From: Lytechinus pictus
Lineage: Eukaryota
Length of the DNA: 64,000 nt
Direction of reading: 5' to 3'
NCBI RefSeq assembly: GCF_037042905.1
Contig: NC_087251.1
Coordinates: 14,758,001 to 14,822,000 of the forward strand
Shown here: piece after piece, positions 1 through 64,000 of the stretch
Numbering within the stretch: the first letter of the stretch is position 1
Layout: the number at the start of each line of letters is the position of its first letter
The notes under the pieces: model-generated
Database searches by the model: none
Told to the model about the DNA's origin: nothing
What the model saw: the letters and a program-made list of their open reading frames with translations, nothing else
Program-made: the position numbers and the translations under genes

Positions 1-14
1 TGGCGATAACAACC
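1..14 (-). CDS. AQR: AQR exon (partial, GCYRH)
   Basis: cag acceptor at 17-15; continues DIAE|GCYRH. Confidence 0.85.
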
Positions 15-3000
15 CTGTAAAACAATGAAACACAATTCATTTTTTCCATTTTAATAAATAACATAAAATTCAAATAATTTGAGAATATGTTGGAATAATG
101 ACAATACATTGAAAGAAACATAATATTGTACAATTTCCTTAAATAGGCAATAAACCTCCTAAAAAAGATAAGTGAATTGTGAAATACATAACTACTATCT
201 CATGTCAATGCGACAGATGAGTAGGCAGACAAGTATTTGCCGAGGTGAGTCCTCATGTGAGAGTGAAGACCAGGGGGGCGTTTCATCAACATTTTCGTCC
301 GACAAGTTGTCAGATCTGACAACTTTTCTGGATTTTGATTGGCTGAGAAGCACTGTTACTAAAGTAACTGTCGGATAAATGGGAGTTGTCGGATAAAACG
401 TCTGACAAGTCCTTTTATGAAACGCTCCCCAGAGCTGCTGCAAGGGAAGGAATCCAAAGTGGGACTCCTCTCTCTTTTTTGATATATACCTTCATGGGAA
501 AATGCTCAAATTTGCCACAGCCATTTTCCATCCAATTTAGAATAGAATATCAACAGTCTCAAGAATTGTACAAAGAATTTTTGTAATGTGAGCGGAATAA
601 GAAAAAAAATCCATGTGAAGTAATGACAGAAACAATGAACATACCTCTGCAATGTCCATGCCCTGAGCATAGGTCTCCCCTTTGAAGACTGGTTGTGGGG
701 CATTCTCAAAGAACTTATGGAAAGGGAAGTGAGTGACAATGTCTTCTACTCCAACCTCCTTGCCTCCCTTAGGCTTGACCTTACTCAGAAACTTCTCCCA
801 TCGTGCTACCACCTGATAAAAGAATGACAAGGGTGATTATAAGGTCAAATATTAGGAGAGTGACATTACAGGAAACCCTATTTGACTGGTGAAATATTTC
901 ATGGAGATTCGACTGATTCACTCCTTTTAAAAAAACACAATCTTTTAACACAAGTAGAAAAAATACAGTAAGATATGTTAATAAAATATCAATTTCGAAG
1001 CCTTAATATTCCAGGTTCTTTATCCATCCATCTGAATATTATCTGTTACACCATGCTTGCTTACGTAACAAGGGGAACATCTACGTTCTGGTTCCATGGT
1101 TCCATATTTCATGAGGCAGAAGGCCAAATGGAATGTGGAACCAGAACTTAGATATTTCCCGTATTCTGTAATGATTTTATCTCTCTAAGTTTATCCTTAT
1201 ATTGTTGCAGAATAAGGGAAATAAAAATAAAAAAATTCCATAGATGTAAGCCTCTGCATTTTGTGAGTGAATCTCGAAAGAAAATTATTCATGACATCAC
1301 AATGATCACAGTAAAAAGAATGCACATTTTGCCAAAGAAATTTCTGCACAAATAGTAGTGCACACACGATGCTTAAATACGTTCCCATACCATGTAATAC
1401 GGTCTCATATCACATGGTTGAAATGAGCACCGGGCACGCGAGTAACAATGAAAACGATATTAAAACAGGTAAACATCAAATAAGTAAATACAGGTTTGTC
1501 TTACAAACAAATTGACCAATCAGATAACAGAACTCATGAACAAATGGCCCAGTTAGAGATAAACCTATATACCACAAAAATAAGAGTTTAACAGATTTCT
1601 TTCAAGCTTTGAAAATGTCTTTTATTTACTGCTGGACATTTCCACATGGGCAAGATGACTCCAGTACTAGAATTTACCTGATACAGATAGAAGTGACCAG
1701 CTGTCTCACAGGTGTATGCAACATCACCAGGAACTCCAAGACTCTCCTGTAATCTCTCTACCTCTTTGAGCAGCTCAAGACGACGGCCAAGGACATAGTT
1801 CACACGGCCATACCTGGTAATTGCACAAAATGAATTCCATTTAGGGCATGTTACAATACAAAGGGAATACTGCAACTTAATCTTGAACTGGTAACTATTT
1901 ACTTGTATCCTTAGTTCCAAGGAGATGTTTTACAGTGATTATTATACTACTACTAGTAACAATAATTGTTTATAATTGTTATGATCATTATTATCTTTAT
2001 CTGCCTAAAACCTACCAGAAGTGGAAACTAAATCAAGGAGAACAATGGATGTATTCCATAAAACACAGGGCAAGTAACAATAAGGAGGACCAAATCTACA
2101 TTAGGAAGGATTTTAAACAATTGGAGAGGACAAAACATTTCCCAGTAACATTTGGTATGAAGTGAAGGAAGTTTTTATCATTATCATTGTTTTCATTATC
2201 AGTATCATTATTATTAGTATCATCATCATTATAATTATCAATATCATTTATAGTATTTATATAATCCTCACATACCTGCTGAAATCTTTTTCTGTCTCGA
2301 GCGCCTCTTCACCATGACCCAACCTCAATAAATGCCTTTCATCGATATCTAAAGCCATGATCTTCTCAAACAACTGATTCAAAGCCTGATTAATACAAGA
2401 ACAAAAATCAATGGTCATTGCTTAGTATTAATCATATACAGAGAGGTTTATCAATATAGATTTATTTTGAGAGCAGATGTTTCATTAAACTGCCCATAAA
2501 TGTATGCAAGACTTTACAACAAATGACTTGAATATATGAAATCCCAAAATGCGAAGCCAGAGAGTTGGTTCTTTTCCAGCTGTTTATTGAAAAAAAAATT
2601 TGTTCAGATTGTGACAAAAACCATACTTGAAATTAACAACATATCTCTTTTGATTAACTGGCAGAAACTGGGAAAATAATATTTTTTCCAGTTGTGAGTT
2701 TTAAAACTGTTGGATATTGGCAACTTTTATGAAAGCATCCCCAGGTCACTTGCTCCACTGAGGGAGATTTTCTTGGGGGATAGTCTTTTTCTATGGGTCT
2801 TTCTTACCTGGTTAGAATGTGTGACTATAAGAGTCCTCTGCTCTGGGAAGTTATGATAGATGTTGGAGATAATCTGAACAGCAACATCTGTCTTACCAGT
2901 TCCAGGGGGTCCAACAACCTATCATCAAAACAGACAATTATATTTTCATCAATTTCTAATCAAAAAGTACATTGAAATGGTACTAAAACCTGAAAATACA

Positions 3001-6000
3001 GGTTTGAAGATATTACGTAAAAGAGTCAGGAAAATACTACTCCTAAAATTACAGTGGTTGTTTTACATTATTTTTGGAGAACCAATTGTATGCATTTCAT
3101 TATAAATATTAAAGATTGTTTTTCGATGCCATAATCACTTTACAGACAAAAGCCCAATATATTATAAAACTGATAGGTGTTGTAAGAAACTGAATCAAAT
3201 TACCATTGTAAGACCTGGTTGCATGCCCGCTCTGACTGCTTCTATCTGTGTTGGAGTAAACTGGATGGCATTCCTGTGAACACAGAGAATATGATCAAAT
3301 AGAAGAGATATTTGAATCCCTGCATCACTAATACTTTAATAAAAAGAAACAAAAGCAGTTTATTCATAAATTTCAAAACATCATTCAGCTGTTGGAGCAA
3401 TCATATTCTCTATTAACTGCATATCAATGGCTAAGAATTTAAATAATGTATTCACAAAACCATAACGAAGTAAACCAAGCCACTGAGTTGCTTGGGGTTA
3501 ATATCAACAAATTATGTATCATATAGTACTCATTCGTGAAGTTTCTAAGAGCTTTACAAAATAATTAATAACATGAGGGAAGACAGCATAACAGAATTAA
3601 ATATATGAAATGATTTGTTTGAAGATTGAGGAGGGAAAAACAGTCTCCTTTCTTGAATACAAATGGTAACACTGTACATGTAGATGTGTATTTTTATGAA
3701 ATGATATAAAATTTTTATTATATTGACTGACTTTTTTGGTTGGTTGTATGGATAAGGGCCTCTGTTAGGAATGATGTGAGGTTCAACGATGATTTCCTTC
3801 TTGGCTATCATCGGAGTGGTGTCATCCACCTTACGTTTCTTTCCTGTAGAACCTCCTTTCTCAGCTTCTGGAAATGTTATCCTGCAGTCAGAGAAAAGGG
3901 AGGGTAATCTATCTCTCTCTTTACAAAGAATCATAGGATATCATACTTCTTACCCCCCCCCCCACCACCACCATCAACACCACCACTGCTGCTGCCGCCG
4001 CCGCCACCGCCGCCACCATCATCACCACCACCACCACCACTACTACTACTACTGCTGCTACTACTTCTTCCTCCACCTCCTATTCTTACTTCATTTTACT
4101 TCTCCTCATTATTTTCCTCTCTTCCTTATATTTTCTCCTCCTCCTTCTACTGTTCTTCTTCTGCTATACTTTTCACTCTCCTCCTCTCCTTATCCTTCTC
4201 TTTCTCCTACTTGTTATCATTCCCTTTCATCGTCTTCTGTAAAATTGTCTCCTTCATTCCTGTTTTTGTCCTTATTGTCTTCATCTGCATCTTCATCTTC
4301 TTCTTCTTGGTCTTCTATTTTCATCATCTTTTCCTAAGATTAACAGAGGTATTCTCATGCATATGCTTAAAAGTAAGGGTGAGGATTTAAATCTGAATAT
4401 GAGCCTTCAGTTGTTCAAAATCACAAACCTGAAAGGAGGCACTAATTTGGCTGGGTCATCGGTTATTAACTTGACCATATGGTCTGGGAAGCTAGCCCTA
4501 AGATGGTCAGCATTCAAAAATGTGTCGTTCCAGTCCAAAGTTGAAATCTGTTTGGCCATCCTGTAAAAAAAATGAGAAGAAATTATCAATTTCACAGTTG
4601 TAAATTAAAAGATGAAGGGGTTGAATAATTGATTTAAGTTGTCATGTTCTTTACATTAACTCTGAATATGAACAATTTTGATACCACTCTCGTACCATTT
4701 TAACATTCGGATTTCGTCATTATTAGAGTAAAATTTATTAGAATGGTATGGAATGTACATTGAAATCCTCAAATAAACACTATTGGTGAAAGTGAAAGGT
4801 GACTTGGATGTTTTAGCTAGATCATTCTGAAGCCAAACTGAAGAAAGATAGCATATCCATTCATATTGCTGTGGAATGAACCCTATCTCATCCACTTATA
4901 AAATAAACTTTGCTATTTCTAAAGATAACGCTAATTTTCAAGAAGAACAAAATGAAACAAAGTCTAAATCCTATTTTTTAAATGGTCGAGAAATTAAACA
5001 AATATATGAAGAAAAACAACCAATAATTTTACTCCCTGAACACAAACAACACACATATTACATTATATTGACCATAAACCCCAAGGAAATAATAATTTAG
5101 TTCTTACTTGGAGTAATGAGCTGCTCCTGGATCCCCATACCCTAGAAGAATATCATGTAACCAGTCAGGTACTACACAGTCAGTATTCATCAGGTCTCGG
5201 ATAGTCTCCAGAACAGCCTACAAGAAAGGATCAGACAACATTACATATGCATTACATCCAAACCTATGACATGGGACTGAGGAACTATTTTTATTTTCAT
5301 TCTGTTAAATGAAATGTCATCATCCTGGCTACTGTTGTAATCAGAATTTCAAACTTTTAGGTCAGACAGGAATAGATTTAGCTTTATAGACTAAACAGTC
5401 AGACAGGAATAGATTTAGCTTTATAGACTAAACTGTCATTCATACATGTTTATTCAGATATCCAGGATGGAAAATTCCTTTCTCGATAGGTTACAAGAAC
5501 TTTTCAATTCTTCTGAGAGGCAAGTCTCAGTGTGTTGCAAACTGGCCCTGTTCACACTACTTACATGCCAGCTGTGCACTCTCAGGCACAGTGTACAGCA
5601 AACCTTGATATTACTGGTTGGTTTTCTAGACAGCTTTAAACTACCATTTCATGTTAGAGTATCTGATGTTCTTAATCAGACACTAGGAAAATGCTTGGCA
5701 TACCTCTCATTCCATCAGAATCCAATTATTCTAATTTCAACAAAGTTAATTCATTTCTTTAATGAATGTTTCCACATACCTTGAAATTGTTTTCCTTTGG
5801 CTTCCTCCTCATCATGATATTAAAGCTCTCATAAGCATCCTCAGACCCAGAGGAAGCTGTCTTGGCCATGTCCTTCTGGTATTGGTTAGGGTCTAGCCAT
5901 ACTCTGTAGGTTCTAGTGATACCTGGTAGATCAGGCTTGGGTTCTGGACCTAAACAAAAATATAAAGAGTAAATATGTGACAACATATCTGAAAACATTA

Positions 6001-9000
6001 CTTCTCATCATGATTTTAAAGCTCTCATACATTATTTCCTCAGCCCAAGAAGAAGCTGTCTAAGTCATGCAAAATAAAAACATTAATTTGATAATGAAAT
6101 AATAAGTTTGTTGACCTCAAATATATTTTTTAACGTGACTGAGAAACGAGTTAAATTTATAACATTTGTGATATCAAATTAATAACATGATAATGATGCC
6201 AACGAAAACGCCCCAGTCCCAACTGCCGCCGTCAGAACCATCGCTGTCGGAAAAGCAATGCCTAAAGTCACGCTCTGCTATGCAGACGAGACAAAATTGT
6301 AAGAATTAATTATAATTACCAACATTATTATCATAATTATTACTCGGTTATACAGAATCAAATCATATAGTAGAGCTCACCTTCTTCAATCACTTCTCCT
6401 TTCTCATTCAACATGCCTTCTACCTCACAACCTCTGATGTAAGCAAGTCCAACCTGATCAATGAAATGCTCTTTATTGGTGAAATGACTACCAATCTTCT
6501 TGGTTGGTCGGAGAGTTACAAGGAAAGCAACATCATGCTTCCGAAGAGCTGGATGGGGGAATGAATGGAATAAATGCAATTATCATGGACAGGTTAATAT
6601 TTACAGTGCTGATGCATACCTGCCAACCTTTGATAATAAAAAATCAGTATCAAAGTCACGAGGGCGCCGAGCGGGTCGCGCGCGAGATGGTTTCCCCCTC
6701 CCATGGTAGGGACTCTGCATTTTCTGCATGTAAAAGTAGCATTTCCCTACCCTTTTTAAAGCAAATTTACCCTCTTAACCATACCACAGGATGACCTACA
6801 TGTAACGTTAGTCTACTTATATGTAATATAATATCATTTATCAATCAAACATTAAAACAAGGGTCTTTAAGATATCACGTTTGTGACAAAAAAATACACC
6901 CAGTTTCATTCAGGTGTGATTTGTTTTCATTGAAATCTATATAGATTTAGGAATAATTTGATTTTGAGCATATTTTTGTAAGGCCCTCTATTGTTGGAAA
7001 GTTTCTGGAAAGATTCTCTTTTTAATCAGAAAAAAACTAATTTCAAGAATTCAATTGAGTTTTGGGCCAAGGGATATTTTGTATCATTAATTCAGATTCA
7101 AGTTGGCCTAGCCTACTGTATTAAAAACTGAGTGCAAAAAAATCTAACAAGTGATGGAATCACTTGAGTGACGCTGTCATCAACTCAACATCGACAAGCT
7201 CATTCAAGAAGGCCATTGACAGAGCTTTCTAATCCTCACCCCGCCCTCTCTCACCCGATGCGTTTATGCCCAGGAGGGCCCTGCATCGTATACATCCAGA
7301 TCCAGAACATTTATTTATCATTTATAATTATATCAAGTCTATCATATGCATCAAAATAAGCCAAACATTGTCATCTTATTCATGTTTATATTTCACCACA
7401 CAGGAGTAGTGACTGAGGACAAGGTTATATCATAACCTTTATTAGATAAGTGCTTGTTGGCATAAGAAAGCATATTTTCAGCCATGACAAAAACGGAGCC
7501 GAAGTAATACGGCGGAATACGCCCGACCCGCACCCACCACTGCACTTGCGGTGCGCCGATGAGACTGGGAGGCTGAGGCGCTGCAACTCGGGCGCCGGGA
7601 GTTTAGGCAAGCGAAGCAAGTAGATTTGGCGTTCGGCTCCGATGGATCAACTTGACTCGAAAGTTGATAATTGCCGCTTTCTTTCTCACAAATTTGACAA
7701 TTATTCGAAAAAATAAAGTACAGATCAATTTAACATTGCGTAGGGATAAACTTGAGTAACTACGGCAGAGCCTCCCGATGTGCACGGCGCGGCCGATCGG
7801 CCGGGTAAGCAGGCGCCGGTAAGCAGACTCATCAATGATATTACCAACACACTCTAGACACCAGTACACGACTCATTCACTAACTCATTCCACAATACAA
7901 AATCATCCGGCGAAAAGAGCAAAACCTCGAATAAAAAGTGAAATTTTCTTACTAAATCACCATATTTCGCGTCAAAAATATCACCATCCTTAATTCTATA
8001 CATCGTAGTTAGGAAACAAGGGGTCTAAAAAAGTGAATTTTTCACGGTTTTTCCGATGTTCGTGGATTTTGAAAACGTGTCCTCACTGAAAACTGGCACT
8101 TTCGCGAGCCGATGTCAGCCGCCATTTTGTTCCGGAAGTCAACGCTAATATCGGCCGCGCCGCTGTGGCCGCTGCTCGTAATTTTCACATGCAATTGCAA
8201 TGGAACTGTGCACTTAGCACTTAGCCGTGCGCCCCAGTTGTTTATGCGTTAGTCGTATGTTACAGCCGCTTATGCGTTAGTCGCATCATACAGCCGTTTC
8301 AATAATTTCAACACTATATTGATTGACCTAAAAATCGGAATTTTGGTTTAAAAATTCGGAATTCGGAATGGAGGCTAAAAAATCGGTATAATTCCGCCAA
8401 AATCGGAATGGTTGGCAGGTATGCTGATGGCATGTTTGTGAGACTACATTCGGAATTAACAATTTCTTCAGAAATCTTTGAAAATATATCAAATTTAACC
8501 CTTTCCACGCGTACTTTGCACCAATGCACACTCCGTGCCGTACAAACTTCGCATTTCACACTCAACAAACAATGCATTGTTTCCCTCCCTGAAAATAATT
8601 AAGTACAGATGGGTTCATGGTCCAGCGCTCAAAGAGTTAAAAGGATATACTGAACTTCTGAATTTTATTACCATTTACATGTATATGTGATGAAAGTCAA
8701 TAAACTAATTTTCTAAGATGTTTGTCAATTGAGCATTCCAATTATATGGAATCTCTTGACTGCAAATTTTAATACATTTTGATCTTTCTAATTTAGCAAA
8801 AATCTGGTGATAACATTGATTGTATCAATCAAATAGTACAAATGTTAGAAAAATTAACAGTTGTTGATTACTTACATTCCCATTCTGACTTGATATGCTC
8901 ACGGAGGTTAAGAGTCAAAGTAATATCAGCTCTTACACTTGCTGGGTGATTCTCACCAATGTTGGGTTTTGAAACCTGCAATGATCAAACCATCAAAATA

Positions 9001-12000
9001 ATCCTGTTTTAATAATCTACTGGAAAAAAAATATTATCTCAATCTGTTGTGTTTATAATAATATCTGTTTTAGAAAAGATGGGAACAATAAACAATCAAA
9101 AACTTGCACTATGAAAATAAAATTTTATATGATAGCATTTATTAGAAATTGGGATGAGAAATGTAAAAACTCAATGCTAAAAAACATAAAATCACTGAAC
9201 AAATCACAGACTCTTTTCTTTTTGTTTGTCTCCTTCCATATGAGAGCCAATACATATCAAAAACAAAATTTTAAACTAAAATCTCCTTTCAATTTGTATA
9301 ATATTCCAATGAAATTTTAATAGATCATGGGGGTTTCATACTAGTATTACGGGACATGGTGGTGATTTTTTACCTGATTGCTAAGAAAGCATAAATGCTT
9401 AGATAATTAAATGAATGAAATCATGCACTATGAAAATAAAATTTTATATGATGGCATTATTAGAGACAGTTTTGAGAAATGTAAAAACTAACTGCTTAAA
9501 AAACACAAAATCATTTAACAAATCACGGACTCTTTTCTGTACAAGCATATCTTGTTGAAAACTGCTCTATCATATAGAATATCTATGTATACATAATTTC
9601 TTACCTCAACTACAGAGAATGATGTGATCGGCTGTAAGAGAATTAAAAAAAAAGAAAATAAAACAATCCAAATTAATAAACATTTAAAAATGAGAGTGAA
9701 ATGTTAGCAGGAAGGGTGATATTGAATGTAAAAAAGGGTCTGTCATTATTAGATATAATGTATATTGATACAATCACCTGGTATTGAAAATAATTATGTC
9801 TTTATATGAGAATTGGCATATTATCAGTCATGATCACATGCATGTCTGGACAAGGCAGGTAAAAACAAGCAAAAAACAAAAATTTTCTTATAAATTGGAA
9901 CTGGACTTCAGTTATTCTGAAATGGAAGTCCATAATAAAATTAATAAAGCATAAATATCAAAGTCAGAACAGACATGGATGGACAAATGGATTGACACAA
10001 GATGAACGGACAGGCATATGGATCGACATACAGATTTATAATACTACTAATAATAACATGCACGTACAGTCAGATAATGCATGGTAGTAGAACACTTACC
10101 TGTGCCATACGAGCCCACCCTCCAAAGAAACAGCTCCCATCCTCAGCCTTCCAGGGTTTCATTCTTAGTACAGCATCCTCTATGTCCTGCCTTATCTCAT
10201 CTAAGAAGATAGTCAGCAAAATAAATCAAATACTTAGATTCAAATACTACTATTATAAGAGATAGTCTTTGAAAAAAAACCTATTGTACGACAGTCTTGT
10301 GATGCAACAGTTGTGCCACTTGTAGCATTCACATACTTTTGAAAAAATCTATCTACACTTTGCCAATCTGAGATGAGAACATCAAGGTGTTTGGCTTAAC
10401 AATTTATTTGACTTCACCACCTCATTTATTTAGCTATTACAAAACACCCAATTAAAACTCTTCAAAAATTCAATGTTTCAACAATTTGTAAGTAATTGGA
10501 GAAATCTGTTTGAATTTGGGGATGAAAAAGTAAGAATGTGACATCACCAGCGACGGATTTCACAAAGGGGTGAGCATGAATTGAAGTTGCACTTGAAAGG
10601 GAAGTTCACCCTGACAAAAATGTTAATGTAAAGATAGAAATAATAAATAATAAAAATATTCACGAAGATTTCAGGAAAATCCATCAAAGAATAAAAAAGT
10701 TATTAGAATTTTAATAATTGATTGGTGACGTCATATGCGAGCAGCATTCCTACATTGCGAATGGTAAAAAATCAATGAAATATTATTTTCTCTAAAAATT
10801 GAAAATTGTATTTATTGTACCATCAGCACATCAATAGACAAATCATTTCACAACTGCTCCTAAAAAGAAAAAAAATTAGTCATCACAAACCATTAAAAAA
10901 TTGAAATTTATGCATCTCATATTACATGACATATGGCCCAGCTACTTGTACATGACATCACTAATCAAAAACTTCAAAATCAAAATCAATAGCTTTCTTT
11001 TTTTTTAGATCATGCTCAACAATTTACATTGACAGCAATAATAATAGCAAATTTTTATAAAGCGCTTTTCCCTGAATGGCTCAAAGCGCGTTACAGCATA
11101 TTATTACCCCGGTCATTGGATTCATTTCAATCCCGCACGAAAAGTGCACAATATCCACTCCCTGGGGAGCATTCCTTGCATTCATCGCAGCCTCATTATG
11201 GCGCTGGCAAAATCAAACATACAATATCTTTCGCATCCTACCGGGTACCCATTTAGCACCTGGGTCGAGAGTGGCAAATTGTGGATTAACGCCTTGCCAA
11301 AGGACGCTAGACCGCGGTGGGATTCGAACACACGACCCTCTGTTTACAAGGCAAGAGTCAGAACCACTACACCACGGCTCTTCCACAATGACACATTCAT
11401 TCTGACACTTACATGTGGACTCTAGTCTGAAGAGATGAAAGTTTCTGAGTAGGTAGTCATGAAGAGTTAGCATCTGAAGATTCAATTTAGGAAGGGCAAG
11501 ACCACCTGAGGAGAGAAATAGTTTGAAGAAGTTTTATCCAGTTTTTCAGAACGTAGTAAACATTCATTCCTATTGTGATAATGATGATCAAATGAAGCCT
11601 CAAATATAAAAGACAAGACAGTTTTAGGATGCATAGTATAAATAAATACCAGCAAATACATTCTTTGAAAAAAAATATAAGAAATGCAATTTATTTTTTA
11701 TTTGGTTTAAAAGGATTGATAGTGAATCATACCTTCACCCGAATAGAACTCAGTAGGAACCACATTCTCATCCCATAGGATTTCTTCTGTTGGGTAGAGT
11801 GGTGTCTCATTCAAAGACTGTATTTGAGATATCCTTCTCTCATGATGGGACACCTGAAATAAAATATACAAATAATAAATAAAATCAATATAAAGAATAA
11901 CAATCAATAATTGAAATAATCTGCTTTTGTATAGCGCTTTAGTACATAGGGATGGCATCTCAGAGCACTCCAAAAGATTATTACACGTCATAGTTAGAGT

Positions 12001-15000
12001 GCCCGCACACAATGTATGCATATTCAACAGTCCTTGATGGACATTCCAGCAAAATCTTCAAATTAAAATGCTAAATTATGATATGAAAAAAAACAGAAGA
12101 TATAATTTTTATACATTGTTCTTACCATGAGATCTAAAAGGAAAGTCTTCTCTACCGTGGTTTCATCATCTTCACCAAGAGGATGCAGCAGATGCAAGAA
12201 AGCAGCAAAACGATGTAAGTCAGATGCACTGGGGTAGAGAAAGTATTTGAGATGGCGTTATCAATCATCTCAATTGGATTACATGATGCTGTGCATAATC
12301 AAAATAATAATAATAATAGTAATACATTAAATTTTCATTGCACTACTTCCAGTCAGATTAAATGCTCAGGGCACATTGAAAGAAAGGGGAAATAGGATGG
12401 GAATATATCCATCATTTAAATGGTCATTGCAACAAACACAATTTTAATTTGCTTTCAGAGGAACATGAAGGTTTTGTATATTTGAGACACTAAAAGAGTG
12501 GATTCTACAGGACTAGTCGTCCTGCGTGAGCAACAGTTTCCCAGTAACATTTTTTGGAGAGTGGCACATGTAAAAGGCATAGGCTGTTTTGGGGCGAATT
12601 ACGATGTAGCAAAACTTTGTATAGTCAGGGACTATATACCTGTTATCATTATGAAAAACAAAATATTGGGCATTTCTTTATGAGCAATTATCGAATTTTT
12701 CTTGGCAACAAATTGGAACTACTAAAATAAATTGATGAAAGTTGGGCAGTAAAATTTCTCATTTCAACAGTATCTATACAAAAACAACCCAGTTCCTGCA
12801 GGCAAAAGTTTAATATATAGTCAATATCAATAGTATGTACCTACCTTAGCTGTGTAAAATGCTTGGTCAATGTTTTTCGTGTGTCAATACTGGCAACATT
12901 TGACAATGCAAATCTCTTCAGCTCTGGAAACAGCTTGAATGCTGCTCTCTGCATTACAAAAAACATGAAGTTAGAACATTACAACCTGTATCTTTCACAC
13001 AAAATGCCTTTATGACATACTCTTCATTTCTATATCATACACTATCAAAAAATGAATTCAAACTTCGAGAATAACTAATCTTCAGATTTACCAAAAAATT
13101 ACTTCAGGCCTTGACAAATAAATCTGTTTTACCATTATTCAATTAGTTTTAACCTTACCTTCAATAAGACACTGTGATTGATTTGTATAAGAAAATGATT
13201 AAAATATGATCACAGTAAATACAATAGTCATAAGGTGTGCAGTGGCACTTCGTAGAGGAGGGCGTATGTACCTGTAGAGAGCTAATCCTGTCATAGTGTA
13301 TATCAGTCATTTCATGATCTGTAAGAGCTGTTCCTGTTGAATCCTTGATCTCAAATCCAGCATAGAATGTTAACATGTCCAGTAACTGTCATTAAAACAA
13401 AAATCAGTGTGATTGGCATAATGGTTTGGAAATAAAATATTGAACTAAGGTGGCTTGTCTGACATATGTGCCAACCCTGGCAGCCAGCCAAGAAAAAGAA
13501 ACAAATTACTAAGGAATTCCAAGAAATAGGAAAATCCTTAAATTTCCTTTTCAATGCTACAGAAAAAAATTCCACACAAATAGGAAGAAACATGTTAAAT
13601 TGGCAATTTTCTTTAAGTGTGCAATATGGACAAAAATAATCAAATGGAATAATACTACTACAAAATTCTAACTATCAAGTCCATGCAGAAATGAAATTCA
13701 TTGATAATTTACCTCACTGAATAGCTTGCCTTCATTCCTCTTTGCTAGTGCTGAGAGCCGACATCGTACAACTACATGGGCATCATCCATGACAGCATTG
13801 AAAAATCGCCTTGTTGGTAATTGAGCCTTTACAAATATAACAACAAATCAGGAATATTCAAAATCTTAGCAAATATTTGACACTTCACACTTCTACAGCC
13901 TTATTCAGAAAAGATTCAACAATATTTTCAGTGTCAAGACTTGGTGCCGTGATACACTTTATCCCACTTATGATGATAATAAACACACATACACGTATGC
14001 TTCAAGTCCCAAATTTTGTCCAAAGTGACTTCATTATATTTTGACTCGGGGAAACAGGGCCAAGCTGCCAACCAAAACGAAGGTGTCCATGGTAATAACC
14101 ATGATATAAAATATACCTTGGTTGTAAGGTTTTTTTATGAAAAAGGCCAAAGAATTATATTTATTTTCACAACATCCCCTCCCACCCCTACCTCTTTGAC
14201 AAGAAGTCACTTCCTTCTCAAGTGATAACCCTTTTCCATGAAATATTGAATCTGACCCTGCAAGGGATAAACTATGTGAGAATGACTATATGGTAAAATG
14301 ACAATTACATAATGATTGTGTCATGTACCATAAAATCAAGATGTATAGAAGAAGAACTGTAGTCTACAACAAAACAAGTATCATACCTCTAAGTCTACCA
14401 TCATCTCAACAAAGCGCTCACAGAAATGAACCTTGTCCATTGGTGCATCACCTGCAAACAAACAACAACAAAAAACAATAAAATGTAATAGAGTTTCAAA
14501 ATTCAAGTCTGTTTCTTCAGGAAGACATTTTATATCAATCTGCAGTGCTCTCTAGAATACAGATATGGTAAATTTTTGTAAGTTCTCTACAGAGATTTTT
14601 TTTTATCTATGTGGCAAGAACTAATGCTTTGCTTTTGGTTCAAATTCAGACTTCAAATGAAGGGGAAAAAGAAAATTAGAAAAATTTATACTGACAGCAC
14701 TTGTAGGGCAATAAGTCTGCTTGATCTATAAGTGGAAGCAACATCCGAAACAAATGAAATATAAGAGAAAACACTAGCTGTCATCAGTCATTCTTTTGTT
14801 AGATAACACAAATATCTAAATGTTTTATATTCACCTTCCTCTGGAATGGAATCAAGTATCGTGTAGAAAAGCTGAATCAACTCAGCAAGAAATCTCCGCT
14901 CAAAGTCATTCCTGTTATGATATGAAGTAAAAAAAAAAAAAGTAATGAAAGAGTAATACTGGATTACATACAACTACAAACATGAAAAGTAATCAAAATA

Positions 15001-18000
15001 TCCTCTTCTTATTATGAATAGAATAGTTGGCTCTAGGTTCAGAATAGGGGAGTTTGCTATTACATGCATATTCAAAGAACATGCTACTAGATATGTTGTT
15101 TATTTTAATTGTGAAATTCCTTGGCTTTGAATTTAGAGTTTTGATTGTTTTAAAGGGGAATCCAGCCTAGGCCATAAAATGATGTGTTGGGACAGAGAAA
15201 AATAAATTAAACAGAATGGTGAAAGTTTGAAAGAAATCGGACAAGCAATAAGAAAGTTATAGCTGCTTTAAAATTGAGATCACTAATACTATGTAGATTT
15301 CAAATTGGCAACTGGGTAAGTAAATTATGACAAGGGGCAAGGACAACTTTCCCATAGGCCATGTACTTTATTATCAGGGATTTGTGGTTTTCTCCTAAGT
15401 ACCCATTCCCCTGGGGCAGTAATCTAAATATAACCCAGGTAGTATATTGCTTTATGTCCTCATGGAAGAAAAATATAATTTGAAATAAAATTTTTGGGAA
15501 AAATGAAATTTTAGCAATAATATGTATTGGAGTACATGGAAGAGTAGTCCTTGCCTTACATCACTATGACATCACATATGCGGCCAATTTGAAGTCTCCA
15601 TGGGTATAGTGATTACCAATATTTACAACATTTAAAAATTCATAACTTTCTTGTTGTTTGTCCAATATTGTTCAAACGTTCACCTATCAACTTGTCTGAT
15701 ATTTCTTTTCCTTACAAAAACAAGTTTTTATTTGGGTTGGATTCCCCTTTAAAGCACCTAGTTCATACATACCAAGGTTTTTTACCAGACTACTAAGAAA
15801 GCATGAATGCCTGTGAGCAAGCAACCAGGGGACCAACGGCTTAAGATCCTCTCCGAGGGACCTGGTAATGAGGATAAATGCCTTACCAAAGGGCACTAGC
15901 GCACTACTTGGGAATCGAACCCGGGTCACCAGAATCCGAAACCCTTGCTCTACCGACTGAGCTATCGCGCATTATACAAAAAAAATGTCCTTTCCCTTGC
16001 GATTCAAACACAAAATACAAATAATGAAGTTGAGTATTATAACTTAATCTCAGTCTCCTGATTAAATCTTCTCTTACCTCTTCTTTGTCTCCTCATCTTG
16101 TTTGGCGTCATTTTTCTTGATGATATTCCAAAATTTCTTGTATTTGGGATAGGCTTTCAGCTCTGTTTCTAGTCTTCCCTGATGGCAAAAAATTAGAAAA
16201 AGGGTAAACTTTATATATATTCTCTTTTATATTTCACCTCACTAAACATGTACTTTAGAACAGATCGTTGCAGTACATCAGAGCCAAGACAACAGTAGAA
16301 TCCTTCCAGAAAGCATTCAAATATCATCTCTTCATCCTAGAAAAAACTTTCAACAATTCATCTATTGTACTTGATTATGTTCATATATATGTACTTTGTC
16401 AAGCATTTAGAGACTGATTTATATCACCATAATAAAGCAATGTACAAGTAAACATATAATATTTCATTTGTCTTTAACTGATGCAAAATTGAATTTCTAA
16501 AATGGAAAAAAAAAAATGTGATGTAACTTACCGGTAGAAGACACACCCACATTGGAAGGGATACCAGCCTCTGAACTTGCTCTCGTATCACATCAACTTC
16601 CTACAATTACAAAACATGTCAAGTGACATTTAATCAACATATCAGATTATCATGACATCCTTACAAAATAAGGCATCATCTTGCAAATAAAAGCTTTCTA
16701 GATCCATTGTAAATTGTAGAACAAAAGGATTATTATTTTTAAGCATATCTTTTTGGTACAGAGCCAGAGAAACTTTGTGAAAAATTCATGTAGATCGTCA
16801 CTATGATGATCATCACTATGTTGATCACTATGCAGATCATCACTTTAAATCATAATCATATTAATCATATTGCAAAATACATAAAATCCAACTCCCCAAT
16901 GACTCTGTAATGTGCAAAGTGATTATTCTTCATAATCTTAGAATTATATTCATCACCATCACAACAACCACCATCATAGGAAATATGATTTTTCTACAGG
17001 GATAACATAAAATGTTATTTCTTAAGTCAACTTTCTTTAATTTTTGTTCAACAACAGTCCTATTATGAAGTATATTCAATGAACAATCAATTAATCTCAT
17101 AGTAAAAACGAAACAAATCAAGGAGCCAGGTCTGCAAGGACAAATCAAAATCTAAAGTCAATAAAAAAAAGTACATGCCAATATGATGTCATTTAACTTT
17201 AAATGTCAGAAACTTATGTATTGTCAATATTTAAAGGATATGAATATCAATCAACATCATTGAAAAAACAACAATAACCCAAATTGCACTATGAACTGGG
17301 CACTCAGAAAAATCCATAAAGTAAAAAGAAAAAATACTCTTCACAATAGGGGCGGTTAACACAAAGCATAATGATTAATCACAGGAGTAATTAACTGATT
17401 ACATTGATAACCATGTACAAATCAATTGCAAGATTGTTCAAACAATTATAGCTTTGTGTTGCAAGGTTTCACCTACCAGACTGTTGAAACAATGAATGAG
17501 GAAGATGAGGAGTACTGTCCGTTCTCTCAGTGATATAGTAAGATCCTTTATGGCACCCAAGGTTAGCTTTAGAACTTGGTGGAAGAATGCTGGAAATTGC
17601 TCAGGTTTCTTCTTGCAAGCCTAGTAATTAAAATGTCAATGAATAAGAACATTGACCAGGTACTAAATACTACTCTTCAAATGTCATACCTTGAAGTACT
17701 ACATAGTAATAATAGCAATATTGTCAACAAAAGAATGCTCAAAATACCCAACAATTGTATAGACAGACAACAACAAAGACATAACAAACAGTATAGCATA
17801 TTTAAGTGTGACATCATATTTTTGCACTTCATCATTTTCATTTTTCATGATCATAGTTTTGGTAGCAGATGATAAAAAACCCTCCACACAGAAAATTTGG
17901 AATGAATCAGTACAATAGTGTTTCTCATATGTCATCACATTTAAGCTATGATCCCCAAAATGTTTGGGCTGCAAAGAGTATCCTTCATTGCATTTCTATG

Positions 18001-21000
18001 TGAATCTCAGCATAATTTATTCAATATCTTTTCACTTTGGAAAATCAATATCTTACAGCATTTCTCAAACACTTTCAGGCATTCTTTCCATTTTCAAATT
18101 CCATAATTAAGTCGGTGCAATCGCTTCCAAGTAGCACAGCCAATCAAGATCATTGCTGCATGCCGTTTTGCTCAAGACACAGAAGAAAACCACTCAGAAC
18201 TGTTTTTTCACATTTACAATCCATCGCAAAACTCCATGTTACGGGTCCGAAAACTGAATTTTATCTTTAATGTGCAGATTGCTACCAGAGTAAATGTCTT
18301 GTCAAATGCTAAAGAGTATGAAGTACATGTGGACTATCTATACTCCAACATGACCGAAATATCATGGAACCTCATCAACAACAACAAATAAATGTTTTCA
18401 TAATCTCACCTCCCATGCTGGAACACCTTCTCTGAATTTCTCATTTATCATGACTGCAATCGAAATCAGATGACTGGAGCTTGACTGAAACACACACAAA
18501 AAAAAATTCATTCATCAACTTTCAAAATGAATCATATGCAAAATATACAGCTATATAAAAACTTAGAGAAAGGGAAATTCACTGCTCAATTCAAAATGAC
18601 AGTGTGGTGGACTGCAGTGGAGCAATTTTCATTTGAGTTTTGCATGTGAAAAGTGACAACTTTAATTCATTCTTTCTTCACTTTCATTTGCCTTCTTAAT
18701 TTATAAGGTACATGCAAGAGGAGATACATGATGAGAGTGCAGTCTCTTTGGAATAGTATCAGAGCTGCCAACATTGGAAAGATAGAATCCAGTAGATTTC
18801 GCGGAGGTATGATTTTGTGAGGGAGCGGCGGAACGTTGTCCCACGGATGGGAGTTTTGGGTAGCAAAACACATTAAGAAACAACATTTGATAGTAACTGA
18901 CAGCTGTCTAAACCATCAAAAAAAATTCTGATAGATTAAATGCACATTAGAGAGAATTCATGAATTGTCATTGACTAAATATACACTTCAGGCAACACAG
19001 TAGATTTTTTAAATAATTTATAAAAGAATGCATTCAACATGAAAATACCTTTAATTGGCCAGAGAGGGAAGGGGCTGCAGTAGTGGTAAACATGGTAAAT
19101 GAGCTTTATATGTGGACTGTTTAAAGTCTCTGAGGGATTCCTGTGAAAATTGTCACACAGTCCCATTCCGCTTGAAAATTATCTTTATACTTCAAAACGT
19201 ATTTTGTCGTCTTGGTCTTGGATGACTCCATCTCCATGATCTCCATGGTCACTGGCGATGCGATTGTAGTGTGGATAAATCGGGGCGGGGCGTGCTTCGC
19301 ACAGCTCAGCCAGCCAGCACCAAGCTAGCTCACTCACGAAAGAGAAAATGTTCGTATCCGATCAACCCAAGTGAAAGTAGGCGAAAAAATCTCCACTTTG
19401 CTTCTGGTTCTTTAGGATTGTCAATAAAATTTTTCCTGAAACTGAAAGTCGGGGTGTAAAAGTAATCCACTTGTTAATCCCATCGTTGATCCACAGTTTC
19501 AGCTCGAATAAAGCGCACACAAGCTTACGAAAAATGCCTCTCAGTGCTCGTGAACTTCCCTTATCGTAGCTTCCTGGCGCAGCGCGGCCAGCTGGAGCCG
19601 CACCGGGGCGCATCGGGGGCCATGTGCATGGAGTACCGCTGAAGTGTTTTCATCACACACATTGCAGAACCCGGAAATAAAATGGCTTGTTAGAATACTT
19701 CACCAGTCGTTCAGTAAAATTATCTTCATTTACATTGGAAATCAATGTACGATTATACAAAAACTGGTAAAAGTTACTGGGTAAAATGAAAATGTGATAA
19801 GGAGGTTCCATGTGGGTGTTAGGGAGTTGAACATGCTAGACTCGTAAAACAGTCTTTTGTATGAATTTCGCAATTTAACAGCTAAAAATCCTGATTATCC
19901 AGGAGATTTTGGCATGAGGTCGGGAGAACGGGAGATTGGATCGCAATCCAGTATTCTCCCGCAGGATCCGGGAGACTTGGAAGCTCTGTAGTATGTACAA
20001 CAATTCATTTTAGAGTTTTAATAAACCATTATTTGTGTAGAAAGGCCTTTAACGTATATTTGACACATCTCGGCAAGTAAAAAAAAATTCACACAGCATA
20101 CTATTATTGTAAAAACAAGTTTTCATTTCCATCAATTGTGTCTTACCTTTTCAGAGTCATAGTTTGGCCATAAGTAGTTTTCAAGATATTGGCTGAACTC
20201 GAGCACCATGATACGACGCGCAGCAAACCTGCATGTAAACAAATGTTTAAACCATTAGAATTGTGCAAAGAAAATTGAGGGGGTACAAATAAATTGAGCA
20301 TTCTACATCACACAGGTGACAACTTGTTTTTTATTGATCACACCTTTATAATTTTCTTATCATCTTCTAATTATTTTTATGTATATTCAATCAAACTCAG
20401 ACGTCTCTTTAACACAACCAATACATGAGTAAGGTAAACCTTAAACACTACTTTTTTCACATCATTTGTTTTAAATGAGATTCAATTAAATTCATTTTAT
20501 TTATTACATATATTGCAATTTCAAAACATATAACATTAAACACAGGTGGCAATTCAAGAAACTTGAGCGTTTTGAAGGTTCTCTCATACTGAAACAAAAT
20601 AACATAACAAATAAAAAATACAAATTATACAAAGAACAAAATGATAGTAGACTAAGAAACAAATTAAAATTTAAAAAAATAACATGTACAAGAAACAGAA
20701 AGTGCATATATTAACAGAATAGGCAAGAAATTTTGAATATGCATTTTATAGTCAGTGTCAAAGGAATTACAGTTTTTATTTCAGTGCTTGGACAAGTGAA
20801 GTGGTAATTGGTTAAGACTTTTAACAATACTGAAAATAACAAAGATAATCAAAATTTTAATGGAACATTTTTTTCCAATTTGGGGCATTACAAGAAACTT
20901 TTAAATTGCAATCAATTGCAAGTGAAATCAGAAAAAAATCCATTTAAAATCTCAAAATCTATTATAAATCATGCAATCATTTACAATTATGTAATTGACT

Positions 21001-21852
21001 GCTTGTCTCCTTCATCCCTAAAATGCTATCATATCGCTTGTATCGCATTCTATTAACCTTTTAACAAAATTCCCTTAGTGTCATTTTGATCTTACTTGTT
21101 CTTCAAGAGTTCTTTCTTGTAAACATCTTCAATCACCTAGTGAATAAAAGAAAAGAATACATACATCTTGACATTTAAAATCAGAAGCATTTTCTTAAAC
21201 ATTTTGAAGGGTTTTCAAAGATATTCATTTTGCGAGAAGGGTTTGAAATTATTACAATATGAATGGAAAATTACAAAAATGGCATAAAAAGACTGTCCAT
21301 ACTGTCATTTATTTTACGTGAATAAAATAATCTTCAAGCACAAATAATATCTGAATCATTTAAGTATGAATACTCTTGCTGCTTTCAACTTATAAACAAA
21401 CAGAACACCAATGATAGTCATTATGAGTTCATTTATTTACCTCTGTTTCTTCTCCTTTGTATGAATGTCCACTTCTTATAGGTAGGAATAATAGATTTCA
21501 CTTGTTGTCTTCAGTTTACATCTCTTTATTAAAATCCAGTACCTTAATTTAGTTTATAATCTCAGGGAATGGGTGGTAAGAACCAATAAAATGTATCATA
21601 CATCATTCCTGATTCATACACATTCTGGTACAATGGATTATTTTTATCAAAACAAAATGAAGAAGAGTTCTGCACAGCAATCATCTACTATTTTGGATTT
21701 ATTTATCTCCATATGCCTACCTTTGGATCATAGGCCAAGTGTGGTGTAGGACTATTTGGAGCCCAAAATCGACTGCCAAGCTGTGTCAAAAAGTCTGCAT
21801 TAAGCTGCTCCACTGTAGGAGCATAACTCTTCCTTTTCTGACTGCCACTCAT
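1..21852 (-). CDS. AQR: RNA helicase aquarius (intron-binding spliceosomal SF1 helicase), multi-exon, 3' end outside window
   Basis: 29 GT-AG bounded, phase-consistent exons. The spliced translation matches Aquarius as I recall it: N-terminal [67 protein letters not shown], Walker [29 protein letters not shown]. Individual exons are listed below. Confidence 0.97.
274..429. mobile_element. PIF/Harbinger-like MITE
   Basis: TIRs GGGGGCGTTTCAT / ATGAAACGCTCCC, flanked by CAG..CAG. Related copies at ~26543-26660 (inverted), ~48891-49020 and ~54568-54730. Confidence 0.75.
645..812 (-). CDS. AQR: AQR exon (VVARWEKFL...GMDIAE)
   Basis: AG/GT boundaries, 168 nt, phase 0-0. Confidence 0.93.
1678..1813 (-). 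CDS. AQR: AQR exon (YGRVNYVL...GHFYLYQ)
   Basis: AG/GT boundaries, 136 nt. Confidence 0.94.
2276..2385 (-). CDS. AQR: AQR exon ([36 protein letters not shown])
   Basis: AG/GT boundaries, 110 nt. Confidence 0.95.
2808..2918 (-). CDS. AQR: AQR exon with Walker A ([37 protein letters not shown])
   Basis: AG/GT boundaries, 111 nt, P-loop motif. Confidence 0.96.
3204..3273 (-). CDS. AQR: AQR exon ([23 protein letters not shown])
   Basis: AG/GT boundaries, 70 nt, Q-motif. Confidence 0.95.
3732..3881 (-). CDS. AQR: AQR exon (ITFPEAEK...[12 protein letters not shown])
   Basis: AG/GT boundaries, 150 nt. Confidence 0.93.
3954..4335. repeat. Compound microsatellite / low-complexity tract (CAC, CGC, CAT, CTA, CTT units)
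   Basis: Consecutive trinucleotide runs inside an AQR intron. Confidence 0.9.
4429..4560 (-). CDS. AQR: AQR exon ([15 protein letters not shown]...VPPF)
   Basis: AG/GT boundaries, 132 nt. Confidence 0.93.
5108..5217 (-). CDS. AQR: AQR exon ([36 protein letters not shown])
   Basis: AG/GT boundaries, 110 nt. Confidence 0.95.
5361..5437. repeat. Tandem duplication of a 37-bp unit
   Basis: gtcagacaggaatagatttagctttatagactaaac occurs twice head-to-tail. Confidence 0.9.
5780..5949 (-). CDS. AQR: AQR exon (PEPKPDL...[10 protein letters not shown])
   Basis: AG/GT boundaries, 170 nt. Confidence 0.95.
6381..6548 (-). CDS. AQR: AQR exon ([10 protein letters not shown]...GEVIEE)
   Basis: AG/GT boundaries, 168 nt. 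Confidence 0.95.
6615..8423. mobile_element. Non-autonomous TIR DNA transposon, 6-bp TSD (hAT6-like, inferred)
   Basis: TIR CATACCTGCCAACC / GGTTGGCAGGTATG, flanked by ctgatg..ctgatg; aatcggaat subterminal repeats; CpG-rich interior. Confidence 0.8.
8876..8975 (-). CDS. AQR: AQR exon ([33 protein letters not shown])
   Basis: AG/GT boundaries, 100 nt. Confidence 0.94.
9605..9631 (-). CDS. AQR: AQR 27-nt micro-exon (PITSFSVVE)
   Basis: tacag acceptor, GAG|gtaag donor; fills the gap between WARMAQ and VSKPNIGE. Confidence 0.9.
10100..10200 (-). CDS. AQR: AQR exon ([16 protein letters not shown]...GGWARMAQ)
   Basis: AG/GT boundaries, 101 nt. Confidence 0.95.
10597..11000. mobile_element. Truncated Kolobok-like MITE (same family as 26742-27368)
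   Basis: Left end agggaagttcaccctgac matches the TIR of the 26.7-27.4 kb copy; internal blocks are shared. Confidence 0.6.
11036..11381 (-). mobile_element. tRNA-derived SINE
   Basis: Minus-strand A box (GGTGTAGTGG) and B box (GTTCGAATCCC), body motif ggtacccattt, AAT-rich tail; degenerate relative at ~52523-52668. Confidence 0.8.
11413..11505 (-). CDS. AQR: AQR exon ([30 protein letters not shown])
   Basis: AG/GT boundaries, 93 nt. Confidence 0.95.
11733..11853 (-). CDS. AQR: AQR exon ([23 protein letters not shown]...FYSGE)
   Basis: AG/GT boundaries, 121 nt. Confidence 0.95.
12126..12228 (-). CDS. AQR: AQR exon ([14 protein letters not shown]...FLLDLM)
   Basis: AG/GT boundaries, 103 nt. 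Confidence 0.92.
12845..12948 (-). CDS. AQR: AQR exon ([34 protein letters not shown])
   Basis: AG/GT boundaries, 104 nt. Confidence 0.94.
13272..13385 (-). CDS. AQR: AQR exon ([13 protein letters not shown]...HYDRISSLQ)
   Basis: AG/GT boundaries, 114 nt. Confidence 0.94.
13713..13826 (-). CDS. AQR: AQR exon ([17 protein letters not shown]...GKLFSE)
   Basis: 114 nt; uses the less common AAG acceptor. Confidence 0.92.
14387..14451 (-). CDS. AQR: AQR exon ([21 protein letters not shown])
   Basis: AG/GT boundaries, 65 nt. Confidence 0.94.
14835..14911 (-). CDS. AQR: AQR exon ([25 protein letters not shown])
   Basis: AG/GT boundaries, 77 nt. Confidence 0.93.
15154..15748. mobile_element. Kolobok-like MITE
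   Basis: TIR AGGGGAATCCA / TGGATTCCCCT, flanked by TTAA on both sides. Confidence 0.85.
15776..15970 (-). mobile_element. tRNA-derived SINE (same family as 32421-32606)
   Basis: Minus strand reads GCGCGATAGCTCAGTCGG (A box) and GGTTCGATTCC (B box); collinear with the copy at 32.4 kb. Confidence 0.85.
16078..16178 (-). CDS. AQR: AQR exon ([24 protein letters not shown]...)
   Basis: AG/GT boundaries, 101 nt. Confidence 0.93.
16532..16600 (-). CDS. AQR: AQR exon ([23 protein letters not shown])
   Basis: AG/GT boundaries, 69 nt. Confidence 0.94.
17477..17620 (-). CDS. AQR: AQR exon ([13 protein letters not shown]...LIHCFNSL)
   Basis: AG/GT boundaries, 144 nt. Confidence 0.94.
18410..18484 (-). 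CDS. AQR: AQR exon ([25 protein letters not shown])
   Basis: AG/GT boundaries, 75 nt. Confidence 0.94.
18760..19988. mobile_element. Non-autonomous TIR DNA transposon, 6-bp TSD (hAT6-like, inferred)
   Basis: TIR CAGAGCTGCCAAC / CTTGGAAGCTCTG (11/13), flanked by tagtat..tagtat; cgggaga subterminal repeats; CpG-rich interior. Confidence 0.8.
20147..20228 (-). CDS. AQR: AQR exon ([27 protein letters not shown])
   Basis: AG/GT boundaries, 82 nt. Confidence 0.95.
21096..21136 (-). CDS. AQR: AQR exon ([13 protein letters not shown])
   Basis: AG/GT boundaries, 41 nt. Confidence 0.92.
21721..21852 (-). CDS. AQR: AQR first coding exon ([32 protein letters not shown]...YDPK)
   Basis: ATG directly follows a cag acceptor, so an upstream exon is needed; AAG|gtaggc donor. 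Confidence 0.92.
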
Positions 21853-22769
21853 CTGTAAAATACAATCAATACAGAAAAATAGGTAAAAAGTGAGTACATA
21901 AATTGTTTTTAATAACATTTAATATTGTTGGCAATTCTAGCCCATTATTCAAACCTTTAGTTTCATTCCACTAACCTCATTTTCCCCTCATTTTCAAAAA
22001 TATTTTAAATGTTAGACACACAAGCCTTCATAAATTATATTGCCTGTTCTATACACACAAAAAAAAAGTCCCCCCTAAATCAAAATGCTATAACTTTTGA
22101 ACAGAATAATTTTTGAGATATAATATTTCGTAGGTGGTTTTTAACACTCACTAAGCAACTCCTGGGGGAAAATGAGATTGATCGGTTGGGTCATACACGA
22201 GTAATCAAAGATTGAATTAAAAATGACAATTTTTTAAAGTCACAAGAGTCGTTTTTCAGATAGTGTTAATACAAAGTTGGGCAAAGGTTGTTTTTTGTGA
22301 ATTTTATGGTGTTAACGTTGTTTTACTATCCATCATTTAGCCACTCCACACAAAATTTTGATAATGTATGTTCATGGTTGAGTGAGCACATTTTTTTTTC
22401 TCATAGGGGTTTATGGTAGTATCCTATGTAACTTGTTAAAACATGTTAAAATTGGAAAATGTAAGTGGCTCCCCTCCCCCAATTTCTCGGCACCTCCCCA
22501 CTTTCAACTTCTGGATCCACCACTGATTGGTCTATAAATTCAAATGATCCTGAGAAATTGTTAGGAAAAGAATACATTTATGCAGTAAAAAGAGTATTAA
22601 TTCCTAAGTTTTTGAGTGTGCTCGCTCAACCATGACAGTGTAAAATGTTCGGAAAGTGTGTGGTGATAAAAACAACACAAATTAAGTTACATTTGAAACC
22701 GAATTTGCCCCCATTATTCACTTTATAACCCCTCAAAATGTGTATGTGACATTAAAATAATGTCGCACC

Positions 22770-22940
22770 AACGCATAATGTCACAGATTGCGACTTTATG
22801 CCAAGAGCGTCCGACGCATGTCGCAGTCAACGCATAATGTCGTAGTTTTTCTAACGCATAACGTCACATGTCGCAACGCATAATGTCGCAGCAAAGTGTC
22901 AACGCATAATGTCACATGTCGCAACGCATAATGTCGCAGC
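22770..22940. repeat. Minisatellite of aacgcataatgtc(a/g)ca units
   Basis: About 6 interspersed copies. Confidence 0.85.
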
Positions 22941-23101
22941 GGTTTTTGCTTCAGGACCGTCGAGTTACAGATAAGATATAAAATATGATTTAACTCAGTA
23001 TATTATTCAAATACTTTCATCTGAATATTTTGAAAAGTGTGTGCGAGGGTGTGTGAGTCAGTGTGGTGGAGGAATAAACAGTATATATACATGTATATAT
23101 A

Positions 23102-23620
23102 CAGTGCGTCCCACAAAAAACGAAACCGAGATTTATCATAACTTAATCACAAATACAATAGACAAATGACCTACCATTGTAAAGCTTAGAATCTCCTCTT
23201 TCATCTGGAATTACTTAGATTATTTCTCATTCACAAATGAGTGAGCAAAAACAATTTGAAGAGGGGATACCTAAAAGTCATTTGGCGGGCTGTATCTGGG
23301 TTTCAAAACGAAAACCCCATTTTTAAAAAGTTCAATATCTGCTCTTTAATTTGATACCTCTATTACAGAAAATGGTCAAGAAATAACAAAGTTCTGGTTA
23401 TTTGAAATAAGGCTTGAATTTCAATAATTTCATAAAATGAAGAGGTTTTACAGGCTAGCGTTCAAACTCACTCGACACTCCGTTTTGTTGACGATCAGCC
23501 ATGCATTAAGTCTTTTGTTAACCATGCGATAGCTTCTGTGGGGAAACCGGTGAAAACACGTTTATCTAATGAAATTATGGAAATACAAGCATAGTTTCGA
23601 GGGAACATAACTTTTTTACT
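23102..23620 (+). mobile_element. Tc1/mariner-type MITE left arm
   Basis: TA|CAGTGCGTCCCA terminus; an inverted diverged partner lies at ~24690-24889. Confidence 0.7.
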
Positions 23621-23774
23621 TCTCGACCAACCAAAAAATTACTTTTTTTCTTTCCAGGGCTCTTTTTGGAGAAACTTAAAAATTTTCCAGGGCTACTTTT
23701 TTATTTTCCAGGGCTCTTTTTCCACTTTCCAGGGCTACAATTTCTGGAGCTATTTCGCGGCTTTTTTGCGTTTG

Positions 23775-23812
23775 TGTGTGTGTGTGTGTCTGTGTGTGTG
23801 TGTGTGTGTGTG
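23775..23812. repeat. (TG)n microsatellite
   Basis: Direct read. Confidence 0.95.
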
Positions 23813-24142
23813 TCACATTGAAGGGATGCTGGTCAGCAGTGCAGGGCTGCTCTGCTGCAGGCTCTGCTTTAACAAGATGTACTGTACATGCGGTGCGTTC
23901 AACGCTAGCGGGCGTGTATATTTTGCTTATTACATGACGTCATCCAGCCACTGCCGAGAGCCAATTTATGAATGAAAATATAGTAAGCATGCGCAGTGCA
24001 AGCCTTCCATAGCCCCACACAGTATTCCACCAAAACAAGTGTACAATACTCTATCACCTCGCACCAAAATCGACCTAGAATTTCACTTTCCTATAATTTA
24101 TATGAATTATGAAAGGTATTCTCGGAGGATCTATTTTCTCAC

Positions 24143-24680
24143 CGATACCGAACAGGTAAGCGAATTTCGATTACTTCTTGATTTTCGGTCAAAATCTTAC
24201 GAATTAGCGTTGATATAGCATCGTGGAGTTTGTAGAGTCTATCGCAACGTGTACAAAGTCAATTGATTTCCGGGTTTCGGATCCGGAGCGTCGCGTGAAT
24301 ATGCATGAAATTGCCGAGTCTCGATAATTTTCGATCGATACTGGAGCGATCCGATCACGAACCAAGACCATTTCCCGCGTAGACAATGTGACCGGATATC
24401 GTTATCGCTATCGATACTTTCGCACGCAGTCCGAAGGAATTATTTTGGCGACCACGTAGTCATGACGTGATCTGCGCGATTGGCCAATCAGCGGTCTCCG
24501 ATTCGCTGAGCCGAGACGGTCTATTCGTTGTACACAGTCTATGGACAATTTGCCACTGTGAAATATACAGTGTTGACGGGGGCGATTATGAGTTTTGCAG
24601 TCGCCCTCGTGTGAATGTTTTTAGTCCTTTTCTGGGGCTCTTTTTGGACTTTCCGGGGCGAATTCGCCCGCCGCCCCCGT
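24143..24680 (-). promoter_or_regulatory. Probable AQR non-coding exon 1 and CpG-rich housekeeping promoter
   Basis: Minus-strand donor CG|GTGAGA at 24143/24142. CpG-dense stretch with an ETS-like atttccggg (~24267), E2F-like TTTCCCGC (24371), DRE-like TATCGATA (24409), CRE-like TGACGTGA (~24463) and back-to-back CCAAT boxes GATTGGCCAATC (24478-24489). TSS is inferred, not shown. Confidence 0.6.
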
Positions 24681-26741
24681 GTAATTTTTTGGTTGTTCTC
24701 GACCATTTTTTGTGATAAAGGTATCAAATAAAAGAGCAGATATTGAACTTTTTTAGGCATGTGAATTTCTTTTTGAAATTCAGATACCCCCCGCCAAATG
24801 ACTTTTTGGTATCCTTTCTTCAAATTGTTTTTGCTCACTCATGCGTAAATGAGGAATAATCAAAGTAATATCAGATGAAAAAGGAGATTGTCACTTGGTC
24901 TAATTCACATTGCCACTTCCCCCCATCCATTTTAAGGAGGGGGCGAAAAAGTATTTTAAAAAACAGAATGAGAAAATAAGACGAATGACTACGAACAAAG
25001 TATTAAAAAAATACATGATTTGATGGCTTTGTCACTTTTGGAATCCCCCAAACACCTTGGCCTCATTCCTCAAATATTTCATATCCTATAACAACATCAG
25101 TCTTGGACCTGAACCCTATCTACCCCCCCCCCCCCCCCCGAGCCTTTTTTTTTTTTTTATATCAAGGAGTTTGAAAATAGCAAAGAAGCAAGAAAAAAAA
25201 ACAGAAGCAAAACAAAACAATACAAACCCCCTTCCAACCCAATGGCATGTGTCCCCCTACCCTCTACCCCTCACCATAACCCCCCCCCTCCCATGCCCTT
25301 CGTTGTCACAACTCTCCGTTCTACTCGTGTGGGGGAGGAAGTAACTTGTTCCTTCCTTCTATGAATGGTAAGAATGAAAAAATATATATATATATGTACA
25401 TATATATATTTATGAAATATACTCTTATACCTTATAGCATTCATTAAAAAAAATTATTATTGTTATTATTATAAACAAATATCATTTATTTCATTTATTT
25501 TTTATTCTTATTTTATTTTTGCACTTATTTATCAATTATTTATTATTTTTTCTTTATTTATTAATTTATTTATTTCATTAATAAATTAATTAATTTATTT
25601 ATTTTTTATTATTTTTCTTGCACAGTAGATTTATCAGACAGGCCTTTTCAGTCACTTTTATACCCATTTTGTTCCAAAAGCACGCAATCTAAATGTTTGC
25701 GCTCACTTTGCTCGCTCGCAAGTTCACTAAATATTTAGCGAGGAACACATTTCCCATTATTTCTGAGCATTCATCAGAAGGAAATACATAAATAATCGAG
25801 ATATGCTTGAAAGGATTATATTTTACTTCTCAAAACATAATGAATCTTTATATTTGGGGTGCCCCCCAAACCCCAATTAAAGCCCTATTGGTATCACACT
25901 ACCACATCCACGTGCGTACTCATTATGGAACCGGATTTACGTCACTGAGAAATGATTGCACAAGTACTCAAAGGAATTCGAAGATGGAGGCGGTCAAAGC
26001 TTTTTGCTCATAGTGACGATACGTAACATATTTTCTTCAGACTAATCATCCCTCAAAAGGTAAGAGTTTGTAAACTATTCTTATTGTGAATCTTTGTTAC
26101 ATTCAATACTGAATTCTTGCACTGTCATTCTTCTGTCATGTTGAATTTGCTCTTCTATATCACCTACACACAGTTTCTTTTTAGTCCAGGCCTTTGCACT
26201 AGACCTAGTATTGGATTAACGAAGATATCCCAGGGGGGCATTGCCATTACACCAATGACAGCATGCTTTGTACGACCTGTCCATATAGTAATAATGACAC
26301 TAGAGGGCGTACTCTTACGATTGATGTTGGGAAAGTCAATGGGAGGTGCCATGGCTGGGTCTAACCCACACGGCGAATCACTCTAAAGTCCGGGTACGAT
26401 CTACTGTCATGGCATTAAAAAAAAGGAATCAATGTCCTTTTATCATACACTGAAATAAATGAAAATGCTATAGGCATTATCAGTTACAACATGTGCACGT
26501 GTTTGTTTTTAAATCGTGTGTGAACGTGCGAGTGTCATGTGGAGAGTGTTTTATGAAAGGACATGTCAGAGGTTTTATCCAACAAGTCCGGAATTATTTG
26601 ACAGTAACCAATGTAACTGTTGCTCACTGCCAATCTGAAAATGTTGATGAAACGCTCCCCCAGATAGATGGAAGTCCGGGAAAGGAAAATTTTACTCTAT
26701 TTATTTAGATAACAATATTTTCGGCACGGAGCATCCTTTCA

Positions 26742-27368
26742 AGGATAAATTCACACTGACGAAATTTTTCTTGTAAGATAGTATTAAACAAAGATAATGT
26801 TAATGATAAATACTGGGGAAGGTTTGATAATTCATCAAATATCAAAAGAGTTATCAAAATTGTAATGTTTTGATTTTTGACGTCATACTATACGAGCATT
26901 TCCATATATTTTGTGCAGTAAAAAGATCAAGAAAATAGGCCTATACTTTTTAAAGATTTGTATTGCCGCCCGAATAGTCATCAAATTGTCAAAAGAAAAA
27001 TCAACTCATTATCTGTACAAAGAGTTGCATATACTTACAACAGTTAATCCTAAATAAAACAAAATATAATTCTTTTTTGTCAAAAGATTTAAATATTTTA
27101 CGTACCTTCTGCTTAGTAATACACAAATCATTTCACATGTTCGTTAAAGAAAACATTTGTCATCATGAACCATCAAAAAGTAAATTAATGCATTTTATAT
27201 GATTTAGCAGGTGTGGCAGCTTACCTAATATGATCATAATTAAGAAAATAATTTTTTGATAACTTTCTCGATCTTTGATGGCTTTTCCTCAAATCTTACA
27301 AAAATAATATTTTTGGTTTTTCCCCCTGTTATTTCACAACAAACTTTTCGTCAGGGTGAACCTCCCCT
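26742..27368. mobile_element. Kolobok-like MITE
   Basis: Imperfect TIR aggataaattcacactgac / gtcagggtgaacctcccct; TTAA-like flanks. Confidence 0.7.
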
Positions 27369-27565
27369 TAATGGGTCATCAAATCTACCCAAAACTTACG
27401 GGGCAATTTGTTCTTAATCTTAAAGAATGCAAAATTGATAAATCTTTTAAAAAAGGGATGCATATTGGATTAGAACTTAATGGTGGCAAAATTTACAAGA
27501 CAGTAAGTGTGCCACATTCAAAATTTTCTTAGTAAGTTTAGTGAGATTATGCATTATGATCACAG

Positions 27566-28260
27566 CAGCGGCGTAACAGGGGTCGGTGGCCAGGGGGGGG
27601 GAGGGCAAGAGTAAAAAATTTCCCGGTAATATCATGGTATGAACAGGCGTAACGAGGCGACGATTTTGAGAGGGCCAGACATTGCGTATCAGGCAGAATT
27701 TATTTTGAAGAAAAAAAGGTTGCGAGCAAGCAAAAATTTTGACATTTTCAATACAAAAAAAAATCAAACTTTGTGATAGATTTTGACACGATACCCAGAG
27801 GATAATATATTTCACACTTTTTTCTATCCATTCTTTTTTTTTGTGTGGTCTGTATGCCACTGTGAACATGATTCTTTGCGGCAGTAGCGTGAAGTGTAAA
27901 AAAAACAGAGAGGCGCAGTATGGCGCATGTGCTAAGAAGCTGCTTAATATAAGTCCCGAGCGAGCGAGAATAAAAATTACATTTCGTGAGAGTTTAACTT
28001 TGAGATTGTGGAACCAAGACCCCCCCCCCCCCTCTGCGCCTGTACGCCGCTTTCCTTCCTTTTCTTTTAAAGAATATTTTTTTCTTCTTCGTTTTCCTTT
28101 CACTTTTCACTTTCCTTTTCCCTTTTCTTTTCCTCCTTTTCTTTTCCTCCTTTCTTTTTCCCCTTTCCTTTCCTTTTCCCTCCCTTTTCTTTTTTTCCCT
28201 TTTTTTTCCTGGTGAAATCTGCCAGGGAAGCAGCTTGCCCCCCTGCCTGTTACGCCACTA
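27566..28260. mobile_element. hAT-like non-autonomous element
   Basis: TIR CAGCGGCGTAACAGG / CCTGTTACGCCACTA; degenerate 8-bp TSD gatcacag / aatcaccg. Confidence 0.65.
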
Positions 28261-29868
28261 AATCACCGTGACAAAATACCTAGAAGGGCTCATTTTCTGG
28301 TCTTAATCTCCCTTATATACTTCAGACAATATAATGTATGTCCTTTGCGAGGTAACACTTTTTATTTCAAACTACGCATTAGCGTCCCAGAAGTTGATTT
28401 TATATTATTTGTTTTTGTTTTTTTCATATTTTGAAATATTTAGTTCTCAGTTTATTCTTTTTCATTCTTTGCCATGAAGTTGCAGGCACACAGTGAATTT
28501 TATTCAATGAACCTCTTACCTAATAGTGAAGTCGGAGAAGCAAGACATTATGCCTTTCCGTTTTTTCCGTTATAACATTGGCTTATGTTTTTTTTCTCGT
28601 GAACAAACATAATCTTTTTAAAGTGAATGCTTTGCTGTACAGGCAAAGAGAATTAGATTTAAAATGGAAATGTCTTGTAGCAAGCTGATTTTTTTTTCAT
28701 GATTTGGGTCCAGGAAAATGTTTGGAAAAACAAAGTCCTCAGGGGGGGGGGGTGTCAGTACTCCAAGATGGCGTCCAAAATGACGGCTATTCACAGAAAA
28801 GAAACATAGCTCATTATTTACACTAGACATCCAATTTCGTGCATATTTGCTTTAAAGGGGTAAAAAGATGTAGTCACACAGGTTAGAGTGAAAATAAGCA
28901 GACCAAGATACCTAAAAATCCAAGATGGCGTCCGAAGTCAAATTTATATTACACAATTCATCTATTATATACTTTAATGTCTTAATTTGTTTCTATTCAA
29001 TGGTTTTAATGGTCAAATAGTACAGTAGGACAAGTTGTAAGGATCAACAATCATAGTATTTCTTATCATATGAATGGTGCTTTTTGTGAATAATTATTCA
29101 TCTGGTTGTCTTTAGCGTCAGCATTGCCGCTTTGCGTAATGATGCCAGAGGCGGTCCACTTTTTTTCCTTCTTCTTTTTACTGATGGGAGGGCGATGTTC
29201 TTGCTCAGAGTGAAACAATATCGAATTGGAAAATGAAAAGGATATAACCTTATTAGTATAGTACATGGATGAAAATGAATATATTTGTGGCACGATTAAG
29301 AATTGGAAAGCTTGACTTAATAATTGTTTAGGACATTCTGAGATGGACGGATTATTACTTTTTAGGACATTTTGAAAGTCTACGTACGAGCATGATGTCA
29401 TACACATAATGGCATTGAACTGGGTAACTTATTTAGACACATCTTCTCCTTGCAATAATGTACAGCATACAAGTTCATTTATGAAGAATTTAATCTTTAA
29501 AATACCACTAAATAATGTGGGAGTACACGCCATTTAATAACATAAAATCATTTTTTACTCATGTGAATACCGAAAGTAATATAATGACCAAGACTTCTGT
29601 GTTCGTGCTCTTCCTTCGCTTGTTTTCTTGCTTTACTCAGATTCGTTTGACCATCTAAGTAACATGCACCATTTTAGGAAGACAACAAAATCTATCAAAT
29701 AAACAAAGAAAACAATATATTGACTTAAAAATCTGTTAATGTTCGGTAAATACTGTTCATTATTTTCTATCCCACAGATAACGCATCACAATGTTGCCGA
29801 CAAGAATTTTCATGCTGTTTGCCCTGTGGCATCTTGTAGCCGTCGTAAATTTGGTTGGATATCGTCCC

Positions 29869-32320
29869 ATGGAGAAAACAACATATGACACAATCTGTAG
29901 TCTCGTACGAGGAGATTTCAAGGTACCACTTGCTGAACGTACAAGACCCGTGATCAATGCTTGTCGAAGGTACTACAGGAATAGGGAGCTTTACTAAGTA
30001 GATGAGGATGGGATCCTTTTTCTTGATGGGAAGAAAGTAGCCAAGGAATCAGATATCGATGGTCAGATCGACCATGCAATGACAACGAGTAAAGGCGCTG
30101 GTGCTCGCAAAATACAGCTCTGTATCAGAAACCAATTTCGTGGAATCAGTGAACGCAGGATCTTAAACAAGCTGGATAATTCTGAAACCTATCAAAAGTC
30201 AAAACCTAGGTTTAAGAATAAAGCAGTTGTAAGACCGATCCAAGCATTTACAGTTCATCGGCATCATCAGGTAGATTTAATAAACATGAGAGACCAAAAA
30301 GTCAATCACAAGGGAAAGACATACCACTATGCTCTGTCAATCATGGACATATTCAGTAGGTACGTCTGGTTGAAGCAATTGGTTTAAAAAACCAGTAAAG
30401 AAGTGGCCAACAGAATGGAGGAAGTCTACTTAGAACATGGACCCCTGCTTGTACTGCATCATGACCAAGGTGGAGAATTTTAAAAAGCCGTAAGGGAAGT
30501 GATGAACAGGCTGCGGGTCCAAATCATCAGCAGCTCGCCATACCACCCACAAAGCCAAGGCAAAGTTTCGAGGTTTATTTTGGCAGGAAGAACAATAACT
30601 TGGTCTCGGCAGAAAAAAAAAAAAGTCAGAATTCGTCACGAAAGTAGTAATGGTATTGTTCGACATACGCCAAGATAATCTGATTTGACAAAACTTCGGA
30701 GATGTCGAATGCGTAAAGCGGCTGCTAAAGCTTGTCGTCGCATTGCCGAACGCATGGTTAACAGATTTATTCGTAGAAATCCACCATCTATCTATGAAAA
30801 GTGGGAGATGGTCCTCGTAAGAACGAGGCACGGCAAACATCACGAGCCCAGAAGATATCAGGTTGTCTCAGGAGTGATCCTCAGGCATAATAGGAAGCAC
30901 CACCGATATCTGGTGAGATATACAGGCCATCCAGACAACAAAACCATTGAAAAGTGGTTTCCTGTACAAGATATAACTAGTATCACAGTCGAAAAAGGCA
31001 CCAGACATGTGCCAAGTCTCTAGAAGAAAATCTAAGGGAACTCTTTTAATTCCCAAAGAATAGGCTGTCGGAAATTGGTCGCCCGATTCGTTATAATCCA
31101 CAAGGAAACGGCAATTGCCAATTCGAGGCAATTGTTGACCAATTAAGAATGCATGGTATTTATCGTTCTGTCGAGGCTTTAAGGCATGAGATTGTCAGCG
31201 ATTTGGCAATCAATCCGTACGACATGACTGGAACTTACTTAGGAAATTTTGTAGATAACACGGATTTCCAACGTTATGTGGAAAATATGGCAAAAGATGG
31301 TTCTTATGGTGATCATCTCGTCCTGCAGAGAGCGAGTGAGCTGTATAATGTTAACATAATTGTGGTTTCATCGATTGGCCCGCACGCAAATGCTATTATC
31401 TCGCCTACAGGGTTTTTTCAAGACTGCTCACCAACAATTCTGCTCGGACATTTCGCTGAAGGTCAAGAAGACCACTATGTCAGTCTGGTGCAGACACCTT
31501 CCGAAGTAGAAGCTGTTATCAATGAAAGCAACAATATATACCGACTTGACAACTTAACGACACAGGATACATCTTCGTCAGATGTTTCTAATGGATTACC
31601 TGATGATCTTTCTAACAACACAGAACGTACACTATCAGTGACGCCAGAAAGCTTCTTTGATATTGACTCAGAAAGTTCATTGCCGATAGGCCTACAGCAA
31701 GAAAGTCAAATGTTTTCGGTATCTCCTCAAAGGTCTATTGTCTCGTCGACTCCCGAGAGTTGTCGGTCTGCGCAACAGGATAGTCCTCATTCTCTTCCGC
31801 CCCAAAGTCCCCTGTCTGTCCAGCTAGAAAGTCCACTTTCTGCGCCTACGGAAAATCCTCTTTCCGTCCCTCTGGAAGTCAGAAAAGAAAGGTCCCAGCG
31901 CATCCAATCAGTTAGCCGATTGTCAGATATGAATTAGACTGCCATCATGAAGCAGTGGCGTCAAGACTACCTCCTGAAATTCTCCAACAGATTATAAGGG
32001 AAACCTTGTTTCTTGATATGGGAATGATTGGTATATTTAATCGCGTGTCTGCAACATTTAAGGAGCTAACAGCTTCAATGTATCCATCATTGCATATCCA
32101 TGCATCCCTTAGTAAAGAACTCGATATTGATGGCTGTAACAAGAGAGCTATTAGCATCAGAAAAATATACACTCGTTCAGGAAAAGGAAGTGGACTGTCC
32201 TTGAGACTTAAAGAATTGTTTGGATCAAGATCCAATTGGATCAATGACTGGTTACTCTTAACGGCCATTAAGTATTCGAGATTTATCATAACGGATATCT
32301 ATTGGAAGAAAGAGCGTTAA
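29869..32320 (+). pseudogene. Decayed transposon polyprotein: Ginger/KRBA2-like DDE integrase + SH3-like tail + OTU cysteine protease + S/P-rich linker + F-box-like C-terminus
   Basis: One frame reads through three TAA stops (29995, 30385, 30481): HQVDLINM...YALSIMDIFSRYVWL..KTSKEVA...HG..VLHHDQGGEF...SSPYHPQSQGKV. Then FEVYFGRK, PPSIYEKWEMVLVR...KWFPVQDITS, the OTU motifs GNGNCQFEAIVDQL (Cys 31116) and EDHYVSL (His 31473), and LPPEILQQIIRETLF...NRVSATFKEL. Confidence 0.85.
31050..31937 (+). CDS. OTU-domain open frame within the transposon relic
   Basis: Stop-free frame containing the OTU Cys motif, YVENMAKDGSYGDHLVLQRASELYNVNIIVVSS and LLGHFAEGQEDHYVSL; no ATG upstream of the Cys in this frame. 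Confidence 0.6.
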   Translation, partial: FPKNRLSEIGRPIRYNPQGNGNCQFEAIVDQLRMHGIYRSVEALRHEIVSDLAINPYDMTGTYLGNFVDNTDFQRYVENMAKDGSYGDHLVLQRASELYNVNIIVVSSIGPHANAIISPTGFFQDCSPTILLGHFAEGQEDHYVSLVQTPSEVEAVINESNNIYRLDNLTTQDTSSSDVSNGLPDDLSNNTERTLSVTPESFFDIDSESSLPIGLQQESQMFSVSPQRSIVSSTPESCRSAQQDSPHSLPPQSPLSVQLESPLSAPTENPLSVPLEVRKERSQRIQSVSRLSDMN

Positions 32321-32420
32321 GACAACCGTTGCGGCCAGAAATTTACATAGACCTAGGAAATTTAAAGAAAAATTGACACTTCCCAAACATCTTAACATTT
32401 ACTGTATCTTATAAAATAGA

Positions 32421-32606
32421 GGAGGCGCGATAGCTCAGTCGGTGGAGCGGGGGTTTTTTATTCCGGTGACCCGGGTTCGATTTCCAAATGGTGCGCTTGT
32501 GCCCTTTGGTGAGGCATTTATCCTCATTACCAGACCTTAAGCCGTTGGTCCCCTGGTTGCTTGCTCACAGGCATTCGTGCTTTCTTAGCAGTCAGGTAAA
32601 AAACCT
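32421..32606 (+). mobile_element. tRNA-derived SINE
   Basis: TAGCTCAGTCGG A box, GGTTCGATT B box; same family as 15776-15970. Confidence 0.85.
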
Positions 32607-32696
32607 CGGTAAAACCTAAACCTATCATTACATATGAATTGTGCTATCATAACAAAATTGTAGTGTAGCGGTAGTGAAGTGGAGCCTGCACGAACT

Positions 32697-32780
32697 TAGA
32701 CCAAAAGCTTCAGTCTCTGTATTTTGGTTGTTCCGCTGAACTACGTTGGCTCCACTCACCAATACATAGACTGAAGAGCT
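32697..32780 (-). mobile_element. Fragment (right end) of the TAGAC..GTCTA family seen at 35951-38952
   Basis: Reverse complement matches ...gtgagtgaagccaacggagttcagc...acagagaccgaagcttttggtcta. Confidence 0.75.
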
Positions 32781-33145
32781 TGGAGGCCCGTACGTACAGA
32801 AAACGTATAAGTGAACTAACGTTTTATAGGTCGCGATTTAAAACTGTTTTTTAATTTACAGTTTCATGGTTTCCATTATCAGGGAAATATAAATCACTTT
32901 CAGTAATAGCGTACCTTGGACAGGAGTTATTGATAAAAATCCTCTGGATGATCGAGAAATCTTTCATCTAAGACATTTTCACCTGAGCTGATGGTTTTTC
33001 TTGCAAGTTGCCATCTTGAATGACGTCATTATCTTATTAACTTTTTAATGTCTCGATATATCGAATGTCGTCTGCTACCTGTGATTGTAGCGGTTTAGCT
33101 CGCATATGGAGCAGATCGCATAATAGTTAATATCGAAAGCAATAT

Positions 33146-33815
33146 TAGGGTGTCTGAAGCCACACTGAAAAGTGTCAGCGTAAAACAGGGAAAATATGGC
33201 ACATTTTTTCGGGAAGTTCAGGCTACTAGAAAAATGTGATCTGAATTGATTATTAACTTGTGTTTGGCATGCATGGAAAGAAAAAATTCAGGGGCTTCTT
33301 TTGACAGTACGGACAAGTTTACATGATCATTTTAAATAACGATTTAGAGATAAATTGCAAACCCTAATTTTTGTGTGTGTTGATATTGCCATTTCCCCAT
33401 GCGTTTTCTATGGGAAAATGAAATTTCTGTTTTGCACAATTTTTTTCACTTTGTCGCGATTTTTCTTTGTGATCTGGTTTCCAAATCTTTATTAAAATCA
33501 TACCATCAGAAAGAGCATAAAAAATTCTATTGGACTCTTTATGGACAAGTTTTTGGCATTAATAATAAATTTATAACAGCTCTCGGAAGCTAAAAATTTG
33601 GATTTGTGTGTGTCCATTTCTTAACTACACAGTCTATGGCAGAGAAATGCTGAAAATTGACCTAATTTCATTCTTCTATTTTGCAGCCAATAATTGGATT
33701 TTTTTCAAAAATGTTACATTTCTGTCAGTCTGAAGGTCATTTCTCTTCAAATTTACAAGGAAAATGTTATATTTTCTTGAAATAAGAAAAATAATTATTT
33801 TCTCCAGACACCCTA
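33146..33815. mobile_element. hAT-like MITE with TAGGG termini and 7-bp TSD
   Basis: TIR TAGGGTGTCTG / CAGACACCCTA, flanked by gcaatat..gcaatat. Confidence 0.85.
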
Positions 33816-34728
33816 GCAATATCGATATCACATTCGTAAATTGTTGATGCACTCTCCGTTCGTTTGTAAATATCTCATATTTTGGCTGCCATTTTGGGAG
33901 TGATTCTGGTGTCCAAGTCGCAAGTAAACATCGGTAAACCGTAAAGTACCATTTTCATACCTTTTAATCTATTTCGTTGACAGTTATTCATTGATTATTT
34001 ATATATGAAAGATACAGTACGACAATACGCCAGACGGTGGCCTGTACTTATAGAGACGAAGAAGAAGATTGATATCTTGTAGTTTATTATAAATCCTTAG
34101 AGTGACTGTAAATTCGATGTAAAAAAGCATATCGAAGTGTGGACAGTTAATCGGCAAAAGGGAGGATGTGATAACACATGCGAGCTTACACTAACACACT
34201 ACCGTCGGTGAATGGGGATGATAGTAAAATGTCAGAAATTGTTGAATAGTTCCCCAGAAACGACGGTTATTCCTGTCTAGCACGAACTTCGCCCGAGCTG
34301 GTAGCCATGCCATGGTAGCGGTCACTCATGGGTTCAATGCATCTCGCGTGCGAAGGATTCATATGCACATGGTGCACGCGAATCTTTCACACCCTTTTTA
34401 CTAAAATAACTATGCCATTACAGTTTACCTAAAGTTTCTAATTGTGCTATGACACTTACCGAACCATATGGATCGTTTGTTGACTTCTCTTTGCTGTTTT
34501 TTTAAGAAAAAAAAAGCATTTTCTCGTGATCTTCACGTAGATGCCGCAGGATCATCGTGGATGTAAACTTTTGCCTAAAGAGGGCGCGCGATATTATTCA
34601 CAAGACGTTTGTTTACGGTTCTGTGTGTGTTCTGGAGCTTGTACTGCTAGCTGCATTTTAGACGCTCAGCATTATTTTCCTCTTTCTTTTTTTTTTTTTG
34701 GCTGTCAAGCGGTGTATACTCTATTATT

Positions 34729-35057
34729 GACAAGCTTTAAGACCTTTATGGCCCCCCCCCCCCCTGACGAGCTTGAAGACCTTTTTTTTTTTTTTTTTTT
34801 TTGCTTGTCAAAATGTTTATTTTTGATTGAAGACCTTTTTTTTTTTTTTGCTTGTCAATTTTTTTTCTGGTACAAAAACGTTTATTTTTGATTGAAGACC
34901 TTTTTTTTTTGTTTTTTTTGCTTGTCAATTTCTTTTCTGTTACGAAAACCTTTATTTTTTATTGAAGACCTTTTTTTTTTTTTTTTTGCTTGTCAATTTT
35001 TTTGGCGGCCGCTTTTTGCCCCCCCCCCCCCTGTGGAAAATCCTAGGTACGCCACTG
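34729..35057. mobile_element. Truncated copy of the CAGTGGCGTACCTA-ended element (family of 39957-40307)
   Basis: Internal gaagacc(T)n-gcttgtcaa repeats; right end cctaggtacgccactg. Confidence 0.75.
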
Positions 35058-35106
35058 GTTTTATGCTTTAACAGAAAACATTTTGTTTTCATTGGAAAAT
35101 CTCTTA

Positions 35107-35364
35107 AAGTTCAAGTGCACCCCAGAAAAAATGTTTGAATAAATAGAGAATTATGAAGCAAGACTAACGCTGAAAACTTCATCAAAATCGGATGTACAAT
35201 AAGAAAGTTATGACATAATAAAGTTTTGCTTATTTATCACAAAACAGTTACATGCACAATTCATTGATATCTAAATGAGAGAGTCAATAATGTCACTCAC
35301 TATTTCACTTTTATTGTTCGAATTATACAATATTTCAATTCTCACGACTTTGACCAAATAGGAC
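35107..35364 (+). mobile_element. Truncated Kolobok-like MITE (family of 63157-63739)
   Basis: TTAA|agttcaagtgcaccccag; shared block aacgctgaaaacttcatcaaaatcggatgta. Confidence 0.75.
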
Positions 35365-36371
35365 CCTCTTTAAGTATATACATGAGATGCAACCTGTTGA
35401 TTTTTGGTACAATTTCCTTATGCGCCAACGACTTGAATCGAGAATGTTTGAAAGGAAAAATTCGCATTTCGATTGTTGTTTGCGTAATTTCCACCGCAGT
35501 ATGAAGGATGACTAAGGACGGACCGAGCGAAGTATCCTGGTTGAGATTTGGAGGTAAGCGATAAAAACACTTTTATAAATAATTTAAAATTCCTTTTTAA
35601 AATGAACTTAAAAATACGATCAAGATTAACATAGTGGACAAATATTGAAAGGTTTGGCGCAGTTTAGTCCCTCACATTCGTGTGATGAATGAAAACGTCA
35701 AAATGCACTATGAAATCACATGCGTTGTGCGAGGTTAGTATACTAACCTCGCATGTTGTGAGAGTGGGTAGCGGTCTCCCAACACTTTTTATATTATATT
35801 ATTATAATTCTGTCAAGTGAATTTGACTTCAAGTTCAACCAGGGACCGGATCTCTTGGCTTGCCTTCCGTCTGGTAAGTGGTATTTATGATTTTGATCAA
35901 TGATTTTTTTATAATCTTGTCATTCAATGAACAATGAACACTCACAAGCTTAGACAGCTGGCAGCCGTCTGTTTCGAGGAGTTTTTTAAAAAATTTTATT
36001 TTTTTAATTTCTCCTCATACACAGACTGCTCGCTATCGTGCAGCCACCATTAGGGGACTTACAATGCAAAATCCCCCCGTCAGGGCTCTTTAATTTTTGT
36101 CTTTAATGAATCAAACTTTTGAAAATTAACGCGACCGAAATGCAAATTAATATTCCCTCTTGGCATTGATTGCCAAAAAACGGGGAAAAACAAGTTAAAA
36201 ATAAAAGGAACAAAAATAGTGACTAACCTCGGCTGTCGCGCTACTTCACTGCCCTATTTTATCCGAACTAATACACATAAACATATGCCACATATGGCCA
36301 TTGAGTCCCATGTACAGATCGCGCTAGAACTTCGGTCTCTGTATTTGGTGAGTGAAGCCAACGGAGTTCAG

Positions 36372-36682
36372 GGGCCGATTGCACGAAAGGGTCTTTCCAA
36401 GGACCGTCATTCGTGTCGCCCATCTTTTATGATGCGCTATAAGCGGGGTGTTTCTGAAATTTATGATAAACAAATAAAATTTGTAAGCTTGCTTTTAAAT
36501 CAAATTTTATACAATTTCATTAGATATCACATCATTTTATAAACAAATATTTTGTTTATTTTAACGGACAAATAAAATATATTTGCAGATAATTTATTTG
36601 AAATGCGTTTCACATGGCGTATCATAAAAGATGGGCGACACGAAAGACGGTCCTTGGAAAGACCCTTTCGTGCAATCGGCCC
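36372..36682. mobile_element. PIF/Harbinger-like MITE with ~65-bp TIRs
   Basis: GGGCCGATTGCACGAAAGGGTCTTTCCAAGGACCGTC... and its near-perfect inverse; CAG/CTG flanks. Confidence 0.85.
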
Positions 36683-36685
36683 CTG

Positions 36686-38882
36686 GCCCACTCCTAGTAC
36701 CAATGAGGTCCAAACATTAACATGTATGGACCTCATAGGCGACAATGCGTTAAAAACAGGTTAGAAAGTCCTGCACCCAAGTATTTTTATGATATTAGTG
36801 ATTATTACTCGAAAAATGCAAGCTTTGTCCTCATTTGTTTAGCATTTATTAAAAAATTACCCATTAACTATACTTTAAATGTTATAAAATAAAGGGAAAC
36901 TTACATTTGAGTCCTTTTTCGATCTTTTCTTGGCAGTCAGTCCGGTCCCGTCGAGTGCGATCAAAGCGGTACGAAGCTGATTTTCAGATCACGTGATACG
37001 AGTAGTCATCACCTGATCGATCGACTATCCTTTTTTAAAGACCGCAACAATTATAAATTTTATTATAAAATATATATAGAATAAATAATTGCATGATATT
37101 ATATATATTTCTACAATTAAAAATATTTTGTGATATGAATTTAATATTTGACGTAAAAATCGCTATTTAACAAAATATTGATTAAAAAATAAAAAATCAA
37201 ACAAAATAAAAACGCCTTGGACACAGTGCAAAAAACCTAACAATTTGGCCGCGTTCTTAACAACTATCGTAAGGGGCGCTCTATTTATAAATAAAGTTGC
37301 ATATGTAGCTGTCTACCGCGACAGGAACAGCCGCAGAATTGAAGCCAGAAGCGTGGGAAATTGCCAGAAAATTCAAGAAAAGAACCGGTGAGTACCGATT
37401 TAACAGTACTAATTTATTAAGTAACATTTATTGAATCATTACAAGATTTATTTTTTAGTAAAACAAAGCTTAGTTCTAAGCTAGGGCGGCCCAAATGCGC
37501 GTGAGTGGAGTCCCAGTTTATTAGCACGGGTAAGTATTGGGCACTCCTAGTACCAATGAGGTCCAACATTACATGTATGGACCTCATAGGCGACATCAGT
37601 AGTATTTTTGGTTAGAAATCTCTGAGAACAGGATATTTAAACATTATATCACAAGTACAAGCTATAATTCCTTTCTCTTATTTAAATTATAATTTTATAG
37701 TGTAAATGCATCGTTAGCAACAACAAAAAATGAAAGAAATGAAGGGGAACTTACATTTTCACGGCTTTTTCCTGATTTTCTGGGCAGCTGCTCTTCTCTT
37801 CTGACTCGCGATCGAAGCTGATATGAAGATCACGTGATTCGCGTTCTCGTCAGCTGATCGGTTGGTTATTCTTTTCGTCAGACGTTAATAATATATATTT
37901 TATAATGCTAGCATTCATCGCTAATTTAGGTGAAAGAGATTGAAGTTAAACAGCGCCAGGTCGGAATCATAATTATTTTGGAAGAGTGTATTTATACACT
38001 CGATCTCATACCTGACGTAGACGGCGCTATTCAACAAATGCACAATCTTCAATATAAAAAATAAAACAGAAAGAACGCCTTGAACACAGGCCAAAATGCC
38101 TAACGATTTCTCTGCGGCATTAACAACTATCGTAAAGGGCGCTCCATTTATCAATAAAGATGGACGCTAAGCTGTCTATGGCGACAAAATTTGCCGCAAA
38201 TATTTATGGTCTGAAAATGCAACAAAAGAACCGGTGAGTACCGATTAAACATTATTAAATTTGTAAATAGATTATACATACCTTGTAGATTTAGTTTTTA
38301 AGTAGACAGCTGGCAGCCGTCTGTTTCAAGGAGTTTTTTAACTTTTTTTTTTTTTTTAATTTCTCCTCGTACACAGACGGCTCGCTAGCGTGCAGCCACC
38401 ATTAGGGGACTTGCAATGCAAAATCCCCCCGTCGGGGCTCTTCAATTTTTGTCTTTAATGAATACAAATTTTGAAAATTAACGCGACCAAAATGCAAATT
38501 AATATTCCCTCTTGGCATTAATTGCAAAAAAATGGAGAAAAATCAAGTTAAAAGGAACAAAAACAGTGACTTACCTCGGCTGTCGCGCAAATTCACTTCC
38601 CAGTTTTATCCGATCTTAAGTACATAAACATATGGCCATTGAGTCCCCTGTACAGATCGCGCTAGAACTTCGGTCTCTGTATTTGGTGAGTGAAGCCAAC
38701 GGAGTTCAGCTGAACAACCAACATAACAGAGACCGAAGCTTTTGGTCTAGTTTTTAAGGTGATATTAGTGCTTAGTTCTAAGCTAGGGAGGCCCAAACGC
38801 GCGTGAGTGGAGTCCCAGTTTATTAGCACGAGTAAGTATTGGGGTGTCGCCTAGACTTTATTGGGGTGTCGCCTAGAGTGCC
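36686..38882. mobile_element. Head-to-tail dimer of an ~850-bp non-autonomous element (Harbinger-like or CMC-like)
   Basis: Units start at ~36689 and ~37542 (cactcctagtaccaatgaggtcca); right end ctagagtgcc; CTG flanks, or alternatively CAC..GTG termini with a CC duplication. Confidence 0.65.
38303..38749 (+). mobile_element. Short TAGAC..GTCTA element with 9-bp TSD, nested
   Basis: gtttttaag at 38294-38302 and 38750-38758; removing it restores collinearity with unit 1 of the dimer. Confidence 0.9.
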
Positions 38883-39956
38883 CTGGCCTGCTGAATACAT
38901 ATTTTACATAACATAAAAAAACAGAGACCGAACGTCCGAAGCTTTTGGTCTATCACAAGCTGTGCTTCTTCGGGGTCCTAGAAAACCGTTCATATTGTAT
39001 CATGTATTCTTTTGTACCATCTGATCAGGCAGATCATTGATTTGTACTCAATATGTCTGGGTTTTTTAATAAATTGAACTTGAACTTGAATTGAATTCGA
39101 ATGGCTAACGTAAAAATTAATGTGTGGGACTGTCTCAAACGGTAGAAAGCCCTAAATTTAGAGTCTAAACATGTTTTATTGGCTATATGAAGATGCAATT
39201 TCAATTAAATAACTCACCATGATTATATGCACATAAACCCGCTATTTGACGAATTTTTAACCTTCACCGAATTGCCTACAATTTTGTTGGAACACGATTC
39301 ACAATCACCGCAACATGTCCATGGCAGGCGCCATCTTTGCCTAGGTTTTATTGACTTAACGTACGGTAGGTATCGTACGTGAGAATTGTAAAGCGGCGCG
39401 CGCGCGACCGCGCCGGTGGTGATCGTGAGGGCATGAGGTACGGCAGGGGGTGGTGGGCTTCGGGGGCTTCCCCAGGTGCTGCCCCTCCCCTCTTATTCAA
39501 CATCATATTCCACCCTCTTTTTTTTTCTTGTTCCATTTACTTTTTTCTTGGTCTTTTTTTCAGGGCACTGTATGTTATATAGCTTACTTCCAGCTATCCC
39601 TCATTTTGCCGGTGTCATAGAATTTTTGGCCCGGGTACCGGCGGTCCAAAACGGCTAGTTGATTAGTACCGCCAGTACAAAACGACTAGTCGATCGGGCC
39701 CCCCGGATCCAAATGACTGGTTGAAATTTTTGCCGAAACGACAGGAGAGCCGCCGTTTGGTTCCGTATTCGTCAGAATGTAGTAAATGTAGTAAATATAT
39801 TCTATAAATATCTGCTTTGGTGAAATGTTTCAATATATATATTGGTGTGATTTTTAATGTAATTTCATCCCAATTATTATATAATTCGGTCTAAAACTAA
39901 AAATGTTGGTACATCTAGATAAGAGGTATTTCAGCCTCGTACGTTATAGGTACCGG

Positions 39957-40121
39957 CACTAGCGTACCTACGGGGGGGGGGCAGGGGGGGCACTGTGCCC
40001 CCCCTGACGAGTCACAACCCATGCAAAAACGTATCTTTGCCCCCCCTGACGGGCTTGAAAAACCTTTTTTGCCCCCTGACGAGCTTTAAGACCTTCAATG
40101 CCCCCCAGACGAGCTTGAAGA

Positions 40122-40160
<39 letters not shown>

Positions 40161-40205
40161 TGTCAATTTTTTTCTTGTACGAAATCCTTTATTTGTGATC
40201 GAAGA

Positions 40206-40243
<38 letters not shown>

Positions 40244-40307
40244 TGTCAAATTTTTTGGCGGACGGTTTTGCCCCCCCCCCCTGTGGAAAATCCTAGGTAC
40301 GCCACTG
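39957..40307. mobile_element. Nested TIR element with 7-bp TSD
   Basis: CACTAGCGTACCTA / TAGGTACGCCACTG, flanked by gtaccgg..gtaccgg. Confidence 0.75.
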
Positions 40308-41004
40308 GTACCGGTACCTTTTTTTGCGCACGTGCAGCGCTTGGTTGGACAGTTGGCACGATACGACGCGGCCCGGTACCGCACTGTACCACGTCTCCTT
40401 TTGGAGTAGGGTGTACCCTAACGACGTTATACCAATATTTTTAACCTTTTTTTATTGTAAAACATGTTTCGTGATTTTGTTTCCCAATGCGAGGATATCT
40501 CGCATTGGTTAAAGCAGGCTGGTACTAAAGCGAAGAGATTCCTATCCTTCCTAACACATCCCTTGTCTGCATATTACGTCAAAATCTATACATCACAAAT
40601 TATATATTTTTTTAATTAAACAGTCAAAATTTTGCTCGCAGCTTAAAATAAAAATTGCGTTGTACGCCATGTCTGGCCCAAACTTTTGCCTCATTGCACC
40701 ACTGGGGTAGATAGTATACCATTTTTTTTAATTGTTCTTCATATTTAAGTGCGCTTTTTGCCTTTTTCCCCTGTGTCCCTCTCCCACTTTAAAATTTGCC
40801 CCGCCGCTCCTGATTATTTTCCTCTGTCTTCATATTTCTATATTTTTGGTAAAATATATAGCGTGAGAAATGACTTGCGGACAGAACGTCGCTGGTGTTT
40901 CATACTTCAATGATCAGTGAAATGACATTACAAATCTTGTAGCTTATTTCTTGTGCCAAGCTTTGATCGAAAGCTTTGTGCAATTAAAGTGATATTAAGA
41001 AGTA

Positions 41005-41257
41005 CATAGGCGACGGAAGCGGGGGGGGGGGGCGAGGGTCCATGTCCTCCTAAATTTGAGGGGTTTTTTTTGTTTTTTTTTTTGTTTGTTTTTTTTGCTT
41101 GTCAATTTCGTTTCTGCGTCCCCCCTAAATTCAGGTGGTCCCCCTAAAATTTTGTTTGTTCACCTTTTTTCTTTTTGCTTGTCATTTTTTTCCCTGTGTC
41201 CAACCATAAATTCCAGGTAGACCCCCCCCCTAATTTTTTTGGCTTCCGCCGCCAATG
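41005..41257. mobile_element. Nested hAT-like MITE
   Basis: CATAGGCGACGGAAGC / GCTTCCGCCGCCAATG; imperfect agaag(c)ta flanks. Confidence 0.65.
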
Positions 41258-43399
41258 AGAAGCTATACAACCAATTTTGAGTCATTCATTCACTTCTAAA
41301 TAAAATATATATATATAGGGCCTACATAATGCCAGCCGGGTGCGGATCCAGGAATTTCCTGGGGGGGCAATTTTGTCCAGAAAAATTTGACAGGCAAAAA
41401 TTTAAAAAAGGGTTAGCACTTGCACATATTCGGTACTTTCGACCTTTTTTTTGGCTCTCAAACTTGGGGAGGCATGAGCCGGGTGTGCCCTCCCCTCTGG
41501 ATCCGCGCCAAAGCACCCCCTCCCTCGAGCTTAAGGTCAGTTTGGTGGCGCGCCCATGCACGCTCTTTTATTATTATTATTATTTTATCTCCCCCTCTTT
41601 TTCCCCTTCATTCCCCCCCCCCCTTATTCCTTCTTTCCTTTTCTCATATACTTTTCCCCATTTTTTGCGATCTCTTCTTCCTACGTTTTTTCTCTCCCTT
41701 TTATTTTCATGTATTTCCTCCTTTTTTGACTACCCAGGTCCCGTGCCCCACCCCCCCCAAAAAAAAAAAATATATATATATATATGCGCATAGTGTGTGT
41801 CTCAATGAGGTGTCACTGAGAGTTCCCTGTGTTTTTGGCAGCCTTATTGTTGGACTTAGTTTTCTTGTATTGATACATTCATTTTGATTTCTACTTGATT
41901 ACTTTGGGGGTTCGAAGAGCATGCAGCAGTGTTTACCCCCCCCCCCCCCATCACCATAGCGCGCCAATCTCATCCTATTTCTTGCTTGGTTATGAAGACC
42001 AAGACAAACCAGCCATATTGGTGGATATAAGTTCACACCCCGAATAGCACTGGCGCACAAAGGGAGCACACAATGTGAATAGGGCTTCATGGCTCCACAA
42101 AGCAGCCGTCCCCGGATGTTTACTATGTAATTGGAAGAGTGCTAAAAATGCATACGACTCCCTAAATAACTTTAGATTCTCAAATCGGCAACTGTATCTG
42201 TTCTGTGGGTGTGTTTGACTTGGAGGAGCCAATTGGTTGAAAAGGACGACTGGAATATCACATTCTTGCTGTAGGGGTGATAATGGTGCATGAACAGCGT
42301 ATCGGAACAAATCGCCTGGTCGGAACAAATCGACTATGACGATCGCATCACACAACAAAATCCGGTACTAATCGACGGGTAAAAGAGCCGTCGATTAGTA
42401 CCTCCGGCCCTGATCGACTGGCCGGTCCAAATCGCCTATGACACCGGCTTGCCTTTGGTTACGGTTTTATTGACACACATATACATGTATAGCGTCACTG
42501 GTATTTTTGTTAAAGGAATAGGCTCCTGGGTGAAAACATTTTATTCAAATTTAGGGTAAAATTCTCCTTGAGCAGAATGCTGAAAATGTTTTAAAAATCT
42601 GATAGCAAATAATTACAAAGTTATTGAAGTTTAGCAATATTTTGAGGGAACATTTAGCCTATATGCAGGATGTAGGCCTACATCATGCATATTCAATAGG
42701 TGCTCGGTCCGATGTTCCCATTTTCCTTTTTCTTAATTATTTAATGAAATCATCATATTTACATTCATGTTTGCATGATAAATGATGTCATAATTGTTAC
42801 AAAATGAGTTAGTGCAGAAAGTCAAAGTGGCACGGCACTATGTAGGGGGGCAAAAGACCATTTGATTGATTGATTGATTGAATGGTTTATTAGTTTATTT
42901 ATTTCAAATATTCACTGAAAATAGCAGCCAAAGGCTGAATTACATTCAGTTTACAGATGGCATATACAGACATATAAAAAATATACATTTTGGGGCATAT
43001 AGGCAGAAGCGCATTTACCTTACATTCTTCAGTTTTTTTTTGGGGGGGGACCAGGGGACAATGCTACTGACAGGGGGTCCTCACCCCCCCCCTTGATACA
43101 TTACCAAATAGCAAAAAAGTTACCTTTGCACCGAAAAACTTATTAGTTCTGTACATAAATAAAATTCTAGGGTATAATTCGTCATCTGTATTCAGTCTGC
43201 AAAGTAATGAGAGGTTTTCACCCCCCCCCCCTTTGAAACAAACGGCACAGGCAAACTCATAGTCCTTATATTGCAATTTATAATGTGTTCCTTTTAGCAG
43301 GGAACTTTTAGCAATTATGGGAACGGTTAGAAATATAAAATAAGGCCAATGATTCGTCAACTGTTATTCACCTGTGGTATATACACTAACATTATATTC

Positions 43400-43628
43400 A
43401 TACCACAATACCACCACCACAACACCATTACAATTATTGTTATCTTTATCACCACCATTATCAATATCACAATTCTTATCATCATCACCAACCTAACCAA
43501 CATCATCATCATCCCAATTATCATCATCTTCATCATTATCATCATAACCATCATCGTCATAATCATCATCACTAACACCATCACCATCCTTATCATCACC
43601 ATTATCATGACCAAAACTGTCACCATCA
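43400..43628. repeat. Degenerate (ATC/CAT)n microsatellite
   Basis: Direct read. Confidence 0.9.
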
Positions 43629-44608
43629 AATACACACATTTATTCAGGCCTACTCTGAAGGAAGCACTTGAGAAGATGGATGTGATAAGGCTTGGGTTTA
43701 TCCCCCCCCCCCCCCTCTCTCTATCCTCCCTGAATACTTCCCAAGACGGAAAAATCAAGATTCAACTTTATGGGGGGGGTTAAGCATGTGAATTACAAAT
43801 TAAGAACTTGATCAGAAGAACGGTATCAAACAAAATATTAATATCTAAATACAATTGTTTGTTGGGGAAACAAACTGAAATCATTCCTTTAAGTCTATCA
43901 CTCACACGGTTTTGTTTCCCTTTATAATCAATTCAGAATCAGGGTCCCTGCACAGTTAACATATAGGGTCACGGTGAACGTTTTGTACAGGCTGGTACAG
44001 CAGGGTCCTGTTTCATGAAACTTGAACCAACTCAGCCAATAAATTGCTATGGCTTCAGTAAAAAAAAAATTGTGAAAGAGGGAACCTATCTTGTAGAGTT
44101 TGTGGGAAAGTTTTTTACCAACAATTGTCTTGACCAGTTTATAACATATATTGAAAATTAAGCACTGATGTCTCAAAAATATAGGACTGTATTCAGAAAT
44201 TAATCTGGCATTAGAAGTCCCTAGAAGCCATGGAATAGTTTGAATAGTATTTATCCAAACATTTTTAATAAATGAGAGAACATATAATGAGAATTGAAGG
44301 AATGAATGCAATAATATGAATATAAACTTAATATTTATTGCTACTATTTCATTTGAAATACTCAAATCTGTAGATATCTTTTCTCTTTATCAATTGATGA
44401 CAGGCATATATGTTCATAATCATGAACAGTTAAATTTTGAAATTATATCACTATTCGTTGTCTACCATTATGAAATCATAAAAGAAACAAAAATACTTGA
44501 AGCTTCTTCACATGTTCAATCATAGAATAAACAGAAAGACTCTGTAGATGAATTAAATAATATTACTATACATTGAAATAAGAAACAAATACTGAGCCAG
44601 TACATCTG

Positions 44609-44951
44609 GGCCCCATCTTACAAAGAATTATGGAAATGGAAATCCATCAATGACATAATTTTTCTTCAAGAATTTGCACAATGTCCTTTGTAAACAAAGA
44701 GAAGCACACTGAATTTTCAAGAAAACTATGAATAGAGAAATCATATCTAGAAAATGTTTTGAACAAATATGAATATTCAATGTTGACGTTGCTGGCTTTC
44801 CACAGTTGTGGTTGATTGAATCAATCACAAGTCTTTGTAAGATGGGGCCCTGGGCCCTGTAACAAAATTGCAACTTTTTGTACACAGTTTGCTATCGACT
44901 TACAACTATTCTTAATTGTAAGTTTGATTGCATCATGTATATGTCAGGGTC
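44609..44951. mobile_element. Two adjacent Harbinger-like MITEs chained by CTG duplications
   Basis: CTG|GGCCCCATCTTACAAAG..CTTTGTAAGATGGGGCC|CTG|GGCCCTGT..CAGGGTC|CTG (44609-44849; 44853-44951). Confidence 0.8.
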
Positions 44952-46821
44952 CTGGACTTGATCAAATCCAGAGGATGTTTTCTCTCCTGAATGCAGAAGG
45001 GGACTGTTAGTGTCGCATCTTCTATGTGATTTTTATCTACAAATTTTATCTCAGCCAATCAGAAGTAAGAATTTCAGTACCTTAAAACAACTGTCAACAA
45101 AAATCAGTGACTCAATTGGTTCATGAAAGACTTCCAGAAGCATATAAGTGTATAAGATTGACTGTGAAATCATTCTTGGATTCAATCATAAAGAGATACA
45201 ATAGTTCTATTTTTATTTTTTCTTAAATATTCATCTAGATAAAAATCAAAACTTAAATCACATAACTAGACATTGCTCTTGAAGTACAAAAAACAGAAAA
45301 GAAATGTAATTTTCAGAAATATAACAATAATCTATAAGGGATACTTACTACTTCCCTTGAATACAGCTTTGCTTACAAGAAATGTCTTACCATACAAGTC
45401 AGGCAAAATACAATCTCTTTGTACTGAACCAATAATACTACCGTAGTAATTACATTCTTTTTCACACAATATGCCTCATCTCCACTCCCTGAGGAGTAAT
45501 CTGGGATTTCAATACATAGTGACACCGCTATAAAAGTAACATTCATTTTCATAAATGAAACCCTTAAATATTACCCTCAAATATTCAGTTTATTTGCAAA
45601 TTGCAAGGAATATTTCTAGCATATGGCACTATATGGATATCAAGGCAGCAGCTCTCAACATAAAGGCATCCACTATCCTATCACATATGAATAGTGAATA
45701 AAAATGGCAGCAATCTGTACCAGCACCATCATGCAATGAGGCAAAATTTTCCCCATTTCTTTGTTTGGGGAATGTACTTGCTTATCATCAAATGATCAAA
45801 CACTGTCTGCCATCTAACCATATGGGCTTCTCCTCCAAAGTATATCCTATCATTCCATTACGTGCAAAAAAAAATCTGCCTATAAAAATAAAATTAAATG
45901 CATTGTTTTTCTCACTTGCTAGTACTGAATCAAAGGTAGTGTCAATAAAGTAACATTGTACCAACTCTGGGTACATTGTACTAATTACTACAATAGGAGA
46001 AAAGGAAAATTCATGCAGTTCAAGATCAATGCAGCACCAGGGTATTTTGATAGCAGAGAACAAACCCCTTCCTTCCTGAATTCTTCCATTACTTCTTTTG
46101 GACCACTTATAAAAAATGACAGGGAATGGCTTTCCCATGGACACTTGCCCATGGTATAAGTCATTATGGTGTCCTCAAAAAGCAAATAAATGAGGGGGGG
46201 GCAAACTAATTACAATACAAGGGAATTGATACCATAGGACAGGAAGGATAAAGAGTGAAAGGAAAGAGAGACATATGAAATAAATAAACAGTAAAACATA
46301 CCCTAGTGGCACTTACTTTCATGGTTGGAAACCATGGCCACTACTGTATGGAATAAGATAAAAGTAATGAACTTTTCAAAGCATTTAATATACACAGAGA
46401 AAAAAAATAATGTCCTTACGCCTCTTAGCTTTCTTGACTCAATCATCCACTGATAAAAATCTAAAGAAAATGAAAAGCCAAAAGGAAATAAATTTCTACA
46501 GACATAAGCATATTGTATTTTAAAAAAAAAATCTTATTTTTGTTGATAAAAGCATCTTAACAGGAACACATACACCAAATTTCAAGGTATTTTGCAAAGT
46601 CCTCTTTAAGTGAAATATCTTTCACAGACTCATTACACATTTCCAAATAAGCCGTCTGCAGAAATATTTTCAAAGAACTGCAAATAAATAAGATAAAAAT
46701 GATCATGATCAGCCTTTCAAGATGGATTCTTTATCACAGATATTCCAGTAACTCAACAATAAAAACTCACTAGAAACAGATACATGTCAAAGTAAAAAAA
46801 ATATTCACAAAAAGACACCTG

Positions 46822-47027
46822 GGGCCCATATCATCAGTGTTATAACTCCAGCCTGATACCATCTCTATAGAAAGCCAAGCTGCACAATACACTGATTGGA
46901 CAAGATGCAGAAGAATGGAATTCGAACATGGAAAGCATATGTCTGTTCACAGATGATTATTGTCCAGCTTGGCTTTCCATAGAGATGGCATCATGCTGGA
47001 GTTATGATGCTTTCTAGAAATGGGGCC
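46822..47027. mobile_element. Palindromic Harbinger-like MITE in the probable 3' region of the ANK-GH20 gene
   Basis: CTG flanks; arms ataactccagc..ccatctctatagaaagccaagctg versus the inverse. Confidence 0.8.
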
Positions 47028-47903
47028 CTGAATATGAACGAAGTACACACGTTGGCTCTTATAATATGCCTAATGGAATGAGAAGAGTGTGTGGTCAAAG
47101 AATTGCAGAAACAGATTACCTCTCTTAACAACATTAGGATCTAATAACACAAGGCTCAACAATTGATTTTACTGCTGATGATATGATTGATTGCATATTA
47201 TAATCTACAATGTAATCAGTCCTAGGATCAATTGCTAAGTTTTGTATTAGAAGACCAAGAATTCATTTGCACTAAAAATCATTATCTGAGGCAAATACAA
47301 AACATTCAAGTCATATAAGATCTGGATAAGATGACCCACCAAGAAATAAAATTCACAATACATTTAATGTAAAAGCAAAATATACATTTCATAATAAATC
47401 AATAATTAAGATTTCTAATTATCATATAAACATATTTGTTCACCATCTATGAATTGGAAATATAAGCATTCAGTAATCAAGCTACTAAATATGGAATAAT
47501 ATAAAATGTAAAATCATAGAAATTTTCATTATCAAAATAAAGAATTGATACAGGTTACAAGGTCATTCCAGGAATCATTCCCCCAAAATAATAAATTTCT
47601 CAATATCATCTTATATATTCATACATATTGTTGCAGATTTGACAAGACCTCCTGTCTGAAATTTTTGAGGAAAATTAATTATTATTTTCTTTTGATTTTC
47701 AATGACTTGAAAAACTATTAAGTGTCCTATTGTCGGTATCCAAACTGTTTACCTTAAAAAAATGAAGCCACTATGCGATACCAAAGCAGAGACAATCAAA
47801 TTGTATACAATTGATTTTTTTTCCCCCACTCTCTTGAATATTTTGAGATATGATATAAATGGCTCCAGCACTGATGGCTATTATAAAGAAAATCCTTTCA
47901 AAA

Positions 47904-48042
47904 CTAATCTTCTGTCCTTTCAGCACCTTCTGGTACTAAATGTTTGAGGACACCTTTGAAGAACATCCCTGAATCCTCAAGACCAGGCTGGAAACATTGA
48001 TCTAACCAAACAGTCCTGTACTCTTCCATCATACTCAATAAC
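47904..48042 (-). CDS. ANK-GH20 terminal coding exon (LLSMMEEYRTVWL...ERTED*)
   Basis: ccag acceptor, in-frame TAG. Confidence 0.85.
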
Positions 48043-51000
48043 CTGGGTAATAAAAAGGGACAGTAACATCATGGTAAACGACCATAATTAAGTGCATTTG
48101 TACGTAAAGTTCCGAGGGTAGAATGAAAGTTTTGAAATGTACATTGTAAACTCAAGGGTCAACAGAAAACAAGCAATCTCGGCTTTCATGGGATATCCTA
48201 TCAGGGCATTTGAAACTCCCAAACCTTCTTTGGGTTATGTATTGTTATACAATCAGGGTATATCAACAAAAAAAGCTTTCTATGCATCATTCCTGGGGGT
48301 GTCATGGTCTAGTGGTTTTGACTCTCATTTTTCAATGTCAGAGACATGAGTTTGATCCCAGCCATGGCATGTTTTCTTTCAGCAAGGAATTTACCCACAT
48401 TGGTTGAGTGGTGAATGGGCTGGGCTGCCTGGGCACTCAAGAATTCAAGGAATGCTTCAGTGCCTAGGCAGCCCAGTTAAAGCCAGGGTAAAAATAATAG
48501 CAGGGCATACTGGGAGAACAGTTTTCGGAACTGAAGTGGCTACGCTGGGTAATTAATGTTCTTATTATGAAATTAAATGTGTACTGTAATCTCAAATCTA
48601 AGATTGAAAACTATTGGGCACCATTTGAGCAACCTGCAAGATAAAAAAATATTGAAATACATGTAATTTCTCAAAATTAACTATATTTGGCATATCAGGG
48701 CCAAAATGACTGTCTTGTTTCATTTTGTTTTTCAATTTTAAGCCTGGGCATCTGTATTATTTGTATTCATTAGCCATTATTTTACCGATTCATTAGAGAA
48801 ATTCTATTGGTTTAAAAAATTGAAAACCCCAGAAGCTACAGATACATATCTTGACACAAATAACATGGACCACAGCTAATTAATAACCTGGGAATGCATT
48901 CCTGAACATTTGTCATCTTGCTAACTCTCCTTGATTTTCAAAGGCTAAGCACAGGTGTCAACTGTTACTATGGTAACTGTCAGACCAAACATCAGACAAG
49001 TACTTTCATTAAATACTCCCTGGAAAACCTGATGTTTTTCAAATTGGATTTTCAAACAGATTGAAAAGGTGTGAACTATCCTACTTCAGCAAAAACAAAA
49101 TGGAAAAAAACACAATGAAAATCAATTTAAAAAAAAAAAAAGTCTGAATATCTATATGCTTACTTATTAGCTGAATCTGTCTTTGTGGTGGCAGATAGGT
49201 TGGCAAGTCCTACGTTGATGACATTGAAACCACTCTGGGCATGGTTGGGTTTCTTACCAGTAATCACTAAAGCTCTTACAATCCTAGGAAGAAAAAAAAA
49301 TGTATGTCAAGGTATATCTCTCTTGGTGCGAAGGGGATTTGCTTGTTCCAATTTTTTTAACTCTTAACAATGGATACCTCTAAAACATCTACACTCTCTA
49401 TTACAGTAAATTCTACATTACTTTTTTAGTGATTCTAAATATATGTAATTTATTCAATTTTATGCAAGACAACTGGGCTTGATACATTTTGTAAACAACT
49501 TCCATTACATCCTATATCGTTTGCTTTGATGACTTTCTACACACATTGTATTTTTTCTGTACTGATATGCTTGATCCATATAATTCAAGCACACTTAAGC
49601 ATTGTTCAAGTTTCTATATTGCAATGACAGAATAGAAAATTTATCAAAGTTGTCTCTTTGTTCATTCCTGCAGTTTAACAAGAATAAAGCTAGTTTGCAT
49701 TAAATAATATAATTATGACTACCATCAATGCCGCAGTTGGAAAAGCAGAGTAAGATAATCCCCAAGTTAATTTTTTCATGTTGCCCCTCTTACTTGATTC
49801 AGCATTTAAAGCATTGATACTTACTTGCAAGCCCAGAACATCAAGTCAAGAGTAAGATGAACCTGAATATAAACCCTCCTGTCGAGCTTGAGTTTATCTA
49901 CAGCATTCAGAGAAGTTTGTGACTTGCGTATCCTTCTCATGGCAGTCTACACAGAAGGAAAAGAGAATTAGGAACTGTGAAGATGGTATCGAACCAAGAT
50001 GAGGCACAAAGAGAAAACCAACCCTATAAAAGATCAGTGGGAGGGTGGTATGAGTCCACCAATAATTCACAAATACAGACCCATCAACCTCCTTTCTAAC
50101 ACTCCCATCCACGTAACCAATACAGTCAACATCTAGTCATAATACTACCACCATGACTCTAGGACAACTCACATTGATGACTTCGAGTGTCATGAACTCC
50201 AGATCAACACTGTCCGTATCCTGGATGACCCGACAGAGGAAGGAGCCCTCTTTGGCCGGTATGACCACTGATTTGTGAGTGATGGGTAGATCTAGTTGAT
50301 TGAGTGTTGCCTGGGTGAGGTAGGTATCGATGCGACCGACTTCAAGGATAGCTTCACCAAGCGGTGAGTCAGGGTCCTGTAGCATGTGACGATTGATCAT
50401 TGCAGACAGGTTGCAATGGAGAAATTCCTGCAAGAAACCAAACAACAATACTACTTGATAGCAACATTTTTCATTTTGGGTCTAAAAATTTGAACACCTT
50501 GAAAAAAAAATATATCATTCAAATGTACATTGTATCTTTTGCAACCTCAGTCACAATTGCAACAAAAAAATAATTATTATTAAAAAGGGATAAGAAATTT
50601 GAAGCCTGTTGCATGAAATGGTTGCATGAAATGCAAGTCCCAAATATTAGCTTTTGGTTGGCTGAAAACCAAATGAAGTTTCAATTTTTAGTTGCATTTG
50701 ATTGAAATTCTTAACAAACCCCTGGTCGTGTGGTTTGATAGTGGAAGAAGAGGCATATACAAAGGACTACACAAAAATGTTTAGCCTAAATTCTTCAGCC
50801 ATTCCTTGTCATATCTTGACTGACGGTACAACAAGAGTAATCTCATTGATCAGTAAGAGGTGTGGAGTGCTTCTTATGAGTATGATCTAACCAATGTAGT
50901 GATGCATTATATACCACTCACAACTGATAGATAAAGGAAGATTTTTAATTCCACTTAAATCTTTGTGAACACCCTCCCCCCTTTGATGATGATGGTGATG

Positions 51001-54000
51001 GTGGTGATGATGATGATCATCATCATCATCATATAACTCACCAGAGGTGTTGATGCATTCCAAGACAGGCCTGCTGCAGCGATGTAACCTGGCCAGCTAA
51101 GTACTGGATGATTGGAGTAAGTACAACCAGCCCAGTTGGTCAATAGGAGACCAATGGCATTGGGGTTTGTAGTAGCTGTCTTGATGGCATTAGATATGTT
51201 ACAGATAGAGCCTTCTGGACCACCACCCAAACTGAAACAAATTCATAGATGTAAAAAATTATAAACAATATCAAAAGAAATGCAAATTAACATCAAATTC
51301 AAACCATAGAAAATATAAATATATGTATCACAACAGTAGTGTAAAAGATTGTAATTGATAATTTGACCAAATTAAATTACTATGAGGACGTGCGTTCAAA
51401 TTACAAAAGAATGCAATAAATGATAAATGAAGTATAATGAGATTCTAACCTAAGTAATCACAAATATCACTGAAGTACTAGTCAGTCAAAAGAATGTAAC
51501 TGTTTAAAATGATTTACATAATCACCAGATCATAGAAAATATGTGTAAAAATATTAAACATTTCAAGGGCAATTAGTTGTAATATCATTCTGTAAATAAA
51601 TAAAACTTGTTTAAAAAAAAAACACATAACTTGAATGTAGGATATGGATAAACCATTCCCCTTTTCTATCATAATGTAACATCTAATTCCTGATATGCAT
51701 TCTGCAAGAGCACAGTTTGAAAAGATTAAATAGAAATAAAGAAACCTACCTATTCCAGACACCTGTTCCAGGGCACACATAGAAACCTTGTCTGAAAGGA
51801 GAAGATGAAAAATTAGACCAAAAAATGTGCTAAATGAAAATAAAGCATTCACATATCAACTCAGCCTGCTTAAAAACTTTGAGTGGTATTCTGATACTTA
51901 AACTGGGGTGTAACTTCAGACTAAATTGAAAGTTTAATCCACAGGTTTACGGAATGTCGAGCTCATCCTCCTTATTCAACATTCATAATAAGATAGTGCA
52001 TCAAATAATTCACTGTGAACTCAACCAATCCCTTTTCTTTTTCATTTAATTTAAAAAATAATTGTTTTGGATAACTTTTCAAAAGGGGATTAAAATAGTT
52101 TGTATTTGGTTAATGAATTGGCAACTGACATCCATCAAAGCAAGCAAGAGAGATATGGGGAGGGGGAGCAAGTAGTCCTATTGCAATCAAGAATATGTGA
52201 CTGGGTACATATAACTTACCCACTTCCAAGTAGCTTCTTTCCTGACTTCTGAAAGTCAGAGTTGCTCTGGAAAGAAAATAACCCAGGTTACTTTTAAAGG
52301 GCTGAATTAACATTGTACAAATAGGATAATTTTACTTCTGATCAAATGAAACCAACATAACCAATAATGTCAGAATGTCTAAATAAACGAAAGACAATAA
52401 AAGCTTACTTTACACCGTGCTTGCAATTTAAAGGCATTCATACATTATAATACAGGAAGTGTGTGAAGTTACCAAATCTATCCTCCTATTCTACACTTGG
52501 CTATTGCATATTATCAGATAATTAATAATAATATTATTTATATAGCGCACGTATCCACCTTGTAAGGTGCTCAAGGCGCTCCTATATTACCCCAGCTATT
52601 AAGAGTCTACCGAATTCGGTGCTCACAGCTTTTAGAGGAAATACTACCTGACGGTACCCATTTACCTCAATCAATTTAACATCATACAGTAGTCAGCAGA
52701 GAAAGAATGAAGATATACAACTCTACACACACAAGATATCATATAGAATGTCCGTACAAGAGTCCTTATACAAGGGTGTATTGTTTTACACACCAATGCT
52801 TATCAGATGATCAAGGTGATTTTCATGATACAATATATGACAAGAATTATATGTATAGGAATCATCGCACAAGGGTATTATGGCTTACATACCCTTGCCT
52901 CGGAATCTCATCTGAACAAATGGTTCAGTTACTCTCTCTGCTCCAACAAAATGCCAAACTAATGATCTTAAAGTTCAGCAAGATTTGTATAAGCAGATAT
53001 CATCCACATACAATTTTTTGTAAATGGAATGGGTAATTAAACATGAGAAAATAATGATCTGCTCATTTCATATTTATTAGAGTGGAAACAATGATATTGA
53101 TAATTCCAAATACCATAATTATTGGATCAAACAAAGCTTATAATGAAGAGGAATCACACAATGAATGTCAATATTGATAGAATGCATGTTCAGATTTGAA
53201 AACACTTGTGCTCTGTGAAAATGACTAAATTTTCTGGGAGTTCCATTTCCATAATTAAATCCAATAATAGCACTAATACAAGAATAGCACTTGGAAAACG
53301 AAAGTGCCCAGGTGTACGAACAGAAAACTATTCCTCGCATTTAAATATAAAAAGGAAGGCACAATAGAAAGCATGCAAACAACCATTACAAATATTGTCA
53401 ACAGAATTTCATTGACCATGTAGAATTTTTCAAACTGGAAAAGGCAGTATAAAGTGCAACTTACTTTGGAGCCATACAGCATAGCTACACTTCCTATGGG
53501 GAGTTGTTTGAAGCTGGTCTCATATACAGAGATAACATTAGCACAGAAGAGTGCTGTTTGATTCCTTCCAACGCCTATCAACCTCAGTTGATCTTGTATA
53601 CTTAGAATGAATGGTGACGGTCTTGGGAGTTCTACTTCATCCTCTTGTACTACTGTCATACAGAAAAAAGGATGATCGGTCTTTCAAAACATATCATTAA
53701 ATCATAATATAGAGACGTTCTCATATCAGAAAAACAGACAAATAATGAAAACTAATCAGCAATTTGCACATTCAACATTTCATTCTTTTCATTCGTTTAT
53801 TAGCATGCAATGGAACATTCACATTTCTAAAGAAAATAATGCACATTCTTGCCTTCCTAAATGACTTCTTTGAATTTTGCTTTCATGCTGACAACATCCA
53901 TGAAAACATTCTTGCATTACTAAAAAGATGTTTACTTTCACACTTGCGCATTCTCAGGTATCATTCCCTATCAGCAGGAGTAAACAAGTATACCGAATCT

Positions 54001-57000
54001 TTCTCTACTCAGATTACTGTATATACCATTTTATTGCTTTTTCTTTATAAAGATTAACAAATCAAAGTTGAGTTTGGCTGATTTACTGAGGATTTCTTAG
54101 CTGTGTGGTCAGGGATCCATAACACAAATGTTTGCAATGGATAGGAAACATCAAGTATGAAAGGACGACATTGATTGGTTTCTCACCAATGTTTTATACA
54201 AATAGTGCATATAACATTGATCTTCAATTGATCACCAGACTTCTAGGTTTACCTTCTGCTTCTGGTTCCGTCTCTGTTTCTCCAGACTCTGTCGTCTTGG
54301 TGTCCGATGATTCCTTCTTTGTAGTAGGATCAGGTGTCTTTGACTGATCTGTTGAGGTGTTTCCATCTTGTGGTGTTTCTGGACGAGGGCTTGGAGGAGG
54401 CACTGAATCTAACAGCTTCCTTGTCAAGTTTGGTCCAATGTTCACAACCCTGCAACACACAAAGCAAAAAAAAGTAGAAATGCATTTGGTTACCATAGTG
54501 TACAAAGGCATCTAAACTTTGCTTTAAGACACTCATTAACAATGATCATTTTAATTTACAAAGATCAAGAGCATTTCATCAACATTTCTTGTCCAACAAG
54601 TTGTCGGATCTGACAACTTTCCTTGATTTTAATTTGCTGAGAAGCACTGTTACTGTAGTATAGGTAACTGTCAGATAAAACAAACTTTGTTGGATAACAC
54701 ATCTGACAAGTACTTTTATAAACCGTTCCCTAGATTCCAACATGAACTGATGGGAATCACTCTAATTTAGCAGCTAAGAAAAGGTCACAGATCGTGCGTA
54801 ACATGCAAACAACATCAAGTCTGAATCAATACTTTTAAATCAAAGAAACAAAAATAAAAAAGCTGGCTACTAGATTTTTTTTCCTTGATGCTTCATTATA
54901 AAAGTTTGAGTTATATATGTCCTGTTGTTATATTATCTTGCTTTTTTAATAGTTCTTTTATTCTGATATTGCTAAACCTATCAGAATATGTTCCCTCACT
55001 TGGGTAGCCAACTCGACAAAACTTGACAAGCCAGCTGGCTTTAGTTAACTTTTCCCTTAATTCCTTTCTTACATGTACAGTGTAATTATCATATGTGTAC
55101 ATGTACACTGTAATTATCATATGTGTGTGCATGAACCAAGGTTTATTTAACGAGTGTCTTCTTCCTCTTCTTATTTACATTGTTTGTATATACACACTGT
55201 GTTAAATTCAATATGGAATTAGGGATAAATGAACTTGAAATACATGCATGGCTCTTACTTTGTGGATCCAAATCTTGATAGGACTTGTTGGAAGATTGAG
55301 AAGAGAGGAGGTGAAAGGTCACTATCTTCCATCAGATCAATGTGAGGAACTAACTTGATGAACCTCCACTGACAAAACACTTCCAGGTCAAGCAATTCAC
55401 TGCATGAGATCAATATAGGAGTTGAAGACTCTTTAAAAATGTTTAATGTGACTTCCAGAAAATGTCACAAACTGCATACATATAATTCATTATTCCATGA
55501 AAAACAAAATGCTGAAAACAATGCAAAGAACTGAATTATCAATTCTGATTGAAAATAATATAAATTAAAAAAAAACTTTGGTTGAAAAATTACCTTCCAG
55601 AATATGGCATGGTGTCATGTATAGGACTATCCTTGTATGCTTTCACATACAGATGAAGCTGTGGTGGAAAGGAAAATCAGAATGAAACAATGAAGTTAAT
55701 TTGGTGTCATATGTTTTAAATACAAGAGCAATACTTATCCGTATAGTTAGATTATTCTAAACAAAGGATATGTGACAGTCAGTGTTTTTGTTTTCCTTAA
55801 AATTACCATTTTCATTATCATTTCATCACCATCACTGTTCTTATTTAGTGTGGAAACAGCACATTTTAGCAAGCATCCCAATCAGCATCTCTCTAAGAGT
55901 CTTTCCACTATGAAAGGAATGAAAAGATGCTTATAAGGATTCCCACTGAATGATGTGGTCCAGACTTTCTTATTGCTTACCTCATTGTATTTGAGCTGAG
56001 CAAAACTATTCACAAGTTGAAGTAGAGTATCCTGAAAATGAAAACAATAACTCCAATTACAAACTTGATCATAGGTTTTATGTTCTATCCAAGTATACAT
56101 TTATTTACATAATTGAAAACAGATGAGCATGCAATCCATATAAATATCTAGTTTGTTTTTCACCCATCACCATAAGTCCCTTGCTTTTTTTTTTTTGAAA
56201 TTCTGATTCTTATCCTTAAGAAAAAAAGTCAATATGACTATCAACTAATCCAATACTATTAAATAAACTATCAACTAATCCAATATTATCAAATAAAAGA
56301 GATACTGTAAACCTTGTAAAGGTCAATACTTCTAGTCAATGCAAGAATCTTCTTTTTGATATGTTGTTTCACAAAAACTCAAGTTTGACTAAAAGTCATG
56401 CTAAACATTCAAAATCCATGTAAAAGTGGTATGATATGAATTCAGGGAACATTTGGTCAATTTTAAGGTGGGTTTTTGTTCTCACTTTCTCCCAAACAAA
56501 ATTTGTGAATGGTCTTTGTTTTAACGATCGTTTGAACATCAGTTAATCATTTTGACTCGGGTGAAACACCACTCTGATACATGAAACTAACTCACCATCC
56601 TTGGTACTCTGCCAGCTGATAAGTCTAACATGACAGCTCTATGTTTGATGCTAGGCCAATCAGATATCTAGTAGACAAAGAAATATGAATAGTAACATTA
56701 AAATATTCATCATCTTTGTGTAAGATTTTCATTCGTATGGATCTGGATGTGTGTGATTGCTTTTGTCTCTTCAACTGTCTGATGAAAGATGTATGCAGAA
56801 AAGAAAATAATCACATACATCCAGATCTAGACTTGGTTACATTCATATATATGCAGGTTGCTGTTTTTCTTTGATATTTTTAGTTACATCATGTTATACT
56901 TTAATTTGAATTATTTTTATAATTGATTACTGATTTTACTGTCTTTTTGTAATAACTTTCTTGTTATAGGGAATACATTTGCTAAATTGATTTGATATCT

Positions 57001-60000
57001 ATATCTTTTTTTTTAATTCATAATTGTAAAGTGCATAGATAATTACACCAGTTATCATGTACTTGATAAGTATCCTCTACTATTATTATCATTAAGATCA
57101 TAATTACAGATTAATTCCTGGTAAGATTGAGAGCCCTCTCTTGGTAATGTTTATAGGCTTGACTTACCTCAAGCTGTGGAATGCCATCCTTGTGACAGAG
57201 CTGGACCAACTGAACAAATGTACTTGTAGCATGCCATAGACCTGGAAGATCAGCAGCAACGATCGTCACCTGAAGGTACAATACGAAAAAGGATTGGTTA
57301 TTTTTTTTTTTTTTTGGTATCACCTCCCCCCCTTCCAAATGGCGGCTCATGGATTTCAAAATTACTTCATGTTTATAAACCCCAGAAAATATCATGGTCT
57401 CATTCATGGGGAAAATTAGGGATATAAAGTATATGAATCTAAGTGCTTCCAAACACTTTCAAATTGTCTGTTTCACTAAAGCTCATCTCCTAAATTAAAA
57501 CAAGTTTCATCAGACTTGACTACCATTATCTCACTCACACTCAAAAAACTGCAGCTATCAATCCTATAATAGCAAAAAAATTTGTTTTATTGGTCAGAGT
57601 CACAAATGTACACTTGTTGGCATGACATGGTCAACATAACAGTAGCATATAAAGAGTACAAGCAGTTTTTCCAATGAAGCCCAACTGCAAGTTTGTATCA
57701 AAACATGTACAAAAAGTTATTATCAATTGTACATGTAAATATAATTGTACAAATGCTATGTTAAAAAGGCTTATCTGCCATCTTCTCTACATATAACCTT
57801 TACCACTTTGTTACTTGGCAAAGAAGGGCATAGATCTGAGCTGTAGGATCTATGCACACTATGAAGTCCTTCAAAACACGATCTCTTTAGCCAGAATTCA
57901 CTAACGTGGTTTTGAAATCTATCGATTTAACTCATGGTTTATGCATATTTCATGTCCAATGCTGATGCACTCTTTTGTCATAGAGCACCAAAGTGGTGCC
58001 TGTTGCCATGGTTACGAATGCTACTTTATTAATGATTCCACTGTTTTGACCATTGGACTCATAAATTAAAAACAGTTGACTCATGAATAAAATAACGTTC
58101 TTAACCACGGCAACAGGCGTCAATTTGACAGACCAAGAATTGGTTACGAAGAGGTTACTTACCATCTTTTCACTGACTGATAACCTATAGCTTTCCTCTC
58201 TGCAGAATGGTAGAGGGTTGATAGTACAAACAATCTGAGCAGTAGGATCTAGGCATACTACAGAATTCTCCAAAACACAACGATAGCCTTTCTCCATCAA
58301 GACGGCTGACTGGATCGTCCAGAGGTCAACCATGGGTTCAAGGGTACCTGTACACGCATACATTCGTAATTCCGAAGCTTCGTTATTCCGAAGGTTCGGA
58401 TATTCCGAAGGTTCGTTATTCCAAAGGTTCATATTTCCGAAGGTTCGTAATTCCGAAGGTTCGTTTTTCCGAAAACGAAGTGAGGTTCGTAATTCCGAAG
58501 GTTCGTTAATCCCAAAACAAAATGAGGTTCGAAATTCCGAAGGTTCGTTAGTCCGAAAACGAAATGATTAACGAACCTTATTTCGTTTTCGGACTAACGA
58601 ACCTTCGGAACAACGAACCTTATTTTGTTTTCGGATTAACGAACCTTCGGAACAACGAACCTTATTTCGTTTTCGGATTATCGAACCTTCGGAATAACGA
58701 ACCTTCGGAATAACGCCACAAATGTTCGGATTAACGAACCCTTTTACGTTTTCGGATTAACGAACATCGAGGTATAGGCAATTTACGTGTTTCGGAATTA
58801 CGAACCTTCGGAATAAAGAACCTTCGGAATTACGAAGTGTAACCCCTGTACAAGGTCAAATTAATCAACTACCATGTTGAAGCTAGTATAAGTTGATAAA
58901 TGGTGTCATTATTTTGCATCATTTACATATTTTGACAGATGTAAAATGAACTGATTAATGAAGAGATCAATGCTGAACAAAAAAAAATGGTATTTATATT
59001 TAATTGTCATATTTTTGTTGTAGATTCGGGCAATGTTTGGAAAGAATTTGTCTCAATAACTTTAATGTTATGCATTTTCAGATATTCAGAGCTGCAACCG
59101 AATTTGGATCAAAATTGATAAAACATCTTGAAATATATCTTATATACTTCTTCAGATGCAGACATTCTGGAATCGTATAAAAAGAACTAAACAACAAATG
59201 AGAACTCGTTCTAATCACTTTTATAACCCTTATTATCGTCTTTATCATTGTGTCAATCAATGCCTCATCACCAAGCTAACCCCTAATAAGTCTCCTGCAT
59301 TCATTATTATCTTTTATGATGTTCATGTCTATATTAATGTTACTTTACACTAATTTATGTCAACTTCATTTATCATATGCTCAATTTCTATCATTGATGT
59401 TTGTAAGCATTTAATGAGCTGTCCTCATAACTGTTCAATTCTGAGATATAACATTTCCTAAAAATGAAACCAACTAAAATTCAAGTCAGTCATCACCTGA
59501 TTGAGGCATAGCTGCTAGTTGTACACTGAAATCCTGGCTAAGAGTAAATTTGTTTCCATTCTTCTGGACAAGCTGCTGAGGTTTGGGCCAGAGAAAGGCC
59601 AGCCTTGGGTCTTCTTCAACATCCTCCTCCTCCTCTTCCTCTTCTTCTACAGTCTCCACCTCAACCTCCCCGTCATCTTCCTCATCCTCGTCTTGGACTG
59701 ATGATGATACTTGAGGACTCGCAGCCTGCACAGAATATTTTCCATAAAACTATCATATATGAATTCATTTCATATCACTTGTATACTACGGCCACTTTAT
59801 TGAATTCACAATAGAGGAATAAAATTTCAAAATATGTAAATATAGAAAGTTGACAGTTTAGGTCATGATACATTACTTGTCAAAGTTCTCAAGATTTCTT
59901 CAGATTTTATTTGATATACAGTGCGTATCAAAAAAAAGTTTACACTTTGAAAAAGCACTGGGAATTAAAAAATATACAACATATGGGTAATTTTTCCACA

Positions 60001-63000
60001 TATAATCTTGGGTTTGGGTCTCATCTATCCAATGAAAGTAAAAGTTTTGTCAGAATGTTACACTTGAGTGAGCACTGTCCATTTTTGTAAAGCTCGTAGA
60101 AATCTGTTTGCGCAAAAATGCTCGTTTTCACACTGTGTCAAGGGGAAAGGGCGAAATCAAACTTACCCTGCGAAACATTTCTCATACATTTCCCTTGCAC
60201 TTTTAGTCAATTGAAATAAAACGGATACATTCAAGCATTTTGTAACAATTTTGTCACCCAAATTGAAATTTCAACACTTAGTAAGCACAACCTTTACCCT
60301 TTTTGAGGACATAACTTAATCTGAACAAAAGTTTATATCAGACATCTCCAGCATTTTTTCACTAAGTTTTTATAATTGAATGTGGGTTTACATTTCATTT
60401 TTCATTTAATACTTGTTTCTCCACACTTTTCCCAAGCTTGGCAATGATTAACAAAATGAAAATCAGGCTTAAGCCATTCCATGTAAATCACAGCTCAGTG
60501 TAAAGCAAATATTGTCATAATGGCCTCGGTGTGTGGGGGAGTGGAGTGGGGCAAAATGCACTCTTTAAGGTGTTTTGGGCAAGGAAACAAATCAAAAAAA
60601 GCAAAATATATCTTCAAATAAATTTTACTAGCAAAATTCCACGTGTTCTTCATGATTAAGGTCTACTTTTATTCGCATAACTATTTCAAAGTTCTGCGCA
60701 AATTATCATTTTTCACTAACTTTTCAAAAGTAAGTGGTGCTCACTCAAGCGGAAATATTTTTCGGCAGTTATATTGTCATTTGCTTAAATGGATCTGTAC
60801 CAATGTTAAAATGTGGAAAATCTTCAAGATATTACAAATGTATAATTTTACAGGATTTTTTCAAAGTGTAAACTTTTTTTTGATACGCACTGTATATACT
60901 GAGTTTATAATACAGGAATGAATTTTACAACAATACATAGACCTATTACTGTCAATGCAAGGCAGCAAATTGAATTTAAAGTAAACACATTACAGATGGT
61001 TCATACATGTGAGCCTGTGTAAATATTCCCAAGTAGATTGGTTCTCCTTACCTCTGGGGTTGTAGTAGAATCATCCTTGACAGATGAATCCTTCTCTTCT
61101 TCAGTCTTGACCTCCTCCAAAGTGACTGAAAAGAAAGGCACATCTACACCTACGTAAAACATAACATTACTCAACCTACTCTACATTTTAACATGAAAAA
61201 ATAACATATCAACAGACTAAACAATATAAGCTTTTAGAGCATGCAAGGGCATACCAGTTTAATTTGCAAAATTTGAAATCCCTTTAAATTGATTTGAAAA
61301 ATTTGTCGGCCATAACCTCCATGATTTTTTTTTTGGGGGGGGGTGGTCATTAGCAAAATCACTGACGTTTAGTATAGTCAAAGCAGTCCAAATACCTTCT
61401 GTTATCACCTTGGTTATGTCAGAAATTTAAAAATTTCCCTGTGTAATTCATTAAATTCCCTGACTAATAATAAGAATAAAACACTCACTATCTGCATCAT
61501 CAGATTGCTCTACTGTTTCACCATTCTGTCCATTCTCTGCGTGTCCATTCATGATGACTGGTGGGACTAATACATCTTTCAGTTCTTGACTATCCTCTGC
61601 TAAATCTAATGGACTCTTTCCTTCTGATTTACTAAATGGCATGAAAACAAAACAGCAAATATACATTAAATCATTTGAAGATGACAAGGCAATAACAACT
61701 GTGCACCTAGGAATAGAATATTTCTAAATAGACAGAATCACAAAATGAAAATTTTGTTGTTTCTTTCATTGTCTGTTTTTGATGAAACCAAGTTGATGTC
61801 AGGGTAAACTTCCCCTTTGAATTAAAGGCCTCATGTTCAATTGACTTTGTGTACAAAACCTCAATGAGCTTTGATGCTGGGCCATCCTATTCCTTTAAGA
61901 ATTTACTCACCCTCCTGTTGCTTTAGCATTGATGTCTGCACCCCCTGCAACCAGCTCCTTCACAATGTCAACATCCCCCCTCAAGACAGCATCATGTAAG
62001 GGTGTGGTCCCATCGGAATTAGTAGCGTTCACATCTGCATTGTGCTCTATATAAACATGACATGAACAGCAAATCAATTCAAAGATTCAAATCACATAGT
62101 ATCAATGGGGGATTTTAATGAATTTGGTAATTTGAATGAAAATCATCTGCGATCATCATCAACTAGCCATAATCTATCAAATCATTCAATGTCTTACAGA
62201 AAAAATATGTGTACATGTTAATGAAACACTGATTTAGTTCAAATGATTTTCAGACAAGCTGTAGAGGCATTCAAACTCAGTTATGAAACCATTCTGTTGT
62301 TAGGTATCCATCCAATAAACTAAATTTAATTTGTTTAACATTTCAATCAACAATCATTGTTATTAATATCATTTTATATATCAAAACAAATGAAATATCC
62401 ATATTGAGAGATAATATCTGCATAAACATCAAACATGGAAAAAAAACTATTAAAATAAATTACATATTAATACAAACAAAAAATATTCCAATAGCCAATT
62501 GATTTATTGAAGGGCAATTGGCAAGTGACCAGAAATCTTTGATAATAGCATTCTAATTTTCATCCTTCAATTGTATCAACCCAATGTTGCCAAGAATTAA
62601 ATTCAAGATCTTTCAATTAACGAGAATCTCTTGGAAACCAATGCCTCGAAAATCAATCTAAATTCGGGATCTCTTATACACACATAAAAACAACAAATGA
62701 TCTGAGATTTCATTTAATTTATACAGATTGGCATTATTTGAAATGAAATTAAATAACCATCACAGTTATGAAGATAGACTGCATTTCAAAGCACTTTGGA
62801 GGCCCAGTTTATACAAAATCATATGAATGGAAATATAATAATAAAAAACAACCTTGAAAGATATGTATTGTGTCTTTGTGTATGTACTGTACATGTCTAG
62901 TAGGATTAAGGTGAACTGTGTTCTAAATAAAACTTTTCATTTCAAGCCTTACCTAAGAGTATTTTGATGATTTCTAGTCCTGAGAAGCTAGCTGCCCAAT

Positions 63001-63083
63001 GTAGGGCTGTATTGCCCCCTGTTGCTTCATCTTTATTATTGATATCAAGACCACTATCTAGAAACTGCTTCACTTGCTCTGCC
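47904..63083 (-). CDS. Ankyrin-repeat protein fused to a degenerate GH20 (beta-hexosaminidase-like) fold; 5' end outside window
   Basis: 20 phase-consistent GT-AG exons. ANK motifs GNTALHWAA, GTTPLHDAV, GKSPLDLA; GH20 domain-2 motifs LWPKPQ and ESYRLSV..VTIVAADLPGLWHATSTFVQL; barrel motifs ISDWPSIKHRAVMLDLSAGRVP, LKYNELHLY, FIKLVPH, FYVCPGTGVWNS, GLLLTNW; stop TAG at 47906-47904. Confidence 0.9.
48295..48560 (+). mobile_element. Degenerate tRNA-derived SINE
   Basis: TGGTCTAGTGG A box, gagtttgatccc B-box remnant. Confidence 0.6.
49164..49283 (-). CDS. ANK-GH20 exon (IVRALVITGKKP...TKTDSAN)
   Basis: AG/GT, 120 nt, phase 2-2. Confidence 0.88.
49825..49946 (-). CDS. ANK-GH20 exon (TAMRRIRKSQ...LDLMFWAC)
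   Basis: AG/GT, 122 nt. Confidence 0.88.
50173..50427 (-). CDS. ANK-GH20 exon (EFLHCNLSAM...MTLEVIN)
   Basis: AG/GT, 255 nt. Confidence 0.88.
51042..51231 (-). CDS. ANK-GH20 exon (LGGGPEGSICNI...GLLLTNW...GLSWNASTPL)
   Basis: AG/GT, 190 nt. Confidence 0.9.
51750..51791 (-). CDS. ANK-GH20 exon (QGFYVCPGTGVWN)
   Basis: AG/GT, 42 nt. Confidence 0.88.
   Translation of the reverse strand, partial: TRFLCVPWNRCLE
52220..52266 (-). CDS. ANK-GH20 exon (SNSDFQKSGKKLLGS)
   Basis: AG/GT, 47 nt; required for phase. Confidence 0.82.
53465..53652 (-). CDS. ANK-GH20 exon (VQEDEVELPRP...MLYGSK)
   Basis: AG/GT, 188 nt. Confidence 0.85.
54253..54449 (-). CDS. ANK-GH20 exon (VVNIGPNLTRKLL + low-complexity insert)
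   Basis: AG/GT, 197 nt. Confidence 0.85.
55259..55399 (-). CDS. ANK-GH20 exon (ELLDLEVFCQWRFIKLVPHIDL...RFGST)
   Basis: AG/GT, 141 nt. Confidence 0.88.
55594..55658 (-). CDS. ANK-GH20 exon (LHLYVKAYKDSPIHDTMPYSG)
   Basis: AG/GT, 65 nt. Confidence 0.85.
55981..56031 (-). CDS. ANK-GH20 exon (DTLLQLVNSFAQLKYNE)
   Basis: AG/GT, 51 nt. Confidence 0.88.
56596..56667 (-). CDS. ANK-GH20 exon (ISDWPSIKHRAVMLDLSAGRVPRM)
   Basis: AG/GT, 72 nt; GH20 signature. Confidence 0.9.
57168..57269 (-). CDS. ANK-GH20 exon (VTIVAADLPGLWHATSTFVQL...IPQLE)
   Basis: AG/GT, 102 nt. Confidence 0.9.
58163..58347 (-). CDS. ANK-GH20 exon (TLEPMVDLW...ESYRLSVSEKM)
   Basis: 185 nt; acceptor duplicated by the adjacent MITE. 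Confidence 0.85.
58355..58844. mobile_element. Foldback-type MITE built from tccgaaggttcg tandem units, 8-bp TSD
   Basis: Left half and right half are inverse repeats; cctgtaca at 58347-58354 and 58845-58852. Confidence 0.9.
59497..59725 (-). CDS. ANK-GH20 exon (acidic tract, then DPRLAFLWPKPQ)
   Basis: AG/GT, 229 nt. Confidence 0.88.
59919..60892. mobile_element. Tc1/mariner-type non-autonomous element
   Basis: TA|CAGTGCGTATCAAAAAAAAGTTTACACTTTGAAAA ... inverse|TA. Confidence 0.9.
61052..61125 (-). CDS. ANK-GH20 exon (TLEEVKTEEEKD...TTPE)
   Basis: AG/GT, 74 nt; required for phase. Confidence 0.82.
61489..61631 (-). CDS. ANK-GH20 exon (KSEGKSPLDLA...SDDAD)
   Basis: AG/GT, 143 nt. Confidence 0.87.
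61911..62046 (-). CDS. ANK-GH20 ankyrin exon (HNADVNATNSDGTTPLHDAVLRGDVDIVKELVAGGADINAK)
   Basis: AG/GT, 136 nt; canonical ankyrin repeat. Confidence 0.92.
62953..63083 (-). CDS. ANK-GH20 ankyrin exon (AEQVKQFLDSGLDINNKDEATGGNTALHWAASFSGLEIIKILL)
   Basis: AG/GT, 131 nt; ankyrin repeat. Confidence 0.92.
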
Positions 63084-63156
63084 CTAAAAAAAAATAGCCC
63101 AAAATATCAAATGTTAGAAAATGAAGAAAGTGATGCTTTTCTTACTTTGATATTAA

Positions 63157-63739
63157 AGGTCAAGTTCACCCCAGAAAAAAGTTGATTTAAATAAATAGAG
63201 AAAAATCAAACATGAATAACGCTGAAAACTTCATCAAAATCGGATGTAAAATAAGAAAGTTATGGCATTTTTAAGTTTCGCTTAATTGTCACTAAACAGT
63301 GATATGCACAACTTCAGTGTCATGCAAATGAGTCAGTCGATGATGTCCATCACTCACTATTTCTTTTGTTTTTTATTGTTTGAATTCTACAATATTTCAT
63401 TTTTTACAGATTTGACAATAAGGACCAAGTTGACTAAATCATACAGTATTAAACAATGCTAATTCCACATGTTCAGGGAGGAATTAATCGTTGTTTCACT
63501 TGACAATGATGGGAAAATCAAAATATTTCATATAATAAAATACAAAAGAAATAGTGAGTGGGTGATGTCATCGGTTCCCTCATTTGCATACCGAACAGGA
63601 TCATATGTGCATATAACTGTTTTGAGAAATTAAGCGAAACTTTAAAATGTTGTAACTTTCTTATTTTACATCCGAGTTTTTCTTGTTTGATTTTTCTCTT
63701 TCTATTCAAATCAGCTTTTTGTTAGGGCGGACTTGTCCT
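63157..63739. mobile_element. Kolobok-like MITE
   Basis: TTAA|AGGTCAAGTTCACCC ... GGGCGGACTTGTCCT|TTAA. Confidence 0.85.
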
Positions 63740-63887
63740 TTAACTAGAAAGGCAGGCAGGCTAGAGAGATGCACTGTGACATCCGCATATATGCCATTTG
63801 CAGGGGCCTCAGGAATCCCTAAAAAATATAAAATCACTTTTAGATAGTTTACCAATTGTGAGTCACCACCAAGATTGTCTTCTTCTA

Positions 63888-64000
63888 CATCATCATCACC
63901 ATCATCATCACCACCATCATCATCATCATCACCAGCATTATCATCATCATCATCACCTTCATCATCATCATCATCATTATCATCATCATCACCATCATCA
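63888..64000. repeat. (CAT)n microsatellite
   Basis: Direct read. Confidence 0.95.

Follow-up and report, generated by a model that had tools for sequence, protein, structure and literature searches.

The window analysed here, a stretch of 64,000 nucleotides from the urchin Lytechinus pictus, contains one decayed copy of a DNA transposon of the cut-and-paste type. The copy belongs to a transposon that is widespread in marine animals and that, judging from its sequence, is most likely a Ginger2-like lineage without the H2C2 finger. Intact relatives encode an integrase, an SH3-like domain, an OTU domain, a linker, and a C-terminal module of 120 residues in a single frame, and the most surprising feature of the family is a conserved signal-peptide-like leader. 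We hold the architecture, the termini, the F-box fold, the purifying selection on each domain, and the signal-peptide-like features of the leader with high confidence. The whole is best explained (probability of about 0.6) by a Ginger2-like transposon whose protein, ordered as signal peptide, integrase, OTU, linker, F-box, and terminal domain, would work by escaping from the endoplasmic reticulum (ER).

A Decayed Copy in the Window

The features of the window copy are as follows.

29760..29777, + strand: 3' splice acceptor and pyrimidine tract, immediately 5' of the coding exon (from sequence)
29791..29859, + strand: start ATG and signal-peptide-like leader (own heuristic rule; 3' limit approximate)
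29869..30255, + strand: N-terminal extension of the integrase, then its helical N-terminal domain; H2C2 zinc ligands absent (from alignment; stop at 29995)
30256..30567, + strand: DDE integrase core, D30274 and D30463 kept, third residue (E) lost by deletion; interrupted by stops at 30385 and 30481
30567..30996, + strand: core-end remnant, long helix, and SH3-like integrase C-terminal domain; frames broken
31077..31487, + strand: OTU deubiquitinase-type domain, Cys 31116 and His 31473 intact; Pfam OTU E 1.4e-9
31488..31960, + strand: low-complexity S/P/acidic linker with a frame change inside
31961..32080, + strand: F-box of three helices (fold model, structural matches, Skp1 model, conservation)
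32081..32320, + strand: conserved alpha/beta domain of ~78 residues after the F-box, with a W-K/R motif at its end and stop TAA at 32318-32320

The first-pass annotation placed the start of the coding region at 29869. The frame begins earlier, at ATG 29791, with a hydrophobic leader that had gone unnoticed; 29869 is a second in-frame ATG that follows the leader. The start ATG sits 13 bases after the AG of the acceptor (29776-29777), and the same arrangement of tract and acceptor precedes the start ATG in two paralogues (L056 and L057) and at several metagenome loci. An exon upstream of the acceptor at 29760..29777 was not found for the window copy. Three raw RNA runs (~6% of each) gave no depth over positions 3697-5864 of L057 and no splice joint at the acceptor, and one run of uncertain kind gave five low-depth contigs on the L057 ORF.

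All four integrase and OTU residues that had been proposed are where they were claimed to be, with codons GAT 30274, GAC 30463, TGC 31116, and CAC 31473. The claim of one reconstructable polyprotein holds for the relatives, which are single-framed, but the window copy itself is interrupted by in-frame stops (29995, 30385, 30481, 30676, and 31021), by frameshifts, and by a deletion of ~49 codons after QGKV (30565), with FEVYFGRK resuming at 30567 in a different frame. The deleted stretch includes the catalytic Glu, a residue that all 15 aligned relatives share. The frame of the OTU domain runs to 31935; since relatives have the OTU domain and the F-box in one frame, the change of frame between them in the window copy represents damage.

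Near copies genome-wide comprise the copy itself and one 229-bp fragment at 80%, and nothing else. A search of the window for termini, which the first-pass annotation could not identify, was negative: 27001-35000 contains no inverted repeat of >27 bp, terminal inverted repeat (TIR) motifs formed no cluster in the 64 kb, and 17 TIR queries gave chance-level matches only. TIRs could be defined in relatives, with a 5-bp target duplication where this was readable.

Intact Relatives and Their Distribution

Intact elements are 4.3-5.7 kb long, bounded by TIRs of ~160-300 bp, and carry one ORF and no reverse transcriptase. The clearest, L071, comprises 4,444 bp with TIRs that are 98% alike and a 5-bp target duplication; its sole ORF of >175 aa is that of the transposase, and it shares with L073 the property of one long ORF between TIRs. 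Target duplications were not seen for the complete elements L073 and L075 and were unreadable in L066 and L107, where the flanks are too short. Termini of TGTTA, TGTCG, and TGTGG match the pattern TGTNR; TGTTC and CGT do not. Among urchin elements of the same TIR type, which are tied to the OTU/F-box transposase by TIR likeness, seven of eight match at 5 bp, three of these at 5 bp only. Non-autonomous urchin elements have insertion targets in C/G runs, and two of them contained no coding sequence of the transposase family.

Intact homologues lacking the C-terminus had been named as an outcome that would count against the proposed architecture. Homologues instead keep the module: 32 of the 44 metagenome loci having room carry both it and the OTU domain, both core and OTU domain are present in 22 of 25 long module-bearing proteins, and the module occurs in 531 protein clusters. 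Ratios of dN/dS (0.15 for the core, 0.26 for the OTU domain, 0.23 for the F-box, and 0.32 for the terminal domain) indicate purifying selection on each domain. Viral contigs were also considered as a source of the family; of 13 candidate stretches, one was a relative, and it was placed outside the family.

Integrase and OTU Domains

The proposal of a Ginger-group DNA transposon that lacks reverse transcriptase and carries an OTU domain is borne out by matches to both domains and by the TIR-bounded elements. With stops read as X, the window copy matches the Pfam integrase core (rve) at E 5.5e-7 and 30.2 bits, slightly below the cut-off of 32.6, and its OTU domain (E 1.4e-9) scores above the cut-off with catalytic Cys and His present. 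The SH3-like piece has a weak Agenet/Tudor-like match (E 0.024). In the predicted structure of an intact relative (P0013), residues 23-450 align with integrases of foamy virus and Ty3 (Z 22.2 and 20.4, respectively), the OTU model resembles OTUD3 (Z 15.9, rmsd 3.9 over 140 residues), and the linker between OTU domain and F-box is modelled as disordered. Integrase_H2C2 was not matched by any family protein scanned but was matched by the outgroup P0029, and the family alignment, inspected by eye, has no conserved His/Cys pairs, no YPYY, and no GPY/F.

F-Box and Terminal Domain

An F-box had been proposed from its motif. Profile scores fall short of it: the F-box-like match in the window is at E 0.093 and 13 bits against a cut-off of 24.3, every protein scanned is below the cut-off (best 20.6 bits), and sub-threshold matches were obtained for 4 of 10 members (E <= 1) and, in a separate scan, for 5 of 48 proteins (E <= 0.01). 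The family F-box carries approximately three extra residues between helices. Sequence search of the PDB with a module profile gave three matches, the best at E 0.56, and Foldseek gave no match to the module at E <= 0.001 in PDB or BFVD; above that E value, a Pandoravirus F-box protein aligned with rmsd 1.5 over 40 columns.

The fold, however, argues for the claim. For the F-box, AF2 gives a pLDDT of 94.8, and in a structural search of 48,161 chains the ten best matches were all F-boxes (rmsd 1.6-3.3 over 38-43 residues), at Z values of 4.2-5.0 that are low, with non-F-box chains beginning at Z 4.1. A modelled complex with urchin Skp1 scored 0.73 against 0.01 for the best control, a score that may reflect likeness to F-box/Skp1 complexes already solved. 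Among microbial pairs, the mark applied to such scores is reached by 51 of 78 that are solved and 2 of 108 that are mismatched; among eukaryotic pairs, by 39 of 65 and 2 of 126, respectively. Model runs share at least 64% of contacts, with a partner pLDDT of 47-49, and place the interface at module residues 3-36 and Skp1 residues 100-159. The L-P-x-E, I, V, and F positions are conserved in 94, 81, 64, 97, 92, and 92% of 118 sequences. Based on these models, the first 45 residues of the module are a genuine F-box fold, with Skp1 binding predicted.

The terminal domain of ~78 residues is a candidate substrate-binding part. In the Atlas it had no structure match at TM >0.5 and a best feature match of 0.76; a feature search with the entire module led to giant-virus and ankyrin clusters (0.89-0.92), which have few features in common with it and are a lead only. 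Whether a working ligase results is a separate matter. The F-box could bind Skp1 merely as a decoy or scaffold, or the fold could serve another partner, as the sub-threshold profile scores, the short terminal domain matched to no known family, and an active OTU domain in the same chain, which would reverse self-ubiquitination, might suggest. Conservation of the F-box positions, a dN/dS of 0.23, and the predicted interface on Skp1 residues 100-159 make this unlikely.

A Signal-Peptide-Like Leader

A leader was called in 18 of 31 families, compared to 1 of 62 other (control) frames and 18 of 3,000 random positions, by a heuristic of our own (start Met, short hydrophobic core, small-residue cut site) devised after viewing the sequences. 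Hydrophobic cores span 8-14 residues. Behind them come small-residue cut sites and, in many families, a basic patch; the L064 and L129 families are acidic or neutral there. The leader ATG has A at -3 in 14 of 16 cases against a background of 0.33 (p 9e-6). None of the 16 proteins inspected has a later transmembrane segment (19-residue hydropathy peaking at 1.75). Collectively, these observations suggest that the leader has the sequence features of a cleavable ER signal peptide, most likely one that targets the protein to the ER. Because transposases are nuclear enzymes, no current model readily explains a conserved signal peptide on one of them.

The remaining 13 families gave no leader call. 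The leader is absent from one subclade, to which the complete element L107 belongs, and is therefore not essential to the lineage. Leader-less members begin with Met and a basic patch. Many lineages, the window copy among them, have a Met directly after the leader, whereas three long-ORF copies do not reach their next Met until 161 (L068), 140 (L071), and 213 (L073) codons into the transposase. The open frame of L071 and of L073 extends upstream by another ~40 codons, as far as a further ATG. Glycosylation sequons in folded domains are depleted in leader-bearing clades (65 observed versus 100 expected) and not in the leader-less subclade (34 versus 32), a depletion that is weak, given the relatedness of the sequences and a shortfall in control motifs as well (78 of 100).

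It is highly improbable that the leader is an artefact of a translated T-rich intron end, although an acceptor lies near the leader in urchin copies and some other loci, and within the hydrophobic stretch in L070, L078, L086, and L095. Pyrimidine fractions at the three positions of leader codons 4-17 are 0.56, 0.78, and 0.53, and therefore codon position 2 alone is enriched. Other frames give few leader calls, the start context is significant, the L099 family has the leader on a separate upstream exon in phase, and urchin and starfish proteins named by NCBI start with the leader.

A Possible Route Through the ER and Its Alternatives

Ubiquitin and Skp1, needed by the OTU domain and the F-box, are cytosolic or nuclear. 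Our preferred route, which we advance tentatively and at somewhat less than even odds, is ER targeting, cleavage of the leader, and escape of a fraction of the protein to the cytosol of the same cell. This fraction would return by aborted translocation or by retrotranslocation, as in the hepatitis B precore protein, a nucleic-acid-binding protein of which 70-80% is released to the cytoplasm after signal peptide cleavage (PMC2114996, in the part available); the likeness is one of working only, since precore is an unrelated viral protein without homology. The OTU domain would then remove ubiquitin from the transposase, allowing it to survive, and the F-box would dock Skp1/Cul1, thereby timing the destruction of the protein itself or directing the degradation of a host factor held by the terminal domain. 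The basic patch behind the leader may aid entry into the nucleus, where the integrase would make a 5-bp staggered insertion of the element. The detour through the ER would keep the amount of transposase in the nucleus low.

The strongest competitor, which we nevertheless judge to be rather unlikely, treats the leader as a dose limiter: most product would be lost to the ER, and working transposase would come from a downstream start, a leader-skipping splice, or chains missed by SRP. An in-frame Met at or adjoining the start of the folded domains in the window copy, L056, L057, L061, L062, L065, L077, L089, and L095 is consistent with this, as are the leader-less members with their Met and basic patch and the AG dinucleotides behind the T-rich leader DNA, which by eye could act as acceptors. 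L068, L071, and L073, however, have no Met before the interior of the catalytic core, the context of the leader ATG is strong, and the clade-specific sequon depletion, itself weak, also counts against a dose limiter.

That depletion also lends weak support to a transposase that is secreted, taken up by other cells (e.g., oocytes), and brought to the cytosol, where it would deubiquitinate itself and move transcriptionally silenced copies. A cut-and-paste element requires only its protein in trans, and the cleavable appearance of the leader, the lack of a later transmembrane segment, and the basic patch that many families have behind the cut site accord with secretion. We consider it improbable: an uptake or membrane-crossing domain was not found in the transposase, an 800-residue DNA-binding protein with free cysteines would have to withstand the lumen, the leader-less subclade, too, carries this OTU domain and F-box, and a literature search gave no precedent. 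An extended version, in which the secreted protein would also send a host restriction factor to degradation through its F-box and mobilise germ-line-silenced copies, is equally doubtful. Finally, we consider it very unlikely that the leader stays uncleaved as an N-out signal anchor, holding the transposase at the ER membrane or the inner nuclear membrane with all its domains on the cytosolic or nuclear side. Such a topology would suit the OTU domain and F-box, many families have basic residues behind the hydrophobic stretch, and L071 and L073 have in-frame ATGs upstream; yet the cores are just 8-14 residues long with small-residue cut sites behind, and several families (L064 and L129) are acidic or neutral at the positions that follow.

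Significance

ER escape, a dose sink, or secretion would each be a new way of controlling or delivering a transposase, and secretion, if true, would provide a protein-only route of cell-to-cell transposition without a virus particle. The family also joins an eraser (OTU) and a predicted SCF adaptor (F-box) in one chain, under selection across hundreds of families, and its terminal domain is a candidate new substrate-binding module. Use of the ubiquitin pathway in transposition has been suggested earlier (PMC2836005, in the part available), and natural, intact 4.4-kb elements make that suggestion directly testable.

Comparison With Known Transposons

Repbase appears to file relatives under Ginger2. 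In a comparison by eye of 12 of the 39 Ginger2 places in the supplement of PMC10045372, the closest entries were Ginger2-1/2/3_CGi, Ginger2-1/2_CySi, and Ginger2-2_TeGr, whose six cores have the family signature DV(F/Y)SR and PY(H/Y)P(Q/E)SQG(K/R). According to the available part of PMC2836005 (Bao, Kapitonov, and Jurka, 2010), Ginger2/TDD elements have TIRs of ~50-300 bp, TGTNR termini, and target duplications of 4 bp in animals and 5 bp in TDD. Like them, as far as these sources describe them, the family lacks reverse transcriptase, YPYY, and GPY/F, and has TIRs, TGT termini in several elements, an integrase-type DDE core ending in QSQG.(V/C/I)E, and a 5-bp duplication as in TDD-4/5. Unlike them, it lacks the H2C2 finger, and unlike animal Ginger2 it has a duplication of 5 bp rather than 4 bp, with urchin non-autonomous elements targeting C/G runs rather than RTATAY. 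The OTU domain, F-box module, and leader are absent from Ginger2 as described in that part of PMC2836005, although Repbase entries may describe them.

Ginger1, in the same partial source, shares an integrase-type transposase with a C-terminal OTU protease domain but has YPYY, H2C2, GPY/F, and 4-bp CCGG/CCGT duplications, none of which was seen in this family; no F-box or leader is reported for it there. IS3EU and GingerRoot have TA..TA termini and 6-bp duplications (PMC10045372 and PMC6839031, in the parts available), neither of which was seen in this family. Polinton/Maverick elements resemble the family in an integrase without H2C2 and, by eye, in a similar helical N-terminal stretch. They are large, with many genes, a DNA polymerase, and 6-bp duplications, whereas here elements of 4.4-5.7 kb have one ORF and 5-bp duplications. 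In a quick tree that left out L140 and had one classic-type row (P0029), urchin Polinton-type integrases branch separately (support 100) and the family branch has an SH-aLRT support of 80.

The C-terminal module itself recurs in P0070, a KDZ-like fish gene model. The transposase class of Zisupton is unrelated, and the Zisupton protein carries a Ulp1 SUMO protease in place of the OTU domain seen here. One protein isoform of Zisupton/KDZ includes an F-box (Bohne et al., 2012, as cited in the available part of PMC12062965). The earlier view that the architecture was undescribed is thus qualified: our literature search returned no description of the integrase-OTU-F-box combination, for which Repbase or Dfam entries may describe the domains, and none of a signal peptide on a transposase, but the lineage seems to be catalogued as Ginger2, and Zisupton sets a precedent for a protease with an F-box. 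While neither the combination nor such a leader was found in print in that search, the OTU domain and the F-box are each known singly on transposons, the former on Ginger1 and the latter on Zisupton.

Decay of the Window Copy and Its Relatives in the Urchin Genome

The element in the window is a dead copy. It carries five in-frame stops upstream of the OTU domain plus frameshifts, and a deletion of ~49 codons after QGKV at 30565 removed the catalytic Glu, a residue that all 15 aligned relatives share. The four residues named in the first-pass annotation (Asp at 30274 and 30463, Cys at 31116, and His at 31473) are all present. When translated with X at stops, 29869-30588 matches Pfam rve (E 5.5e-7) and 31050-31934 matches Pfam OTU (E 1.4e-9), in agreement with the integrase and OTU domains proposed there; of the F-box-like module proposed downstream, a weak Pfam match (31916-32317, E 0.093) was recovered and a firm one was not. 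No TIR is left on the window copy. Just past the stop of the element come a tRNA-like, probably SINE sequence (32420-32620; by eye, with no ARAGORN call) and a high-copy repeat (from 32698), by which the right end of the element may have been displaced. ARAGORN called one tRNA in the window:

window 15899-15970, minus strand, tRNA-Arg(TCG)

The host is a sea urchin at or near Lytechinus: its Skp1 exon matches the L. pictus protein with 100% identity, and a paralogous ORF shares 97% identity with an L. pictus protein. A DNA search of the genome returned the window copy itself and one 229-bp fragment of the 3' end (80%), and nothing else. Protein searches identified two divergent elements, L056 and L057. 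The former encodes integrase, OTU, and C-terminal module, with OTU and module sharing one frame; in the latter, a broken module remnant (read by eye), the F-box part of which lies beyond the stop, comes after integrase and OTU:

L057:3182-5530 (G000:C14), minus strand, ORF of 783 aa with leader and intact DDE and OTU

No TIR was found for L057. Two Lytechinus species have annotated genes that are almost identical to it, and Diadema relatives (63%) keep the leader and OTU and have altered catalytic motifs; the L057 ORF is possibly a domesticated gene. Low-depth reads in three RNA runs cover L057:2613-3696, and their direction suggests antisense transcription across the 3' end of the ORF. In the ~6% of reads sampled from each of three raw RNA runs, L057:3697-5864 had no coverage and no splice junction was seen at the acceptor. 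Two other copies, 98.8% alike across 7.5 kb (L058:419-9901 and L059:1-8526), carry an integrase exon belonging to the leader-less subclade; a likely splice donor marks the end of this exon, which adjoins a tandem array of ~291 bp; neither OTU nor module lies within the DNA fetched.

Architecture Across Relatives

The integrase-OTU-module architecture is a trait of the family. A search with the L057 ORF recovered 34 proteins, seven of which carry all three parts on one chain, including coral (Oculina) and grouper (Epinephelus) members, the grouper protein being cut short at its end. The C-terminus described on first pass is kept in intact homologs. A search with the module profile matched 531 clusters (50% identity clustering). 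We examined 156 module proteins, eight of them already known from preceding searches and 148 new ones taken from the 150 best matches. Of these, 146 extend to the profile end, and 134 of the 146 stop at most 10 residues beyond it. Where 500 or more residues lie upstream, 22 of 25 proteins have both core and OTU; where 200 or more do, OTU is present in 40 of 42. Relatives are encoded by 375 of the 583 stretches picked out as candidates in metagenome contigs, and 80 were retained; the 44 metagenome loci with room beyond the core comprise 32 with OTU and module, nine with OTU only, and three with neither.

One protein (P0128) has a second OTU stretch and, as read by eye, a tandem pair of F-box-like stretches. 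In another (P0176), the F-box module is followed by a stretch that resembles the start of Ulp1. A fathead minnow gene model (P0070), KDZ-like by its weak matches to CxC4 and SAP, ends in the same F-box module; either the module may also occur in Zisupton-type elements, or P0070 may be a chimeric prediction. A fish member from Epinephelus moara (P0019) is 55% identical to the window core; the available part of PMC3575427 reports no Ginger2 transposon from vertebrates.

The F-Box-Like Module

The L-P-x-E, I, V, and F positions are kept at 94, 81, 64, 97, 92, and 92% in 118 family sequences, and no family protein scanned reached the Pfam F-box cut-off. The module is predicted to fold (pLDDT 94.8; 88-row alignment) as a three-helix part plus a small alpha/beta domain. 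When compared with 48,161 chains, its ten best matches were all F-box chains (COI1, Skp2, FBH1, FBXO42, FBXL17, FBXL2, and others; Z 4.2-5.0, rmsd 1.6-3.3 across 38-43 residues), with unrelated rows from Z 4.1 and a warning from the tool that such Z values are common. Foldseek returned no significant match to the module. A modeled complex with L. pictus Skp1 scored 0.73 in three runs versus 0.01 for the best control, which speaks for likeness, not binding, since similar complexes have already been solved. Among reference pairs, 51 of the 78 that are solved and 2 of the 108 that are mismatched attain the mark for such scores. Modeled contacts fall on module residues 3-36, at least 64% of contacts agree among runs, and partner pLDDT is 47-49. 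The structural matches argue for the F-box fold that had been proposed from sequence pattern. Among related copies, in pairs that share members, dN/dS is 0.23 for the F-box (six pairs), 0.32 for the terminal domain (seven), 0.26 for the OTU (eight), and 0.15 for the core (eight).

The Mobile Unit

An inverted pair surrounds the ORF in 10 of the 80 loci. Six of these (L066, L071, L072, L073, L075, and L107) are TIRs of ~160-300 bp with an internal structure of short repeats; the remaining four resemble unrelated repeats. L071 is a 4,444 bp element with a 5-bp target duplication. No duplication was seen at L073 or L075, perhaps due to assembly mixing copies, and the flank is too short to read one at L066 and L107. 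L071 and L073 each have a single long ORF and none other >175 aa, and therefore lack a reverse transcriptase. At L061, two same-family TIR arms (7384 and 11195) face outward ~3.8 kb apart and are the ends of two adjacent copies.

The TIR repeat pattern has 4,974 matches in the urchin genome versus 83 for a reversed control. Nine such elements were fetched, eight with both ends present; a 5-bp match is found in seven of the eight, for three of them at no other length, and the eighth has none. The likeness of their TIRs suggests a link between these elements and the transposase of the family described here. They make up an abundant non-autonomous family (~2.7-6 kb per element; e.g., L161, L162, and L143-L160) with TGTTACACCCAC termini, 5-bp duplications, and insertions mostly in C/G runs; no autonomous partner of it was identified.

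A Signal-Peptide-Like Leader

Upstream of the folded domain, most loci encode a Met, a short run of hydrophobic residues, and a small-residue site, in many cases with a basic patch as well. Our rule for calling such leaders, a heuristic of our own drawn up with sequences already seen, calls a leader in 18 of 31 families, compared with one of the 62 other frames and 18 among 3,000 positions chosen at random. Independent of this rule, A is found at -3 of the leader ATG in 16 of 18 cases (14 of 16 minus two copies where this base is the splice acceptor; background 0.33, p 9e-6), codon position 2 is the only one with an excess of pyrimidines, and the L099 family has its leader on a separate in-phase exon. 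Leader dN/dS is 0.54, from three pairs only. The next Met in L068, L071, and L073 lies 140-213 codons into the transposase, within the core. Against a leader, 13 families have no call (some because an intron interrupts the leader), one subclade is leader-less, including the complete element L107, a Met directly follows the leader in about half of lineages, and L071 and L073 have an additional in-frame ATG upstream. Sequons number 65 versus 100 expected in leader-bearing clades, where control motifs are likewise low, and 34 versus 32 expected in the leader-less subclade.

Integrase, OTU, and F-box all work in the cytosol or nucleus. Judged from its sequence, the transposase appears to carry an address for the ER. 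In the simplest reading, the transposase would be targeted to the ER, its leader would be cleaved, and a fraction would escape within the same cell; the OTU would then save the escaped chain from degradation and the F-box would engage SCF. Alternatively, the leader could act purely as a dose sink, the nuclear form of the transposase being a distinct one, or as a membrane anchor, or the transposase could be truly secreted to other cells. Events like those of the reading that we prefer are reported for hepatitis B precore in the available text of PMC2114996.

Comparison With Known Elements

In structure comparisons, residues 23-450 of the model of P0013, an intact relative, align with foamy-virus and Ty3 integrases and residues 476-632 with OTUD3. 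A quick tree of 82 cores (61 of them family rows) placed the family on one side of a branch versus Gypsy-, retroviral-, and Polinton-type rows with support of 80, by which the separation is neither shown nor rejected. H2C2, YPYY, and GPY/F are all missing from the family (Pfam scan; alignment by eye). Repbase names bearing CGi, CySi, or TeGr are taken here to denote bivalves. Six Repbase Ginger2 cores in the portion of the PMC10045372 supplement consulted carry the family signature (by eye), so the lineage is probably catalogued already. The family fails the Ginger1 definition and one defining feature of Ginger2 as these appear in excerpts of PMC2836005, and was therefore named Ginger2-like. 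It also differs from GingerRoot/IS3EU, for which termini and duplication length are unlike its own in the sections consulted of PMC6839031 and PMC10045372.

In the literature searched, Repbase entry texts aside, no description was found of a protein that combines integrase, OTU, and F-box, or of a transposase with a signal peptide. Its components have precedents: an OTU on the Ginger1 transposase (PMC2836005, in part) and an F-box in a Zisupton isoform (PMC12062965, in part). The accessible portion of the latter study reports no sign that elements have captured F-boxes; given the modeled fold of its module, the family described here would be such a case.

Follow-up and report, generated by a model that had tools for sequence, protein, structure and literature searches.

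An ankyrin-fused GH20 family of animals with altered active-site residues and intact-site orthologues in choanoflagellates

Results

We describe a spliced, 20-exon sea-urchin gene (Lytechinus pictus) encoding ankyrin repeats joined to a GH20-fold barrel that has lost its key active-site residues, and we find orthologues in at least 10 named animal phyla, ranging from sponges to worms and insects. Choanoflagellates carry the same fusion with an intact site, and our trees place the fusion first and the catalytic loss afterwards, on the animal stem. We consider it somewhat better than an even bet that the protein now acts as a cytosolic pseudo-glycosidase adaptor or scaffold, with the barrel serving as a platform.

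Gene structure and splicing

Exon-by-exon reconstruction gave 20 AG/GT-bounded exons on the minus strand, 63083-47904, of the window (the whole 64,000-nucleotide stretch of NC_087251.1 that was analysed):

63083-62953, 62046-61911, 61631-61489, 61149-61052, 59725-59497, 58347-58163, 57269-57168, 56667-56596, 56031-55981, 55658-55594, minus strand: coding exons 1-10 of the window, ankyrin-GH20 gene
55399-55259, 54449-54253, 53652-53465, 52266-52220, 51791-51750, 51231-51042, 50427-50173, 49946-49825, 49283-49164, 48042-47904, minus strand: coding exons 11-20 of the window, ankyrin-GH20 gene

Together they form an 884-aa open frame with its stop codon at 47906-47904. The reconstructed protein was identical at 883/883 residues to RefSeq XP_063958086.1 (P0034, L. 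pictus LOC129264901 X1), whose residues 1-77 are encoded upstream, beyond the window, as are the 5' exons. RNA run data listed CT..AC joints for 9/10 introns within 51040-58380, and one contig from one run joined exons 11 and 12 directly; read depth was low across the three RNA runs. All 27 full-length urchin isoforms read LVP[HT]IDL...NIGPNL, with GxDE nowhere. When both strands of the gene were searched for a GxDE-coding stretch, none was found except one plus-strand chance match. The initial annotation had judged that the protein looks like a catalytically dead hexosaminidase unless a missed exon supplied GxDE; the RefSeq identity, the exon joint in the RNA contig and the isoforms rule out such an exon.

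Domain architecture

The described order of ankyrin repeats, acidic linker, GH20 domain 2, GH20-like barrel and helical C-terminus was borne out throughout by Pfam, AlphaFold, Foldseek and VIA (residues numbered as in P0034):

61562..63083, minus strand: ankyrin repeats, residues 78-190 (Pfam Ank/Ank_2, E ~1e-25; pLDDT >90 in most blocks)
59612..61561, minus strand: acidic disordered linker, residues 191-285, 39% D+E, poorly conserved (pLDDT <50 at 193-271)
56650..59611, minus strand: GH20 domain 2 (GH20b), residues 286-425 (PF02838, E 1.6e-11, above cut-off)
51048..56649, minus strand: GH20-fold barrel, residues 426-748, active site remodelled (alignment, AlphaFold, Foldseek, VIA)
53621..54400, minus strand: 60-aa S/T/E-rich insert, residues 546-605, disordered and sea-urchin-specific
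47907..51047, minus strand: C-terminal helical domain, residues 749-961, resembling GcnA domain III (VIA alignment to 2epk)
49166..49180, minus strand: T911-D912-x-A914-N915 (TDxAN) motif, hardly varying among animals and choanoflagellates

As in an ankyrin-repeat adaptor, the repeats stand in tandem and carry conserved surface residues, and GH20b ahead of a (beta/alpha)8 barrel is the arrangement of GH20 fold and descent (PF02838, Foldseek, VIA). PF00728 matched neither P0034 (E 0.01) nor urchin P0001-3 (E 1), and was above cut-off in the Priapulus, coral and choanoflagellate orthologues. NCBIfam profiles returned only ankyrin cross-matches and NF041654, all far under cut-off. Mean pLDDT of the AlphaFold model was 86.4. 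The insert (S+T 28%, D+E 27%) exists as annotated, yet it is confined to sea urchins and is not a family trait. A simple hydropathy scan of P0034 and P0002 found no hydrophobic stretch resembling a signal peptide or membrane segment, in keeping with the intracellular protein first proposed and pointing to a cytosolic location.

Foldseek placed GH20C and GcnA at the top (E ~4e-16), upholding the suggestion of a GcnA-like fold, and the longest profile match was also GcnA/GH20C (80-625 of 628 positions). VIA aligned 495 residues of the model (313-959) to 2epk up to chain residue 580 (Z 27.6, rmsd 3.9), as a fold alignment rather than a residue-level superposition and with a Z tied with other GH20 and GH84 entries. 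That alignment, reaching residue 959, predicts a helical domain III after the barrel, as in GcnA/GH20C.

Active-site residues

Four segments carry the replacements:

54425..54442, minus strand: NIGPNL at the H/N-x-G-x-D-E position, residues 532-537; N536 replaces the polarising Asp and L537 the acid/base Glu
56608..56625, minus strand: DLSAGR; D434 is kept, A437 (56616-56614) replaces the substrate-binding Arg, and R439 is a separately conserved K/R
55259..55399, minus strand: LVPHIDL...SRFGST exon; the FGH motif and a loop of ~35 aa are deleted within this single exon; D503 at 55338-55336
51126..51134, minus strand: W720-A-G722; the platform Trp is kept and Gly replaces the O4/O6-binding Asp

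NIGPNL stands exactly at 54442-54425, where it had been read in place of (H/N)xGxDE, and alignment, by way of P0017, with SpHex and further GH20s of solved structure confirmed the register. VCPGTGVWNS and GLLLTNW are both present in the reconstructed protein, and the PGH/FGH motif after LVP is indeed missing, through a deletion inside one exon. MLDLSAGR is present too, but its Arg is not shifted as had been supposed: it is substituted by A437. R439 aligns with an independent K/R two residues past the Arg of intact relatives (K in 31 and R in 12 of 43), which rules it out as the displaced residue.

Measured against the GH20C pocket (R94, D222, E223, W266, W306, Y308, W373, D375), the urchin protein keeps only W373 (1/8). 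Two subsite -1 residues expected in an active GH20 are replaced, the Arg (R94/R162) by A437 and the Asp/Glu (D375/E444) by G722, and the adjacent Asp-Glu of H/N-x-G-x-D-E is gone from NIGPNL. The acetamido cage W266, W306, Y308, W373 reads C631, Y654, S656, W720, with 1/4 kept. For the final three positions of the pocket, the correspondence with GH20C comes from motifs and spacing (44/65 vs 44/67 residues), which makes the D375 register indirect; for the second barrel half, P0031 and part of P0017 gave no direct alignment to GH20C. E506/D507 is ruled out as a substitute acid pair, being unconserved (E in 5/54 and D in 10/54 animal rows). Loss of the catalytic Glu, Asp, Arg and FGH His supports the claim of a catalytically dead GH20, and we infer from the sequence that the urchin protein is inactive.

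Conservation across animals

Loss of the DE pair, which the initial annotation proposed to compare among orthologues, is common to them: the catalytic Glu occurs in 0/54 animal-clade proteins vs 43/43 non-fused rows. Other pocket residues are scarcely better kept (Arg 1/54, Asp 2/54, and the equivalents of W266 3/54, Y308 5/54 and D375 2/54), leaving 0-3 of 8 per animal protein. Animals have N (12/54), R (13), C (5) or others at the catalytic Asp site, and Leu at the L537 position in 47 of 53-54 rows. Among 64 nematode matches, [HN]xGxDE occurs in 0 and PNL, as in the urchin, in 38; both urchins and the nematode rows matched by pattern (54/54) have N at the Asp position. Loop deletion is a family trait as well, with a P-to-G span of 35 vs 60-80.

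Near-invariant residues concentrate in the ankyrin module (D30 41/41, R33 40/41, R144 44/45) and in the eukaryote-specific TDxAN helix (D912 and N915 each 52/52), not at sugar-contact positions, where animals show 11-18 different residues per polar column. TDxAN is found in 0/108 non-ankyrin rows bearing xDE. Some residues around the former pocket are nonetheless conserved in animals: Y654 (41/51-54), W685 (39/51), W720 (44/51-54) and R439 (43/51). Position 503, where a barrel strand ends, is acidic (D/E) in 52/53 animal rows vs 0/43 non-fused rows. The barrel is more identical to that of S. purpuratus (117/120 and 131/143) than are the linkers (77/93 and 41/57), which implies that it is still under strong constraint.

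Origin of the family

The fusion also occurs in the choanoflagellates Salpingoeca kvevrii (P0089) and Monosiga brevicollis (XP_001749485 / A9V9R8). These proteins share the ankyrin module and TDxAN in an orthologous architecture and are sister to the animal clade, but they match PF00728, keep 8/8 pocket residues (P0089, Monosiga P0119, P0102) and, in P0089, retain the FGH loop. By these residues they are predicted to be active. Diaphanoeca P0094 degenerated separately.

Among proteins without the fusion, the closest relatives form a bacterial-type GH20 clade that is uncharacterised (for example Promineifilaceae P0014, Planctomycetota P0027; ~600-680 aa; E down to 1e-43, Atlas score 0.95). It has CPGTxxWNS, MLDxS and TDW in common with the fused proteins, but its site is intact (8/8 in 41/43) and it lacks both ankyrin repeats and TDxAN. 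Two of its rows (P0095, P0112) may be eukaryotic.

Trees were built without the trait columns, using a quick mixture-model tree (IQ-TREE). SH-aLRT was 100 for animals and 97-98 for animals plus choanoflagellates, branching order was species-like with long branches in nematodes and sponges, and parsimony gave 2 losses of the catalytic site. The stem branches were long (animal 0.44, bilaterian 0.28), after which G-P-x-L was fixed. Because choanoflagellates have the same fusion with an intact site, the fusion appears older than catalytic death, which falls on the animal stem; these intact-site orthologues, overlooked in the initial annotation, allow the loss to be dated. The result is a graded series: intact (Salpingoeca, Monosiga), Glu lost with the loop kept (coral), and loop deleted (bilaterians), the coral and sponge proteins being intermediates.

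Relation to known GH20 proteins

Streptococcal GcnA/GH20C (PDB 2epk/2epn, 5a6b) has the same GH20b, barrel and helical domain III, but is 10-15% identical, lacks an ankyrin module and has all 8 pocket residues. Its domain III is described as a dimer interface (PMC4449183). HEXD/HEXDC and nematode HEX-2 to HEX-5 (GH20 subfamily 1, clade B) likewise have a GcnA-related barrel and helix bundle; by description they differ in being active enzymes without ankyrin repeats. HEXD is described as nucleocytoplasmic, and a catalytic motif close to the N-terminus as a subfamily-1 trait (PMC11308363); the urchin motif lies at 532-537, behind the ankyrin and GH20b domains. T. suis HEX-2 (8QK1) was not among the structural and profile matches listed. 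HEXD was reported absent from Monosiga (PMC2492878), whereas the ankyrin-GH20 family is present there. Traits of lysosomal HEXA/B (subfamily 2) are missing, as simple hydropathy detects no N-terminal hydrophobic stretch and the catalytic site is lost. The original placement nearer HEXDC and GcnA than HexA/B stands as to the GcnA-like fold and kinship outside HEXA/B. "HEXDC branch" is imprecise, since the direct kin are the bacterial-type clade and the ankyrin-fused choanoflagellate proteins. This is probably a third eukaryotic GH20 lineage, on a tree built without HEXD sequences, adding to the two described in PMC2492878.

Discussion

In the scenario we favour, a bacterial-type GH20 (GH20b, barrel and helical domain III) would have joined an ankyrin module before the choanoflagellate/animal split, and the intact choanoflagellate forms suggest that the ancestor was probably an ankyrin-targeted cytosolic beta-N-acetylhexosaminidase. 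On the animal stem, Arg, His and the acid/base Glu would have been lost, with the loop and Asp going later. The protein may have been retained for the sake of its protein-binding surfaces. The ankyrin repeats and TDxAN helix would recruit a putative conserved partner or hold the molecule closed, either onto itself or onto a second one, and the barrel, its old pocket now apolar (P535, L537, C631, Y654, W685, W720), would form a rigid platform. Conservation patterns suggest this scaffold role, yet conservation of TDxAN and the ankyrin module could be purely structural, and the pocket has not merely decayed, as conserved L537, Y654, W685, W720, R439 and the acidic 503 would also fit a new ligand site.

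Such a repurposed pocket, binding another small molecule or peptide or performing new chemistry through D503, R439, Y654, W685 and W720, strikes us as unlikely. The acidic position 503, specific to animals and at a strand end, and the long stem branches followed by G-P-x-L fixation speak for it. However, classical GH20s (SpHex) have the Asp of P-E-I-D at the position of D503, which may thus be structural, the E506/D507 pair is unconserved and the aromatic residues are lost in several animal lineages. We also think unlikely a related account of the animal stem, in which a third, bacteria-derived, ankyrin-fused GH20, still active in some choanoflagellates, became a non-enzymatic receptor. Its rebuilt pocket (D503, R439, P535, L537, C631, Y654, W685, W720) would take up a new cytosolic ligand, and its ankyrin and TDxAN surfaces would pass on the signal. 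If true, it would be an undescribed switch with living intermediates (coral, sponge). The GlcNAc/GalNAc reader first suggested, a dead pocket still binding cytosolic HexNAc (O-GlcNAc proteins or free glycans) while the ankyrin repeats relay a signal, is weakly supported and seems distinctly unlikely, because sugar-contacting positions vary freely across animals. GH18 chi-lectins are a precedent for a pseudo-enzyme lectin. The ring-stacking W720 and an aromatic at the W306 position (Y654) remain, and Asp-to-Asn, seen in urchins and nematodes, is the classic way to trap a substrate (SpHex D313N and CpOGA D298N were solved with ligand). Active T. suis HEX-2 even tolerates Gly at the D375 position (PMC11308363). 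Against this, the sugar-binding residues went along with the catalytic ones (7/8 GH20C pocket residues, including the equivalents of the Arg, Glu, W266 and Y308, with the His gone as well), N at the Asp site is a minority state in animals, Cys or Ser forms the wall of the acetamido pocket, and nematode P0104, P0113 and P0159 lose both Trp residues.

A still active hexosaminidase, through a missed exon, minor isoform or re-positioned Asp-Glu pair, is very improbable: coral and Trichuris members are automatically named beta-N-acetylhexosaminidase and the exon 11-12 joint comes from a single contig, but, one plus-strand chance match aside, neither the gene nor any full-length urchin isoform encodes GxDE, the loop deletion lies within one exon and all 54 animal-clade rows lack the Glu. 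That the gene is a functionless relic or a product of misannotation is hardly credible. Low read depth and the long nematode and sponge branches would suit decay, but the frame is open, the splice sites are canonical, the RNA is spliced and the tree order is species-like; together with a barrel conserved above its linkers and the phylum-level spread, this effectively refutes it.

Glycosidase pseudo-enzymes are known elsewhere (GH18 chi-lectins and XIP-I, the GH13-like 4F2hc/rBAT ectodomain, GH1-like Klotho domains), with the barrel retained after the catalytic acids were lost and then used for glycan or protein binding. All of them come from other GH families and act outside the cell or in a lumen, whereas the present family derives from GH20, is fused to ankyrin repeats and seems to be cytosolic. 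Our literature search, largely of openly accessible journals, found no paper describing the ankyrin-GH20 family, and the main text of PMC13390413 does not mention Monosiga A9V9R8. These results delimit a gene family that is widely conserved among invertebrates and apparently undescribed; within the literature searched it would be the first family-wide GH20 pseudo-enzyme. The graded series makes an enzyme-to-scaffold change at the origin of animals directly testable, and the C. elegans orthologue P0253 gives genetic access to it. Its gene is putatively T16G1.9, an identifier under which the same search found no paper. P0253 matches generic ankyrin clusters in the Atlas (0.78), and the automatic names beta-N-acetylhexosaminidase, Tankyrase-1 and EIF3k on family members are wrong.

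Catalytic motif and gene model

The minus-strand ankyrin-GH20 gene reads NIGPNL at 54442-54425 where GH20 enzymes carry (H/N)xGxDE, as the initial annotation had noted. The pattern LVP[HT]IDL...NIGPNL recurs in 27/27 full-length members of the urchin cluster (29 in total, 2 fragments excluded), and none of the 27 contains GxDE. Pfam matched ankyrin repeats and PF02838 in the protein (P0034), whereas PF00728 was not matched by the urchin proteins. A missed exon supplying GxDE, which could have overturned this reading, is ruled out. Deletion of the FGH loop is confined to one exon, so no missing exon accounts for it; only one of the four GxDE strings in a six-frame scan of the window lies within the gene span, on the wrong strand; and the isoforms are alike.

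The gene lies in intron-rich DNA of eukaryotic character (30-43% GC in 2-kb bins). An 884-aa frame without internal stops was assembled from 20 minus-strand exons with AG/GT ends. Its product equals RefSeq XP_063958086.1 (P0034, Lytechinus pictus LOC129264901 X1, used for residue numbering) at 883/883 positions, with P0034 residues 1-77 encoded outside the window. Mapped reads and contigs showed CT..AC joints for at least 9 of the 10 modelled introns in 51040-58380. A single contig from run X1 (presumed RNA, depth ~7) joined 55658-55594, 55399-55258, 54448-54253 and 53652-53465 with no intervening letters. The 55259/54449 joint was absent from those listed for three raw RNA runs by themselves, in which exon coverage was shallow there. 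Short intronic repeats at 52535-52598, 54570-54690 and 57960-58125 were hit on both strands by numerous RNA reads with partial matches, and are therefore interpreted as multicopy transcribed elements. A further intronic element at 58360-58850 comprises TTCCGAAGGTTCG-like units forming a long inverted repeat and is MITE-like.

Loss of pocket residues across animals

Motif register was set by aligning MLDVSR and FNVGCDET of P0017, an intact-site relative, with MLDVSRH and LHIGGDEA of SpHex. In a 48-row non-ankyrin profile, two subsequent Trp positions align with solved GH20s. W-x-Y and W-x-D, placed by spacing rather than direct alignment, fit the GH20C pocket list of PMC11308363 (Table 2). Asp-to-Trp spacing is 44 vs 44 in GH20C and that of the last two Trp 65 vs 67, but the middle spacing differs (23 vs 40, with 26 in T. 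suis HEX-2).

Pocket residues (GH20C numbering) in 102 aligned rows: 54 animal-clade (25 named), 5 protist-type and 43 non-fused, the last hand-picked from search matches and few of them named
Arg: animals 1/54; non-fused 43/43
Asp: animals 2/54; non-fused 43/43
Glu: animals 0/54 (Leu in 47); non-fused 43/43
W266: animals 3/54 (Cys in 36); non-fused 43/43
W306: animals 0/54 (Tyr in 41); non-fused 43/43
Y308: animals 5/54; non-fused 43/43
W373: animals 44/54; non-fused 43/43
D375: animals 2/54; non-fused 41/43

No animal-clade row has the intact catalytic pair. Animals retain 0-3 of the eight residues and P0034 one. Coral P0076 has the loop (span 70) and Asp, with Leu replacing Glu, and the sponge Sycon has Asp-Gln. 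All eight residues accompany the same ankyrin module in the choanoflagellates S. kvevrii (P0089) and Monosiga (P0119), and in P0102, a further ankyrin-fused match from EukProt. Diaphanoeca grandis P0094 keeps 3/8 and its sister P0133 5/8; their lesions differ, a second, independent loss within the choanoflagellate clade.

Distribution and origin

Sequence searches found orthologues in echinoderms, hemichordates, Priapulus and molluscs. A search of 50% representatives gave 2289 matches at E 0.001 or better, with the best 150 listed. The 20 looked up included amphioxus, crinoid, louse, millipede, copepod, nematodes, a nematomorph, corals, two sponges and three choanoflagellates. No vertebrate, tunicate or Drosophila protein appeared among matches with organism names (25/54 animal-clade rows), so these groups may still have the gene. 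A nematode query returned 64 matches, including C. elegans P0253.

Database entries already bear ankyrin and GH20b labels assigned automatically. The domain fusion is therefore on record, but some labels are wrong. Automatic naming calls members of the coral P0076 cluster and Trichuris P0294 beta-N-acetylhexosaminidase or Tankyrase-1, yet the coral sequences read HVGLDL and lack the catalytic Glu. Many nematode models from Trichinella to Ancylostoma join the gene to an eIF3k domain (PF10075), and P0253 itself is named 'EIF3k'. The pattern suggests that the gene has stayed next to eif-3.K across nematodes and that an erroneous name has spread. Full-text searches of an incomplete collection yielded no account of the family, of its lost catalytic site or of the intact forms in choanoflagellates.

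Order within animals resembled the species tree in a 96-row FastTree. With loop, insert and pocket columns excluded, a 45-row IQ-TREE gave SH-aLRT values of 100 for animals, 97 for animals plus choanoflagellates and 96 for all ankyrin-fused rows, which nest inside the non-fused rows. A quick 30-row mixture-model search, also excluding the TDxAN region, returned 98 for animals plus choanoflagellates, left P0102 unsettled beside two non-fused rows, and implied two losses of the intact site by parsimony. Rooted on two divergent non-fused rows, these trees make a bacterial origin likely. P0095 and P0112, non-ankyrin proteins with intact sites, branch beside the fused clade and may be protist forms predating the fusion.

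The initial annotation had likened two motifs to a HEXDC/GcnA-like branch; the fold supports the GcnA side, and the HEXDC label is imprecise. Foldseek ranked GH20C and GcnA top; VIA scored many GH20 and GH84 entries at Z 26.5-27.8, and the longest aligned span, including the helical domain, was that of GcnA and GH20C. PMC2492878 divides eukaryotic GH20 into two clades and reports clade B (HEXD) missing from Monosiga. Because our family occurs there and its closest relatives are others, a third eukaryotic lineage is probable, judging from trees of the family and its non-fused kin.

Constraint and function

Sequence comparison indicates that the animal protein is almost certainly not a canonical hexosaminidase. 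Cryptic activity is very improbable given the absence of Glu from every animal-clade row and of GxDE from the urchin proteins. A remnant without function is less credible still. Identity to S. purpuratus is 117/120 and 131/143 in the barrel vs 77/93 and 41/57 in the linkers, and the stronger constraint on the barrel argues that the gene is not decaying.

Dead glycosidases are recognised to serve as scaffolds or lectins. The most invariant eukaryote-specific residues are all outside the pocket: T911 (51/52), D912 (52/52) and N915 (52/52), and ankyrin D30 (41/41), R33 (40/41), W107 (44/46) and R144 (44/45); choanoflagellates share most of them. TDxAN occurs in 44/50 ankyrin-bearing rows vs 0/108 non-ankyrin xDE-bearing rows (178 screened). 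We lean slightly towards a cytosolic adaptor role, in which the ankyrin and TDxAN surfaces would bind a conserved partner while the dead GH20 module would act as a platform. The platform might be dimeric, since domain III forms the GcnA dimer interface (PMC4449183). In the AlphaFold model (pLDDT 86.4, pTM 0.72), residues 530-533 form a strand, a helix starts immediately after at P535, and the linker and insert are disordered.

A pure platform is harder to reconcile with new conserved pocket residues in animals (L537, Y654, P535 in 37/54, and D/E at position 503 in 52/53 animal rows vs 0/43 non-fused) and with W685 and W720, retained outside nematodes. These residues would also fit a pocket rebuilt for a new ligand, which we nevertheless consider unlikely; a HexNAc reader seems marginally less plausible.

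Other features of the window

Two further features gave Pfam matches, the second below cut-off:
31050-31937, plus strand: OTU-like cysteine protease (PF02338, E 1.4e-9)
3554-3940, minus strand: one exon from an Aquarius/IBP160-like gene, matched by PF21144 (E 1e-4)

The OTU-like frame belongs to a plus-strand ORF cluster at 29998-32320. The ORF upstream of it had no Pfam match and looks integrase-like by eye; the cluster is probably a transposon.

Follow-up and report, generated by a model that had tools for sequence, protein, structure and literature searches.

A foldback transposon has inserted on a 3′ splice site of the Lytechinus pictus gene LOC129264901 and has duplicated the acceptor; the earlier note on this DNA had described the event correctly. 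Splicing in the species is mainly normal, to the exon-proximal copy of the acceptor, and we infer that the element-bearing allele is itself a source of such transcripts. We suggest, as slightly better than an even bet, that the insertion was a chance event, is largely tolerated and is resolved by exon definition.

The host gene is on the minus strand of the window (the whole 64-kb stretch of DNA analysed, to which all positions refer), and its protein has ankyrin repeats and a GH20 domain 2, the latter at residues 292-423 (Pfam). The parts of the gene that matter here are the following.

47904 to 63083, minus strand: part of the host gene within the window (residues 79-961, 20 exons)
59497 to 59725, minus strand: upstream coding exon, with the donor CAG/GTGATG
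58348 to 59496, minus strand: host intron of 1149 nt including the element, from a contig joint
58163 to 58347, minus strand: coding exon after the insertion, 185 nt (GTLEPM...SEKM), inside GH20 domain 2, with the consensus donor ATG/GTAAGT at its end

The host protein (P0004) agrees with all 20 window exons residue for residue, and the L. variegatus orthologue is unlike them at several residues; an earlier model of this L. pictus locus, P0022, has 124 residues and covers the C-terminus only. The 61-residue exon adjoining the element has matches in Lytechinus and other sea-urchin proteins, and its donor side is given by a contig joint at 57267-58161 (skip 893, cut +2). Among the 60 matches listed from a PDB search with the host protein, ankyrin repeats alone were found, and Rfam has no family at 57500-59800. 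The protein runs on into a GH20-like region (window 54300-54450, about residues 525-540 of P0004), where NIGPNL seems to stand at the place of the Asp-Glu pair that we take to be the catalytic motif of hexosaminidases. Judged from its residues, this region is possibly an inactive enzyme.

The inserted element is a long inverted repeat.

58355 to 58844, no strand assigned: 490-bp non-autonomous foldback DNA transposon with the ends CGCATACA and GGTTACAC (read inward), from fold, repeats and pile-ups of loose contig ends
58355 to 58565, no strand assigned: left arm of the foldback, from inverted repeat and fold
58580 to 58844, no strand assigned: right arm of the foldback, from inverted repeat and fold

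The inverted arms span most of the element (81% of its bases are paired in the MFE structure), and the arm segments 58435-58565 and 58580-58710, made of 16- and 42-bp units, are 90% complementary. The predicted fold has an energy of -306.8 kcal/mol (z = -24, none of 100 shuffles being as good), which upholds the foldback insertion that had been claimed, as do the ends fixed by other copies. These boundaries were obtained by comparing public contigs of other copies with the window in four of 24 matching runs, X1, X2 and X3 from organism A and X9 from organism B, a diverged relative. Among the 24 entries listed of 1041, loose ends pile up before 58355 (152 contigs in X9, 15 in X1, 14 in X2 and eight in X3) and behind 58844 (139 in X9 and 13 in X2), and the X9 contigs that leave the match at these positions have unlike flanks. 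The flank consensus in X9 shows a G at left position -8 and another at right position +1; this is compatible with an 8-bp target-site duplication (TSD), but weak (agreement 0.35). Because the contigs of other copies depart at 58355 and 58844, we assign a 490-bp element with an 8-bp TSD and with unlike ends throughout the family; the ends differ over about eight bases (CGCATACA against GGTTACAC), so that the inverted repeat is perfect subterminally and imperfect at its termini. A Tc1/mariner-like reading had first been suspected because the duplicated 8-mer is nearly palindromic and the ends are unlike, but a TA target site with CA..TG ends is ruled out by the departure of other copies at those same two positions. 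With its many dispersed copies and common ends the element is of the MITE type, and there is no second copy of it inside the 64-kb window. In X1, X2 and X3, which are of RNA type, many contigs carry element ends and unlike flanks, which points to family copies being common in transcripts; transcribed foldback copies are likely a source of long double-stranded RNA.

Several other repeats were noted in the window. A second high-copy inverted-repeat element occupies 57952-58127 in the next intron and ends about 35 bases from the donor of the same 185-nt exon; its right arm stops early at 58127, and other copies continue there as a mirror of 57960-57990 (58 contigs in X9 and 13 in X3). A foldback element of about 590 bases (63153-63743), repeated in part at 35134-35259, lies just upstream of the exon at 63083. 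At 23190-24889 two inverted arms, of 140 and 66 bases and separated by about 1.4 kb, are probably another TIR element. Inverted copies, 89-94% alike and 16.5 kb apart, are present at 15770-15970 and 32425-32611, and direct repeats 2.35 kb apart at 35951-36371 and 38303-38709, the first with a 72-base inverted repeat (36369-36685) beside it, are possibly nested elements.

The insertion has left two acceptors at the 185-nt exon.

58347 to 58354, minus strand: exon-proximal TSD copy, made of the seven last intron bases and the first exon base, with its AG at 58349-58348; the acceptor in use
58845 to 58852, minus strand: distal TSD copy, behind the original intron context, with its AG at 58847-58846; no use seen
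58853 to 58870, minus strand: original branch-like motifs TTGAT (A at -20) and TTAAT (A at -16 from the distal AG) and a short T-rich tract; putative branch region
58757 to 58759, minus strand: TAA, the first in-frame stop upon use of the distal AG, from translation

The 8-mer CCTGTACA is present on both sides of the element with eight of eight bases identical and a spacing of 498, an agreement expected by chance at these given ends with a probability of about 1e-5. On the minus strand each copy reads tgtacag/G, which confirms the claim that the duplicated target is the acceptor itself. The branch-like motifs and T-rich tract now lie 498 nt from the exon, and the context that replaces them is weaker, as had also been stated. 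Splicing from 59497 to 58347 gives the open frame of the RefSeq proteins. Splicing from 59497 to 58845 would enlarge the exon from 185 to 683 nt by an in-frame addition of 498 nt and meet the TAA at 58759-58757 as the 29th codon past the junction codon, just as the earlier note had it. Positions at which an 8-bp duplication would copy an AG in this way make up 140 of 14,702 in the host gene; since about 1% of positions qualify, a family that has hundreds of copies or more would be expected to strike such sites by chance.

The strength of the two acceptors was compared by a crude matrix built from the 19 other acceptors of the gene, with the native range taken leave-one-out and 853 decoy AGs as background. 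The proximal acceptor scores -0.9, which is below all 19 native sites (-0.6 to 9.5) and at the 87th percentile of the decoys, and the distal acceptor scores 3.3, with nine native sites lower and ten higher, at the 97th percentile. Pyrimidines at -20 to -4 number seven of 17 at the proximal site and ten of 17 in the old, distal context; the assertion that the proximal AG has no pyrimidine tract is therefore right as to its being the weaker, but the difference is one of degree, since seven of 17 is also the count at 59725, a native acceptor of the same gene. Branch-like motifs are found at -20 (TTGAT) and -16 (TTAAT) at the distal site, and ATAAC at -36 alone at the proximal one. Four native acceptors of the gene score between -0.6 and 0.2, both TSD copies are outscored by three AGs of the intron that go unused (4.8-5.9), and a YTRAY motif at -50 to -9 is absent from six of the 19 native acceptors. 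Because higher-scoring AGs go unused, low-scoring native ones work and six of 19 have no YTRAY, the score is not decisive: the acceptor in use is weak yet near the native range of its gene, and score by itself does not pick acceptors here.

The joint from 59497 to 58347 was found in all three runs of organism A (skip 1149, CT..AC, placed at 58345-59495, cut +2), runs that are classed as RNA-type solely by their exon-exon joints, none being on record as RNA. In X2 it lies inside an unbroken 1976-nt contig at full depth (85.4 of 85.4) and in X3 inside an unbroken 3599-nt contig, again at full depth (24.6 of 24.6). The earlier note had proposed counting this junction against that from 59497 to 58845; the former is thus present in three of three runs, and the latter does not occur among the 15 of 156 joints listed for X1, X2 and X3, a count to be read with the knowledge that contigs drop rare forms, that NMD would deplete distal products and that the animals sampled may not carry the element. 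At the protein level, all seven L. pictus RefSeq isoforms read PQSGTLEPM across the junction, and none of the 27 covering proteins (29 fetched) has an insertion there, although RefSeq protein lists cannot show NMD isoforms.

Whether the animals sampled carry the element was approached through their haplotypes. X1 contains 1206 intronic bases flanking the element on both sides, with no substitution and one gap relative to the window, and because of this run of intron without substitution we judge that X1 probably shares the haplotype of the window. The argument is weakened by X2, which has two synonymous exon differences from the window, and is hence another haplotype, and nonetheless has a 162-base intron piece identical to it. 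At all exon bases shown, X1 and X3 are identical to the window. The depth of the proximal joint in X1 is 5 against 5.6-6.7 for the exons, and the element-bearing intron is covered at 2.6 against 2.3-2.4 for the next intron, so that there is no special retention; 58920-59039 is without cover in X1, which we do not count as a finding. Record 7 of X1 begins at 59495, whereas contigs spliced to the distal AG would be expected to part one base after that. Among the organism A contigs shown, none bridges flank and element. The words found amount to 0.70 in X1, against 0.61 explained without the element, and to 0.28 against 0.18 in X3, the surplus of X1 being no larger.

Organism B appears to keep the empty site. 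In X9, letters 76-279 of a 365-nt contig (record 21, depth 66.7) fit 58148-58351, ending three bases short of the TSD end (four of the six contig differences are listed), and a contig of equal depth, 66.7, has an 18-base gap at 58910. By depth arithmetic, 82 of the 86 remaining letters correspond to 58850-58909 and about 22 bases past the gap. On this reckoning from depth, the contig very probably spans the empty site and organism B is without the element, and because of this we place the insertion after the split from organism B. The intron itself is older, to judge from protein continuity, which alone places the S. purpuratus junction at the same position, and from the same exon boundary region in organism B; the joint observed uses the host donor at 59497. 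In the downstream intron, 57834-57879 is a 46-base decayed copy, 80% identical, of the exon part 58233-58278. It was considered as a witness of the empty site and set aside, as the acceptor is absent from the copied piece.

In the reading we favour, one copy of an abundant foldback family would by chance have landed on the 3′ splice site, cutting across it with a stagger of 8 bp. The ends, the TSD and the high copy number are plain, and they would fit cut-and-paste by a transposase. The spliceosome would then recognise the 185-nt exon by the consensus donor at its downstream end and take the nearest AG, at 58348, with element sequence serving as branch region. The better-scoring distal AG, with its 683-nt exon, would mostly be ignored, and any distal product, having a premature stop, would be degraded; normal transcripts would thus come from the element-bearing allele itself. 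Exon definition as a cause comes from established knowledge of splicing, and it fits here because the proximal AG is 185 nt and the distal AG 683 nt from the consensus donor and because score is not decisive. Against a tolerated insertion stands the proximal AG itself, which scores under all 19 native sites and is predicted to be base-paired.

These same features would suit a segregating hypomorph or null, in which pre-mRNA of the filled allele goes largely to the distal AG (with the stop at 58759 and NMD), is retained or is skipped, and normal mRNA comes from empty alleles. The distal site scores higher, keeps the old branch-like motifs and presents the AG that comes first behind them, a stem of some -300 kcal/mol is predicted to bury the proximal AG, and the perfect TSD and the very probable absence from organism B fit a young insertion. 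X2, moreover, is a different haplotype. What speaks against such an allele is that X1 and X3 match the window exons (X1 also over its intron bases) and both splice to 58347, and that X1 has no excess cover of the element-bearing intron. The earlier suggestion of a hypomorph is so far unsupported, all three RNA-type runs being proximal, within the limits set by NMD depletion, dropped rare forms and genotype, and we consider it rather unlikely, though a serious competitor to a tolerated insertion.

It had also been proposed that a hairpin could bring the old branch region back to the exon. In a version of this that we regard as doubtful, the TSD-extended foldback would hide the distal AG, its four last pairs would open, and the old branch point and tract would come to lie about ten unpaired bases from the proximal AG, which stands at the base of the stem, and would serve it. 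The stable foldback is real enough as a prediction, and the predicted stem does continue through both TSD copies (at both 16 and 37 °C, GUACA and UGUAC pair with a probability of about 1.0), with its outermost four pairs predicted to be weaker (0.5-0.8); among 20 acceptors the proximal one has the weakest linear context, and stem-loops that bridge splicing elements are described for yeast and fish in the text available of PMC7404189 and PMC4691745. The difficulty is that the stem also pairs the proximal AG. In the predicted ensemble its A and G are unpaired with a probability of at most 0.01 at both temperatures (paired at least 99% of the time), the distal A being paired too, so that as modelled the static hairpin buries both AGs and does not present the proximal one. 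When the element was placed in silico at the 19 other acceptors, equal burial of the AG resulted at seven; because it recurs at these, burial is not a tuned feature. Native acceptors nearly as weak, furthermore, function without a hairpin. A literature search on hairpins between branch point and AG returned nothing relevant.

Two further schemes have little to commend them. A regulated poison exon or NMD switch, with the choice of AG governed by how stable the hairpin is, is permitted by the geometry of two AGs and an in-frame extension with a stop, but it found no support and is very improbable: there is no distal joint among the joints listed in three runs, the element is very probably absent from the relative, organism B, and so would not be conserved, and pairing is nearly equal at 16 and 37 °C. 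Removal in two steps, by splicing to the distal AG and then excising the element as an intron of its own, in Introner- or ratchet-like manner, from a GT near its end (58843-58842, just inside the element) to the proximal AG, is hardly credible, as the GT lies two bases behind the distal AG and would leave two extra bases and a frame shift, whereas the 1149-nt joint seen is exact.

Read as a single tolerated transposon insertion, the locus is valuable as a natural test case: it offers two identical AG cores, use of the one in the weaker context and, separating the two, a highly stable stem, in a species for which transgenic and CRISPR tools exist. Should hairpin bridging be true, it would help explain the high copy number of foldback elements in genes, and thanks to their hairpin shape such elements could insert at 3′ splice sites of animals with hardly any harm.

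Relatives of the element exist in marine, animal-like DNA. A search of metagenome contigs with the core repeat gave 12 hits (L001-L012), with related elements in AT-rich marine contigs; L007 and L008, 20-22-base matches in GC-richer DNA, were dropped as chance. The full-length relatives measure 430-580 bp, and two of them, L001 and L012, have GG at both ends; L002, L004, L005, L010 and L011 are partial or diverged. The end GGTTACA is common to L001, L003, L006, L009 and L012. A TSD is retained at five of eight bases in L012 (six of eight with the L003 flank) and is absent in L001. In L001 (1316-1746) and L012 (1397-1974), the internal module that stands beside GGTTACAC in the window adjoins the other end, GGGTGCGG; because of this difference in neighbours, we suggest that the two types of end have changed places from one lineage to another. 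Neither the left end of the element nor its core repeat has a match in prokaryote genomes or viral contigs. No description of the insertion or of the element family emerged from a literature search, which did not extend to Repbase and Dfam, and the family may well be catalogued there.

The Merlin superfamily, as characterised in the accessible text of PMC8101967, has an 8-bp TSD (8 or 9 bp being accepted), a GG end, internal tandem repeats and a tolerance of imperfect TIRs, and S. purpuratus Merlin transposases are given in its supplement. The Lytechinus element resembles it in its 8-bp TSD, its one GG end, its tandem repeats and its imperfect TIRs (PMC8101967). It differs in having CG at one end and GG at the other throughout the family, GG at both ends being found in the relatives L001 and L012. 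Because of the CG end, and because no transposase is linked to it, we do not file the family under Merlin. MULE, hAT and P elements likewise make 8-9-bp TSDs. Sea-urchin foldback elements were reportedly described by Liebermann et al. in 1983 (cited in PMC4079207). Known as TU elements, these share the long modular inverted arms of tandem repeats without coding capacity, and the Lytechinus element is much shorter.

Among systems that affect splicing, Introners are the closest in one respect: they co-opt a 3′ splice site from the TSD (Gozashti et al. 2022, PMC9860276; review PMC11282704, as far as their accessible text goes), and there as here a short non-autonomous TIR element has a downstream TSD copy that supplies the AG used. 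In the Lytechinus gene, however, the element struck an acceptor that was already there and created no new intron; the donor is that of the host, at a distance of 1149 nt upstream, and the former branch region has been displaced. A 2025 survey lists, in the parts available, no Introner family in L. pictus (PMC12130899), and the repeat motif of the element is absent from 12 of its supplement files. In the stem-loops of yeast (PMC7404189) and the (AC)m-(GT)n introns of fish (PMC4691745), as presented in the accessible text, a hairpin joins splicing signals and lessens the need for a pyrimidine tract; unlike these, the stem predicted in Lytechinus would also cover the AG in use. The mirages of amphioxus, in which duplicated exon-intron boundaries leave regular splicing undisturbed (PMC3087553, likewise from the text available), are alike in that an acceptor is copied upstream of the true exon, the exon-proximal copy is used and regular splicing persists. 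Mirages are minisatellite arrays whose units measure 10-160 bp and which leave the authentic site in its own context (PMC3087553), whereas the Lytechinus duplication is not a tandem array: 8 bp only have been doubled, and the AG in use has lost its context to a transposon.
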